47,914 nt of DNA from Candidatus Micrarchaeaceae archaeon (GTDB lineage Archaea; Micrarchaeota; Micrarchaeia; Micrarchaeales; CABMGC01): NCBI GenBank assembly GCA_038873795.1, contig JAVZDR010000001.1, positions 1-47,914 on the forward strand, in the 5' to 3' direction. Numbering within the stretch: the stretch's first letter is position 1; every line of letters begins with the position of its first letter. Shown piece by piece: positions 1 to 47,914 of this stretch. The notes under the pieces are model-generated. The model was not told the DNA's origin. It was given only the letters and a program-made list of their open reading frames with translations, and searched no databases. Both the position numbers and the translations under genes were made by a program.

Positions 1-438
1 TCCGAAGGACCGATGCCGCCGAGCGGCATAAGCGGCTTTGTAAAGAGCTACGGTACGATAATTAGCAACACCACAGTGATAAATGGTAACAATACGCCTG
101 TGCGGGCTTTCTCTATGGTCTGGGTGTTCAACAACTCCGCCTCTGCAATGGCGCAGTATAATCATCTGAATTCCATAAACATCCAGCAGCACGTGCAATT
201 CGGACTGAACCTTTCCAATTTCACGACGCCGAAGATAGGAAATGCGACCTCAGGCGCAGTGCTGTGGCCCGAGCGCTTTCAGCCCGGGGGCATCGGCCTA
301 AAGGTCTTTATAATAAACTTCGCCTACAAAAATATCGCAGTCAGGATCGGCGTATACGAGCACATCAACTCGACGTCTCCGGCAGCAGCTATATACCTTG
401 CCCAAAAGATGCTCTTAAACATTCAGGGTGCCACCTGA
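1..438 (+). CDS. 3' part of a gene for a secreted/surface protein of unknown function (runs off the left edge)
   Basis: Frame of ORF 13..438 stays open back to nt 1. No enzymatic motifs. Several N-x-S/T sequons (NTT, NNT, NNS, NLS, NFT, NAT, NST). Confidence 0.35.
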   Translation, partial: SEGPMPPSGISGFVKSYGTIISNTTVINGNNTPVRAFSMVWVFNNSASAMAQYNHLNSINIQQHVQFGLNLSNFTTPKIGNATSGAVLWPERFQPGGIGLKVFIINFAYKNIAVRIGVYEHINSTSPAAAIYLAQKMLLNIQGAT

Positions 439-840
439 TTTCTCTTTCCTGCTTCTTAAACCAGACTCAGCATACAGCAACAATCTCGGTGATTGAATTC
501 TTCAAGTCTACCTCCGGCGCACCTTATATCTGCATTTCCTACGTCTCATTTCCGATATCAGGTCCCACAACCAGCCCATGTAACATCACATTCTCCTTTA
601 CAAGATAACAGGCTTTGCAAACAGCAGCGCAGCAAACACAAGCGCTTAGCCTTTTCCAAACAGCATCAGCGCCTAAGCCGAATGATGCCATGGCATAAGG
701 CTTAAAAAACGGCATAATAGGCGAGAAAGGTTTATAAGCTTATTCTTCCAATATTTAGCTTGGCGTTTAGAGCATATTCTAATAAATCTTCCCCACCCTC
801 TAAACGCTTCTTCTGCTTTTTCGCTGAAACTTCCACTAAT

Positions 841-1341
841 CTACCATGGCACTTTCTTGAGCTTCAGAAGATATGCGCCCACGTTAGTAAGCTTGTGCAA
901 TACGCCTGTCAATACCACTATAAAGATGAGGCCGTAAATGCCAGGCAGGCGTCCAAAGGGCAGCGCCAGAAGCACAGCAAAGAGAAGGAACATATACTGA
1001 TCAAGGATCGCTATGCCCATGCCTGGTTTGATGCCAAGGCGCCTTTTTATGAAGCTGCCGAGCAGGTCTCCCACGTGCGTGCCTACACTTTCAAATATGC
1101 CTATGACAAGCATGTAAGGCAGGAAAAGGCCCTCGAGTGCAGCGAAAACAAAGCCCGCAAGCAGGCCTGCAATTAACCCCCTTACCGTTTTGTGCTCCCC
1201 GAAAATAGGCTTGCCGAAGAGCTTCCTGTTGCCATCTATCGGCCTGCCGCCGCCGAATAAGACCGGCGCGCCATTTGCCACATACGCAGGGAGTATGTAG
1301 ATTATGGGATAGATCAAAATCGAGTATATGATGCTCTGCAT
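841..1341 (-). CDS. carS: CDP-archaeol synthase (CDP-2,3-bis-O-geranylgeranyl-sn-glycerol synthase, DUF46 family)
   Basis: 166-aa polytopic protein. Has NGAPVLFGGGRPIDG...GEHKTVRG, GDLLGSFIKRRLG and the C-terminal KKVPW typical of archaeal CarS. Confidence 0.8.
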   Translation of the reverse strand: MQSIIYSILIYPIIYILPAYVANGAPVLFGGGRPIDGNRKLFGKPIFGEHKTVRGLIAGLLAGFVFAALEGLFLPYMLVIGIFESVGTHVGDLLGSFIKRRLGIKPGMGIAILDQYMFLLFAVLLALPFGRLPGIYGLIFIVVLTGVLHKLTNVGAYLLKLKKVPW

Positions 1342-1527
1342 AAAGTTTACCTTTTTGTTTTTTTGTAAGCAGCGCCTATTCTACACTCTCCTGCAGCAAA
1401 AACCAGACAATAGATACGGCTATCCCTAGGAGTATCAGGCCAATACCTAATGCAGGCGTTTTGCTTTCCACAGAAACATTACTGTATACCCGCACAAATA
1501 TAAGATTTTGCGTGCTAATTTATCTGA

Positions 1528-1599
1528 GGGCTCGTAGTCGAGTGGCAAGACGTCTCTTTCACAGAGAGAAGATCCGGAGTTCGATTCTCCGCGGGCCCA
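1528..1599 (+). tRNA. tRNA-Val (anticodon CAC), no intron, CCA not encoded
   Basis: Cloverleaf folded by hand. Acceptor GGGCTCG/CGGGCCC, anticodon stem TCTCT/AGAGA, loop TTCACAG, T-arm CGGAG-TTCGATT-CTCCG, discriminator A. TATA-like ACAAATATAAGATTTT is centred about 27 nt upstream. Confidence 0.9.
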
Positions 1600-1865
1600 T
1601 CCTTTGCCAATAGCAAAATCCTTCTGCCGATTACCAATGCTGAGCAAATGCCTAATCTCTTTTTGCACCCTTGATACTATCTCTGAGCCATCTGGCTAAC
1701 CGCACCGGAAGCAACTTTTTTTCCTCATCGTTTATAATCTTCCAAAGCTCATTCCACTCCATATAACCTTACCAGAACATCGCATATAGCCAAACACCAT
1801 GCAGTATTCAATGCTGACCCATACACAATTGCTATAAATCTTAATCTTGAATTATCTTAGTTGCT

Positions 1866-2942
1866 ATGGATGTATATACAAAGATAAATCTAATAAAGGC
1901 TCCTCCGCTTGAAGAAGTTGTGACTGAGGAGGAGCTAAAGTCGGTCCTCGAAACGAATGCCAGGCCAAAGCATTACATAGGCTATGAAATCTCAGGTCTG
2001 CTCCATCTTGGCTCCCTCTTTATGGGCGGCTACAAGCTCAATGATTTCGCAGATGCTGGCCTTGAAACGACAGTGTATTTGGCCGATTGGCACAGCTTCA
2101 TAAATAAGAAGCTTGGGGGAGACTGGGACCGCATAATAAAGGCATCGAAATACTTCAGGGAGGCATTCAAGTTCTTTGCGCCAAAGGCGAAGATAGTCCT
2201 CGGCTCAGATCTATACCACAACAACGATGAGTATTGGAAGGACGTAGTGAGGTTCTCTTCAAAGATAACCTTCTCAAGGGCAAAACGGTGCGTCACAATA
2301 ATGGGGAGGAGCGAGAGCGAATCTTTGGACATGGCGCAGTATCTATATCCGCCGATGCAGGCCGTGGATGTGAAATACTTGGGCGAGGATTTTCCGCATG
2401 GTGGCATGGATCAGCGGAAAGTGCACATGCTTGCCAGGGAGATATTCCCAAAGCTCGGCTGGAATAAGCCCGTTGCCCTGCATCACCACCTGCTGGCCGG
2501 CCTCGCAAAGCCCGGTGAGGTAACTTCAGGAGAGAAGCTTGACAGAGTTATTGCGGCTAAGATGAGTAAGAGCAAGCCTTGGACTGCAATATTCATACAC
2601 GATTCAAATGAGCAGATAAGGGAGAAGCTCGCCAAGGCATGGTGCCCTGAGAAAGAGGCAGAGATGAATCCCGTGCTTGAAATTGCAAAGTACATAATAT
2701 TCCACGAGCGCAAGGAATTCACTATAGAGCGCGAGAGCAGGTATGGCGGCAGCGTGACTTTTGCTTCGTATGCAGAGCTCGAGTCTGAATACATAAAAGG
2801 CAAGATACACCCGCAGGACCTCAAGAGCGCTGTAGCTGAAGAGTTGGGCAGGATAATAGACCCTATCAGGAGGCATTTCGAGAGCGAGCAGATGCGCAGG
2901 CTCATAGAGGTCTTTGAAGTTAGTAGTGCTCCTTCTCAATAA
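1866..2942 (+). CDS. tyrS: tyrosyl-tRNA synthetase (archaeal type)
   Basis: Class I aaRS with HIGH-like GLLHLGS and KMSKS (AAKMSKSKP). Collinear by eye with M. jannaschii TyrRS (YPPMQAVD, GGMDQRKVHMLARE, NPVLEIAKY, HPQDLKSAVAEEL). Confidence 0.9.
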   Translation: MDVYTKINLIKAPPLEEVVTEEELKSVLETNARPKHYIGYEISGLLHLGSLFMGGYKLNDFADAGLETTVYLADWHSFINKKLGGDWDRIIKASKYFREAFKFFAPKAKIVLGSDLYHNNDEYWKDVVRFSSKITFSRAKRCVTIMGRSESESLDMAQYLYPPMQAVDVKYLGEDFPHGGMDQRKVHMLAREIFPKLGWNKPVALHHHLLAGLAKPGEVTSGEKLDRVIAAKMSKSKPWTAIFIHDSNEQIREKLAKAWCPEKEAEMNPVLEIAKYIIFHERKEFTIERESRYGGSVTFASYAELESEYIKGKIHPQDLKSAVAEELGRIIDPIRRHFESEQMRRLIEVFEVSSAPSQ

Positions 2943-3510
2943 AGTAATCAGCGAATGCATTGAATGCTTTCGCCCTGTGGGACAGCTCATTCTTCTTGTC
3001 GATGCCCAGCTCCGCCAGCGTCTTTTTGCTGCCATCTGGTATGAATATTGGATCATAGCCGAAGGCCCTGCCCTTGCTTATCCTCTCTGCTATTGTGCCT
3101 TCTGCAACCCCTTTGAAAAGCTTCAGCTCGCTCTCGCTCGCATAGCATATCACCGTCTCGAACCTGGCGCGCCTCACCTCTGCGCCTTCGAGAAGCTTCA
3201 AGATGCCCTTCAGCCCGATGGCTTTGTAGACCTCCGCGGCGTATGGGCCAGGAAAGCCATTCAGCGAATCTATGAAGAGACCTGTGTCCTCGACTATCAA
3301 TGGAACCAGCAGCGCCGAGAAAGCAGCTACTGCCCCAAGTTGGGCTATACTCTCAATGCTGTTGGACTGTATTTCATATTTTGGGTAATTAAGCCAATTG
3401 ACTTTTATGCCGCGTTTTTCACCAAGAGCCCGGATCTCTTCAAACTTGTTTTTGTTGCTGGTAACGAAGTTTATCTCTTTCACCAAATCGCCTTGCAAGG
3501 CCACATGCAT
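2920..3510 (-). CDS. non-canonical purine NTP pyrophosphatase (ITPase, Ham1/RdgB family)
   Basis: FVTSNKNKFEE at the N-terminus, EDTGL, FGYDPIF and SHRAKAF motifs. Its 3' end overlaps tyrS convergently by 23 nt. Confidence 0.85.
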   Translation of the reverse strand: MHVALQGDLVKEINFVTSNKNKFEEIRALGEKRGIKVNWLNYPKYEIQSNSIESIAQLGAVAAFSALLVPLIVEDTGLFIDSLNGFPGPYAAEVYKAIGLKGILKLLEGAEVRRARFETVICYASESELKLFKGVAEGTIAERISKGRAFGYDPIFIPDGSKKTLAELGIDKKNELSHRAKAFNAFADYFIEKEHY

Positions 3511-3693
3511 GGGCGTTGTGGGAAGGCTTTGTAGACAGCATTGTTATGCCCGTGAATGGCTTGCTCAATGTTGCTTTGCAACATGCCAACCAGCTGATGG
3601 AAAGCCCATTCCTTTAGCTGGGGTAGTTTACTTTTGCTACATATAACTGGCCGCATAAAGAATGATAAATCTTTGCGCTTCGAGACAGAAAGT

Positions 3694-3704
3694 TTTATTA
3701 TATT
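3694..3704 (+). promoter_or_regulatory. TATA-like box for tRNA-Arg
   Basis: TTTTATTATAT centred about 26 nt upstream of the tRNA 5' end (3725). Confidence 0.5.
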
Positions 3705-3724
3705 TTTATTTGCATATATCTCAA

Positions 3725-3825
3725 GGGCCCGTAGCTCAGCTTGGACAGAGCAGCACCGTCCTAAGGTGATGGTCGCGGGTTCAAAACATTCACGCAAAGA
3801 AAATGTGGAACTCCCGTCGGGCCCG
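3725..3825 (+). tRNA. tRNA-Arg (anticodon CCT) interrupted by a 26-nt non-canonical intron in the T-loop
   Basis: Acceptor GGGCCCG/CGGGCCC, D-arm GCTC/GAGC, anticodon loop GTCCTAA. T-stem halves GCGGG (3775-3779) and CCCGT (3813-3817) are 33 nt apart instead of 7. Removing 3786..3811 gives a 75-nt tRNA with T-loop TTCAAAT. Confidence 0.85.
3786..3811 (+). other. tRNA intron at position 59/60 (bulge-helix-bulge)
   Basis: Central helix 3780-3783 TTCA / 3806-3809 TGGA (one G-U). 3-nt bulges AAA (3784-3786) and ACT (3810-3812). Inner helix CATT (3787-3790) / AATG (3802-3805). Confidence 0.75.
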
Positions 3826-3836
3826 AGGCGCTTACA

Positions 3837-4910
3837 ATGGCAAGAGCTAAATCAATGGAAAAGCGGAAGCATGGAAATGCAGAGCCTGAGCTTGTAGTTA
3901 AAAAGCTTGGCAGGTTCGGCTATCTTGACACGATACATGTCTCGCTGATAGTGCTTGTCGCAATACTGGTGGCGCTGCTTCTTGTAATTTCCTTCTCGAA
4001 GCCTGCTATTCTGATAAGGAACGTGACAAATTCAACTCAGCCACTCAACTGCACCTATGGCCTGCAGAGCGGCAGATGCGTTGTTCCCCTGCACAACGTC
4101 TCTGAAGTAAGCGCCCAGGTCGAAAGGGTGCTTGCGAGCTACGCCTACATAAACAGTTCCTTATCCTTGCTCGCATACTTCTCCGACATAAAGAATGCAA
4201 GCTATGCATACCTGCCAAGCGAAGGGAGCTGGCTTACAGCAATACCAGCTATAAATCCATCGACAGGCACACACTTCATGTTTTACCTTCTCATAAACGG
4301 CACAACGCTCAGTGCCATCCCATACCTGCAGACAATCATGCCATCTGAGATAACGGCAAACAGGGTTGTCTCGCAGGGTGTCATATCGGTAAATGGCAAA
4401 TTCGCATGCCAGAGCCAGTATCCTGTGCAGGTCTTCTGGTTTATCGATCCATACGCTCCAGGAAGCATAGCCAGCCTGCTCAATGCGACAAGCATAGAGA
4501 GCAGATTCGGTAACAAAGTCAACGTTTCAGTCAAGGTGCTTTACGGGAGCTATTCAGCCCTTGTTGGTTCAAGGTCCGGTCAGATTAATGCCGAGGCACT
4601 CTCAAAATATGTGCTATGTGCGTCAACGCAAAGCAACTTCTCCAGATTTGCAACAAATCTGTATTCTGCGTATTCTGGATCTTATATGTCAAATCAGACG
4701 CTCCTTGCAATAGCTAAAGATTCATCATTGAATATTGCGCAGCTTGACAGCTGCCTGGCCAATTCCACAACCATAATGAACAGGCAGGCGCTGCTTGCCG
4801 AATATTACAACATAACTTCAACGCCTGTAGCAATAGTCAACTGCAAGTACATGACTCTCCCGCAGACTGTTGTAAATGGAATATGCTATGTGAATAGCAC
4901 AATATGCTGA
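3837..4910 (+). CDS. membrane-anchored DsbA/thioredoxin-fold protein with degenerate active site
   Basis: N-terminal TM helix (VSLIVLVAILVALLLVISF). C-terminal half follows the DsbA-like pattern (VFWFIDPYAPGS..., LDSCLANST..., ITSTPVAIVN), but the CxxC position reads APGS. 14 N-x-S/T sequons counted by eye. Confidence 0.55.
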   Translation: MARAKSMEKRKHGNAEPELVVKKLGRFGYLDTIHVSLIVLVAILVALLLVISFSKPAILIRNVTNSTQPLNCTYGLQSGRCVVPLHNVSEVSAQVERVLASYAYINSSLSLLAYFSDIKNASYAYLPSEGSWLTAIPAINPSTGTHFMFYLLINGTTLSAIPYLQTIMPSEITANRVVSQGVISVNGKFACQSQYPVQVFWFIDPYAPGSIASLLNATSIESRFGNKVNVSVKVLYGSYSALVGSRSGQINAEALSKYVLCASTQSNFSRFATNLYSAYSGSYMSNQTLLAIAKDSSLNIAQLDSCLANSTTIMNRQALLAEYYNITSTPVAIVNCKYMTLPQTVVNGICYVNSTIC

Positions 4911-4916
4911 GATTCG

Positions 4917-5390
4917 ATGCGGTATATAATAGTGGGTATAGACCCAGGGAAGACGGCTGCAATAGCCTGCATAGGCCTTGACGGCAGTCTTGTATACATC
5001 GATTATGGAATATCTGTTGGGATTGGATGGTTCATAGAGCGAATAAAGGGTGCGGGCACACCCCTTGTTATAGCTTCTGATAAGAAGAGGGCTGGCAAGA
5101 CCATAAGCAAGCTCTCAGCGATCTTCGGCGCTCTGCTCTATACGCCAGAAAGGGACATAAGCGTCGAGAAAAAGAAGAAGGCATCTGAAGGGATGAGCAT
5201 AGAAAACCCCCATGAGAGGGATGCGCTGGCTGCGGCGAAGGCAGCATACAACGTCTATGCAAACAAGCTCAGGCAGGCCGGGCGCATAGCAGCTGAAAAG
5301 AACTCTGAAGCTGAAACGGTAAAAGCACGCGTGATAAGAAGATCATCGATAAGTGAGGCCATAGCCGGCTTGGGCCACGGCAGGAGGTAA
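4917..5390 (+). CDS. DUF460/COG2433-type RNase H-fold nuclease domain protein (short, N-terminal domain only)
   Basis: IVGIDPGKTAAIACIGLDG, PLVIASD and NPHERDALAAAKAAY match the N-terminal domain of archaeal DUF460 proteins as I recall them. Lies 6 nt downstream of the previous gene. Confidence 0.6.
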   Translation: MRYIIVGIDPGKTAAIACIGLDGSLVYIDYGISVGIGWFIERIKGAGTPLVIASDKKRAGKTISKLSAIFGALLYTPERDISVEKKKKASEGMSIENPHERDALAAAKAAYNVYANKLRQAGRIAAEKNSEAETVKARVIRRSSISEAIAGLGHGRR

Positions 5391-5561
5391 ACTACGCCAT
5401 AGCAAGTTTATCAAACTGAGCGGGAAATCCAGCCATGGCGGGAGAGCCTACCGACTGCCTCGGCACAAAACGATTTGCCAATTTCCTAAATATGGCCTCG
5501 ATGCAAACATATATATACTTTTTTCCGTATACCAATCATCATACTATGTCCATTTGGGAAG

Positions 5562-5581
5562 CCCACAAATTTATTTGTGGG
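5562..5581. promoter_or_regulatory. perfect 9-bp inverted repeat upstream of alba
   Basis: CCCACAAAT-TT-ATTTGTGGG, 62 nt upstream of the alba ATG. Could be an operator or a 5'-UTR hairpin. Confidence 0.4.
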
Positions 5582-5642
5582 GGATGTCAATAGCAAAATT
5601 GTGATAGTTATTCAGCAATGCTAGTAACAAACAGGTGGAAAT

Positions 5643-5954
5643 ATGTCTGACAAAATAGAAAACGCAGAAGCGAACTCTGAGCATATACCAGAGAATGTGG
5701 TATACGTGGGAAAGAAATCTGCAATGAACTACGTGCTGGCTGTTGTGACCCAGTTCAACAACGGCGCAAAGAGCGTGTCGATAAAGGCGAGGGGTAACAC
5801 CATCTCAAGGGCCGTCGATGTTGCTGAGATAACCAGGAACAGATTCATATCAGATGCAAAGGTCGGCAACATAACCATAGGCACCGAAGAGCTAGCCAAC
5901 GAGGATGGCACAAAGTCGAAGGTAAGCTCTATACAGATAACCCTAACCAGGTAA
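5643..5954 (+). CDS. albA: DNA/RNA-binding protein Alba
   Basis: 103 aa. [44 protein letters not shown] is the Alba signature. AGGTGG Shine-Dalgarno 5 nt upstream. Confidence 0.95.
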
Positions 5955-5979
5955 ATTTCTATTTTTCTTTTCCTTTTTC

Positions 5980-6351
5980 TCAAGCTTTAGCTGCCACGAC
6001 GTCAGAAGTGCTTACCACGCCGCTGCAGATCATATCTTTTTTGTTGTCTACGACAGGCAACCTCGTTATCCTGTACCTGATCATCATCTTCGCTGCCTCT
6101 TCTATGCTAGAGCTGAGCTCGACAAAAATGGGCTTTTTCATCACTGTGCCAACAGCAGTGTCATCGCTGATCCCATTTGCCAGCGCATTCTCTATATCCT
6201 TCTTTGTCAGGATTCCAACAAGCCTGCCATTCTTAAGCACAGGCAGAACAGCGACAGCGCTGTTTTTGGTTAGCCTTAGCGCGGTGTAGAGCTTTGTCTC
6301 TGGGGCTACCCCCACAATATGCTTGTGCATGATTGTTGCTACCGATGGCAT
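5980..6351 (-). CDS. CBS-domain pair protein
   Basis: Two CBS repeats (LPVLKNGRLVGILTKKDI and LPVVDNKKDMICSGVVSTSDV). No other domain. Confidence 0.85.
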   Translation of the reverse strand: MPSVATIMHKHIVGVAPETKLYTALRLTKNSAVAVLPVLKNGRLVGILTKKDIENALANGISDDTAVGTVMKKPIFVELSSSIEEAAKMMIRYRITRLPVVDNKKDMICSGVVSTSDVVAAKA

Positions 6352-6413
6352 GAATTTATTGAAACGCTAAAATTCTTATTTGTATCTGCTCAATTCCTAT
6401 TGGAGGCGGAGGG

Positions 6414-6899
6414 ATGAAAATAAAGGCCATAGAGATAAGGAAGGATAAGGAGACGCAGGTTATAATAGGCCATGCAGGATTCATAAAGACAGCAGAGGAC
6501 CTATACGAAGCAATGTCTGGAGCGGTGCCTGGTGTGAAGTTTGGCTTAGCATTCGTAGAAGCCAGTGGCCCCTGCCTGGTGAGAAGCGAGGGAAACGACA
6601 ATGAACTTGTGTCGTCAGCTGAGAAGAACGCAAAGGCCATAGGTGCAGGCCACACCTTCGTAATACTGTTCAAGAATGCGTATCCTATAAACGTGCTGAA
6701 CAGCATCAAGTCTGTCAGCGAGGTTTCATCCATCTACTGCGCCACATCAAATCCAGTAAAGGTGCTTGTCGCTGACCTTGGCGATGGCGCCGCGGTATTG
6801 GGCGTAGTCGATGGCCACAAGGCAAAAGGCATAGAGGGCCCTGCAGACAAGTCAAAGAGAAGAAAGCTTCTCCGCGATATAGGCTACAAGCTAGGTTGA
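6414..6899 (+). CDS. adenosine-specific kinase family protein (PF04008/DUF355-like)
   Basis: GHAGFIKTAEDLYEA, KFGLAFVEASGPCLVRSEGND, GAGHTFVILFKNAYPINVLN and CATSNP resemble the PAE2307-type family from memory. Confidence 0.6.
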   Translation: MKIKAIEIRKDKETQVIIGHAGFIKTAEDLYEAMSGAVPGVKFGLAFVEASGPCLVRSEGNDNELVSSAEKNAKAIGAGHTFVILFKNAYPINVLNSIKSVSEVSSIYCATSNPVKVLVADLGDGAAVLGVVDGHKAKGIEGPADKSKRRKLLRDIGYKLG

Positions 6900-6903
6900 T
6901 GCA

Positions 6904-7560
6904 ATGGCTTTCAAGCAGCTAAGCGATGAAAAGATAAATGAGGCTCTGGCTACCTTGGAAAGGGCATATCCCGATGCAAAATACTATCTCAATTTTTCCA
7001 CTCCAATAGACTTGCTTGTTGCAGCCATATTGTCCGCGCAGACGCACGATGAGGTGGTCAATGCAGCTACCGCTGAACTCTTCAAGCACTTCAAGACCGC
7101 CAGGGATTATTCTAATGCTAGACCGGAGGAGCTTCTAAAATACATAGGCAAGGTTAGCTTTGCGGGCAAAAAGGCCATAAGCATAATAGAGGCATGCAAG
7201 ATAATAGCGGAGAAGTATGGCGGCAAAGTCCCAAACAAGATGTCAGAATTGGTTGAGCTTCCAGGGATAGGGCGCAAGACCGCAAATACCATACTCATAA
7301 ACGCTTATGGAATAGTCGAAGGCATACCTGTCGATACGTGGGTGATAAAGCTCTCATATAGGATAGGCATAACAGAAGATAGGGATCCAGAGAAGATAGA
7401 GGAAAAACTAATGCGTGTTCTCGACAAGAAATACTGGCACAATATAGCGTATGTGCTTAAGAGACACGGCCACCAGATATGCCATTCGCAGGCGCCCCTC
7501 TGCAGCAAATGCGTAATCAATGCCATATGCCCCAAGAACGGAGTAAAGGGTCACGGGTAA
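6904..7560 (+). CDS. nth: endonuclease III (HhH-GPD DNA glycosylase/AP lyase), paralog 1
   Basis: HhH LPGIGRKTANTIL, catalytic-region VDTWV, and 4Fe-4S ligands C-x6-C-x2-C-x5-C (CHSQAPLCSKCVINAIC). Confidence 0.9.
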   Translation: MAFKQLSDEKINEALATLERAYPDAKYYLNFSTPIDLLVAAILSAQTHDEVVNAATAELFKHFKTARDYSNARPEELLKYIGKVSFAGKKAISIIEACKIIAEKYGGKVPNKMSELVELPGIGRKTANTILINAYGIVEGIPVDTWVIKLSYRIGITEDRDPEKIEEKLMRVLDKKYWHNIAYVLKRHGHQICHSQAPLCSKCVINAICPKNGVKGHG

Positions 7561-7564
7561 TAAA

Positions 7565-8830
7565 TTGGAATTTATAGCTGACTTACATGTGCATTCAAGG
7601 TATTCGCAGGCATGCAGCCAAGACATAGACTTGCAAAGCATGGCAAGCGCCGCTGCGCAGAAGGGCGTTTCAATATTAGGCACTGGGGACTTCACACATC
7701 CGCTATGGCTCAGAGAGATAAAAAGCAACCTAGTGGAGGAGGAAGATGGGCTCTACTCATATAAGCATGGGGGCGCAAAGACAAGGTTTGTGCTTAGCGT
7801 AGAGGTATCAAATGTATTTGATGTCGATGGCAGAACGAGGAAGATCCACAGCTGCATCCTTGCGGAGAGCATAGACGTTGTCGAGCAGGTAAATGAGGCC
7901 CTCTCAAAGTTCGGCAATCTTGGCGTTGATGGTAGGCCTACGCTGAACATGAGTGCGGCTGAGCTTGTTGAAGTCCTGCACAGCATCAGTGGCAAGATAT
8001 TCATATTTCCGGCGCATGCTTGGACTCCATTCTACGGTGCGCTTGGCTCTATCTCAGGCTTCGATTCTATAGAGGATGCTTACGGCGACGAGGCGATGCA
8101 CGTCCATGCCCTTGAGACAGGCCTCAGCTCAGATCCGCCGATGAACTGGCGCCTCTCGAAGCTCGACAAATACTCGCTTGTCTCGAACAGCGATGCCCAT
8201 TCCCTAGCTAATATTGGCAGGGAAGCAAATGTGCTTGAGATAGACGCCGAAAGGCTCTCTTACAGCGAAATAATAAGCGCTATAGAAAGCAAGGATAGCA
8301 AAAGATTCAAAATGACTATAGAGTTTTATCCTGAAGAGGGCAAGTACCATTTCGACGGGCATAGGAACTGCAATGTTTCGCTGAGCCCTGAAGAATCGCT
8401 GAAGTACAACAACATCTGCCCAGTATGCGGCAAAAAGCTTGTCATAGGGGTGATGCACAGAGTGGAGGATCTTGCAGACAGGCCTGCAGGCTACGTCCCT
8501 GATGGCGCAATCCCATATGTGCATGCTGTGCCTTTGAAAGAGGTAATAGCATATGTACTGAAAAAAGGCAAGGCCTCTCTGGGCGTTGAGAAAATATATG
8601 AAAAGATGGTAGAAAAATTTGGCAGCGAGTTTGGTGCCCTGTTAAAGGCTGAGATAGATGAAATTGCAAAAGTGGATCCGGAGGTGGCAAAGGCCATTGA
8701 GAATGTAAGGGCAGAGCGCGTCAACCTTATACCAGGCTATGATGGCGTTTTCGGGATTGTTGATATAATGGGCAGAATGGAGAGGCCAAAACATGGCATG
8801 CAGAACAGCCTCTCTGATTTTGTTGAGTAA
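7565..8830 (+). CDS. endoQ: endonuclease Q (PHP-domain endonuclease for deaminated bases)
   Basis: N-terminal PHP motif ADLHVHSRYS, GTGDFTHP, PAHAWTP, SNSDAHS, and Zn-finger CPVCGKK followed by GVMHRVEDLADRP. Collinear by eye with Pyrococcus EndoQ (about 420 aa). Confidence 0.8.
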   Translation: MEFIADLHVHSRYSQACSQDIDLQSMASAAAQKGVSILGTGDFTHPLWLREIKSNLVEEEDGLYSYKHGGAKTRFVLSVEVSNVFDVDGRTRKIHSCILAESIDVVEQVNEALSKFGNLGVDGRPTLNMSAAELVEVLHSISGKIFIFPAHAWTPFYGALGSISGFDSIEDAYGDEAMHVHALETGLSSDPPMNWRLSKLDKYSLVSNSDAHSLANIGREANVLEIDAERLSYSEIISAIESKDSKRFKMTIEFYPEEGKYHFDGHRNCNVSLSPEESLKYNNICPVCGKKLVIGVMHRVEDLADRPAGYVPDGAIPYVHAVPLKEVIAYVLKKGKASLGVEKIYEKMVEKFGSEFGALLKAEIDEIAKVDPEVAKAIENVRAERVNLIPGYDGVFGIVDIMGRMERPKHGMQNSLSDFVE

Positions 8831-8904
8831 GCTTACAGAAGCCAAAGGCCAACTTGCCTAAACAAACAAAAAGGAATTTATAGCTTCACTCCAGAATAAC
8901 CTAT

Positions 8905-10710
8905 GTGGAATCCAAAATGGTTTTATTTCTGCTGCCTATGATACTCCCAGCCATAGCTCAAGCAGCATTCGGTAGCGCATACATATTCGCTCCAGCTGTG
9001 GTAACAAGCACAAATCGGGGTACGCTGACCACGATATACTTGAATGTTACTGGTGGCAACGGCTCCGTCTCTGTGGTTGGGCCATCGTCCGTCGGATTCA
9101 GCACTCTATCATCTGCCAGGACTGCTGTGGCATACGCGGCAGCATTTCTTGGCGTCAATGAACAGGACTACAATTTCACATATAAGATTGAGGATCAAAA
9201 CATAAGCGTCTCAGGGCCGAGCGCTGGCTTGGCCTTCACTCTTCTTGCAATCTCAGCCCTTACCGGAAGGCCGCTTATTCACACGTTCACGCTCAGCGGC
9301 ACCATATCGCCCAATGGCTCTATAGGCCAGATAGGAGGGGTTTACGACAAGGTTGGCGCAGCAAAGGCAAAGAACCTAAGCTTCGTTCTAATGCCCGCTG
9401 CGCAGAATGGCAGTTTCGAAAACCTCATATACTATGTGGCGCAGCAGGAATATTCAATACCAATAGTAGAGGTTGCCAACGTCTCGCAGGCGCTCGGCTA
9501 TGCGTATGGAATAAACAAACCATATCCGCTTAACTTCAGCATATACACAGATTACAATGTAAGCATGATGCCTGGCGCAAATCTAACATGCACAAGCTGC
9601 AATGTAACAGCATTCAATGCCCTTACGCAATTCACGCTCAACTTCACCAGCAATGCTGTCAGCAGCATAAGCCCGAAGTTCGCATCAGCCAAAACGCAGA
9701 TGCAGAAGCTGATGGACCAATACTACCTGATGGCAAGCAAAGGCTATTATTATACGGCTGCAGATTTTTCATTCCTCCTTTATAGCGATGCGTTTGTTCT
9801 TGACAATGCTAACAACTTCACAACTGCCAAGGCCGTAAATATAACTTCCGAGATATCCAATTACTGCGCCTCTGCAGTTCCTCCGCAGCTCAACACAAAC
9901 AACTACCAGTATGTCATTGGTGGCGAGCTCAGGTCTGACTGGGCCAACACAACTCTGAGCTCAGCAGAAAGCGCACTTAGCAATGTTGAGACTACAGACA
10001 CCATAATAGAAGCTCTGAGCAGCGATGCAAATGCCTATGGATGGTGCAAGGCAGCAAACGAGCTTTATTCGCTTGCGTCTAGCATGAATGGCACTCCGGT
10101 TGCGTTATCTCCAAGCCTCCAAAATTATGCAGCGCAAGCCCTGCAATCTGCAAGCAGATATGGCAGCAACATATACCTGCAGTCAGCAGAAGAAGAATAC
10201 AAGAAAGGGAACTATGCTGCCGCAATCTATGCTGCAACCTATGCAAGCGTCCTTGGCAATACAGTAAACAGCTTCACTGCTGCACAGCTTTACAACATGT
10301 CAATAGCAAACATAGCAAACTCTACGTTTGGAATATGGCCGCAACAATATGCGCTGCAGGCTCAGTTCTACATCAATGAAGCAAAGCTGCAAAGCAATGC
10401 CAGCATCGCGTATAGCTTCCTGCAGGATGCCTATACTACATCCCTTCTTGGGAAGTCGCTTGCTGCTGATAACAAAATCATATCTGCGTCGTTCGTCAGC
10501 GCGCCATCATATTCGCTTCCAACAAGCCAGCTCAATGAGATAGAGCAGCAGGTGCGGCAGCTTTATGCCCTTATGGTAATAATGACGGCTCTCCTTTTCG
10601 GCATCTTTGTGCTATTGATTGTTTATATGTTGCGAACGCATGAAAGGGCGAATGAAAAAGGTGCAGAGGCGCAAGCTAGCACAAGAGGCACAAAACAAAG
10701 GCGAAAATGA
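8905..10710 (+). CDS. secreted, C-terminally membrane-anchored Lon-C (S16) serine protease domain protein with long helical extension
   Basis: Signal peptide (LFLLPMILPAIAQA). Ser-Lys dyad context GPSAGLAFTLL ... GGVYDKVGAAKA. About 400 aa of Y/A/N/S-rich TPR-like helices. Terminal TM (LMVIMTALLFGIFVLLIVYML) with a basic tail. 20 N-x-S/T sequons. GTG start at 8905, alternative ATG at 8917. Confidence 0.75.
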   Translation: MESKMVLFLLPMILPAIAQAAFGSAYIFAPAVVTSTNRGTLTTIYLNVTGGNGSVSVVGPSSVGFSTLSSARTAVAYAAAFLGVNEQDYNFTYKIEDQNISVSGPSAGLAFTLLAISALTGRPLIHTFTLSGTISPNGSIGQIGGVYDKVGAAKAKNLSFVLMPAAQNGSFENLIYYVAQQEYSIPIVEVANVSQALGYAYGINKPYPLNFSIYTDYNVSMMPGANLTCTSCNVTAFNALTQFTLNFTSNAVSSISPKFASAKTQMQKLMDQYYLMASKGYYYTAADFSFLLYSDAFVLDNANNFTTAKAVNITSEISNYCASAVPPQLNTNNYQYVIGGELRSDWANTTLSSAESALSNVETTDTIIEALSSDANAYGWCKAANELYSLASSMNGTPVALSPSLQNYAAQALQSASRYGSNIYLQSAEEEYKKGNYAAAIYAATYASVLGNTVNSFTAAQLYNMSIANIANSTFGIWPQQYALQAQFYINEAKLQSNASIAYSFLQDAYTTSLLGKSLAADNKIISASFVSAPSYSLPTSQLNEIEQQVRQLYALMVIMTALLFGIFVLLIVYMLRTHERANEKGAEAQASTRGTKQRRK

Positions 10711-11189
10711 TGCATAACGACGCTTTCTGCAGAAAGGAGATCTACGAGCAGGTATACTATGAGACTAAACGCACGATGGTCGCATATGACATAATGCCAT
10801 CCTTGCCGGGCCATTCGCTTGTAATACCAAAAAGGCATGTGGAAAGCATAAACGAAATGAGCGCGCCCGAAATGCTTGATATATACAATGTGCTTAGAAA
10901 AGTAATACCGGTGCTGCTCAGGGTGTATGGCGCAGATTCATATATTCTGACCGCGCAGGTCGGCAAGAACTCAGGGATGTCAATAAACCATTTACATTTC
11001 CACCTGATACCGCGGAGCAAAACCGATAAATACCACAACAATACTTCAAAGCTTTATGAAATGTTGAAAGAAGACAAATCAAGGAGGGCATACATAACCA
11101 AAAATAGGCGTGCCCTGCGGGAAAGAATAGAGAAAGATGTGGCCATGCTGCGAAAGGAATTCAGATATAGGCATTATGCTAGTAGATAG
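10707..11189 (+). CDS. HIT-family nucleotide hydrolase/transferase
   Basis: Histidine triad HLHFHLIPR. PGHSLVIPKRH. Start overlaps the upstream stop as ATGA. Confidence 0.85.
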   Translation: MMHNDAFCRKEIYEQVYYETKRTMVAYDIMPSLPGHSLVIPKRHVESINEMSAPEMLDIYNVLRKVIPVLLRVYGADSYILTAQVGKNSGMSINHLHFHLIPRSKTDKYHNNTSKLYEMLKEDKSRRAYITKNRRALRERIEKDVAMLRKEFRYRHYASR

Positions 11190-12039
11190 CAGCTATAACG
11201 AATATGACCAGAAGGGCCCACCCCATTGCGAAGAGCGAAATATCCCTTGATTTGTCGTAAAATCTTTTGCCAGCAATGAAAATATGCCCCAAGCCAACAT
11301 ATGCAAGCAGCGTGTCAGTCAAAAGTATAGGCAGGAGGTATGCAAGGTTGTGCTTGAACGGCTCAAAATAAAGGAAGATCCACACGCTTATTGCTATTGC
11401 CAGCGCGTAAAAGGCAAAAGCCACAATTGCCGCACCCCTGATACCGATTATCTTAGGCAGGTTCGTCGCCTTCCTTACCTTTATATCGCCCTCATAATCC
11501 CTTATTGTGCCATGTATCTCCCTGGCCATGCCACTGAAGAAGATCATGGCGAAAAGCCAAATGTCAGCACCGTTCAAAGCAGTAGTCATAACATAATTGC
11601 CGAATATGAAAGGCACAGCCATGGCGAAGGCCACATAGGCATTGCCAATAAGGAGCACCTCCTTTAGCCTGTAGCTGTAGAGCATTGCCAATGCGCCGAA
11701 GACAAGAGCTATTGCAAAGCAGTACCAGTTTATGAACGCGCTTGCTACGATACCTACCAAAAGGCTTGTTATAGCAACATACATGGCCTCCTTGGGCTTC
11801 AGCGCGCCTATGACAAGCGGCCTGTTTTTCTTATTAAGCCTATCTGTCTCAATATCGAAATAGTCATTTACTGCGAAGGAAGCCATGCTTATGAATATCG
11901 GCGTAATCAGGCTCAGCGCCAGTATCCAATAGCTGGGAAGGGCGTGCGCAGCTATAAGCTCAGCAGCGACAACCGCTACTATAAGCATTATGCTGTGCTC
12001 TATCCTTGTAAGCCTGAGTATCGCGCTGACTTTATTCAT
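11179..12039 (-). CDS. UbiA-family prenyltransferase, probably digeranylgeranylglyceryl phosphate synthase
   Basis: About 8 TM helices. First Asp-rich motif NDYFDIETDR, second RDYEGDIKV. Size (286 aa) is typical of DGGGP synthases. Confidence 0.7.
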   Translation of the reverse strand: MNKVSAILRLTRIEHSIMLIVAVVAAELIAAHALPSYWILALSLITPIFISMASFAVNDYFDIETDRLNKKNRPLVIGALKPKEAMYVAITSLLVGIVASAFINWYCFAIALVFGALAMLYSYRLKEVLLIGNAYVAFAMAVPFIFGNYVMTTALNGADIWLFAMIFFSGMAREIHGTIRDYEGDIKVRKATNLPKIIGIRGAAIVAFAFYALAIAISVWIFLYFEPFKHNLAYLLPILLTDTLLAYVGLGHIFIAGKRFYDKSRDISLFAMGWALLVIFVIAAIY

Positions 12040-12089
12040 GGCTTCTATATTGTAACTGCATTTATAAATTTATTCCGTCAAATTAGATT

Positions 12090-12971
12090 ATGGAACCTCT
12101 CAATCAGATGCCAAAGCACAATCTCTTCGGCTTGGAGAAGCAGGATTACAACACTGCCAAGGTTGTCGTGCTTCCAGTGCCTTATGACTCCACGCTGACT
12201 TATAAGACGGGCTCGCGAGAAGGCCCTAGAGCCATAATAGAAGCAAGCCGCAATATAGAGCTCTACAGCTACGAGCTCGGGCGCAGCTTGGAAAACCTTG
12301 GCATATACACATTGGATGAGCTTGCCCCTGATCTGAGCTCGCCAGAAAAGATGGTGGCAAGCATCAGCAGGGAAGTAGGCATAATAATAGATGACAAAAA
12401 GATCCCGCTCCTGCTTGGCGGCGAACATACTATAACAATCGGCGCAGTTAGGGCTTTCAAGGAAAGAAACACAGAAATGAGCGTCATACAGTTTGACGCC
12501 CATACAGATTCAAGGGATGAAATCTATGGAAGCAAGTACACCCATGCTACCGTTATGGCTAGGGTCAAGGAGCTCTATAGCAGTCCAGTGCAGGTTGGCA
12601 TAAGGAGCATAGACGAGGAATCTGCAGAGCGCATAGACAAAGAGCGCGTGATATTTGCCGATGAAGTCCACAGCACCAGCGCAGAAGGCATCGCGGAAAA
12701 AATCATAGGTATGACAAATGAAAATGTGTACCTGAGCATAGACTTGGACGTGCTGGATCCGAGCGAAATGCCGAGTGTTGGCACTCCTGAGCCTGACGGC
12801 CTTTCCTTCCGTGAGCTTTTGGGGATAATAAAGCACATAGGCAAATCCAAGAAACTGATGGGCTTCGACGTTGTTGAGCTTAGCCCCATACCATACATGA
12901 TTGCGCCTGATTACCTGGCTGCGAAGCTTACATATCTTACAATAGGTCACTTTTTCCAGAATCAGAATTAG
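12090..12971 (+). CDS. speB: agmatinase / ureohydrolase (arginase family)
   Basis: Mn ligand motifs GGEHTIT, FDAHTDS and SIDLDVLDP, plus GFDVVELSP. Confidence 0.85.
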   Translation: MEPLNQMPKHNLFGLEKQDYNTAKVVVLPVPYDSTLTYKTGSREGPRAIIEASRNIELYSYELGRSLENLGIYTLDELAPDLSSPEKMVASISREVGIIIDDKKIPLLLGGEHTITIGAVRAFKERNTEMSVIQFDAHTDSRDEIYGSKYTHATVMARVKELYSSPVQVGIRSIDEESAERIDKERVIFADEVHSTSAEGIAEKIIGMTNENVYLSIDLDVLDPSEMPSVGTPEPDGLSFRELLGIIKHIGKSKKLMGFDVVELSPIPYMIAPDYLAAKLTYLTIGHFFQNQN

Positions 12972-13002
12972 CAATGTAATTCAATAAAAATTCGGCAACA
13001 AA

Positions 13003-13458
13003 ATGTTCTTAAGCATGAATATGCAATTCCTCAAAACATGTGATTGGATGAAAAGATCGCCTAAAGAAGAATCGCTACAGCTGCAAGAAAATCAGCACAA
13101 GGTGGTTGGCAAGCACGTCTATGGCAACCTTTACGGGATAGAGCATGGGATCCTGACAAACATGGCCGCTCTTGAAGCTGCAACTCTGAAGGCAGCCGAG
13201 ATAGGCAACATGCACATAGTCAGCCTGATGAAGAAGCAGTTCAAGATTCAGGGTTCGCCAAACAATGGCGGCGTATCAATAATAGCCATAATAGAAGAGA
13301 GCCACATCGCATTGCACACATGGCCAGAAAGCTCATACGCCACTATTGATATATACTCATGTGGCGCGCAAACTAATCCAGATGCATCATTCTCTTACTT
13401 CGTTGAAGTGCTGAAGCCAAAGACCTATAAAAAGTACTTCGCTGACCGCAGCAACTAA
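13003..13458 (+). CDS. pyruvoyl-dependent decarboxylase proenzyme, SpeH/AdoMetDC class 1 (AdoMet or arginine decarboxylase)
   Basis: Self-cleavage context IIEESHIALHTWPE and DIYSCG. About 30 extra N-terminal residues, so the true start may be a downstream Met (e.g. 13048). Confidence 0.8.
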   Translation: MFLSMNMQFLKTCDWMKRSPKEESLQLQENQHKVVGKHVYGNLYGIEHGILTNMAALEAATLKAAEIGNMHIVSLMKKQFKIQGSPNNGGVSIIAIIEESHIALHTWPESSYATIDIYSCGAQTNPDASFSYFVEVLKPKTYKKYFADRSN

Positions 13459-13560
13459 TTTTTATTTCTTTACTGCACATATTGATTATGTATATCCCAT
13501 AGCTGATTGGCGTGCTGGGCAACGTTCCGCAAACCAACCTCTTAGGGTACGAGGCCGTTT

Positions 13561-14418
13561 ATGAGAGTCTTGCGAGGTGATTTGATAAAAACTTTTGTGG
13601 CAGTGCTTGCAGTGTTGTTCGTCTTCGGAACCACCAATGCTAGCAGCACGGTGGTGCTCTCTGGTACGTGCGGAAAGTACCCAATAGGCGGAGCCATAAA
13701 CTTCTCGCTCTCAAATAGCGGCAACACAAGTGCATATTCAGTTGTATTAAGCCCTAGGATAGTCGGCATTTCTATGCCAAGCGGTACATACAACATATCT
13801 CTGCTCAATCCAGGGGAAAGCAACACAATCGAAATACCAATTAATAACCTTCATCTGATTGGAAGTTATGTGATGTATCTTATTGCGTCTTACCAGCAGG
13901 GTGCCAGCACATTTACAGCGGTCTTCCCATGCCTTATAACGGTCAATAAATCAGCGAACTCGCAGATATATGCTACAGTTACCACTTCAACATCAAAAGG
14001 CATATCTACAATAAATGCAAGCATTTTCAGCGCTGTCCAGCAGGGCATCGTCGCTAACGTCTCGCTCATACTTCCTCCTGGATTCGACTATCTGACAAAT
14101 TCAAGTTATGCTGTGACACTGCTCCCATATGCTCGTAAAAACGTGACGTTCACTGTAAAAGCTCCTCAGACTTTTGCGTCATACAGCGGCGGCGTGGCCC
14201 TAAACTACAAGTTGAATGGCATAAACTATGCGGCTCTGGCAACTATAATAATAGCCCAGAAGAGCGGCAATCCACTTTTTAACACAGCAAGCCTTGTATA
14301 TTATGCAGCCATAATCATAATTATAATTATAGCCTTCCTGATTGTGCGTTCGGCAGTCTCAGCAAGGAGGCACGCTTCAAAGAATGTGAAGAATGAAGAA
14401 GGCGCAGGCAAACATTAG
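13561..14418 (+). CDS. surface protein with two beta-sandwich (CARDB/NEW3-like) repeats and a C-terminal TM anchor
   Basis: Signal/anchor at the N-terminus. Repeated pattern ...LLNPGESNTIEIPI... and ...LLPYARKNVTFTVKAP.... C-terminal poly-Ile TM (AAIIIIIIIAFLIV) with a basic tail. 9 sequons. Confidence 0.5.
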   Translation: MRVLRGDLIKTFVAVLAVLFVFGTTNASSTVVLSGTCGKYPIGGAINFSLSNSGNTSAYSVVLSPRIVGISMPSGTYNISLLNPGESNTIEIPINNLHLIGSYVMYLIASYQQGASTFTAVFPCLITVNKSANSQIYATVTTSTSKGISTINASIFSAVQQGIVANVSLILPPGFDYLTNSSYAVTLLPYARKNVTFTVKAPQTFASYSGGVALNYKLNGINYAALATIIIAQKSGNPLFNTASLVYYAAIIIIIIIAFLIVRSAVSARRHASKNVKNEEGAGKH

Positions 14419-16178
14419 CTTGTATAGTTAAGAAGCATGTAAAGCGCTGGTGCATTCCCTGTCGACGTTTCTGATCCCTGCACAATCAGCTTCGTCTTAT
14501 ATTCCTCCAATGTATATTTGCATGCGGTGCTGTGGTATGGCGGCACCAGGCACCAGTAACCATAATCGAACACAAAACAGTTGTATTTTGACAGTGTGTC
14601 TGTAAAGTTGGCATTCAAAGAGCCAAGATAGCCCATCTGCGCAGAGCTTCTGTTCACTTCATACCATATATCAGGAGTGAAAGAAAAAACAAGGCAGTTC
14701 GCAGGCACTTTGCTGTAGTTTGCATAGAAGAAATTCATTGCTGGCAGTATGACACCTTGCTGCGGCATGCTCTCAGGCGCGATGGTTGTAATCGGCATCA
14801 GGAGTGCAAACGGCACAAATATTGCCGCAACAACGACAGCTGCAAACACAGCATATCTGTATTTTGCGTATCTGGAAGGGAAGTAAACTACTACTGTTTT
14901 AGCGCTGGGCCTGCGCCTGATGCGGAGCATGTAGATAAGCTTGCCTGAAGCATCACTGAGTTCGGCAATGCCAACTCCTGCAAGTATTGCAATTCCTGGA
15001 AGCAGCTGAAGCATGAATCTGCTATCTACCCCATAAGTTGCAGCACCTGCATAGAAAGCTGTATAAAAGGCGAAGTAAGCAAGAATCCACAGGCCTAGCA
15101 GGAGCATTGCAGAGAATCTGTTCTTTTCTCTTGCATAGAAAGCAAGGAAGGCTGCGCCAATCAATGCAAGCAGCGTTGTTTCCCAAGGGAATACAATAGG
15201 GTAGCTGTAAATGTTGTTGTATGCACCTGAGAAGAAGTCCACATTAGGCATTAAATTCGCAGCGAAGTTTGAGAGTGAAATGATGCTCTGATTTGATGGC
15301 TGCCCATACTGTGGGGATTGAAGTTCAGATGCAAGGTAATAAACCTGTGGAATCATCATTACAATGAAAGCCAGGAAAACAACGAGCGTTTTAGTGTCTG
15401 AATTTATTGCATAGTTTATCTTAGGCAGCCTCATGCTTATGGTCTTTTTGATTCCACCCTTGCCAAAGGCAAGCATTAGTATTGCAAACAGAGCTATCAG
15501 TAATGCCCCCTCTGACCTCGCATACGCAGCCAGGACAAGGCTGAACATGAATGCTGTCAGCGTTTTTCTGTTGGTATGCTCTGCAAACACAACAAAAAGG
15601 AAGAATGCTATAGTCGAAAGAAGCATGAAATACGGGTCTGGATCTGCCTGCGTCCTAGACCATATGAAGAGCATAGGTGTGAGCGCGAATGCAAATGTTG
15701 AAGCAACTGCTATGTCATTCCTCTTGAACATAGCATATGCAAGCCCGAAGACCGCGACTATCGAAATTGCGCCTATGAGCAGCTGCATGTTATACGCGGT
15801 TGTTGTGCCTATGCCGAAGATTGCAAAAGCCATGGCTATGAAGAAAGATATTTCTACAGGATCATGGTAAATGGCATTTTCAAAGCAGCTGTGCAGATAG
15901 CCCGTGCCATATTGGCACCACAGCGCATTGCCATGCATGAGAATGTTGAGCGCAATGCCCTGGTAAATATTCTCGTCGAAGTACAGTTGCTCCACGGGCT
16001 TGACAAGTACAAGCGCAAACACGAGAAAAAACACAAGCGTCGCAATCAGCGCAATCATTGCGCCTCTGCTTACCCCAGCTATTGACTTCCTGATTTCCCG
16101 CCTGGCCAAAAACAGCGATACAATAAGACCTATAAATGAGACGGCAAAGACGGAAGTAAAAGCATAGCCCAAGATCAT
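14415..16178 (-). CDS. GT-C fold membrane glycosyltransferase (PMT/ArnT-like)
   Basis: 587 aa, more than 10 TM helices. First extracytoplasmic loop carries YFDENIYQG (the DE motif of PMT_2/ArnT-like GT-C enzymes). Cys-rich C-terminal soluble domain. Start overlaps the upstream stop as ATGA. Confidence 0.65.
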   Translation of the reverse strand: MILGYAFTSVFAVSFIGLIVSLFLARREIRKSIAGVSRGAMIALIATLVFFLVFALVLVKPVEQLYFDENIYQGIALNILMHGNALWCQYGTGYLHSCFENAIYHDPVEISFFIAMAFAIFGIGTTTAYNMQLLIGAISIVAVFGLAYAMFKRNDIAVASTFAFALTPMLFIWSRTQADPDPYFMLLSTIAFFLFVVFAEHTNRKTLTAFMFSLVLAAYARSEGALLIALFAILMLAFGKGGIKKTISMRLPKINYAINSDTKTLVVFLAFIVMMIPQVYYLASELQSPQYGQPSNQSIISLSNFAANLMPNVDFFSGAYNNIYSYPIVFPWETTLLALIGAAFLAFYAREKNRFSAMLLLGLWILAYFAFYTAFYAGAATYGVDSRFMLQLLPGIAILAGVGIAELSDASGKLIYMLRIRRRPSAKTVVVYFPSRYAKYRYAVFAAVVVAAIFVPFALLMPITTIAPESMPQQGVILPAMNFFYANYSKVPANCLVFSFTPDIWYEVNRSSAQMGYLGSLNANFTDTLSKYNCFVFDYGYWCLVPPYHSTACKYTLEEYKTKLIVQGSETSTGNAPALYMLLNYTS

Positions 16179-17878
16179 GCAACTGCCTTCTTGTTCTCAA
16201 CAAAGTAATTTCCAAGGAACATGTACCTCGTGCCTGTTTTCTTCATGGTCTCTATCGCATCATCAGGGCTCATGACTATAGGCATGCCATGTATATTGAA
16301 GCTTGTGTTTAACACTACCCCATAACCCACATCTTTCGCAACGTTTTCAAGAAGGAGCCTGTAATCCTTGTTTTCATTGCCAACCATCTGCGGCCTTGCT
16401 GTCATATCAACATGCACCACTGAGCGCATGAGGTCAACCTTGTCTTTTTTTACCTCATAAGCCATAGTCATAAACTTGTCATAGCCTTTCACATCTTCAA
16501 GGAGGTCCTTCGCATTCTCAACAAGCATCGATGGCGCGAATGGCTGGAACCATTCTCTCTTTTTTACGTAAAGGTTAAGTTTGTCCTTTACAGTCTCTGA
16601 AGAAGCCTTTGCAAGTATGCTCCTGTTGCCCAGGGCCCTCGGCCCGTATTCCATCCTGCCTTGGAACCAGAAGATATAGTTGTCGTCATTTAGCAGCTCT
16701 GCTGCATGAGAGCTCTTTGCATTATCATACTCATAACTCAGATCCTTTGCCTTCTTCAGGGAGCTTTCTATCTCACTTTCTGTATACGATGGCCCAAAAT
16801 AGACATCATCGAATTTATAAGAACTTATGCCATTAAGCATATAATTTGCGTACATCGCAGCCCCCATAGCCATTCCCCCATCGCCCATGTGCGGGAAGAC
16901 GAACCACCTCTTGAGCTTTTCCAGCTTCCTTATCTTCATGTTCGCCTTTACGTTAGACATTGTGCCTCCAGCTACTGCCACATCGCCTATGCCAAACTCA
17001 TCCAAAACATTCTCGAAGAACTTCTGGAGCACCTTCTCAAGGAGCTGCTGGGCCATATAAGCAAACTGCTCCCTTGGCGTTCCCCAGCTTATCGCATCCA
17101 GCATCTTGAATTGCTTCACATGCGAGTATTTCGCTATTATATCTATGCCCTCCACTCTGAAGAAATCCTTCAGCTTGTTATCCTCGAACTTGAACGGATA
17201 CGAGTAATCAGCCATTGCCATTATCTTGCCCTCGTCCTCAAGCTCCCTCATGCCGAGTATGTTTGTGACCTGCTCATAGAAGATGCCTATCGAGTTTTTT
17301 GCGGGCAGCGCATGTTGCCTTTCTAGCCTCCCATTTTCAAGTATGCTTATGGACCCGCTGAGTCCATCGCCTAGCCCATCAAGCGTCACAACAAGCGCTT
17401 TCTTGAAGCCTGATGCGAAGGCCGCCGTAGCCGCATGCGCAGTGTGATGGTCGATAGCATAGATCTTGAAATTCTCAAATCCTGCATGCCTCAGGTTCTG
17501 CGAAACTATGGCCTTGCTTATACTGTTGCAGAGGGGCAGCACCCCTACCTGCGTCAAAGTGTACTTGAGGTAATGCCGCGCATTGTCAAAGCTCGGCCTG
17601 AGCATCTTCCTCCTTCTGTATGCGTAGTAATATTCCTTTGAGTAAGGCATTATCCTCTCAATGGTTTTTGTAAACTCTGTAGTGGGAAATGCAACTACGT
17701 CTACTTCCTTAGGTTTTATTCCTGCAAAATCGAGTGCTGCCTTTATTGAATTGTAAGGGAAATTTACCTCTAGTTTCCTCTTTGTAAATCTCTCCTCGTT
17801 TGCAGCAAACACTATCTTGTTTCCATCAAGTAGTGCGGCACCAGAATCATGACCGTCCCAGATTCCTAAAACGTACAT
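16175..17878 (-). CDS. NodU/CmcH-family carbamoyltransferase, paralog 1
   Basis: ASKHA/Kae1-like N-terminus GIWDGHDSGAAL...NEERFTKRK, DHHTAHAATAAF, TLDGLGDG, GRMEYGPRALGNRS, and C-terminal LNTSFNIHGMPIV. Confidence 0.85.
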   Translation of the reverse strand: MYVLGIWDGHDSGAALLDGNKIVFAANEERFTKRKLEVNFPYNSIKAALDFAGIKPKEVDVVAFPTTEFTKTIERIMPYSKEYYYAYRRRKMLRPSFDNARHYLKYTLTQVGVLPLCNSISKAIVSQNLRHAGFENFKIYAIDHHTAHAATAAFASGFKKALVVTLDGLGDGLSGSISILENGRLERQHALPAKNSIGIFYEQVTNILGMRELEDEGKIMAMADYSYPFKFEDNKLKDFFRVEGIDIIAKYSHVKQFKMLDAISWGTPREQFAYMAQQLLEKVLQKFFENVLDEFGIGDVAVAGGTMSNVKANMKIRKLEKLKRWFVFPHMGDGGMAMGAAMYANYMLNGISSYKFDDVYFGPSYTESEIESSLKKAKDLSYEYDNAKSSHAAELLNDDNYIFWFQGRMEYGPRALGNRSILAKASSETVKDKLNLYVKKREWFQPFAPSMLVENAKDLLEDVKGYDKFMTMAYEVKKDKVDLMRSVVHVDMTARPQMVGNENKDYRLLLENVAKDVGYGVVLNTSFNIHGMPIVMSPDDAIETMKKTGTRYMFLGNYFVENKKAVA

Positions 17879-17939
17879 TAGATCATAAGTAAATAGGATT
17901 CATCTTTTATAAATCTTTCAAGGCGTGGCCAGCGTCTAT

Positions 17940-19001
17940 CTATTTGATCATTGTTTTGATGTCCCCGACAATCGCCTGGTATGCCTCGCAAGCTGTCCAG
18001 CTCTGAGGCTCCTTGCCCTCTTTTATGATCTTCCTTACCATGTTTGCTTCATCATTGTGCCACATCCCCTCAAGGCTATATCCAAAATCCCTTATGTTGC
18101 CTATCTTCCTGCTCCACATTATTGACGGATAGACATTGCCGTAGCTGTCGAGGAAGAGCGATGCATCGAGGCTCCTGCTCTTTATCGGGCTTTTCCCGGT
18201 TCTAAGGTACTTGACAAGCAGCCTCAGGAAAGTCCCTTCTATTGCTGGTATTGATCCAAACTCGAAGCGCCTCTTCTTAATGTATGCCTCAACCTCATCA
18301 GCCATTGCGGCTGCGTTTGGCAGTATGCTTGCATCAGTGTTGTTGTAATAGATCTCTGAGAGCTGCGCCGCATTTATGTGGAAGTCATTATAGGTCACTT
18401 CAGGTATATCCTTCTTTACCTCCTCATATGTCTTCTCAAGCATTCCTTGGTTCATGCTGCTCATGGTATAGCCAAAAACGACGAATAGATTCTTGCGCTT
18501 TTCCTTGAGCGCCTTTAGCCTCCTGAACATCTCTATCGCTTTGTCGTAGTTGCCCTTAACTCCTCTTATCTCATCATGGAGCTCCCTATAGCCGTCCAGG
18601 CTAACTGTGATAGAGAGCCTTGGAAGCCCAAGATCAAGCATCTGCTCTATCTTTGATATTACCATATCATGGTTTGTTAGCGAATTGGTTGGTATGGTAA
18701 CTATATAAAGGCCCTTTGAATTCTCGTAGAAGGCCCTGACAATCTCTACTATATCGCTTCTCAGGAAGGGCTCGCCACCGGTTATCTCTATCCACCTGAA
18801 CGACCTGTTTTTCCTTGCAAACTCCCTTATCTCATCTATGCTGAGCTCGCCCTTTGGCTTAAGCTGCCATATGTTGCACGTCTTGCACCTGGAATTGCAC
18901 AAATACGATATCGCGAAGGTGAGCTTGTAAGGCTGCTTGAGCTGGGAAAAATTGCTCCTCAGCGCTGTCATTCCAAGTCCAATAAACTTCTTAAAACTCA
19001 C
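17940..19001 (-). CDS. radical SAM enzyme with degenerate SPASM/twitch-like C-terminal domain
   Basis: CNSRCKTCNIW (CxxxCxxC) and ITGGEPFL. The C-terminal SRSLDASLFLDSYGNVYPS fits the SPASM Cx9-15Gx4C spacing, but with Ser at both Cys positions. Confidence 0.85.
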   Translation of the reverse strand: MSFKKFIGLGMTALRSNFSQLKQPYKLTFAISYLCNSRCKTCNIWQLKPKGELSIDEIREFARKNRSFRWIEITGGEPFLRSDIVEIVRAFYENSKGLYIVTIPTNSLTNHDMVISKIEQMLDLGLPRLSITVSLDGYRELHDEIRGVKGNYDKAIEMFRRLKALKEKRKNLFVVFGYTMSSMNQGMLEKTYEEVKKDIPEVTYNDFHINAAQLSEIYYNNTDASILPNAAAMADEVEAYIKKRRFEFGSIPAIEGTFLRLLVKYLRTGKSPIKSRSLDASLFLDSYGNVYPSIMWSRKIGNIRDFGYSLEGMWHNDEANMVRKIIKEGKEPQSWTACEAYQAIVGDIKTMIK

Positions 19002-19017
19002 AATGCCCCCTCAATAA

Positions 19018-19048
19018 CTTAATTAAGCTTTCTTAATATATAAATATT
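19018..19048. promoter_or_regulatory. divergent promoter region (two TATA-like boxes) between the radical SAM and GT2 genes
   Basis: CTTAATTAAG lies about 26 nt from the minus-strand start (19001). TTAATATATAAATATT lies about 26 nt from the plus-strand start (19069). Both mRNAs are probably leaderless. Confidence 0.45.
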
Positions 19049-19068
19049 GCTCCGTCTAAGGTCAGTCC

Positions 19069-19752
19069 ATGCAAGCAAAAAGACCCTATATATCGATTGT
19101 GATACCAACGTTAAATGAGGCCAAGAACATAGGCATTGTTATAAGCAATGTAAAAAAGGCGCTTGATGGCTACAGCTACGAGATAATTGTCGTGGACAAG
19201 CACTCGAAGGACAACACCGCGGGCATAGCAAGGCGCCTTGGCGCGAGGGTCTTATACGACGATATTGGAAAGGGATCCGCACTGATAAAAGGCATGACTG
19301 CAAGCAAGGGCTCGATAATAATCTCAATGGATGCTGACCTTTCGCACAGGGCTAACGAACTCAAGCTGCTCATAACTGCGATAGAGGCTGGCTATGACAT
19401 AGCTATGGGCTCAAGGTTCATAATGGGCGGCGGCACTGAGGACATGCCGCTGATAAGGAAGATAGGAAACAAGTTCTTCGTGGGCCTTGTCAATCTTCTC
19501 TTCCATGCAAACTACACAGACATGTGCTACGGCTATAGAAGCTTTAGAAGGGGGGTGCTACAAAAGCTCAACCTAAATGAACTCGGCTTCGGGATAGAAA
19601 CTGAGATAAACATAAAAGCGATGAAGAAAGGGCTCAATGTCATAGAGATACCGAGCTTCGAGAAGAAGCGTGCATCCGGAAGCGGTAACCTAAGGACATT
19701 CAGGGATGGCTACATAATCCTAAAGACCATTCTCAAGAACTTAGGTAGCTAG
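19069..19752 (+). CDS. GT2 glycosyltransferase, dolichyl-phosphate hexose synthase-like (Dpm1/AglD-like)
   Basis: SIVIPTLNE, IIVVDKHSKDNT and SMDADLSH (DxD). 227 aa, soluble. Confidence 0.85.
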   Translation: MQAKRPYISIVIPTLNEAKNIGIVISNVKKALDGYSYEIIVVDKHSKDNTAGIARRLGARVLYDDIGKGSALIKGMTASKGSIIISMDADLSHRANELKLLITAIEAGYDIAMGSRFIMGGGTEDMPLIRKIGNKFFVGLVNLLFHANYTDMCYGYRSFRRGVLQKLNLNELGFGIETEINIKAMKKGLNVIEIPSFEKKRASGSGNLRTFRDGYIILKTILKNLGS

Positions 19753-20810
19753 TCGAGCCAGTCTGAGATCCCTTTCTGCCTCTCATTCATCCTTATTGTG
19801 ACGAGTTTGTCTGCAAATTTCGAAATCCTTTCTGCTGAGAACCCATGGAGGTCGCACATGAACCTCAGTATTGCCTCCTTGTCAGGCTGGCCCTCCCTAA
19901 TGCGTCTGTTGAGCTCTTCAACGCTCATCTCCGCGACTTCAGGCTCTTTGAAGATCCTAACAACATCCTCTACGCCCCCAGCCAGGTTTGTGCCATATTT
20001 GCTGTCTACATACTTGACAACGCTCTCAATGCTCTCATGCTCCCTCACTATCCTAAGCGCGGTCTTTGGGCCTATGCCCTTGACGCCGTCGTTGAAGTCT
20101 GTCCCGACAAGCACCCCCAGCCATATCAGTTTGTCAAGGTTTATTGAAAAATGCCTTAGAAGCTTCTCAAGCTCTATGAATTCTGGCGCCACTTCCACAT
20201 ACACATTCTTCTTCGGCAGCTTCCTCCTTCCGGTTATTGCTATATTCCTAATCACATACCTGGAATCAAAGAGGAGCGTGTCATAATCCTGGCTTGCAAC
20301 CGCGTATGCCATTCCATTTTTAACCATGTATGCCGCCTGGGCTTCTCCCTCAGCCGGAGCCTGTATATATGCAATGCCCATATCCTTCAGCAGCTCCTTC
20401 GCGCTCTCAACTATCTGCTTGTTTATCCTGCTGCTGGCCATGGCGTGCATCCTCGCCTCTTCCGCAAGGCCCTTCTCCTTTGCCTCCTGCCATTCCTCAT
20501 ATGCTTTCTCCCGCCTCTCCATCCTTGCTTCTATGGTCTTTTTCTTGAGCGCTGGAGGTATCCCATCAAAAACAAATATGGGGGTTATGCCCTGCTCTAT
20601 CAGGTTTATTGTCCTATAGAAGAGCCCGCTCAGGTGGCTTGTCACCATACCTTTTGAATCGAGGAGGGGCGTGCCGTCAGGCTGCCTTATTATTGAAAGG
20701 AATTGGTAGATTGTGTTATATGCATCTATCGCTAGCCTCTTGCCGCCGAGCTCTGATAGCTCTATATTTTCTTTGACCTCAGCAACAAGAGGTCCGAGAG
20801 CTACAGCCAT
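19749..20810 (-). CDS. fen: flap endonuclease 1
   Basis: N-domain LAIDAYNTIYQF, I-domain QAPAEGEAQAAYM, and H3TH GTDFNDGVKGIGPKTA. Confidence 0.95.
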   Translation of the reverse strand: MAVALGPLVAEVKENIELSELGGKRLAIDAYNTIYQFLSIIRQPDGTPLLDSKGMVTSHLSGLFYRTINLIEQGITPIFVFDGIPPALKKKTIEARMERREKAYEEWQEAKEKGLAEEARMHAMASSRINKQIVESAKELLKDMGIAYIQAPAEGEAQAAYMVKNGMAYAVASQDYDTLLFDSRYVIRNIAITGRRKLPKKNVYVEVAPEFIELEKLLRHFSINLDKLIWLGVLVGTDFNDGVKGIGPKTALRIVREHESIESVVKYVDSKYGTNLAGGVEDVVRIFKEPEVAEMSVEELNRRIREGQPDKEAILRFMCDLHGFSAERISKFADKLVTIRMNERQKGISDWLD

Positions 20811-21290
20811 TCAATTGCCCTTCTCATGCTTCTCCTTCTTTATTGCAGCATCGCCAAGCGTTATGGGCTGGCTGCGCCAGCCGCTTATGTGCTCGCTGCC
20901 CTCCTCGCTTGCCACAGTGAGCTTGATTCCAAGCTCCCTCTCAAGCTTCTTTGTGAGGCCCACGCTCGGTAGCATCTTCTCCTCCTCAACCCTGAGCAAG
21001 GTGCTCTCCTTCTCGTTTATCTTTTCGGCAAGCACATTGAGCGGTATGCCAAGGCCATTCCTGGCTTTGCGTATTGCTTCACCATAATGCTCTATCATTT
21101 CGCTTGGCTGGTCGCTGGCAGCTTTAGCAGGACCATGGTGCTTTGCTGCGCCATTTTCAGGGGCAGAGATAATCTTTTTGCCTTTCGCGCACTCGCTGCA
21201 GACGCGCATCTCCGCACCCTCTATCTCTATTACATAAATCTTCTCGGTCTCCGCACCGCATATCTCGCAGCTTTCCATAAAACCAACCAT
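20811..21290 (-). CDS. mbf1: archaeal multiprotein bridging factor 1 (Zn-ribbon + XRE-type HTH)
   Basis: CEICGAE...CSECA zinc ribbon. HTH IRKARNGLGIPLNVLAEKINEKESTLLRVE. C-terminal TLGD motif. Directly abuts fen. Confidence 0.85.
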   Translation of the reverse strand: MVGFMESCEICGAETEKIYVIEIEGAEMRVCSECAKGKKIISAPENGAAKHHGPAKAASDQPSEMIEHYGEAIRKARNGLGIPLNVLAEKINEKESTLLRVEEEKMLPSVGLTKKLERELGIKLTVASEEGSEHISGWRSQPITLGDAAIKKEKHEKGN

Positions 21291-21343
21291 TATTCTAACT
21301 TTACTCTTAATCTTATATATTTTTTCGTTGCAATTAGCATGCT

Positions 21344-22813
21344 ATGCAAAGTACTCAGCGCCTTGCGCACATTAAAAAATACTCGCTGCCGCTGAGCATT
21401 GCCGCCGCGTTTTTGGCAGTGCTGTTCGTCTATGCCATGTATCTCAGCAGCGCTGGCATCCTTGCAAGGTGGGTTGCCTCGCTCTTAGTTCTCCTTCTCT
21501 GCGGCGAGATAATAATGCTCCTCAACGGCTTCAAAGGCATCTATGGCATATACATGATTGGCAGCAGGCGCGGCATAGCTTTCATAGACAATCTCTCAAA
21601 GAATCACAAGGCATTCTGGAGCGCGCTTGCAGACTGGGGCCTTGTTGTAAGCCTAGGTTTTTTTGCATATCCCCTTCTGAGAAAAGGGCAGCATCCCAAG
21701 CGTATGCTCATTTTCGGCATAGCAACACTGCTCGCGCTGCTTTTGCTCGTGATGCCAAATCTATCTTACTCTATGCAGTTCATCAACCTGCCCCAAATAA
21801 GCAGCAGGATAGCGAGCGAGGCGGTAGCCTCTGCGCAGGCCACAGGCTTAAACTACCTCTCATATGCGATATACATAGTAACGCTCATTGGAGGATTTGC
21901 AACATTCACATTACTTGTTATACTTGAGAATGCTGCAAGCATACTCTACGGCATTGCCATCTTTCTCGCCTCTGTTGCGGCCTCGCATCCGAATCCTGGT
22001 GCACTGAGCTCCCAAATACCGGGCGTAGCCCCTGTAATACCAGGCATAACAATACCCCTTTTTGCAGGTATAATATCATTGTTCATACTCCTCTTTCTAC
22101 ATGAGTTTTCCCATGGAATACTCGCAAGGCAGGCCAAAGTGAAGCTCAAATCCATAGGCATAGCCATATTCGGCATAATACCTGTTGGTGCATTCGTCGA
22201 GCCTGACGAAAAAGAGATAAGGAAGCTGCCAAAGATGAAGCAGATAAGGATACTCATTGCGGGGGTTTCCTCAAACCTGCTTGCCTCAATAGCCTTCTTT
22301 GCGCTGATGATGCTCTTCGTTGTTTATGTGCTTCCCGGTATCATGACCTACCATGTAATTGTTGAAGGAACATTGCCTGGCTATCCCGCAAATGGCATCA
22401 TAGCGCCAGGCTCAACCATATTGGAATGGAATGGTTATGCCATAAAGAACATAACAAGCTTTACTGTTGCCGCTAAGAATGACAAACCCTATTCATCAAT
22501 TAGCGTATTAACAGACAAGGGCTCATACAGGTTTACCACAAACGAAACCGGCAAAATAGGCGTTTATGTAGAGCAGGTCAGCACTCCCAAAGCAGGCATA
22601 CTATCTGGCAGTGCAAACTTCCTATACATGGTCTTCGCGCTTTCATTCCTCCTGAATTTCCTTGTTGCAGTTGTGAACCTTCTGCCCATACCAGGATTCG
22701 ATGGATGGCGCATATACCAGCTAAACATAAGCAAGCGCGCCCTGAATGTGCTTGCCATAATAATAGTCTTGGCCCTCCTCGCAAATGTGCTGCCATGGCT
22801 CTGGCTCAAGTGA
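21344..22813 (+). CDS. site-2 protease family (M50) membrane metalloprotease with PDZ-like insert
   Basis: HEFSHG (HExxH) inside a TM helix, and a second motif NLLPIPGFDG. Polytopic. Confidence 0.85.
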   Translation: MQSTQRLAHIKKYSLPLSIAAAFLAVLFVYAMYLSSAGILARWVASLLVLLLCGEIIMLLNGFKGIYGIYMIGSRRGIAFIDNLSKNHKAFWSALADWGLVVSLGFFAYPLLRKGQHPKRMLIFGIATLLALLLLVMPNLSYSMQFINLPQISSRIASEAVASAQATGLNYLSYAIYIVTLIGGFATFTLLVILENAASILYGIAIFLASVAASHPNPGALSSQIPGVAPVIPGITIPLFAGIISLFILLFLHEFSHGILARQAKVKLKSIGIAIFGIIPVGAFVEPDEKEIRKLPKMKQIRILIAGVSSNLLASIAFFALMMLFVVYVLPGIMTYHVIVEGTLPGYPANGIIAPGSTILEWNGYAIKNITSFTVAAKNDKPYSSISVLTDKGSYRFTTNETGKIGVYVEQVSTPKAGILSGSANFLYMVFALSFLLNFLVAVVNLLPIPGFDGWRIYQLNISKRALNVLAIIIVLALLANVLPWLWLK

Positions 22814-22875
22814 AGAGCGCAATGCTTTTTAAGATGTTGCCGCAAAATAATAATGAAAAGCAATTCATGATCTAA

Positions 22876-24867
22876 ATGAAAAAGTTCAAGACTACCAATG
22901 ATATAAAAATACCCGAGAGGCTTATCGACCAGGTGATAGGGCAGGACAATGCCGTAGACATAGTGAAAAAGGCGGCCAAGCAGCACAGGCATGTCCTCCT
23001 CATAGGCGAACCAGGAATAGGCAAGACGATGCTTGCGCAGGCAATGGCTGACCTGCTTTCTGCGACTGACCTCGAAGACGTCCTTGCATATAAGAATCCG
23101 AACGACGAAAATAGGCCCATAATAAAAGCCGTAAAGACCTACCCGAATCCGATAGAACCGGGAAAGCCGCTCGGTGACGGCCAGGGCAGGCAGATAATTC
23201 AGAAGGAAAGGCTTAGGAACAGGACAGACCTCGACCATGGCAGCTCTCCTGTGCTTTCAATAATAATCCTACTTGTAATAATACTTTTCGGACTCTCTCT
23301 TCTTGGCTTATTCCACGGCTATGAGATAGTGGTAATTGCGGCACTGATACTCGGCATACTCTTCCTTGGAGCAATACTAATTTTCACGAGTGGCGTGACA
23401 AGACATGGAATGGGCCTTTTCCCTGGCGCATTCGAATCCAATATACCAAAGCTTATAGTAGACAACACCGGTCTTACCCACGCGCCATTCATAGATGCGA
23501 CAGGTTCCAGGGCAGGTGCTATATTTGGCGATGTCAAGCACGATCCTTTGCAGTCAGGTGGCCTTGGAACTCCAGCTCATCTTCGTGTCGAAGCCGGCGC
23601 TATCCACAGGGCTAACCACGGCGTGCTCTTCATAGATGAGATTGCAAGCCTTGACCTCAAGTGGCAGCAGGAGCTGCTTACAGCAATGCAAGAGAAAAAG
23701 TATCCTATAACTGGGCAGAGTGAGCTCAGCTCAGGCTCCATGGTCAGGACTGATCCTGTGCCTTCAGATTTCATACTTGTCGCTGCGGGCAACCTTCAAG
23801 ACATTCAAAAGATGCACCCTGCCCTAAGGTCCAGGATACGCGGCTACGGTTATGAAGTATACATGGATTCATCGATGCCCGATACCGAGAGAAACCGCGA
23901 GCTCCTAGTGCAGTTCATAGCGCAGGAAATAAAAAAGGATGGCAAGATACCGCCATTTGACTATGACGCATGCATGGAAGTAGTAAACGAGGCAAGGAGG
24001 AGGAGCGACAGGAAGGGCAGGCTGACCCTTGTGCTAAGGGACCTCGGAGGCTTGATAAGGGCATCCGGCGACATAGCTCTGAACAAGGGCAGGAAGATTG
24101 TAACAAAAGAAGATGTTATAGAAGCTAAGAAGTTCGCAAGGCCAATAGAGGCGCAGTTCGTAGACCAAGCACTCGAGTATAGGAAGAGCTACAACGTGTT
24201 TTCGACAAAGGGCTTTTCGATAGGCAGAGTCAATGGCCTTGCCATAATAGGCTCGTCCCAGCTCTCAGCAGGAGTGATAGTTCCAATTGTATCAGAGGTG
24301 ACGCAGGCCAGCTCAAGGGCAGAGGGTAAGCTCATAGCAACAGGCAAGCTCGGCAAGATAGCGCAGGAAGCTGTAAAGAATATAAGCGCAGTTATAAAGC
24401 GCCACATGGACAGAGATATAGCAAGCTATGACATACACGTGCAGTTCATCCAAACTTACGAGGGTGTAGAAGGTGACAGCGCAAGCGTTTCAGTTGCGGT
24501 AAGCGTCATTTCAGCAATGGAGGGCATGCCTGTTGACCAGTCTGTGGCAATGACAGGCTCGCTTTCAGTGCGCGGCGACGTGCTGCCAGTTGGCGGCATA
24601 ACGAGCAAGGTCGAGGCTGCAATAGATGCAGGACTCAAGACAGTGATAGTGCCCAAGAGCAATGTTGCTGATATCTATATCTCAAAGGACAAGCTGAAGA
24701 GGATCAAAGTAGTCGCTGTGAAGAACATAGCAGACGTGATAGAAAACTCGATAAAGAAGAGTCCGAGAAGGGATGCAATGATAAAGGAGCTTAGGAGGTA
24801 CATAACCACAGACTATGCTGAAAGGGCGCCGCTCATAGTAAGCAGTGACAAAAATGGAAAGCAGTAG
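22876..24867 (+). CDS. lonB: archaeal membrane-bound Lon protease (LonB)
   Basis: Walker A GEPGIGKT. Two TM helices inserted in the AAA+ domain ([20 protein letters not shown]..., [19 protein letters not shown]). Protease Ser in GDSASVS and Lys in KVEAAIDAG. Confidence 0.95.
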
Positions 24868-25954
24868 CACTCCGAAGGCCAAGCTTGAGGCGCTTGGCAA
24901 TAAGATACTTGCAGACATAAAATCCGGTAGGAACCCGAGCTTCGTGACCCTTGCTAGGACAAGGTCCAACATAATATATGACAGGAAGGACGGCTACCTG
25001 CGGCTCAAGGGCGGAAAGGAGGAAAGAACCTTCGTCAATGTCGCCCAGGCCAAGAAGTTCATGCAGACAATGGCTGTAGCGTCAAGGTGCCACAAGTTCA
25101 TAAACGAGAATCTACACACAACTATAAGAGGCCTCTTCTACCAGCTCAAGTTCTCGCTTGGCGAGGACATAGAAGAAAACATGTTCAATGAGCAGAGCGA
25201 ATCCAATCCGCTTATCGAGGACTTAGAAGCGTCGCTTGACGTGAAAAGGGAGGACCTCAATCTAAACGCCAATAGGAAGGGAGTCCTTGCAGGAAACATA
25301 AAAGTGATAGACAGATTCGGCGAAGGCCAGGTCGAGATAGACTGCAGCAAGCAAGGCAGGAGCGGCTGGGCCATACCAAGCGACGTCGACAACGAGATAG
25401 AGTTTGTCGACATGAAGGCAAAGTACGTGCTTGTTGTGGAGAAAGACGCTCTGTGGCAGAGGCTGAATGAGGATGGCTTCTGGAAGAAGGAAAATGCCAT
25501 ACTTATCACGCCGCAGGGCCAGGCCTCAAGGGGTGCAAGGCGCCTCATAAGGAAGCTGGCAGACATGGGTCTGCCCATATATGTGTTCACAGATTCTGAT
25601 TCATGGGGCTGGTATATATACTGGACTATAAAGACAGGCAGCATAAACCTTGCATATATAGCCAAGAACATAGCGACTCCTGAAGCAAGATTCATAGGCG
25701 TTACCATATCAGACCTGCAGAGATACGACTTCTTGAAGAAGCTTACCATAAGGGCGACCGAGATGGACACAAGGAGGGCGCAGGAGATGCTCAATTACGA
25801 ATGGATAAAGCAGCATGAGGAGTGGCGTTCAGAGCTTCAGACGATGATAAAGACCAAGGTAAAGCTTGAGCAGGATGCGTTGCAGGCGCCGAGACTGACT
25901 TTCGTCGACGATTACATAAGGGAGAAGATAAAGAATAAGGAATTCATGCCTTAG
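24845..25954 (+). CDS. top6A: DNA topoisomerase VI subunit A (Spo11 homolog)
   Basis: Winged-helix region with RGLFYQL (catalytic Tyr context). Toprim [11 protein letters not shown] and [11 protein letters not shown]. Start overlaps the lonB 3' end (23 nt, or 14 nt from the second ATG). Confidence 0.95.
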
Positions 25955-27280
25955 CTACCATGGGAGAGTGCCAAGGTCCTCGAGCCCTATCTTTGCAAGC
26001 GCCTTGCCCTGGTCGTCATAGTACTCCTTGCAGAAGGCGTTTATCTCCTGCATGCTCCTCACGCCCATGTTGTTGAGCTTCTCAAGGATCGCTGCGCGCC
26101 TGTTTTCCTCGTTTATGATCTCGGCAGGCGGATAGCCTGTGAGCTTTGCGAGCGTATCTCTGTATGTTACACTTGGCAGCACGTCTGATCCTTTGTGCTG
26201 CTTGTAGTCATATGTATAGAGGTCTGAAAGCAGAACCTGGGTCTCAACCCCAGATATCTCAGCAACATTTGTTATCTTCCTTATAAGCTTGCCTTTCTCG
26301 GGAACCTGCGAGACTATTATTATTGCGTCAATCAGCGGTATTATATCCATCTCCACATTCATGGGCGTATGCTGCAGCCTGGTTATCACATCCCTACTCG
26401 TGCTTGCGTGTATCGTGCCCATAGAGATTTTGCCTATGTTCATGGCTGTCATCATGTCTTTGGCCTCAGCGCCCCTTACCTCGCCTATAATTATCATATC
26501 AGGCCTCATCCTCAGTGCATTCTTTACAAGGTCTTCCATGCCCATGTCAGGGCTCGTCTCGAGTCTCACGCAGTTTTCCTGCGTCTCGGTGTGAAGCTCA
26601 TAAGTCTCCTCAATTACAACAACCCTTGCTTCGGGCCTGAAAAAGCTGAACATTGCATTAAGCAGAGTGGTTTTGCCGCTTGCCGGCATGCCGCCTATCA
26701 GGATGTTGGCTGGCCTCACTCTCAGGCCCTCAGTATAGAGCCAGAGCCTTGCAGCCATGTTGTAGCTCATTTCGCCAGCATTTATCAGGTCGATTATGCT
26801 CATGGCAGTGCCCCTGAAGTTTCTTATTGTTATGTCTGCACCAATAGGCGAATCGACTATGTTAACGCGGGAGCCGTTTGGTAGGTGTACGTCAAATATT
26901 TTCTTGTTGACAGCAGAAGTCGTGGCATACATCTTGAGCTTGCGCACAAGCCTGTCAAGCTCTTCCCTGCTTGCTATCTTGTCAGGCGTCTTAGTCTGCC
27001 CAATAGAAGAGTAGTATACGAATATGTTTGCTGTGTTGTTTATCATTATATCTTCTACGTTTGGGTCTTTCAGATATTTGTCAATCGGACCGAAGGTTTC
27101 GCAATCGCTTACAACCTTTTCTATATAATCGCTTGGTGCATCAGGCATTATGGATTTGGCCACTTCCTTAATGTAGTTTTCCCTATCTTCTTTTTCCGGG
27201 TACCTGTTCAGCTTCTCGCCCAGCTCTTCAAAAACAGCATCTTCAAATTCTGCAAAACTAGCGGCAGTCATAAATTTCAC
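25955..27280 (-). CDS. type II/IV secretion-family hexameric ATPase (FlaI/ArlI/PilB/VirB11-like)
   Basis: Walker A GGMPASGKTTLLNA, Walker B DMIIIGEVRG, Asp/His boxes (VVIEETYEL, GTIHAS). 441 aa. Confidence 0.85.
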   Translation of the reverse strand: MKFMTAASFAEFEDAVFEELGEKLNRYPEKEDRENYIKEVAKSIMPDAPSDYIEKVVSDCETFGPIDKYLKDPNVEDIMINNTANIFVYYSSIGQTKTPDKIASREELDRLVRKLKMYATTSAVNKKIFDVHLPNGSRVNIVDSPIGADITIRNFRGTAMSIIDLINAGEMSYNMAARLWLYTEGLRVRPANILIGGMPASGKTTLLNAMFSFFRPEARVVVIEETYELHTETQENCVRLETSPDMGMEDLVKNALRMRPDMIIIGEVRGAEAKDMMTAMNIGKISMGTIHASTSRDVITRLQHTPMNVEMDIIPLIDAIIIVSQVPEKGKLIRKITNVAEISGVETQVLLSDLYTYDYKQHKGSDVLPSVTYRDTLAKLTGYPPAEIINEENRRAAILEKLNNMGVRSMQEINAFCKEYYDDQGKALAKIGLEDLGTLPW

Positions 27281-27311
27281 AATAGATTATGATGGATTAA
27301 GGATATAAGTT

Positions 27312-27647
27312 TTATCTTTTTTGCCATGCTTCCATTCTTTTACTTCTTGCCCCTCTCCTTATAACTGCGAACCTGTCTATTATGCTATCGTAATGGTGCA
27401 GAGAAAAAAGCATTATAAGCAAAATAGTCACAAGTATCACTTCTGCGGTAAGCGCCTCATCTAAGTAAAAGAGAAATATGGATATCTCATCCCAATAATG
27501 CCTGACTGCGATTAGGGTCGCTATTGTTATTAGGTAATCCAGGGCAAGCGAGCCATAAGCAAGTGCCTCTATCCATTTCTTTACTCTTATAGCCCTAATT
27601 ACATTTTTCATCTCCGACACAGAATGCACCGGCATGCTATGCAGCAA
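27312..27647 (-). CDS. small membrane protein, unknown function
   Basis: 111 aa, two predicted TM helices (YGSLALDYLITIATLIAV, AEVILVTILLIMLFSL). 31 nt upstream of the ATPase gene on the same strand. Confidence 0.4.
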   Translation of the reverse strand: MLHSMPVHSVSEMKNVIRAIRVKKWIEALAYGSLALDYLITIATLIAVRHYWDEISIFLFYLDEALTAEVILVTILLIMLFSLHHYDSIIDRFAVIRRGARSKRMEAWQKR

Positions 27648-27669
27648 TTTTTGAAATAAAAATAATAAA

Positions 27670-28263
27670 CTATTCCACAGAAGCGAGGAATTCCATTATT
27701 ATGCCGTTGAACTTTGAGGGATCAGAAAGATAGCATGCGTGGGTGGCCCCTTCAATCACTTTATATTCAGAATTCCTTGCATTTTTCAGCAGCATCGCCC
27801 CCGCCTCTGGTGGAGAAATGTCATCCTTGCTGCCCCAGATTCCAAGAACCCTAAAATCAAATCCCCTGAGTGCATCTGCAGGCAGATAGACAGGGCCAAC
27901 AAGTATCATGGCCTTGACAACATTGCTATACAGTTTCGCGAAATCTATAACAACTCTTGAGCTCGCGCTTGAACCCAGCATAACAACACTGCCGTTAGTT
28001 TTTTTACTTATGAAACTATAGAGAAGTCTTGAGAATTCGTTGCCCTTAATTTCGAACCTGTTCCTGCTTTTCGGAAATCCAGGAACGTCCACAGCAAGAA
28101 CGTTGTACCCAGCAGAATTCATCGTTTTTACTAAGCCTACCTGCTCCCAGATTCTAGATTCGAAGCTATACCCATGAAAAATCACGGCGAATTTCCCACA
28201 GCTGCAAGGCGCATAATAATAGAGCATTTCAAAGCGGCCATATTTGAAATACCTCTCTTCCAT
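27670..28263 (-). CDS. alpha/beta-fold hydrolase
   Basis: HGYSF oxyanion region, nucleophile elbow MLGSSAS, GSKDD, and ATHACY (His). Confidence 0.7.
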   Translation of the reverse strand: MEERYFKYGRFEMLYYYAPCSCGKFAVIFHGYSFESRIWEQVGLVKTMNSAGYNVLAVDVPGFPKSRNRFEIKGNEFSRLLYSFISKKTNGSVVMLGSSASSRVVIDFAKLYSNVVKAMILVGPVYLPADALRGFDFRVLGIWGSKDDISPPEAGAMLLKNARNSEYKVIEGATHACYLSDPSKFNGIIMEFLASVE

Positions 28264-28315
28264 AGAACCAATTCAATGCTTTCCAACGCACTGGGACTCT
28301 ATTGGAAACAACAAC

Positions 28316-28852
28316 TCAGCGCTTTGCTGAGTTGTAGTACTCTATCACCCTATCGAGTACTATTTTAAGCCATGGTGTGAATTTGCTCCCATCATTCGCA
28401 ACCTCTCTCTTTAAGTCTGCAAATGAAATCCATCTCCAATCGGCCACTTCCTCTGGATTCGGAGATGCAACGCCTTCATATGAACCGAATATGACGTGAT
28501 CATATTCCCATTCTGTCAGGCCATTTCCAACTGGTGTCTTGTATATGAAGCTAAAGGCCTCTTTCATTTCGCAATCAAAGCCCATCTCCTCCTTAAGCCT
28601 GCGGTGAGCCGCATCAAGAACAGATTCATTGGGAAATGGGTGCGAGCAGCATGTATTGCTCCATAGGCCAGGCGTATGATATTTTGACAATGCCCTCTGC
28701 TGGAGCATGGTTTCGCCATTGCTGTTAATCACGAAGATGGAGATGGCCCTGTGGAGTTTGCCGCCGTTCATATGTGCCTTAATCTTCTCTTCAGTGCCTA
28801 ATTCCCTATCATTCTCGTCCACTAGTACAACAAGCTGACTTCCGCCTTCCAT
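28316..28852 (-). CDS. idi: isopentenyl-diphosphate delta-isomerase, type 1 (Nudix)
   Basis: LHRAISIFV, RALSKYHTPGLWSNTCCSHP (catalytic Cys), RLKEEMG and EWEYDHV. Collinear with E. coli Idi by eye. Confidence 0.85.
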   Translation of the reverse strand: MEGGSQLVVLVDENDRELGTEEKIKAHMNGGKLHRAISIFVINSNGETMLQQRALSKYHTPGLWSNTCCSHPFPNESVLDAAHRRLKEEMGFDCEMKEAFSFIYKTPVGNGLTEWEYDHVIFGSYEGVASPNPEEVADWRWISFADLKREVANDGSKFTPWLKIVLDRVIEYYNSAKR

Positions 28853-28940
28853 AAAATTATTTTTACTTCTTCCTTTATATTCTTTTTCATGAGCTCAAGA
28901 TCAGAATGGAGTTCCTGCATCCACATTACAAAGTTAAATA

Positions 28941-29011
28941 TGGAGGTACAGGGAATCGAACCCAGATCTGCACCTTGTAAAGGTGCCGTCCTGCCATTAG
29001 ACGATACCTCC
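28941..29011 (-). tRNA. tRNA-Val (anticodon TAC), no intron
   Basis: Minus-strand fold. Acceptor GGAGGTA/TACCTCC, D-arm GTCT/GGAC, anticodon stem GCACC/GGTGC with loop TTTACAA, T-arm CTGGG-TTCGATT-CCCTG (one U-U mismatch), discriminator A. Confidence 0.85.
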
Positions 29012-29040
29012 TCATTATAGTTACATTTGACTGATTTTTA

Positions 29041-30318
29041 TTATTTGTGCTGCTTTGATTTCGCCGCACAGAAATCATTGAGCCTTGATATTGCCTCCCC
29101 CAATACCTCTTTTTTAGGTAGCGCCACAATCCTTATGTGGTTTGGCGATCCAAATCCAGAGCCCCTAGCTATCTGCACGTATTTTTCCTTGAGGAATGCA
29201 TCTGTAAAATCTTTGTCTTTATTGAAGCCTAGCGATTTAAGGTCTACTTTCGGGAATATGTAGAAGGTGCCATTTGGCTTCACAGTTTCGAGATATGGGT
29301 TTTCATTTAATAAGTCCATGCTAAAATTTACTCTATCCTCTATGCTGCTTACCAGTTCTTTGACTGATCTCTCATGCTCTGCAATATTGTTGATTGCCTC
29401 AGCCACAGCGTACTGCGCCGGCGCATTTACAGAGATCCTAACAGAGGCAAAGCCAGCAAACTTATTCTTGAGCGCATTAGACACACGGTCATCGCCAGGC
29501 ACAATCATGAAGCCAATCCTGAAGCCTGTTGAAACATAATCCTTCGAGGCGCCATTGAGTATAACATAAGGTACACCATTTGCTACCTCAGACACACTTG
29601 TGAATTTTGCCCCATCGAATATTATTTCGTCATATATCTCGTCGCTTACTATTAACATGCCATTGTCGTTCGCTATGTCAACGAGATCTTTCAGAACTTT
29701 CCTGCTCAGCACTGTGCCAGTAGGGTTGTTTGGATTTGTTACAAGCATGTACTTGGGCTTCCTCTTCAGCCTTTTGAATGCCTCCTTAACATGCCTGGAA
29801 AATGCATCGGTATCGATGCTCCATCCAGATTTCTCGTCGTAATCATGCATGTATGCCACTCCTTCGGAAAGCTCAAGGAAGGGCACATACAACGGATAAA
29901 AGGGCCTGAAAAGAACTGCTGAATCGCCGGGATCTATGAGGGCTGCATTCAATATATATAGAGCTTCTGACACGCCATACGTTACTATTATACCTTCATT
30001 GCCAGTATCAATTCCGAACTTCCTTTTATACCTCTTCTCAATTGCCTCTTTCAATTCAGGTATGCCTGTTGCCTGCGTATAATGCGTCTTGTTTTCCCTT
30101 ATTGCCTTTATGTAGGCCTCTTTTATGTATGCCGGCGTTTCGAAATATTCAGCCGGATCGCCCCTATTGAGGTGTATTACCTCTGCTCCCTTCCTTTCCA
30201 AATCAAGCGCTAACGCATCATCTTCTTCAAGTGCATTTGTAGCAAAATTGCTTCTCTTCGAAAACAACACAGAACCACAAATAAATAATTGCGAGCATCT
30301 ATTTATCTTTATCTGCAA
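29041..30318 (-). CDS. class I/II PLP-dependent aminotransferase (aspartate/alanine aminotransferase-like)
   Basis: NPNNPTGTV and the PLP-Lys context GASKDYVSTGFRIG. N-terminal about 25 aa uncertain. Overlaps the upstream gene by 20 nt. Confidence 0.85.
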   Translation of the reverse strand: MQIKINRCSQLFICGSVLFSKRSNFATNALEEDDALALDLERKGAEVIHLNRGDPAEYFETPAYIKEAYIKAIRENKTHYTQATGIPELKEAIEKRYKRKFGIDTGNEGIIVTYGVSEALYILNAALIDPGDSAVLFRPFYPLYVPFLELSEGVAYMHDYDEKSGWSIDTDAFSRHVKEAFKRLKRKPKYMLVTNPNNPTGTVLSRKVLKDLVDIANDNGMLIVSDEIYDEIIFDGAKFTSVSEVANGVPYVILNGASKDYVSTGFRIGFMIVPGDDRVSNALKNKFAGFASVRISVNAPAQYAVAEAINNIAEHERSVKELVSSIEDRVNFSMDLLNENPYLETVKPNGTFYIFPKVDLKSLGFNKDKDFTDAFLKEKYVQIARGSGFGSPNHIRIVALPKKEVLGEAISRLNDFCAAKSKQHK

Positions 30319-30973
30319 GCTCAGCTTCTTTTATTATGTATATGCCAGAATTCGCATGCCATTTTATTTCAGCCTTCTTTACTATTATCCTCCTCTTGAA
30401 GAGCGGCGCATCAAGTACAAACGTTTCAGCCTCTCCGCCTTCAAATGCGGCATTCACCCCATATCTCCTGCCCAATGCCTTTATCTTCGCGACCATTTCA
30501 TTATCTATTTTCTTTCCAAGGAAGGATTCGGTAAAGCCTTCAGCTGATACCGCAGTTATTATGGCATCAAAATTCCTTGCAACCTCCTCCAACTCCTCCA
30601 TCTGGTCCATATGCCAGAGCGGCGCAATGTGCTCTATACCAAGTTTTTTGGCTATCGCATTTACCCTGCTTGCCTGGTACTCGCTGGCTATCGCCCCAGT
30701 AATTATGCTGCTCGCGCCGCTCTCCCGCAGCGCCCTCTCAAGATCATCTAGCTCCTCCTCCTTGTTGCCGCTTGTGCTTGCGAAGAACTGCTTTATCCCC
30801 ATCGCCTCGGCCTGCAGCTTTGTGAATTCGAGATTCGGGAAATGGAACATGTAGCTCTCAGGATTCTGAGGTACCATCGTTATCAGCAGGTCTACTTTTA
30901 TGCCTAATGAAAATGCCTTGTGGATTGCAAGCGTCGAGTCTTTTCCTCCACTAAAAAGTGCAGCATTTATCAT
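30299..30973 (-). CDS. dph6: diphthine-ammonia ligase-like PP-loop ATPase (Dph6/MJ0570 family)
   Basis: PP-loop FSGGKDST at the N-terminus. 224 aa, the size of archaeal MJ0570-type proteins. Confidence 0.7.
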   Translation of the reverse strand: MINAALFSGGKDSTLAIHKAFSLGIKVDLLITMVPQNPESYMFHFPNLEFTKLQAEAMGIKQFFASTSGNKEEELDDLERALRESGASSIITGAIASEYQASRVNAIAKKLGIEHIAPLWHMDQMEELEEVARNFDAIITAVSAEGFTESFLGKKIDNEMVAKIKALGRRYGVNAAFEGGEAETFVLDAPLFKRRIIVKKAEIKWHANSGIYIIKEAELADKDK

Positions 30974-30980
30974 ATAATCC

Positions 30981-31631
30981 TTATCTCAGTTTGCTTTTTT
31001 TACCCTTTGCATTGCTGGACTTGCATATGTCTTTCAGCACGCACCTGTAGCATTCCTTTTTGCGCGCTGTGCATGTATCCCTGCCAAGCGCTATGAAAAG
31101 GTTTGATGTTATCGGCCAATATCTTGCTGGTATCCTCTTCATCAGGTCCTTCTCGATGATTTTGGGATCCTTGCTTCTGGTAAGCCCAAGCCTGTTTGAG
31201 ACTGTTATGCAGTGTGTATCCACAGCAATGCCCTCTGTTATACCATATCCTTCATTCAATATGACATTGGCCACCTTTCTCCCTATGCCTGGCAGGGTTA
31301 TCAGTTCAGAAATAGTCCTTGGCACTTCGCCCCCAAAATCCTTCAAGATAATCCTGGCTGCATTTCTGAGGTTCCTCGCCTTAGTCCTGTAATAATTGAG
31401 GCCCTTCAGCTTCTTTTCCAATGTCGCAAGATTTGCATTTGCATAGGCATCGAAGCCATCAAACTCCTTGAACAGCACACTTGTCACACTGTTGACCTGC
31501 TTATCCGTGCATTGCGGCGACAGCATTGCAGCTACAAAAAGTTCAGTTATGTTTGCGTGCTTGAGTGCTGTTTGCTTCACGCCATACCTCTTTGCCAGCC
31601 TCCTTATGATTTTGGTTTCGTAATTTTGCAT
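30981..31631 (-). CDS. nth: endonuclease III, paralog 2
   Basis: LPGIGRKVANVIL, VDTHC, and Fe-S ligands CTARKKECYRCVLKDIC. Confidence 0.9.
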   Translation of the reverse strand: MQNYETKIIRRLAKRYGVKQTALKHANITELFVAAMLSPQCTDKQVNSVTSVLFKEFDGFDAYANANLATLEKKLKGLNYYRTKARNLRNAARIILKDFGGEVPRTISELITLPGIGRKVANVILNEGYGITEGIAVDTHCITVSNRLGLTRSKDPKIIEKDLMKRIPARYWPITSNLFIALGRDTCTARKKECYRCVLKDICKSSNAKGKKSKLR

Positions 31632-31669
31632 AGATTAATAATTTTGACTGCTAATTATAAATTGATACC

Positions 31670-32497
31670 ATGCTTAGGCATCCCGCAGTTGCTGGTACAT
31701 TCTACCCTAATGATCCAGCATCGATAAGGAAGTTCATCAGCAATGCAATCGAAGAAGCCAATTTAAATGTGGATGCAAGCAATGCGCTCTCATTTGTGGC
31801 TCCCCATGCTGGCTATATCTACTCTGGAAGGATAGCCGCATATACCTACAAGGCCGTTAGAGATATGCTTTCGCGCAGGAAAATAGACACATTTGTAATA
31901 ATAGGCCCAAACCATACAGGATATGGCGCTCCAGTAGCCATTTCAGGCAAGGACTGGGAAACACCTCTTGGTGTTGTTAAGAATGATATAGAACTCTCGA
32001 ACAAAATAGCCGAGCACAGATTTGTAACAATTGATGACGATGCACATGAATACGAGCATTCGGTAGAGGTTCAGCTGCCTTTCCTGCAGATGGTCGCAAA
32101 AGAGCCGAAATGCACCTTCATATGCATGGGTGATCAGTCTCTCGAAGCGAGCAGGGCACTGAGCAGCGCCATCGTGGATGCAAGCAATGCGCTCGGGCGG
32201 AGCATAGCTGTCATAGCGAGTTCTGACTTCAACCATTATGAGTCAGCGAAGACTGCCGAAAAGAAAGACCTGCCCGCCATAGAATACTTGACGAAGCTCG
32301 ACTACATAAGCTTCAATTCCGAGATATCTAGATCAGGTGATACAGCGTGTGGCTATGGCCCTATAACCGTTGCGGCGATTACCGCAATAGAAAGGAAGGC
32401 AAAGAAGGGGATCCTGCTCAAGTACGGCAATTCAGGAGATGAAACTAAAGACTATTCTTCTGTCGTCGCCTATGCCAGCATAATCTTTACCGCATGA
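31670..32497 (+). CDS. MEMO1-family protein (AmmeMemoRadiSam system protein B)
   Basis: HPAVAGTFYP, APHAGYIYSG, IGPNHTG, HEYEHSVEVQLPFL. Confidence 0.85.
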   Translation: MLRHPAVAGTFYPNDPASIRKFISNAIEEANLNVDASNALSFVAPHAGYIYSGRIAAYTYKAVRDMLSRRKIDTFVIIGPNHTGYGAPVAISGKDWETPLGVVKNDIELSNKIAEHRFVTIDDDAHEYEHSVEVQLPFLQMVAKEPKCTFICMGDQSLEASRALSSAIVDASNALGRSIAVIASSDFNHYESAKTAEKKDLPAIEYLTKLDYISFNSEISRSGDTACGYGPITVAAITAIERKAKKGILLKYGNSGDETKDYSSVVAYASIIFTA

Positions 32498-33173
32498 GGG
32501 GCTTCTCTGCAGCTATCATGAAGCCAAGGCCAAAACCTAGGCTCTCCTTCTCTATATTCGAAAAACCAGCCTGTTTCAGAAGGGCGACCACATTCTCCAT
32601 GTTTACCTCGAAGTAGCTACTGTGCACATATCTCTCAATCTCGTTCTTTATTTCAGACTGTGAGATAGGCATTATCCTAAAGTAGTAATAGGTGTTTATG
32701 AGCCTCCTTATAAAAGTGCTTCTGTGGGCGTTTAGGTCCATTAGCAGGACTTTGCCCCCTGGCTTCAACATATCGAAGATATTCCCAATCACGCTCCTGA
32801 GGTCTTCGAATTCGCCGAGCGAAAAAGTCGACGTCACGTAGTCAAATTTTGTACTGAACCCCTTATACTTCTCAGCGTTACCTTCTATATATCTTACATT
32901 TTTCAGTCCGCTGCTTTTTTCCTTTGCTATTTTCAGCATTTTGGCATTGAAATCCAGGCCTATGACCTTATAGTTCTTGTAATGTTTTGCTATCGCTATT
33001 GCAGTTTCGCCGGTCCCAGTGGCCAAGTCGAGCACTGTTGCACTTCTGCTTGCGCCAAGCTTCTTGAGCATTTTTCTCCTCCACACTCTGCCCAGTCCGA
33101 ATGTCAGGATGTTATATACCTTGTCATAGTTTATACTAATCACTGAGTAGAACTTTTCAAGTGAACTTTCCAT
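32487..33173 (-). CDS. class I SAM-dependent methyltransferase (UbiE/MenG-like)
   Basis: YD..YN..TFGLGRVWRR N-terminal pattern and SAM motif VLDLATGTGE. I prefer the ATG at 33173 over the TTG at 33221 used by the ORF track. Confidence 0.8.
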   Translation of the reverse strand: MESSLEKFYSVISINYDKVYNILTFGLGRVWRRKMLKKLGASRSATVLDLATGTGETAIAIAKHYKNYKVIGLDFNAKMLKIAKEKSSGLKNVRYIEGNAEKYKGFSTKFDYVTSTFSLGEFEDLRSVIGNIFDMLKPGGKVLLMDLNAHRSTFIRRLINTYYYFRIMPISQSEIKNEIERYVHSSYFEVNMENVVALLKQAGFSNIEKESLGFGLGFMIAAEKPLMR

Positions 33174-33265
33174 ACACTCCAAATCCAATAAGGAAGAATA
33201 ATTTATTAAATACTCTTTCAAAATACATTATACTCAAATGCCGATATGAGGAATTGGTGCGGTAT

Positions 33266-34990
33266 ATGGCTATAATAGGGATACATGATGCGCATGATGC
33301 AGGTGCTGGAATCGTAAAAGATGGCAAGGTGATAGGCGCCGTGAATGAGGAGCGCTTTACAAAACTTAAAAATGATGTTGGTTTCCCTAGGAATTCGATA
33401 CGTTACCTGCTCAGCGAGCTAGAAAATGAGGAAATTGAGAAAGTTGCCATACCTTGGATAGGCGGCAGCGCGCTTTTTGCGCGCATCATGCCCAGCTTGG
33501 AGGTAAAAAGAAGGAAGCTGTGGAGGAAAGAGATAAAGAAGCCCTCTCTCTTCCGCATGCACCTGACTAACATTGCCTTCAGGCTTTTGCAGAACCAGAA
33601 TCCTAAGAGCATGTGGCATTACCTCGGCGAAGGCATCGGCGGCTATGTGATGAGGAAGAGGCTAGAGTCTATAGGCTTAAACAGGAAAATAGTTTTTGTG
33701 GACCACCATACGGCCCACGCCGCTTCCGCATACTATGCATCAGGCTTCAAGGAGGCGCTTGTCATAACCCTCGATGGCGCAGGCGACGGCCTTTCAGGGA
33801 GCATATCCATAGGTGACAACGGGAGCTTGAAGCGCATCAACCAGTTCGACGCAAGCTCAAGCATAGGCATACTATATGGTGCAGCTACAATAGCCTGCGA
33901 CCTAAGGTACAGCGAAGACGAGGGCAAGCTGATGAGCCTTGCAGCATATTCATATCCAGCTGAAATAAAGGAGCTTGAAGGAATTGTAAGATATGATGAG
34001 AAGAAAAGGCAGCTGGTAAGCGGCACAGGCAGAAAGTATGAGTATTTGCTTGCTGAGTACATGAAGAATGAGCTCCTTTGGAGATATAACAGGGAAGCTT
34101 TAGCCTATGCTGTGCAGAGGCACGTAGAAAACCAGGTTTTGAAGATAGTCAAGCAGTACATAAAGGAAACAAAGATCGCAAACATAGCCGTTGCTGGTGG
34201 CTTCTTCTCAAATGTGATAGTAAATATGCTGATAAACCAGCTGCCAGAAGTCAAGAATTTCTTTGTATTCCCCCATATGGGTGATGGCGGACTTGCGCTT
34301 GGCGCCGCATATTATGTCGATTTCATCGAAAACGGAAAATTCAACAGGAGGCAGATTGAGAATGTCTATTTTGGCCCTTCCTATACAAATGAGGAGATTG
34401 AGAAGGAATTGAAGAAGGCTGGCAAAAAGATCAGATACGAAGAGGTGAAGGATATAGAGAGATATGCCGCAGAAAGGATAGCAAAGGAGAATAAGATCCT
34501 GCTATGGTTCCAAGGCAGGATGGAATACGGGCCGAGGGCCCTGGGCAACAGGAGCGTTCTGGCTCTTGCAAATGATCCCAAAAACAGGAACGAAGCCAAC
34601 TTAATAATCAAACGCAGACCATACTACCAGCCTTTCGCAAGCACCATACTAGAGGAGGATGCGAGCGAGCTTCTAAATCCATACCCTCGGGGCACTAAAT
34701 TCATGACAATCGCCTACAATGTGGATGAAGACCACAGGGAGGATCTTGTCGCTGCGTCGCACATAGACGGCACGACAAGGCCGCAGGTGCTTGGCGCAGA
34801 GAACAGGATCTACAGAAGGCTAATAGAAAACATAAAGCGCGAGATAGGAATTGGGGCGATACTTAATACAAGCTTCAACAAGCATGGGAAGCCGATAGTA
34901 ATGAGCCCAGAAGATGCCATATGGACCCTCCTTAATACAGGCGCAAAGTATATGGCGATAGGCAATTACTTTGTAGAGAAAGTGATTTGA
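33266..34990 (+). CDS. NodU/CmcH-family carbamoyltransferase, paralog 2
   Basis: GIHDAHDAGAGI...NEERFTKLK, VDHHTAHAASAYY, TLDGAGDG, GRMEYGPRALGNRS, LNTSFNKHGKPIV. Start moved to the first ATG (33266); the 35 codons upstream look non-coding. Confidence 0.85.
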   Translation: MAIIGIHDAHDAGAGIVKDGKVIGAVNEERFTKLKNDVGFPRNSIRYLLSELENEEIEKVAIPWIGGSALFARIMPSLEVKRRKLWRKEIKKPSLFRMHLTNIAFRLLQNQNPKSMWHYLGEGIGGYVMRKRLESIGLNRKIVFVDHHTAHAASAYYASGFKEALVITLDGAGDGLSGSISIGDNGSLKRINQFDASSSIGILYGAATIACDLRYSEDEGKLMSLAAYSYPAEIKELEGIVRYDEKKRQLVSGTGRKYEYLLAEYMKNELLWRYNREALAYAVQRHVENQVLKIVKQYIKETKIANIAVAGGFFSNVIVNMLINQLPEVKNFFVFPHMGDGGLALGAAYYVDFIENGKFNRRQIENVYFGPSYTNEEIEKELKKAGKKIRYEEVKDIERYAAERIAKENKILLWFQGRMEYGPRALGNRSVLALANDPKNRNEANLIIKRRPYYQPFASTILEEDASELLNPYPRGTKFMTIAYNVDEDHREDLVAASHIDGTTRPQVLGAENRIYRRLIENIKREIGIGAILNTSFNKHGKPIVMSPEDAIWTLLNTGAKYMAIGNYFVEKVI

Positions 34991-36195
34991 TGAAAGCGGG
35001 CAGCATAGCCCTAATAGTCATTGATACACTGAGGCTAGACGAATTCGAAAAGCTGGAAAAGAGATATGGCATGATAGGCGCTCTTGGCAATGCAACATTC
35101 ATGAAGAACTGCATAGCCCCGTCGCCGTGGACCCTGCCATCGCATGCATCGATCTTCACAGGCCTTTATCCAAGCGAGCATGGAGCGCATGAAACAAGCA
35201 GAATAAAATCCCTTGACATAGAAAGCATAAAGCTCAAGATGCCGACCTTTGTCTCAGAGCTGAATGAATTGGGCTTCCATACATATGCCATTTCTGCAAA
35301 CCCATACGTCCACCCTGTATATGGCTTTACTGATTTTGGCTCATTCACGGAAGAGCCCTATTTTACTGACATATTTGGCAGTGTGGTTGAAGTCTCCAAT
35401 AAGCTCAAGCCGATCATAGCCAAATACAGGAATCTTTACGGCAACAATATGCTGAAAATATCGGGCAGCATCCTTAGCGAGGAGCCCGAGCTGCTGCTTG
35501 AAGTTCTTGCAAGCGCATCAGTGCACACGCCAGTAGCAATGCTAAAGAAGGTCAAAGCCAAGGTCTTCGAGGGATGGCCTATAGAAAAGGGTGGTTCTCG
35601 CATACTCAAGAGAGTGAGAGAGACGCGCTTCATTGCCCCTTACTTTATTTTCATAAACCTGATGGAGGCTCATGATCCTTATGTGGGCAAGAAGAATGCA
35701 GATTTCAACTGGGCAACGCCTTTCCAGAAAGAGAAGCCGAGCCAAAGCAAAATCGCCACATGGAGGAAACTGTATTCAAAGGCAGCACTGAGGGGCTACA
35801 AGTATGCAGCCGAGATAGCGAAGAGCCTGCTCGAGAGGTACGGCGACAACCAGCTTATAATATTTACCAGCGACCATGGCCAGGCATTGGATGAGCATGG
35901 CTTTGTGGGTCATGGCACAGTGCTCTACGACGAAATTGTAAGGGTACCGTTTGCGGCGGTCTCGCCAAATCGCATCGGCACGAAGGGCAGCCAAGGCAGA
36001 TACTGCTCGCTTGCCAATACAAGAAAGTTCATATTCAGCTATTTGGATGGCGATGAGAATGCCGCTGCCAGACTTTACTCAAGGAGAGTCTATTCACAGA
36101 GTTTTGGCATACCTGCAAACATAAGCTTTGCCCCTGGGATAGACGCAAGCAAGGTAAAAAGATTCGAGACGAAACGCGTGAGGAGGTTTATTTGA
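34990..36195 (+). CDS. alkaline-phosphatase-superfamily (sulfatase-like) hydrolase/transferase with Thr nucleophile motif
   Basis: Metal ligands VIDTLRLD and TSDHGQALDEHGFVGHG. Nucleophile segment WTLPSHASIFTG aligns to the sulfatase C-[TS]-P-S-R-x-x-L-x-TG but reads T-L-P-S-H. ATG overlaps the upstream TGA (TGATG). Confidence 0.75.
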   Translation: MKAGSIALIVIDTLRLDEFEKLEKRYGMIGALGNATFMKNCIAPSPWTLPSHASIFTGLYPSEHGAHETSRIKSLDIESIKLKMPTFVSELNELGFHTYAISANPYVHPVYGFTDFGSFTEEPYFTDIFGSVVEVSNKLKPIIAKYRNLYGNNMLKISGSILSEEPELLLEVLASASVHTPVAMLKKVKAKVFEGWPIEKGGSRILKRVRETRFIAPYFIFINLMEAHDPYVGKKNADFNWATPFQKEKPSQSKIATWRKLYSKAALRGYKYAAEIAKSLLERYGDNQLIIFTSDHGQALDEHGFVGHGTVLYDEIVRVPFAAVSPNRIGTKGSQGRYCSLANTRKFIFSYLDGDENAAARLYSRRVYSQSFGIPANISFAPGIDASKVKRFETKRVRRFI

Positions 36196-37421
36196 TAAAA
36201 CCAAGAGTATTAGTAATGGACCTGGGTTCGCGCACAAACATATTCGGCGGCGAAGCCCGGATAGCAAGCATCCTCTACAGAGGCCTGAAAGAGTATTTCG
36301 AGACGAGCTACCTTGGCTATGAGACTGAGTACATAAAGGCTGGGAAAGATACAATCATGCTGAGCAGAGGGGCAAAGTCCTGGCAGGGGCCTGCAGTAAA
36401 GAAGAGGGGTTTATCAGAAAACTGGTTTATGCGCTTTGGGTATTTCTTCCTGATGGGCAGGAACATGCTTGATATGGGCATCGAAAGGGAAAAGCTTGCA
36501 AAAAAGGTCAAGCTTCTCTCCCCAGATATAGTAATTTCAAATTCTGTCTGGGACTTCTCAACGCTCAGATACATAAAAGGCTATGTAGACTTCAAAACAA
36601 TCTTTATAGACCATGCATGCATTTCAAACAGCAATGCCCCAGGATATTTAAGCAAGACGAACATGCCTTTGACGCTGGGCACTGGGATTTTTGGCAGCAG
36701 CATAGGCTCAATTAAGTCCAAGTTCTTCAGGTATTTTGATGCGTGCGTAGCCCTAAGCAAGGTCCAGCTTAAGGAGATCTCAAAATTCACAGATAAAGTC
36801 TACTATATCCCGAATGGCCTTGACATTAATACAAAACACGATAGGAAAGCAGAGGAAAGGCTGAGGGAGCGTTACGGGCTGGGCAGCTCCAATTTCATCA
36901 TACTCTACCTTGGAAGGATGTTTGAGAGGCAGAAGAATGTGAGCACGCTGATAAAAGCATTCATGCGCCTCAAGGGCAGGAGGCTTCGCCTTCTGCTTGT
37001 GGGCGGAGGCCAATCTGTTACAGACTACATAAAGCTCGCTTCAAAGGATCGTAGGATCATATTTACAGGCGAAGTGCCTGAAGAAAGCCTGCCCCATTTG
37101 TACAATATCTCAAACTTGTTTGTTCTGCCCTCGGCATGGGAAGGTTCCAACCTGACAATAATAGAGGCAGCCGCCCATGGATTGCCTATAATAATATCAG
37201 ATAACGCATATTCGGATGATTTGAAAGATCCAAGCATAGGAAAATTGGTTTCATTTAAGACATTCAATAGCAATGACCTTGCAGATAAAATAGCATTCAT
37301 GCTAAGCCACAAATCGGCTATGAATGCAGCAATTGCCTCTTCCAGAAAGATAGCGAAAAGGTTTACAGAGCGGTCAATGCTTAAAAGATATTATTCGCTA
37401 ATATCGAGATTGGTTAGGTGA
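36192..37421 (+). CDS. GT4 (GT-B fold) glycosyltransferase
   Basis: Ex7E region PSAWEGSNLTIIEAAAHGLPII. TTG start preceded by AGGAGG at a 5-nt spacing, and overlaps the upstream stop by 4 nt. Confidence 0.85.
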   Translation: MIKPRVLVMDLGSRTNIFGGEARIASILYRGLKEYFETSYLGYETEYIKAGKDTIMLSRGAKSWQGPAVKKRGLSENWFMRFGYFFLMGRNMLDMGIEREKLAKKVKLLSPDIVISNSVWDFSTLRYIKGYVDFKTIFIDHACISNSNAPGYLSKTNMPLTLGTGIFGSSIGSIKSKFFRYFDACVALSKVQLKEISKFTDKVYYIPNGLDINTKHDRKAEERLRERYGLGSSNFIILYLGRMFERQKNVSTLIKAFMRLKGRRLRLLLVGGGQSVTDYIKLASKDRRIIFTGEVPEESLPHLYNISNLFVLPSAWEGSNLTIIEAAAHGLPIIISDNAYSDDLKDPSIGKLVSFKTFNSNDLADKIAFMLSHKSAMNAAIASSRKIAKRFTERSMLKRYYSLISRLVR

Positions 37422-38622
37422 CTATTCCGAGCCCGGCAAATTTCCCTCCCTCATAGATTGTGAACCTTCCAAGTTCATTTACCTTGTTGTATTTTTCCAC
37501 TACGATGGGCTTGCTGCAATTTATATGCGCGCTAAATATGCCAAGGGGCTTTGCATTGCCCTTTTTCAAATTGCCATCATTTATATCGAGCTCCTTGCTT
37601 ATAGTTATGTTGCATCTTGTTTCTATGCCATTTAGCCTCATTGATGCATTTTTTGGGATTTCGGAGAAGAAAACGAGGGCATCAATGCTTTTGGCAACCA
37701 TCGGCTTATCCCCAGCTCTGCAGATCACGCTGCCTCTCTTTATGCCTTTGGTGCTGCTTAGCGACAGCACTGGCGATGAACCAGCAGAGGCATGCACCAT
37801 GACCTTTCCGGCGCTCACAATTTTATTCACAATGCATTCAGTGCCACCAGGCACAGAAATAACCTTCTCGCCTTTTGAGAGAGTGCCTGCAACGACTTTG
37901 CACGCGAAGCCGCCGCCAGGCATTGCGCCCTGCACAATAACCCGCAAGATGCCGCCTTTCTCATCCTTGCATTTCTCCATTGCATCTCTGCTCAGAATCT
38001 CAGCTAATGGTTTGCCCTTGTACCATCTCATATTCTTAGAATTCCTGATCAGATTGTCACCATTGTAAGCTGAAATGGGTACAAAATCAGTCCTCACCGC
38101 ACCCAGTGATTTTTGTGCATTGTTTATGAATTCACTGAGGCTGCTTTTTATTGAGTCAAAGGCATTGCTATTGTAGCCAACCGCATCCATCTTGTTGATT
38201 GCAATAACAACATTGCTTATCCCAAGCATCATTGCAACCAGAAGGTGGCGTTTGGTCTGCTCGCTTATTCCCTCGCCTTTCTTTGCAGATACCACAAGCA
38301 CCGCGATGCTGGCGCTGGATGCGCCGGTGAGCATGTTGGTTATGAGCTCCTCGTGACCCGGCACATCTATAAGTTCAAACCCTACTTTTTTGTATGAGAG
38401 CTGCGCCCTTGTGGTGTCTATAGTCATAGCTTTCTCACGCTCCTCGGAGAAGCTGTCAAGTATGAAGCCTGGCTCAAATTTCCTGCCAAGCTCCTTGCTT
38501 ATGCGCCGGGCCTCGTTTATTCTGTCGCTGCTAACGCTCTTTGTAAGCATGAGCATGCTGCCTATGAATGTTGATTTTCCATGGTCTTTGTCGCCAAGCA
38601 GCACAATTCTATGGAGATACAT
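37414..38622 (-). CDS. cysN: sulfate adenylyltransferase subunit 1 (CysN/NodQ-type GTPase, no APS-kinase domain)
   Basis: G1 GDKDHGKST, DSFSEEREKAMTID, G3 DVPGHE, G4 NKMD. Collinear with E. coli CysN by eye. 402 aa, so no fused CysC. Confidence 0.85.
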   Translation of the reverse strand: MYLHRIVLLGDKDHGKSTFIGSMLMLTKSVSSDRINEARRISKELGRKFEPGFILDSFSEEREKAMTIDTTRAQLSYKKVGFELIDVPGHEELITNMLTGASSASIAVLVVSAKKGEGISEQTKRHLLVAMMLGISNVVIAINKMDAVGYNSNAFDSIKSSLSEFINNAQKSLGAVRTDFVPISAYNGDNLIRNSKNMRWYKGKPLAEILSRDAMEKCKDEKGGILRVIVQGAMPGGGFACKVVAGTLSKGEKVISVPGGTECIVNKIVSAGKVMVHASAGSSPVLSLSSTKGIKRGSVICRAGDKPMVAKSIDALVFFSEIPKNASMRLNGIETRCNITISKELDINDGNLKKGNAKPLGIFSAHINCSKPIVVEKYNKVNELGRFTIYEGGKFAGLGIVT

Positions 38623-38639
38623 ATAGCTCGCTTGCCAAT

Positions 38640-39428
38640 CTACATATACCCAAGGCTTCTCAACCGCTGCATCACGTATTCCCTCTCTTTGTCTTGCTCC
38701 CTGCCAGCGCGCTCCTCTACGTTCGTTGTGCTAAGTTCTTTTATTATTTTATTAAGATTTTTTGCATCCGATTTTATCGGCACTGTGCAGTGGGTGCAGC
38801 CAAGGCTCCTATATCTATAGCCGTTCCTTGAGAAATATAGTGGATTTATAGGGATATGCTCCCTCCTTATGTACCTCCATATGTCGATTTCATTCCAATC
38901 GAGCAGAGGATGCACGCGCACATGGCCCCCATCCTCTATCTTGGAAGAATAGTCGTCCCAGAGTTCAGCAGGCTGGTTTTTATAGTCCCACCTGAAGTTT
39001 CTATCCCTAGGCGAGAGATAGCGCTCCTTCGCCCTGATTGAATGCTCATCTCTTCTTATCGAGACGATGAGTGCATTAAACTTGTATTTCCTCATCACTT
39101 CCTTCAGCGCTATTGTTTTGTTGGCCCCGCAGCAGCTGAAGCCGGATATTTCAGGCTTTATCTTGCTTTTTGCAACTATGAGATTAAGGCCCCACTTTTT
39201 GGTCAAGTCTTCCCTAAATTTATATGTTTCTGGAAAGTCTATCGAATTGTCTATGTGTATGACTGGAAATGGAACCTTGCCCATGAACGCCTTCCTTGCA
39301 AGAGCAAGCATCGTTGTTGAATCCTTGCCCATGCTCCAGAGGGCTGCAATATTCTTGAATTTCATCTTTGCTTCTCTCATTATGTAGATGCTCTTTTCTT
39401 CGAGTTCATTCAAATTCTGCTCTATCAT
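38640..39428 (-). CDS. cysD: sulfate adenylyltransferase subunit 2 (CysD/NodP-type PP-loop)
   Basis: LEEKSIYIMRE, WSMGKDST, FPVIHIDN, SIRRDEHSIRAKER, RVHPLLDWNEIDIWRYI, RSLGC..CT, and C-terminal ...LGYM (E. coli ends ...QGYF). Confidence 0.9.
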   Translation of the reverse strand: MIEQNLNELEEKSIYIMREAKMKFKNIAALWSMGKDSTTMLALARKAFMGKVPFPVIHIDNSIDFPETYKFREDLTKKWGLNLIVAKSKIKPEISGFSCCGANKTIALKEVMRKYKFNALIVSIRRDEHSIRAKERYLSPRDRNFRWDYKNQPAELWDDYSSKIEDGGHVRVHPLLDWNEIDIWRYIRREHIPINPLYFSRNGYRYRSLGCTHCTVPIKSDAKNLNKIIKELSTTNVEERAGREQDKEREYVMQRLRSLGYM

Positions 39429-39435
39429 AAAATCA

Positions 39436-39777
39436 CTAAAAAATGTTCGCGTTTCGCAAGCCCTTCAGATATATTGTAGCGCCCTCTATAGCATTTCCCT
39501 TGCGCTTTATTATTGGTATCTTGGCTACTTGCCTCATCCTGGAATCGTAAAGCAGCGCAAATGACTTCGTCAAGTCCTGGCTGTTTTTTAGCGTTTTATA
39601 GACAATCTTGTAATATTTTACCTTGCCGCTATTGATCGAAGAATAGAGCTTCTCCCAGTTTTTTTCGCTAGGGTCGGCCCAAAGGTTGGCCGCAATTACT
39701 TCTAGATCGCTACTTTTCGCGTCCCTGCGCCCCGCATTTCTTTTTTCCATTCTTACCATAGTAGCACCATCAGACAT
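39436..39777 (-). CDS. hypothetical protein (113 aa), first gene upstream of cysD
   Basis: Basic N-terminus followed by a mixed alpha/beta-looking region (GKVKYYKIVYKTL...). No motif I can name. 8-nt overlap with the upstream RHH gene and a 7-nt gap to cysD. Confidence 0.45.
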   Translation of the reverse strand: MSDGATMVRMEKRNAGRRDAKSSDLEVIAANLWADPSEKNWEKLYSSINSGKVKYYKIVYKTLKNSQDLTKSFALLYDSRMRQVAKIPIIKRKGNAIEGATIYLKGLRNANIF

Positions 39778-40009
39778 ATCCCAAAGCTCTGAGTTTCTTT
39801 ACTATCCCGCTTTTCACTGCCTTTTCTCTGCCTGACCCACTCCTGCTCTCTTCTATCTCAGCCAGTGTCTCCCTTATTATATACGTAACGTAGTCTGAGA
39901 CAGAGGAGAATCCAGTACGCTTGATTAATTTTAGCAGCTTGTCATACATGGGTTTCGGTATTGTTATTGTCGTATATTTCCTCTTTTCAGATTCCTTTTT
40001 CGCTTCCAT
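39770..40009 (-). CDS. ribbon-helix-helix (CopG/MetJ-type) DNA-binding protein
   Basis: KYTTITIPKPMYDKLLKLIKRTGFSSVSDYVTYIIRETL is a beta-strand/helix/helix RHH pattern. Start placed at ATG 40009 (MEAKKE...) because the upstream 19 codons look like AT-rich promoter. Confidence 0.7.
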   Translation of the reverse strand: MEAKKESEKRKYTTITIPKPMYDKLLKLIKRTGFSSVSDYVTYIIRETLAEIEESRSGSGREKAVKSGIVKKLRALGYV

Positions 40010-40094
40010 AAGCTTACCTATAATGTAATTTAATGTTATTGCATTAAAATATAAAAATCTATGCATTCAAAAGGTTCTGTGCAATATTGTGGCA

Positions 40095-41459
40095 TTACCC
40101 CTTTTCTACCCTGCTCCTGCCAAATTCCCTGACTTCGCTGATTATTGGAACGGTCCTGCTTATTGCGTGCTCAACGCCCTTAGAAGCAAGCAGCGACTTA
40201 TATGCATAATAAGCAACGCCAATTGCGAGTATGCCAAGGACTATCAGCAGGCTTGCAACACTGAGGTATGCCATTATTGCCACAATGGACAGGAATCCAA
40301 AGATCGGTATCAAAGCAAAATATTTCTGTTCCCTCAAATGTACTGCTTTTCCCAATTTCTTTCGAAGTTTAAGCCACATCTTCAATGCTGCTATGTTTAT
40401 TATTGCATATGCCGAAAGGGTAGCCACATTCGATGCCTCGACTATTGTTTCGAACGAAACCGCAATTATGAATGCGATGCTGACAATACTTGCCACAACG
40501 ATTGAGTTTATTGGAGTGGAGAATCTGTCCAACTTCGAGAGTTTCTTTGGCAGCTCGTTGTCCCTCCCCATCGCAAAGAAAACCCTTGAAACGCCCAATA
40601 TGCCTGTAAGTACTACTCCTGCGGTTGCTGCTATGCCCCCTATTGCAATTATAGCGCCCAGAACTGGGATGTTGGTCACTCCAATCGCTGTAGAAAGCGG
40701 CGATTTCGAGTTGGCCAATTCACCATATGGAACAAGACCCACGGCTACCAACGCTACGGCTATGTAGATTATGCTCGATATTATTATTGAGGCTATTATG
40801 GCCCTAGGTATTACCCTCTCAGCATTTTTGACCTCGCTTCCAACTGTAGTGACCCTTGAAAATCCAGTGAATGCAAAGAATATTATAGCAGATCCGGTAA
40901 GCATGCCTTTTAGCCCGTTTGGCTCAAAATTGGCGAAGTGCGACGGATGGAAAAAGAAAGAGCCAATTGCTATGAAAACAGCCAATATTGCAACATTTAC
41001 CATCACAAGCAGCCGAATAGTTTTCGCTGAATTCTTTATGCCTAATATGTTCACTGTCATGAAGATTAACACTGCCGCAACCGCATAGTAAACCTCATTG
41101 AGAGAAAAGCCGAGCAGCGAATTTATGTACCCTCCAAGGCTGAGTGATACGGCAGCCACGGCTATCATATTCCCAAAGGACCACAGCCATCCGCCCAAAA
41201 ATCCAGCTGATGGTGCAAGCGCATCTTTAGCATACTCATATACTCCCCCTTCCTTGGCAACATGGCTCGCTATTTCGGAGAAGCTGAGCCCTGTAAAAAT
41301 GGATATAATTGCGCCAATAACAATTGAAATGACTATTGAGGGCCCGGCCGCCCCTGCAGCTATGCCTATTATCACGAAGATGCCCGCGCCTATTATTGCT
41401 CCCAAATTTATCATTATCGCATCAGTAAGCGATAGGACTTTCTTGAGGGAGCTCAGCAA
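40095..41459 (-). CDS. APC-superfamily amino acid/polyamine permease
   Basis: 454 aa, about 12 TM helices, N-terminal NLGAIIGAGIFV pattern typical of APC transporters. Confidence 0.8.
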   Translation of the reverse strand: MLSSLKKVLSLTDAIMINLGAIIGAGIFVIIGIAAGAAGPSIVISIVIGAIISIFTGLSFSEIASHVAKEGGVYEYAKDALAPSAGFLGGWLWSFGNMIAVAAVSLSLGGYINSLLGFSLNEVYYAVAAVLIFMTVNILGIKNSAKTIRLLVMVNVAILAVFIAIGSFFFHPSHFANFEPNGLKGMLTGSAIIFFAFTGFSRVTTVGSEVKNAERVIPRAIIASIIISSIIYIAVALVAVGLVPYGELANSKSPLSTAIGVTNIPVLGAIIAIGGIAATAGVVLTGILGVSRVFFAMGRDNELPKKLSKLDRFSTPINSIVVASIVSIAFIIAVSFETIVEASNVATLSAYAIINIAALKMWLKLRKKLGKAVHLREQKYFALIPIFGFLSIVAIMAYLSVASLLIVLGILAIGVAYYAYKSLLASKGVEHAISRTVPIISEVREFGRSRVEKG

Positions 41460-41574
41460 ACCACCGTATGAGATAATCGCAAATCAATTTTTAGAATGTT
41501 TGCTAAACCAGCCAAAAAATTTGCATGGAAACATTTTTATTGATATGTGCTGATTGTAATTTGAGTGTGGTGCC

Positions 41575-42165
41575 ATGGTGTTTGTGGATTCGCTTACCGT
41601 GATGTTGCTCAGCTTGGGGCTGAGCAGCTTGGTCCTTGCGCTCTATTTCCTCGGCAAAGCGGCAAACAAGAAATGGCTTGCAGAACTTGTGGTTCCTGGA
41701 TTCGCCCTTGGGTTTTTCGATTTTATCAGCGGCTTTGTAATGTCTTTCCAGTGGCCTTTGCCTGGCGCCTACAACATGCTTTTCGGCGATCCCTTGCTTA
41801 TGCTGGGCCTGATAATGATGGCAGGCGCGTACATGCTTCACAAAAACATGAATCCAAGAGTCCTTTCGCTCTTCGGTTTCTTCCTTGGCATATACATGGC
41901 AGTTGAGCTTGCAGGCATGATCGCATTCAAGCTTGAAGGGCCTGTTTCGTTTGCACTGTCTTCTAGCAACCACTTTGTGACAGCATTTGGGCTCTACTTA
42001 TTCGCTACCCTTTCTGCACTATTCTCGCCAATAGTATTCATGGATGCAAAGGGCGATGGAAGGTATGCGTATTACCTCTTATTCATACTCCTAATCATAG
42101 TGGCATTCATAGCATTCTTCATAGGCTATGGCGGGATATACGAACACTTGGGCTCCCCTCCTTGA
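41575..42165 (+). CDS. polytopic membrane protein, unknown function (possibly DUF981-like)
   Basis: 196 aa, 6 hydrophobic helices, WPLPGAYNMLFGDP loop. TATA-like ACATTTTTATTGATATG about 35 nt upstream. Confidence 0.5.
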   Translation: MVFVDSLTVMLLSLGLSSLVLALYFLGKAANKKWLAELVVPGFALGFFDFISGFVMSFQWPLPGAYNMLFGDPLLMLGLIMMAGAYMLHKNMNPRVLSLFGFFLGIYMAVELAGMIAFKLEGPVSFALSSSNHFVTAFGLYLFATLSALFSPIVFMDAKGDGRYAYYLLFILLIIVAFIAFFIGYGGIYEHLGSPP

Positions 42166-42303
42166 TTTTCCACGCTGCAAACCTGTGTTTGTTTTTGACC
42201 AGGCATACTTAATATGTGCATTAGGCCTAGGGCGAGAGCTCAGATAGCCATGCCGAAATAGCAGCATAATATATTTTTTGCCACATTGCTAAATAGCGAG
42301 GGC

Positions 42304-43278
42304 ATGCAGAAACGCTTGGTTTTAGTATTGATTGCAATAGTTTCCGCAATTGTAATTGCGATAGCGCTCATCGCAATTGCTGCGGAAAATACTTCCTTGG
42401 AAATACCGAAATCCTTAGATTTCACCATCGGCGTATGCACCCACGGAAATGAAAGCTCTGAAGTATTCGCGCTAAATCACGGAGTGAAATACCTGCGCAC
42501 AGATGTGTCGTTAAGTGCCAATCAGGAAAAACTTCTCGATCTTGAGCACTTTCAATACGGGGCTAACTATTTGGGCATACTCGATTACAATACAGTTCCA
42601 AGCAAGGATTGGAATCTCAGCCAATGGAATGCCAGCATTGAGCAGGTTCTGGCTGAATATCCATGGATAACCGCATGGGAGATATGGAACGAGCCCATGG
42701 TAAGTCAGTTTCAGACAGGCTACCTAAATGGCAGCCCGTACAACTATTATGAGATAATAAAAAGTGCTTATACAATAATAAAGGCCAGAGAGCCCAATGC
42801 CACCATAGTCTGCTTTGGAGGCGCCCCGATTGCGAACCAATACGCATATTACTGGTATTCCCAGGTATGGGCCTACGGCGCGGCAGAGTATTGCAATGCC
42901 ATATCGATACATGCGTATCCGCAGACCATGGGTCCGCTAAACAGCACAAGCATCAAAGAATGGAAAGAAAGCCTATACGAATATGAAAATCTTACAAGCA
43001 AGCCGATATGGATCACGGAATTTGGTATTCCGTCCTCATCAGAGCTCATATCAGGCTATACCCCAAAACTGCAGGAAGAGTTCCTTGTGGGCAGTCTGTC
43101 GCTCTTCAACAGCATGAGCTTTGTAAAACGCGTGTATTGGTATGATTTATGGGGGCTGTCAGATGGGGCACTAGGCAACAATTTCGGGCTTCTAAACCTT
43201 TCAGATCCATCTTCAAGCGTTGCCACGCCAGCGTGGGGCGCATTTCTCTACGCATACTTCAACAGCACTTCAGACTGA
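42304..43278 (+). CDS. membrane-anchored clan GH-A (TIM-barrel, GH5/GH39-like) glycoside hydrolase
   Basis: Acid/base WEIWNEP and nucleophile IWITEFG. N-terminal TM anchor. 10 sequons. ATG at 42304 preferred over TTG at 42286. Confidence 0.7.
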   Translation: MQKRLVLVLIAIVSAIVIAIALIAIAAENTSLEIPKSLDFTIGVCTHGNESSEVFALNHGVKYLRTDVSLSANQEKLLDLEHFQYGANYLGILDYNTVPSKDWNLSQWNASIEQVLAEYPWITAWEIWNEPMVSQFQTGYLNGSPYNYYEIIKSAYTIIKAREPNATIVCFGGAPIANQYAYYWYSQVWAYGAAEYCNAISIHAYPQTMGPLNSTSIKEWKESLYEYENLTSKPIWITEFGIPSSSELISGYTPKLQEEFLVGSLSLFNSMSFVKRVYWYDLWGLSDGALGNNFGLLNLSDPSSSVATPAWGAFLYAYFNSTSD

Positions 43279-43345
43279 GAATAAGCGAGCGCCTTAGGTT
43301 TAATATATTTTTATAAATTGGCTTACAAATTATACTTGTGTATTT

Positions 43346-44572
43346 ATGCTATTTGGGAGGCATGAAGCTGAGGAGGTTGCGGTAGGCTCATTAAATGGCT
43401 ATGCTATAGCTCTTTTCGACAGCAAGCTTAGGAAGGTAAATGCACGTTGCGGCAGATCTCTGGCAAAGTTGGAAAGCGCGCTGAAAGATTTCGAGAGTGC
43501 ATGCATTGAGCTAGGTGCCTTAGAAGCTGTGCCAGATTTGGAATCAATAAGCAGCGGCGCATCAAAAGCCATAGCCGAGCAGAAGCCGCGCTATGTTAAA
43601 GAGCTCACTTCAGTTATAGCTTCGCTGAGACAGGATCTAAGCAAAGTCAGCGAGCCAACCAAATACGAGGAGGTGCTAGCAAAGAAAACGCTCATCGAAG
43701 GCGCAGTAGAAGACATGCTTAAGCTGAATTCTCTCTTCCGTGGGGTCCTTATAGGTTATGGTGGCTATTTCGGCGATATAAAGAGGACGTTCAAGGCAGT
43801 GGAAAATAGCCTAAGTGCACTGAAGTTCGACATCGACGGTGGTTCTGTCGATTTTTTAAACCACAAGAATCTAGTTGTCTTAGCTGGAAAACTGACTGCA
43901 TTGCTGGGCGAGTTCTCTGCATCCAGTGCCGAAAATTCTGCACTGCGGCAGAATAGCAAGTTTGCAGATAACCACAGCACTAATGAGAGCGAAAGGGCAA
44001 AATTATTGGGCAGAATAGACGAGATTTCTAAGAACATCGAGAGCGCAGAACAGAAAAAGAAGTCAGTAATTGCAAGCATAAATTCGATGCTTGCGCCGCT
44101 GGAACGCGCCGCAAGAAAATATGATCACGGCTCGGCAAGCAAATTCAAACTTGCAGACGCAATAAAGAATCCATTGGATGCCATTCACGACAGTGAATCA
44201 TATTCGAGATTCGTCGCAGCGCTGAAAGACATGCAGTCAAAGATTGCTGCAATTGAGCCGAACCCAAAGGAACTGGATTTGATACAGCAACAGCTTGGCA
44301 TGGTGCTCAGTTCTAACATACTAGACTCCATTTACGAGATTTCGGAATTTGAGGGCAAGAAGAATGCACTACTAGGCGAGCTAAATGATGCTAAGGCGTT
44401 GCTTGCTGATATCGACCGCATAAGAAAAGGCAAGGAAGACATAGAAAACGCCATAAAGGCGAACGAAGAAAAGCAGGCCGCGATTCTTGCGAAAATAAGT
44501 TCAACTAAAGAGAACATAGAAAAATTGTTTTACGTTTATTACAAAAAGAAAGTCAGAATCCGAATCGGCTAA
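43346..44572 (+). CDS. coiled-coil protein, unknown function
   Basis: 408 aa, almost entirely helical heptad-like sequence rich in E/K/L/A/S, no TM and no enzymatic motif. TATA-like TAATATATTTTTATAAA about 30 nt upstream. Confidence 0.5.
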   Translation: MLFGRHEAEEVAVGSLNGYAIALFDSKLRKVNARCGRSLAKLESALKDFESACIELGALEAVPDLESISSGASKAIAEQKPRYVKELTSVIASLRQDLSKVSEPTKYEEVLAKKTLIEGAVEDMLKLNSLFRGVLIGYGGYFGDIKRTFKAVENSLSALKFDIDGGSVDFLNHKNLVVLAGKLTALLGEFSASSAENSALRQNSKFADNHSTNESERAKLLGRIDEISKNIESAEQKKKSVIASINSMLAPLERAARKYDHGSASKFKLADAIKNPLDAIHDSESYSRFVAALKDMQSKIAAIEPNPKELDLIQQQLGMVLSSNILDSIYEISEFEGKKNALLGELNDAKALLADIDRIRKGKEDIENAIKANEEKQAAILAKISSTKENIEKLFYVYYKKKVRIRIG

Positions 44573-44611
44573 TCCAGGCTAAGAATTGCTTGCTGCTAGG
44601 ATCGTATGTCT

Positions 44612-45000
44612 CTATCGCTTATTTTTGTGCACAAGCAGTGCAGCCTTTGCCTTAAGGTGATTTGCAACAATCCTGTTTTTCGACTTTATGTGGATGCCCT
44701 CCTGCTTTACAATTATGCCGTACTTTTCAAGCCACTCACTTTACTAGGGTGTTAGTCATAAGCCTTACAGACCTTATGCCAAGCATTTTTCAGCATCTCA
44801 GCTGTGGATTTGAAAGACCTTGTTCTGCCATTTTTCCAATTTCCGTGATCTCTTCCATCTTTCCTCAAAAATCCGTGATATTTCAGATTGTTCCAATCAA
44901 TAAAATATTTCCATACTCGGCTATTTATAATTTGCTGCGCAATGCTTACAGCAGATGCAATAACGATTCTGCTGGTGCTTTGTTGTACGAAAATAATCAC
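44612..45000 (-). pseudogene. frameshifted remnant of a small (winged-helix-like?) gene
   Basis: ORF 44752..45000 (no ATG, GTG only) ends ...AEMLKNAWHKVCKAYD*. A different frame continues 44740..44612 as SEWLEKYGIIVKQEGIHIKSKNRIVANHLKAKAALLVHKNKR*. Both pieces look protein-like but are disconnected. Confidence 0.3.
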
Positions 45001-45066
45001 AAAGTCAGTAGCCCGCTTTATAGCGAGGCCACTCAGGAAGAACTAAAGACAGAAATCAAAAACATC

Positions 45067-46092
45067 ATGCTGTCTTACCTTGAGCCAGAGAAAGCGCAGG
45101 GACAAGAATACTATGAAGGCCTAACCGATTACATAGAAAGAGGCGGACATTATTCGAGGCCTTTGTTATTCATTTATGCGGCAAAAGCTTTCGGCCTTAA
45201 GATAGACAGCAGCTTGCTTCTCATGGCCGCGGCAATAGAAATGTCTGAGGAGGTCATATTGAAGTATGACGACATACAAGATCACGCATTGCTCAGAAGA
45301 GGCGGTCCTACAACAAATGCAAAATACGGCGATGAACTAGCCGTGCACTATGCCTATGTACTGCACGATAAAATAAGGCGGATGCTAAGGGATTATAGCA
45401 AAACCCTGAAAGCAGAGGTTTCAGACAGACTGAATGCGAAGTTCGACGAGATTGCAACCATAACCGCAAGCGGTCAGCTGCAAGAACTATTATTCATGTA
45501 TAAAATAAGAGATTTCTCAAAGGTAGATGATTCTTTATACTATAATATTGCAAAGGCTAAAACGTCGGCCTATACGATCTATGGCCCACTGCAGTTCGCA
45601 GCTATAGTTGCTGAGCAGAATGAAGAGGTGCTAGATGCATTGAAAGCCATAGGCGAACCAGCTGGAATAGCATTCCAGATAAACGACGACGTCTTGGATT
45701 TTCTGAAGCCAAAGAATTTTGGCAAAACCCAATATGGGGACTTATACGAAGGCAAATATACGCTCATAATGGCGCATGCATATGGTGCCGCAACCACTTC
45801 CGATAAGAAATTTATAAATTCAATGTACCAGAAGAGCAGGGCTGAAAGGGAAAAGCCCGAAAATAAGGCAAAAATAGAACGGCTTGTAGAAATAGTCAAC
45901 AAAACAGGTTCGCTGGAGTATGCATTGGAGCAGCGTGACAAATACATGAGGCTATCAATCTCAGAACTCAGCAAATACGCAGGTTACTTCAAGGCAAACA
46001 AAGCCACAATAGAGCTAGGAAAAATGCTTTTGGATACATTATCCAGAGATGGCGTCGATGCAAGTGAGCTTATTAAAATCAAGAGAGAATAA
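45067..46092 (+). CDS. trans-polyprenyl diphosphate synthase (GGPP synthase-like)
   Basis: FARM KYDDIQD followed by RRGGPT, SARM QINDDVLD, and KTQYGDLYEGKYT. Start set at the first ATG (45067); an in-frame TTG at 44980 is possible. Confidence 0.85.
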   Translation: MLSYLEPEKAQGQEYYEGLTDYIERGGHYSRPLLFIYAAKAFGLKIDSSLLLMAAAIEMSEEVILKYDDIQDHALLRRGGPTTNAKYGDELAVHYAYVLHDKIRRMLRDYSKTLKAEVSDRLNAKFDEIATITASGQLQELLFMYKIRDFSKVDDSLYYNIAKAKTSAYTIYGPLQFAAIVAEQNEEVLDALKAIGEPAGIAFQINDDVLDFLKPKNFGKTQYGDLYEGKYTLIMAHAYGAATTSDKKFINSMYQKSRAEREKPENKAKIERLVEIVNKTGSLEYALEQRDKYMRLSISELSKYAGYFKANKATIELGKMLLDTLSRDGVDASELIKIKRE

Positions 46093-46473
46093 ATTCTAAA
46101 TGGCAGACCTGCTGTGACTTTTTATGATTCTTCTGATAAACCGGAACTCATTTATGCGTATACCGCTTGGGCCTCTTATCGAGAACCTGGAAACGAATAT
46201 CCTGCACCTGCCTATTTTATAGGGCCGCAGGCTTTGATCTTGGCATTGTACGTACGTCTATTAAAATTTTTATTCCATGCCCCTTTAGCATTTCTATAAA
46301 CTTGCCCAATTGGCGCGCGGAATAGCCAATAGTGAACATGGCACGATTTTCCCCTTACTGTGTTGATTAGACTCTATGTGAACTATTCCCCTTTACGGAC
46401 TTATTTGTTTCGCGTTCTGCATGTGTACGTAATTCTGTCGTTCTTTGTGGCTTTAACCAACCTGCTTGCAACA

Positions 46474-46580
46474 AGCCCTGAGAGGGGCTTGAACCCTCGA
46501 CCTCCTGTTTTCTTGTTCTTGATTAAACTTCTTCCCAAGAAGTTTACAAGACAGGCGCTCTACCACTGAGCTACCAGGGC
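46474..46580 (-). tRNA. tRNA-Thr (anticodon TGT) with 35-nt canonical intron
   Basis: Acceptor GCCCTGG/TCAGGGC, D-arm GCTC/GAGC, anticodon stem CCTGT/ACAGG separated by 42 nt, T-arm GAGGG-TTCAAGC-CCCTC, discriminator T. TATA-like box about 26 nt upstream (around 46605). Confidence 0.9.
46510..46544 (-). other. tRNA intron at canonical position 37/38
   Basis: Intron AACTTCTTGGGAAGAAGTTTAATCAAGAACAAGAA. CAAG pairs with anticodon-loop CTTG and is flanked by 3-nt bulges (TA|A and AA|A). Confidence 0.8.
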
Positions 46581-46657
46581 CTGATTAATAATTGCCGATA
46601 AAATATAAAGTATTTGCTTTTGCAGAGCAGGCTCTGTGTCAGCCGTATTTTCAGGGA

Positions 46658-46825
46658 TTAGAATTCATCTTCTCTGTCGTATTCTTTTCTGTAGAGCTTC
46701 CTGACTAGCTCAGCACATTCGCCCCCTGCGCCAGTGCAGTATCTTTTTGCTATCTCCTCTGGATTGAAGTACTGCGCCTCAAGTGGCACAGCAAATTTAA
46801 GGATCTTTATTGTTTTGCTGTCCAT
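46658..46825 (-). CDS. possible small protein (55 aa), unknown function
   Basis: ATG..TAA ORF below the track cut-off: MDSKTIKILKFAVPLEAQYFNPEEIAKRYCTGAGGECAELVRKLYRKEYDREDEF. Sits in an otherwise empty gap between two tRNA genes. Composition is protein-like. Confidence 0.35.
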   Translation of the reverse strand: MDSKTIKILKFAVPLEAQYFNPEEIAKRYCTGAGGECAELVRKLYRKEYDREDEF

Positions 46826-46920
46826 TGCTTTTAAGTCTGCACTGCAATCCTTTTAAAGAGAGTTGTGGCATACGGCAACCTGCGAATTATGCAAAAACAA
46901 CCAAGCACGCTCACAAGAAA

Positions 46921-46932
46921 AATATTAATATT
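46921..46932 (+). promoter_or_regulatory. BRE/TATA-like box for tRNA-Gln
   Basis: AGAAAA-ATATTAATATT centred about 26 nt upstream of the tRNA 5' end (46953). Confidence 0.5.
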
Positions 46933-46952
46933 GCTATGCTATATTCTATTGT

Positions 46953-47025
46953 AGCTCCATCGTCTAGCGGTCAAGGATAGCAGGCTCTGGACCTGTTGAC
47001 GCCAGTTCGAATCTGGCTGGAGCTA
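46953..47025 (+). tRNA. tRNA-Gln (anticodon CTG), no intron
   Basis: Acceptor AGCTCCA/TGGAGCT (A1-U72 as in archaeal tRNA-Gln), D-arm GTCT/GGAT, anticodon stem GCAGG/CCTGT with loop CTCTGGA, T-arm GCCAG-TTCGAAT-CTGGC. Confidence 0.9.
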
Positions 47026-47035
47026 TGGTTGTTGC

Positions 47036-47455
47036 ATGGAAGAGCTTAAGGATCATGTGATAGTCTGCGGCTATGGCCTTGTGGGCGAGCGCGTCGTCGA
47101 CATACTGCTTGAGAACAGCATAAGCGTCGTTGTTATCGAGATAGATCCTGAGAAGGTCGAGCTGCTGAGGGAGCGCGGCATCGATGTGATAAAGGGCGAT
47201 GCCATATCATCAAAGGTACTTAAGGAAGCCGGCATAGCAAATGCAAGAGCTATAGCGATAGTCCTTGACAACGATGCCAAGAATCTCTTTGCAGCGATAA
47301 CAGCAAAGAGCCTCAATGATAAGATAATTATAGCGACGAGGGTCAATGACGATTCTTTGAAGGAGAAGTTCCTTGATATAGGCGTAAAGTTCATTGCTAC
47401 TCCTGCAAAGTCTGCGAGCGACGAGCTCTTCAAGGAAATATCAAAGGGGTTCTAG
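47036..47455 (+). CDS. stand-alone RCK/TrkA-N (NAD-binding) domain protein
   Basis: Rossmann motif VIVCGYGLVGE, VVVIEID, GDA. 139 aa. Confidence 0.85.
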   Translation: MEELKDHVIVCGYGLVGERVVDILLENSISVVVIEIDPEKVELLRERGIDVIKGDAISSKVLKEAGIANARAIAIVLDNDAKNLFAAITAKSLNDKIIIATRVNDDSLKEKFLDIGVKFIATPAKSASDELFKEISKGF

Positions 47456-47472
47456 AATGGCTGCGTGGTCCG

Positions 47473-47914
47473 ATGCAGAAATCTGAGAACGAGGAAACCA
47501 GCAACGTGCTTTCACTGGCTTTGCTCATAGCTGTAGTTCTCATAGTATTCACATTCGCAACTCTGCTCTTCATAACAAAGGACTTGTATCTGACTATCTA
47601 CTACGTAATAGAGTCCTTCTTCGGATCGCAGAACACAAGCGCGGCATTCGACCTTGCAGACATGATGTTCCTGTACAAGTCGTTTACGGCCCTCGGCTCG
47701 GCAGTGGTGTTTATCATAGCCACCATAGCAACCTTCGGGCGCCTCTTCATAATGAGCTTCATAATAGCCGCTGTGGTAAGCATGGTCGGCTACGCAAACA
47801 TAGACATATTTCTCAACAGCATAAAGAAGCGCGGCTACAAGAACCACATAATAATCTGCGGCTACAACCGCATAGCAGAAGAACTTATTGCCAAACTCTC
47901 TGCGCATAAAAAGA
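47473..47914 (+). CDS. 2-TM channel-like membrane protein fused to an RCK/TrkA-N domain (5' part, runs off the right edge)
   Basis: Not in the ORF track because there is no stop in the window. ATG 47473 opens MQKSENEETSNVLSLALLIAVVLIVFTF...YYVIESFFGSQNTS...FTALGSAVVFIIATIATFG...HIIICGYNRIAEEL. The antisense ORF 47512..47907 is its shadow. Confidence 0.65.
   Translation, partial: MQKSENEETSNVLSLALLIAVVLIVFTFATLLFITKDLYLTIYYVIESFFGSQNTSAAFDLADMMFLYKSFTALGSAVVFIIATIATFGRLFIMSFIIAAVVSMVGYANIDIFLNSIKKRGYKNHIIICGYNRIAEELIAKLSAHKK

Follow-up and report, generated by a model that had tools for sequence, protein, structure and literature searches.

In bacteria, the PP-loop subunit CysD is encoded beside an EF1A-derived GTPase, CysN, and in five reference loci the cysDN pair is accompanied, in varying combinations, by CysH, CysQ, and a CysC that is either a separate gene or fused to CysN. 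CysDN is also known from some archaea, namely ANME-1, ANME-2, and a few methanogens; as described there, CysD and CysN are adjacent, the GTPase falls with CysN and not with EF1A, and the system, alongside which APS kinase was detected, is read as assimilatory and partly horizontally acquired (PMC6286981). In the rhizobial Nod-factor set, the carbamoyltransferase NodU and the CysDN-type sulfurylase NodP/NodQ are found near glycosyltransferase genes, together with the sulfotransferase NodH.

Here, an archaeal CysDN locus was analyzed in the genome of a tiny symbiotic archaeon of the Micrarchaeaceae (DPANN); the window is the whole 47,914-nt stretch. The adjacency of the two genes and the clustering of the GTPase with CysN are shared with the ANME and methanogen systems; archaeal CysDN, presented as unusual in the first-pass annotation, was already on record. 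The explanation tentatively preferred is an autoregulated, GTP-driven, deep-branching ATP sulfurylase that would feed glycan sulfation, possibly with an alkaline-phosphatase-superfamily (AP) enzyme using APS directly. The pairing of a deep-branching CysDN with a sulfatase-like partner in sugar-chain gene clusters, here and in many uncultured microbes, hints at an undescribed route for sulfation of cell-surface sugars.

Architecture of the locus

The features of the locus are as follows.

32487..33221, minus strand: UbiE/COQ5-type SAM methyltransferase (Pfam Ubie_methyltran, 2e-37), island edge gene
33266..34990, plus strand: NodU/CmcH-family O-carbamoyltransferase (CT), 574 aa, with Carbam_trans_N and Carbam_trans_C domains
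34990..36195, plus strand: cytoplasmic AP enzyme with a Thr nucleophile (Pfam Sulfatase, 4e-13)
36192 or 36216..37421, plus strand: GT4 glycosyltransferase (Glycos_transf_1, 3e-24), starting at TTG 36192 or ATG 36216
37414..38622, minus strand: 402-aa CysD partner, an EF1A/CysN-like GTPase (GTP_EFTU, 1e-36)
38640..39428, minus strand: short (262-aa) CysD-type catalytic subunit of ATP sulfurylase (PRK05253 match, PP-loop, CC...CxxC)
39436..39777, minus strand: orphan small protein, ~100-113 aa, a conserved CysD companion starting at 39777, 39759, or 39750
39770..40009, minus strand: RHH protein, 79 aa, with a weak Pfam RHH_1 match; ATG 40009 is the public gene call
40031..40046, no strand assigned: TAATGCAATAACATTA, a putative palindromic operator (consensus in the family, TAATGTTATAACATTA); an extra ACATTA half-site follows at 40021-40030
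40047..40057, minus strand: TATA-box-like element TTTTTATATTT (minus-strand reading), putative cassette promoter

The seven genes from CT to RHH lie where the first-pass annotation had placed them, and the domain assignments were upheld by Pfam/NCBIfam profile matches. Base-by-base reading confirmed that CT ends and AP begins within a common TGATG at 34988-34992, located the AP stop codon (TGA) at 36193-36195, and revealed an overlap between the RHH stop codon and the first ATG in the orphan small-protein gene. The convergent 8-nt overlap at 37414-37421 also held, with the GT4 stop at 37419-37421 and the GTPase stop at 37414-37416. The 4-nt AP/GT4 overlap proposed earlier exists if GT4 starts at TTG 36192, but not if it starts at ATG 36216, the NCBI call, which leaves a 20-nt gap. 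Within the minus-strand set, the orphan and CysD genes are 7 nt apart, and the CysD and GTPase genes 17 nt.

A deep-branching CysDN pair

The catalytic subunit matches Pfam PAPS_reduct (2e-40) and reaches 310 bits with PRK05253, the NCBIfam model of the CysD subfamily (cutoff 195); Pseudomonas syringae CysD (1ZUN_A) was matched over its whole length (E 3e-55), and the PP-loop, SMGKDS, is intact. Bacterial CysD proteins (E. coli; P. syringae 1ZUN; rhizobial NodP) likewise align from end to end and have a C-terminal GY# pair in common with it, whereas the archaeal form, at 262 aa, lacks two bacterial insertions and carries a cysteine tetrad, CC...CxxC, that bacterial CysD does not have. The tetrad, contained in the segments SCCGANKT and GCTHCT, lines up with the cluster-binding (Fe-S) cysteines in an APS reductase; it is kept in 80/80 Micrarchaeota and in 79/81 metagenome copies. 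Compared with assimilatory APS reductase (CysH with [4Fe-4S], Mycobacterium/Pseudomonas-type), the PAPS-reductase fold is common and the tetrad matches column for column; however, the archaeal protein has an intact PP-loop, lacks the C-terminal ECGLH catalytic cysteine, and is CysD-like in its C-terminus and overall similarity. CysD probably has a [4Fe-4S] site, would adenylate sulfate to APS, and would have this unfavorable reaction driven by the EF1A-like GTPase, as in the case of bacterial CysN.

Motifs G1, G3, and G4 of the GTPase are intact (GDKDHGKST, DVPGH, and NKMD). The protein reaches none of the curated cutoffs for EF1A or CysN; relative to bacterial CysN it is slightly nearer archaeal EF1A (202 versus 172 bits against solved structures), and its P-loop is EF1A-like (DHGKS as opposed to VDDGKS). 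Two deletions are common to the GTPase and CysN, and neighbor-joining trees, built with few reference sequences and open to long-branch artefacts, joined it with a bacterial CysN clade at 100% bootstrap, leaving archaeal EF1A outside. In these trees the GTPase was not nested within bacterial CysN. The earlier proposal that this is the bacterial form, acquired by transfer, was not borne out: CysDN here forms a clade that is conserved throughout Micrarchaeota and lies outside canonical bacterial CysD/CysN (neighbor-joining), and the cassette, judged from tree position, from the short, tetrad-bearing CysD, and from the RHH tail and upstream elements described below, is no recent bacterial import.

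Conservation and genomic context

The four-gene cassette (RHH, the orphan ~100-aa protein, CysD, and the EF1A/CysN-like GTPase) was present in every one of the 80 Micrarchaeota species genomes retrieved. An AP-superfamily gene with a Ser/Thr nucleophile lies within 10 kb in 35/52 Micrarchaeota loci, facing either way and in one case preceding the cassette; 30/36 distant metagenome loci have one as well, mostly co-directional with the GTPase gene and directly behind it. No such gene is found within 10 kb in about a third of the Micrarchaeota loci, including that of the cultured strain A_DKE. GT4 is near the cassette in 24/52 Micrarchaeota loci, and GT4 orthologs adjoin it in 28 loci. After the cassette's own four genes, AP and GT4 are the commonest neighbors, and they are kept through inversions and transpositions, in agreement with the suggestion that CysDN belongs with them; unbiased neighbor clustering placed GT4, AP, and PDE at the top, ahead of housekeeping anchor genes. 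Since the cassette is present in 80/80 related genomes and AP and GT4 recur beside it, the arrangement is not due to chance. Conservation of the neighborhood extends to AP and GT4 but little to CT, which is beside the cassette in 6/52 loci, each of which also has an AP-superfamily gene. The link between the cassette and the plus-strand genes is real but uneven, and CT is a minority, lineage-specific addition.

The genes that accompany cysDN in the bacterial reference loci were not detected in the window or in the flanking sequence covered. APS kinase, sulfotransferase, and APS/PAPS reductase, reported absent in the first-pass annotation, were not found among the 44 larger ORFs of the window scanned with Pfam, and tblastn with CysC, CysQ, and CysH queries matched nothing in the window except CysD itself. 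In place of CysC, CysH, or CysQ, the archaeal partners are RHH, the orphan small protein, and the AP enzyme, and the GTPase has neither a fused nor an adjacent CysC. These data bear on the possibility, considered unlikely, of ordinary assimilatory activation, in which APS would be directed to sulfide, cysteine, or cofactors and the glycan genes would be adjacent through inherited synteny in a compact genome. The clear CysD homology (PRK05253 and 1ZUN_A matches) suits that scenario, as do the third of loci without an AP or GT4 neighbor, the conserved synteny revealed by Memo, EndoIII, and ThrRS genes at cassette loci, and the assimilatory reading of CysDN in ANME and methanogens (PMC6286981). 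However, no APS kinase (CysC), CysQ, separate APS/PAPS reductase (cysH), or sulfite reductase was detected in 2.0 Mb of flanking sequence (1.41 + 0.60 Mb around the loci, as distinct from whole genomes, elsewhere in which cysC, cysH, or a PAPS-dependent sulfotransferase could be encoded). AP and GT4 neighbors also outnumber the synteny anchors and remain adjacent after rearrangements, and the AP/glycan association recurs at ~45% CysD identity in unrelated contexts within glycan clusters. To our knowledge, moreover, amino-acid biosynthesis is largely missing in Micrarchaeota, which counts against this scenario.

Distant CysD relatives sit in glycan clusters with AglB, rhamnose-synthesis genes, flippases, and TauE-family permeases. 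In one case, a WTLPSH-type AP gene lies beside a GTPase-less CysD within a rhamnose/glycosyltransferase cluster; in another, a PDE-type enzyme and a TauE permease accompany CysD in an AglB-containing cluster. TauE/TSUP permeases (sulfite-exporter family), counted as a sulfur link, occur in 22 loci. The UbiE/COQ5-type methyltransferase, a frequent island edge gene of uncertain role, is present in 13 loci, where it has the glycan genes on one side and Memo on the other.

The AP-superfamily enzyme and the proposed fate of APS

The AP enzyme matches Pfam Sulfatase and, weakly, Phosphodiest. Its nucleophile motif is W-T48-L-P-S-H, and D12, T48, H228, D295, H296, and H308 are invariant in the family. 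The nearest solved folds to its structural model (pLDDT 86.7) are S1 sulfatases, phosphonate monoester hydrolase (PMH), and the pEtN transferases EptC/ICR (Foldseek, E 1e-13 to 1e-10). It shares the sulfatase fold and Asp/His metal ligands with S1 sulfatases and the Thr-nucleophile transferases EptA/EptC/MCR-1 and LtaS; as in the latter, Thr occupies the nucleophile position, and the catalytic residues resemble the EptC type. Unlike these enzymes, it is soluble, without a membrane domain or formylglycine motif, and is genomically tied to an ATP sulfurylase; no signal peptide was evident on reading the N-terminus. With T-L-P-S-H in the position of the formylglycine motif (C/S-x-P-x-R), the AP enzyme is no canonical sulfatase.

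Under the preferred explanation, APS would not be handed to an APS kinase; the constant genomic partner of the sulfurylase is this cytoplasmic Ser/Thr-nucleophile AP enzyme. AP and GT4, with the O-carbamoyltransferase in this lineage, would decorate a glycoconjugate assembled in the cytoplasm, and the most likely chemistry would be a direct one, in which the sulfuryl group of APS passes to a hydroxyl of the sugar by way of a covalent intermediate on the enzyme. No AP-superfamily enzyme transferring sulfate from APS was found described in the literature, and Ser/Thr-nucleophile members normally act on phosphate esters, which counts against such a transfer.

In a distinctly improbable alternative, the CysD-like enzyme would adenylate a non-sulfate substrate, such as a phosphate ester, and AP would act as a phosphodiesterase or phosphotransferase adding a phospho-linked glycan substituent. 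In its favor, phosphoryl transfer is typical of Ser/Thr-nucleophile AP enzymes (NPP, EptC), FAD synthase (8rom/8ron matches) is among the proteins with the PAPS-reductase fold, with a related eukaryotic FMN adenylyltransferase as a model, and both CysD and the GTPase score under the strictest curated cutoffs. PstB-like genes in 7 metagenome loci also hint at a phosphate connection and count against the preferred explanation. On the other hand, CysD scores above the cutoff of PRK05253 and can be aligned to solved CysD from one end to the other, its cysteine tetrad is that of sulfate-handling APS reductases, the partner GTPase is of the CysN lineage, and the recurrent TauE-family permeases belong to a family of sulfite and organosulfonate exporters.

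Least probable of all is that AP is a hydrolase rather than a transferase, acting for the sulfurylase as a cytoplasmic sulfatase or phosphodiesterase that releases sulfate from scavenged sulfated compounds, or as one removing APS or other nucleotide by-products: its fold is that of S1 sulfatases, its public annotation is "sulfatase-like hydrolase/transferase," and arylsulfatase annotations are reported to be widespread in DPANN genomes (PMC8091004), but T-L-P-S-H stands in place of the formylglycine motif, hydrolysis of APS beside an ATP- and GTP-spending APS maker would be a futile cycle, and GT4 and nucleotide-sugar genes co-occur with AP.

A candidate operator, a shared C-terminal tail, and an orphan companion

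The RHH gene is present in 75/80 Micrarchaeota loci and, in some lineages, is divergent from the remaining cassette genes; its RHH_1 match (E 0.002) is below cutoff. Among 54 aligned Micrarchaeota RHH upstream regions, most have a TATA element, CTTTTTATAT(A/T)TT, directly upstream of the palindrome, which is conserved across the phylum in this position. The window has one copy of the palindrome, which is flanked by the TATA box and RHH ATG 40009, and a repressor bound there would block initiation because of that placement. Both promoter function of the TATA-like element and RHH binding to the palindrome are inferred, and by this scheme RHH would repress its own operon. The palindrome is not found at the CT promoter in the window, where the two gene sets are convergent, which, as regards co-regulation, counts against the preferred explanation.

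RHH ends in ...KKLRALGYV and CysD in RLRSLGYM. This LGY-type tail (...LRALGY#) is found in at least 57/61 Micrarchaeota RHH copies and in 28/28 metagenome copies. By mimicking the CysD tail, and perhaps by docking, the RHH tail would probably allow the regulator to sense the state of the enzyme complex. Two PDE enzymes and DUF2061 membrane proteins bear CysD-type tails as well, for which physical coupling is possible. The first-pass annotation mentioned neither this tail nor the CysD cysteine tetrad, the conserved operator, or the wide distribution of the module.

The orphan small protein has no Pfam match and only 25 homologs were found, none of them named. Its AlphaFold2 model (pLDDT 82.5) gave no PDB fold match at E<=0.001. 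It is encoded in 75/80 Micrarchaeota loci and is absent from the A_DKE group; in one locus (L097) it lies beside a CysD without the GTPase (E 6e-24).

Carbamoyltransferase and glycan context

CT matches Carbam_trans_N (about 1e-41 to 9e-41) and Carbam_trans_C (8e-51), and NovN, GdmN, and TobZ are the best-matching enzymes of known structure (E about 1e-57 to 5e-50). CT thus falls in the NodU/CmcH O-carbamoyltransferase family rather than with HypF or TsaD. NovN, GdmN, and TobZ have both domains in common with CT but act on antibiotics, whereas CT is located among glycan genes. As in rhizobia, glycosyltransferase genes lie near those for a NodU/CmcH-family enzyme and a CysDN-type sulfurylase; in contrast, the archaeal locus encodes neither a NodH sulfotransferase nor an APS kinase domain. 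The proposed Nod-factor analogy is therefore loose: CT scores 90 bits against a NodU model cutoff of 1000, it adjoins the cassette in few loci, and neither a NodH-like sulfotransferase nor APS kinase was found.

A sulfated and/or carbamoylated glycan as the product is unproven. The sequon richness noted earlier for exported proteins was reproduced, with 3.0-3.9 N-glycosylation sequons per 100 aa in putative exported proteins versus 0-0.7 in cytoplasmic ones, and a second CT paralog is co-operonic with a GT-C glycosyltransferase.

Organization of the seven genes

An ORF check recovered all seven genes where the first-pass annotation had placed them, and a base-by-base reading confirmed their junctions:

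33266-34990, plus strand: carbamoyltransferase (CT)
34990-36195, plus strand: alkaline-phosphatase (AP)-superfamily enzyme
36192 or 36216 to 37421, plus strand: GT4 glycosyltransferase
37414-38622, minus strand: GTPase
38640-39428, minus strand: CysD
39436-39777, minus strand: orphan protein of ~100 aa
39770-40009, minus strand: ribbon-helix-helix (RHH) protein

The host genome is that of a metagenome-assembled Micrarchaeaceae (DPANN archaea); contig JAVYSW010000001.1 of assembly GCA_038729005.1 also codes for an identical GTPase, and the public names attached to close homologs are all Micrarchaeota. The sequence TGATG is common to the CT stop and the AP start, and a possible TTG start of the GT4 gene overlaps the AP stop by 4 nt, the public gene call being an ATG 24 nt further on. 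The GT4 and GTPase genes converge with an overlap of 8 nt at 37414-37421, a junction in which no intrinsic terminator was found. The four minus-strand genes, hereafter the cassette, are spaced by -8, 7, and 17 nt in order. The RHH gene starts at the ATG at 40009, which agrees with the end coordinate first assigned to it, while the mechanically called ORF begins within the RHH promoter. Rfam detected no RNA elements in the region; elsewhere in the window it reported a 107-nt tRNA at 46474-46580 (minus strand), probably intron-containing, that was not reported by ARAGORN.

Conservation of the cassette in Micrarchaeota

Scanning one genome per species yielded 80 loci, all from Micrarchaeota, in which CysD is 71-89% identical and nearly always 262 aa long. 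The RHH gene, the orphan gene, and the GTPase gene were detected by tblastn in 75, 75, and 78 of these loci, respectively; apparent absences mostly coincide with contig ends. One real exception is the A_DKE group, which includes the cultured Ca. Micrarchaeum of that name and is without the orphan gene. The cassette is found in every Micrarchaeota genome retrieved despite genome reduction, and it probably matters for the host-contact cell surface. The literature located on Micrarchaeota sulfur metabolism contained nothing specific to it.

Only 25 homologs of the orphan protein could be detected. Its fold is predicted with confidence (pLDDT 82.5), with no match in Pfam, no fold match in the PDB, and a single, sub-threshold match in NCBIfam (E 0.0046). 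At two Micrarchaeota loci, a free-standing ORF for a LAGLIDADG homing endonuclease lies between the CysD and GTPase genes (L005, 9167-9991; L008, 9211-9996), and wider CysD-GTPase spacing at L040 and L086 suggests the same insertion. A HIT-family protein is encoded at 10707-11189 of the window, and a HIT gene lies two genes after the cassette at locus L003; some HIT enzymes act on APS.

A CysD subunit with the cysteines of an APS reductase

The window CysD passes the family model NF003587/PRK05253 (309.9 bits, cutoff 195) and scores below TIGR02039 (229.5, cutoff 396.6) and NF009214 (232.3, cutoff 413). It aligns end to end with Pseudomonas syringae CysD (1ZUN_A, E 3e-55, residues 5-201 and 202-261). 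Its PP-loop, SMGKDS, is intact, the pattern S.GKDS being retained in 79 of 80 relatives, and the gene for its partner GTPase begins 17 nt downstream, as part of a pairing present in 78 of the 80 loci.

Alignment of Micrarchaeota CysD with five bacterial CysD proteins and one APS reductase set the archaeal subunit apart from its bacterial counterparts. Two insertions of bacterial CysD are absent from the Micrarchaeota proteins, which resemble CysH in that respect. Moreover, the Micrarchaeota segments SCCGANKT and GCTHCT fall in the very columns where APS reductase has its CC...CxxC [4Fe-4S] ligands, so that the cluster-ligand cysteines of the Fe-S enzyme (Tsukamurella CysH) align with those of the window CysD, whereas bacterial CysD has none of the four. 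This tetrad is kept in all 80 Micrarchaeota copies, and 77 of them contain no other cysteine. In contrast to CysH, the window protein lacks the C-terminal catalytic ECGLH and ends in RLRSLGYM. From these residues we infer that this CysD has a putative Fe-S site close to the pocket that would hold sulfate or APS. A literature search for an Fe-S CysD returned none.

The GTPase and the origin of both subunits

The GTPase falls below every curated cutoff, both of the CysN models (TIGR02034, 239 bits against 336.1; NF003478, 230.9 against 590) and of the EF-1alpha models (249.9 against 502), with near-equal scores for the two families (~250 bits for EF-1alpha, 239-244 for CysN). Against solved structures, it is slightly nearer to archaeal EF1A (202 bits) than to CysN (172 bits). 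The P-loop of CysN reads G(S/N)VDDGKST, whereas that of the window protein is GDKDHGKST and those of its relatives are GHKDHGKST or GHVDHGKST, as in EF1A. Micrarchaeota GTPases retain an EF1A-type P-loop while having two deletions in common with CysN.

Phylogenies were built by neighbor-joining with bootstrap, a distance-based approach applied here to few reference sequences. The Micrarchaeota GTPases (100%) pair as sister group with CysN of bacteria (100%), leaving archaeal EF1A outside (100%); in this small sampling, Micrarchaeota, metagenome, and bacterial CysN-type GTPases form one clade that excludes archaeal EF1A (100% bootstrap). In the CysH-rooted CysD tree, Micrarchaeota CysD is likewise sister to bacterial CysD (99.5% and 93%). 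With wider sampling, bacterial CysN appears nested in a grade of sequences from Fe-S-type modules, with weak deep nodes (38-55%), and bacterial CysD appears similarly nested in an Fe-S-type grade whose deep nodes were placed without support evaluation.

The bacterial horizontal transfer initially considered for cysDN is not borne out, since CysD and the GTPase each fall outside the canonical bacterial clades. A recent transfer is ruled out by these tree positions, by the homologs (>1000 for the GTPase, the named ones among the 120 matches listed being nearly all Micrarchaeota), and by the 71-89% CysD identity in 80 species. Earlier work described CysDN in a few methanogens as well as in ANME archaea (PMC6286981); its occurrence in an archaeon is therefore not new by itself. 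CysN has been regarded as the sole clear case of an archaeal EF1A that moved to bacteria and gained a new function (PMC4342817), and the trees are consistent with such a descent. A large clade of CysD-linked, EF1A-like GTPases, together with a CysD carrying APS-reductase cysteines, makes the origin of CysN directly testable.

A sulfatase-fold partner in glycan gene neighborhoods

The AP-superfamily enzyme matches Pfam Sulfatase (4e-13) and is cytoplasmic as judged by its N-terminus. Although it has the fold of the S1 (formylglycine) sulfatases, it does not have their C/S-x-P-x-R motif, with T48-L-P-S-H52 in its place. No substitution occurs in 32 orthologs at W47-S51 or at D12, T48, H228, D295, H296, and H308, and H52 is almost invariant. 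The folds closest to its confidently predicted structure (pLDDT 86.7) are those of S1 sulfatases, phosphoethanolamine transferases (EptC/ICR), and a phosphonate monoester hydrolase. Motif, conservation, and fold together uphold the earlier assignment of a Thr-type enzyme, that is, a sulfatase-fold enzyme with a Thr nucleophile at position 48.

AP and GT4 neighbors of the cassette recur in the relatives surveyed. At least 6 kb of downstream sequence was available for 52 Micrarchaeota loci, of which 35 have an AP-superfamily gene, either of the window type (15) or of a phosphodiesterase (PDE) type of ~500 aa belonging to PF01663 (20), and none has both. The two types are only remotely related, and it looks as though one displaced the other within the superfamily. 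GT4 genes occur in 24 of the 52 loci, 22 of which also carry an AP-superfamily gene, as do all six loci with a CT. In unbiased ORF clustering, GT4 (28 loci), AP (26), and PDE (23) rank directly after the four cassette genes and above Memo (21), EndoIII (19), and ThrRS (18), which serve as synteny anchors. Chance adjacency of the two operons is ruled out by these neighborhood statistics. Both orientations of the AP-superfamily gene occur. It either follows the GTPase gene directly or is separated from it by several genes, and at one locus (L082) it lies upstream. Variable genes of the island encode nucleotide-sugar enzymes, GHMP kinase, methyltransferases, and a large multi-pass membrane protein without a Pfam match that may be a glycosyltransferase; surface-glycan loci typically show such variation.

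Distant occurrences of the module

A CysD search of 1.84 billion representative proteins (E<=1e-30) returned 247 clusters, many of them with a length of 254-290 aa, the cysteine tetrad, and an LGYM tail. Four loci located in this way show the following gene content:

L096: CysD and GTPase only
L097: rhamnose genes, GT2s, orphan homolog (E 6e-24), CysD, AP enzyme of WTLPSH type (30% identical to the window enzyme, E 2e-40), epimerase, GT4, GT2; no GTPase
L098: GT4, CysD, TauE permease
L099: GT2, AglB, CysD, TauE permease, PDE, epimerase, DegT

A metagenome scan added 80 loci, or 0.6 Mb together with L096-L099, in which 79 of 81 CysD copies have the tetrad. Clustering of their genes identified the GTPase at 56 loci, PDE at 38 (49 copies), a tailed RHH protein at 23, TauE at 22, a short AP at 11, and the window-type AP at 6, along with epimerases, GT4, a UDP-sugar dehydrogenase, a flippase, and PstB-like genes. 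Where at least 3.2 kb of downstream sequence was available (36 loci), 29 have the GTPase and 30 an AP-superfamily gene. Flanking Pfam domains were uninformative as to the taxonomy of these loci. PstB-like ABC ATPase genes lie a few kilobases from the Fe-S-type CysD gene at seven loci (L109, L115, L135, L141, L148, L156, and L176), a hint of a possible link to phosphate supply.

Putative operator and shared C-terminal tail

The RHH protein scores 18.3 bits against RHH_1 (PF01402), below the cutoff of 20.5. Throughout the phylum, its gene is preceded by CTTTTTATAT(A/T)TT. The palindrome TAATGTTATAACATTA comes directly after this element, together with additional ACATTA half-sites; TAATGCAATAACATTA is the putative RHH target. 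In the window, these elements are:

40047-40057: TATA-box-like element upstream of the RHH gene
40031-40046: palindrome, putative operator

This is the sole occurrence of the palindrome in the window; it is absent upstream of the CT operon, and shared regulation of the two operons through this putative operator is not supported. Some lineages have the RHH gene oriented divergently to the other cassette genes. Archaeal autorepressors, of which RHH is a predicted one, usually show such an arrangement of gene and TATA-proximal palindrome.

RHH and CysD have similar C-termini (KKLRALGYV and RLRSLGYM). The LGY tail is invariant in CysD (80/80), and at least 57 of 61 RHH copies carry it, whereas bacterial CysD ends in GYF. 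In distant relatives, the same tail occurs on four of five DUF2061 membrane proteins, whose genes lie between those of CysD and the GTPase, and a CysD-type tail on 2 of 49 PDE enzymes:

L142, 1471-1782; L143, 1791-2099; L146, 1581-1895; L179, 53-343: tailed DUF2061 (two-helix) genes
L156, 11729-13399; L163, 4580-6616: tailed PDE genes

Recurrence of L(K/R)xLGY# on these four kinds of protein suggests a shared docking peptide. As the tail is retained at loci without a nearby GTPase, the putative docking site may be CysD itself. No description of a role for the CysD C-terminus in the 1ZUN complex was found in the literature.

Proposed role in glycan sulfation

Constant features of the module are a CysD-type adenylyltransferase, usually a GTPase, an AP-superfamily Ser/Thr enzyme, often a permease of a sulfur-oxyanion family, and a setting of glycan genes, with no APS kinase in evidence. 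The simplest reading of this gene content is that APS is made and then used by the AP-superfamily enzyme in glycoconjugate decoration. In mechanistic terms, a CysD with an Fe-S site, with or without the EF1A-like GTPase, would make APS, and the AP-superfamily enzyme would pass the sulfuryl group directly from APS to a glycan or glycolipid. The LxxLGY# tail, found also on the predicted RHH repressor, DUF2061, and some PDE enzymes, would hold the components together or regulate them, and the Fe-S-type CysD and EF1A-like GTPase would represent the ancestral stock of canonical bacterial CysDN. Taken jointly, PAPS-independent sulfation by such a system, shared tail and ancestry included, is a tentative and somewhat unlikely proposal.

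Three alternatives have to be weighed against the simplest reading. The AP-superfamily partner may be purely hydrolytic. For enzymes of this superfamily, sulfuryl transfer by way of a covalent Ser/Thr intermediate is plausible chemistry; it is not described in the literature found, in which searches for APS-dependent or AP-superfamily sulfotransferases returned none; papers on Haloferax Agl7, considered as a precedent for AP-type sulfation, do not state its protein family. Alternatively, CysD may adenylate an acceptor other than sulfate. Lastly, the cassette may serve ordinary assimilation. Beside cysDN, the five bacterial reference loci have CysC (as its own gene or as a fusion with CysN), CysH, and CysQ in varying combinations, whereas neither CysC nor CysQ was found in 1.41 Mb of Micrarchaeota and 0.60 Mb of metagenome flanks, where CysH queries matched only CysD itself.

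To our knowledge, biological sulfation proceeds through PAPS and PAPS-dependent sulfotransferases or by aryl-sulfate transfer. If the proposed glycan sulfation were correct, a direct APS route with a sulfatase-fold transferase would be new enzymology and could provide candidate enzymes for archaeal glycan sulfation.

Carbamoyltransferase and a second glycan cluster

CT matches Carbam_trans_N (140.9 bits, E 9e-41) and Carbam_trans_C (172.3 bits, E 8e-51) well above cutoff, and among solved structures it matches the O-carbamoyltransferases NovN, GdmN, and TobZ best. A HypF- or TsaD-type identity, considered in the first-pass annotation, is rejected on these profile and structure matches, HypF and TsaD giving marginal matches only. 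In contrast to true NodU (equivalog NF041651, 90.3 bits against a cutoff of 1000), CT belongs only to the wider NodU/CmcH Pfam family. The GT4 assignment is unambiguous (Glycos_transf_1, 86.1 bits, cutoff 26.4). CT is a lineage-specific addition, and carbamoylation is not intrinsic to the module. In the A_DKE group (L063, 13723-18214), the cassette is followed by a gene for the small chain of carbamoyl-phosphate synthase and an ORF of ~1036 aa, probably encoding the large chain; NodU-type enzymes take carbamoyl phosphate as their donor.

A second glycan cluster spans 14415-19752 of the window:

14415-16178, minus strand: PMT_2/GT-C membrane glycosyltransferase
16175-17878, minus strand: second NodU/CmcH carbamoyltransferase, overlapping the GT-C gene
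17940-19001, minus strand: radical SAM gene
19069-19752, plus strand: GT2 gene

The occurrence of this paralog in an operon with a GT-C glycosyltransferase makes glycan carbamoylation plausible in this organism. N-x-S/T sequons number 3.0-3.9 per 100 aa in the proteins encoded at 42286-43278, 13561-14418, and 3837-4910 and 0-0.7 in cytoplasmic proteins; the first two products look exported, each with a hydrophobic segment at its N-terminus.
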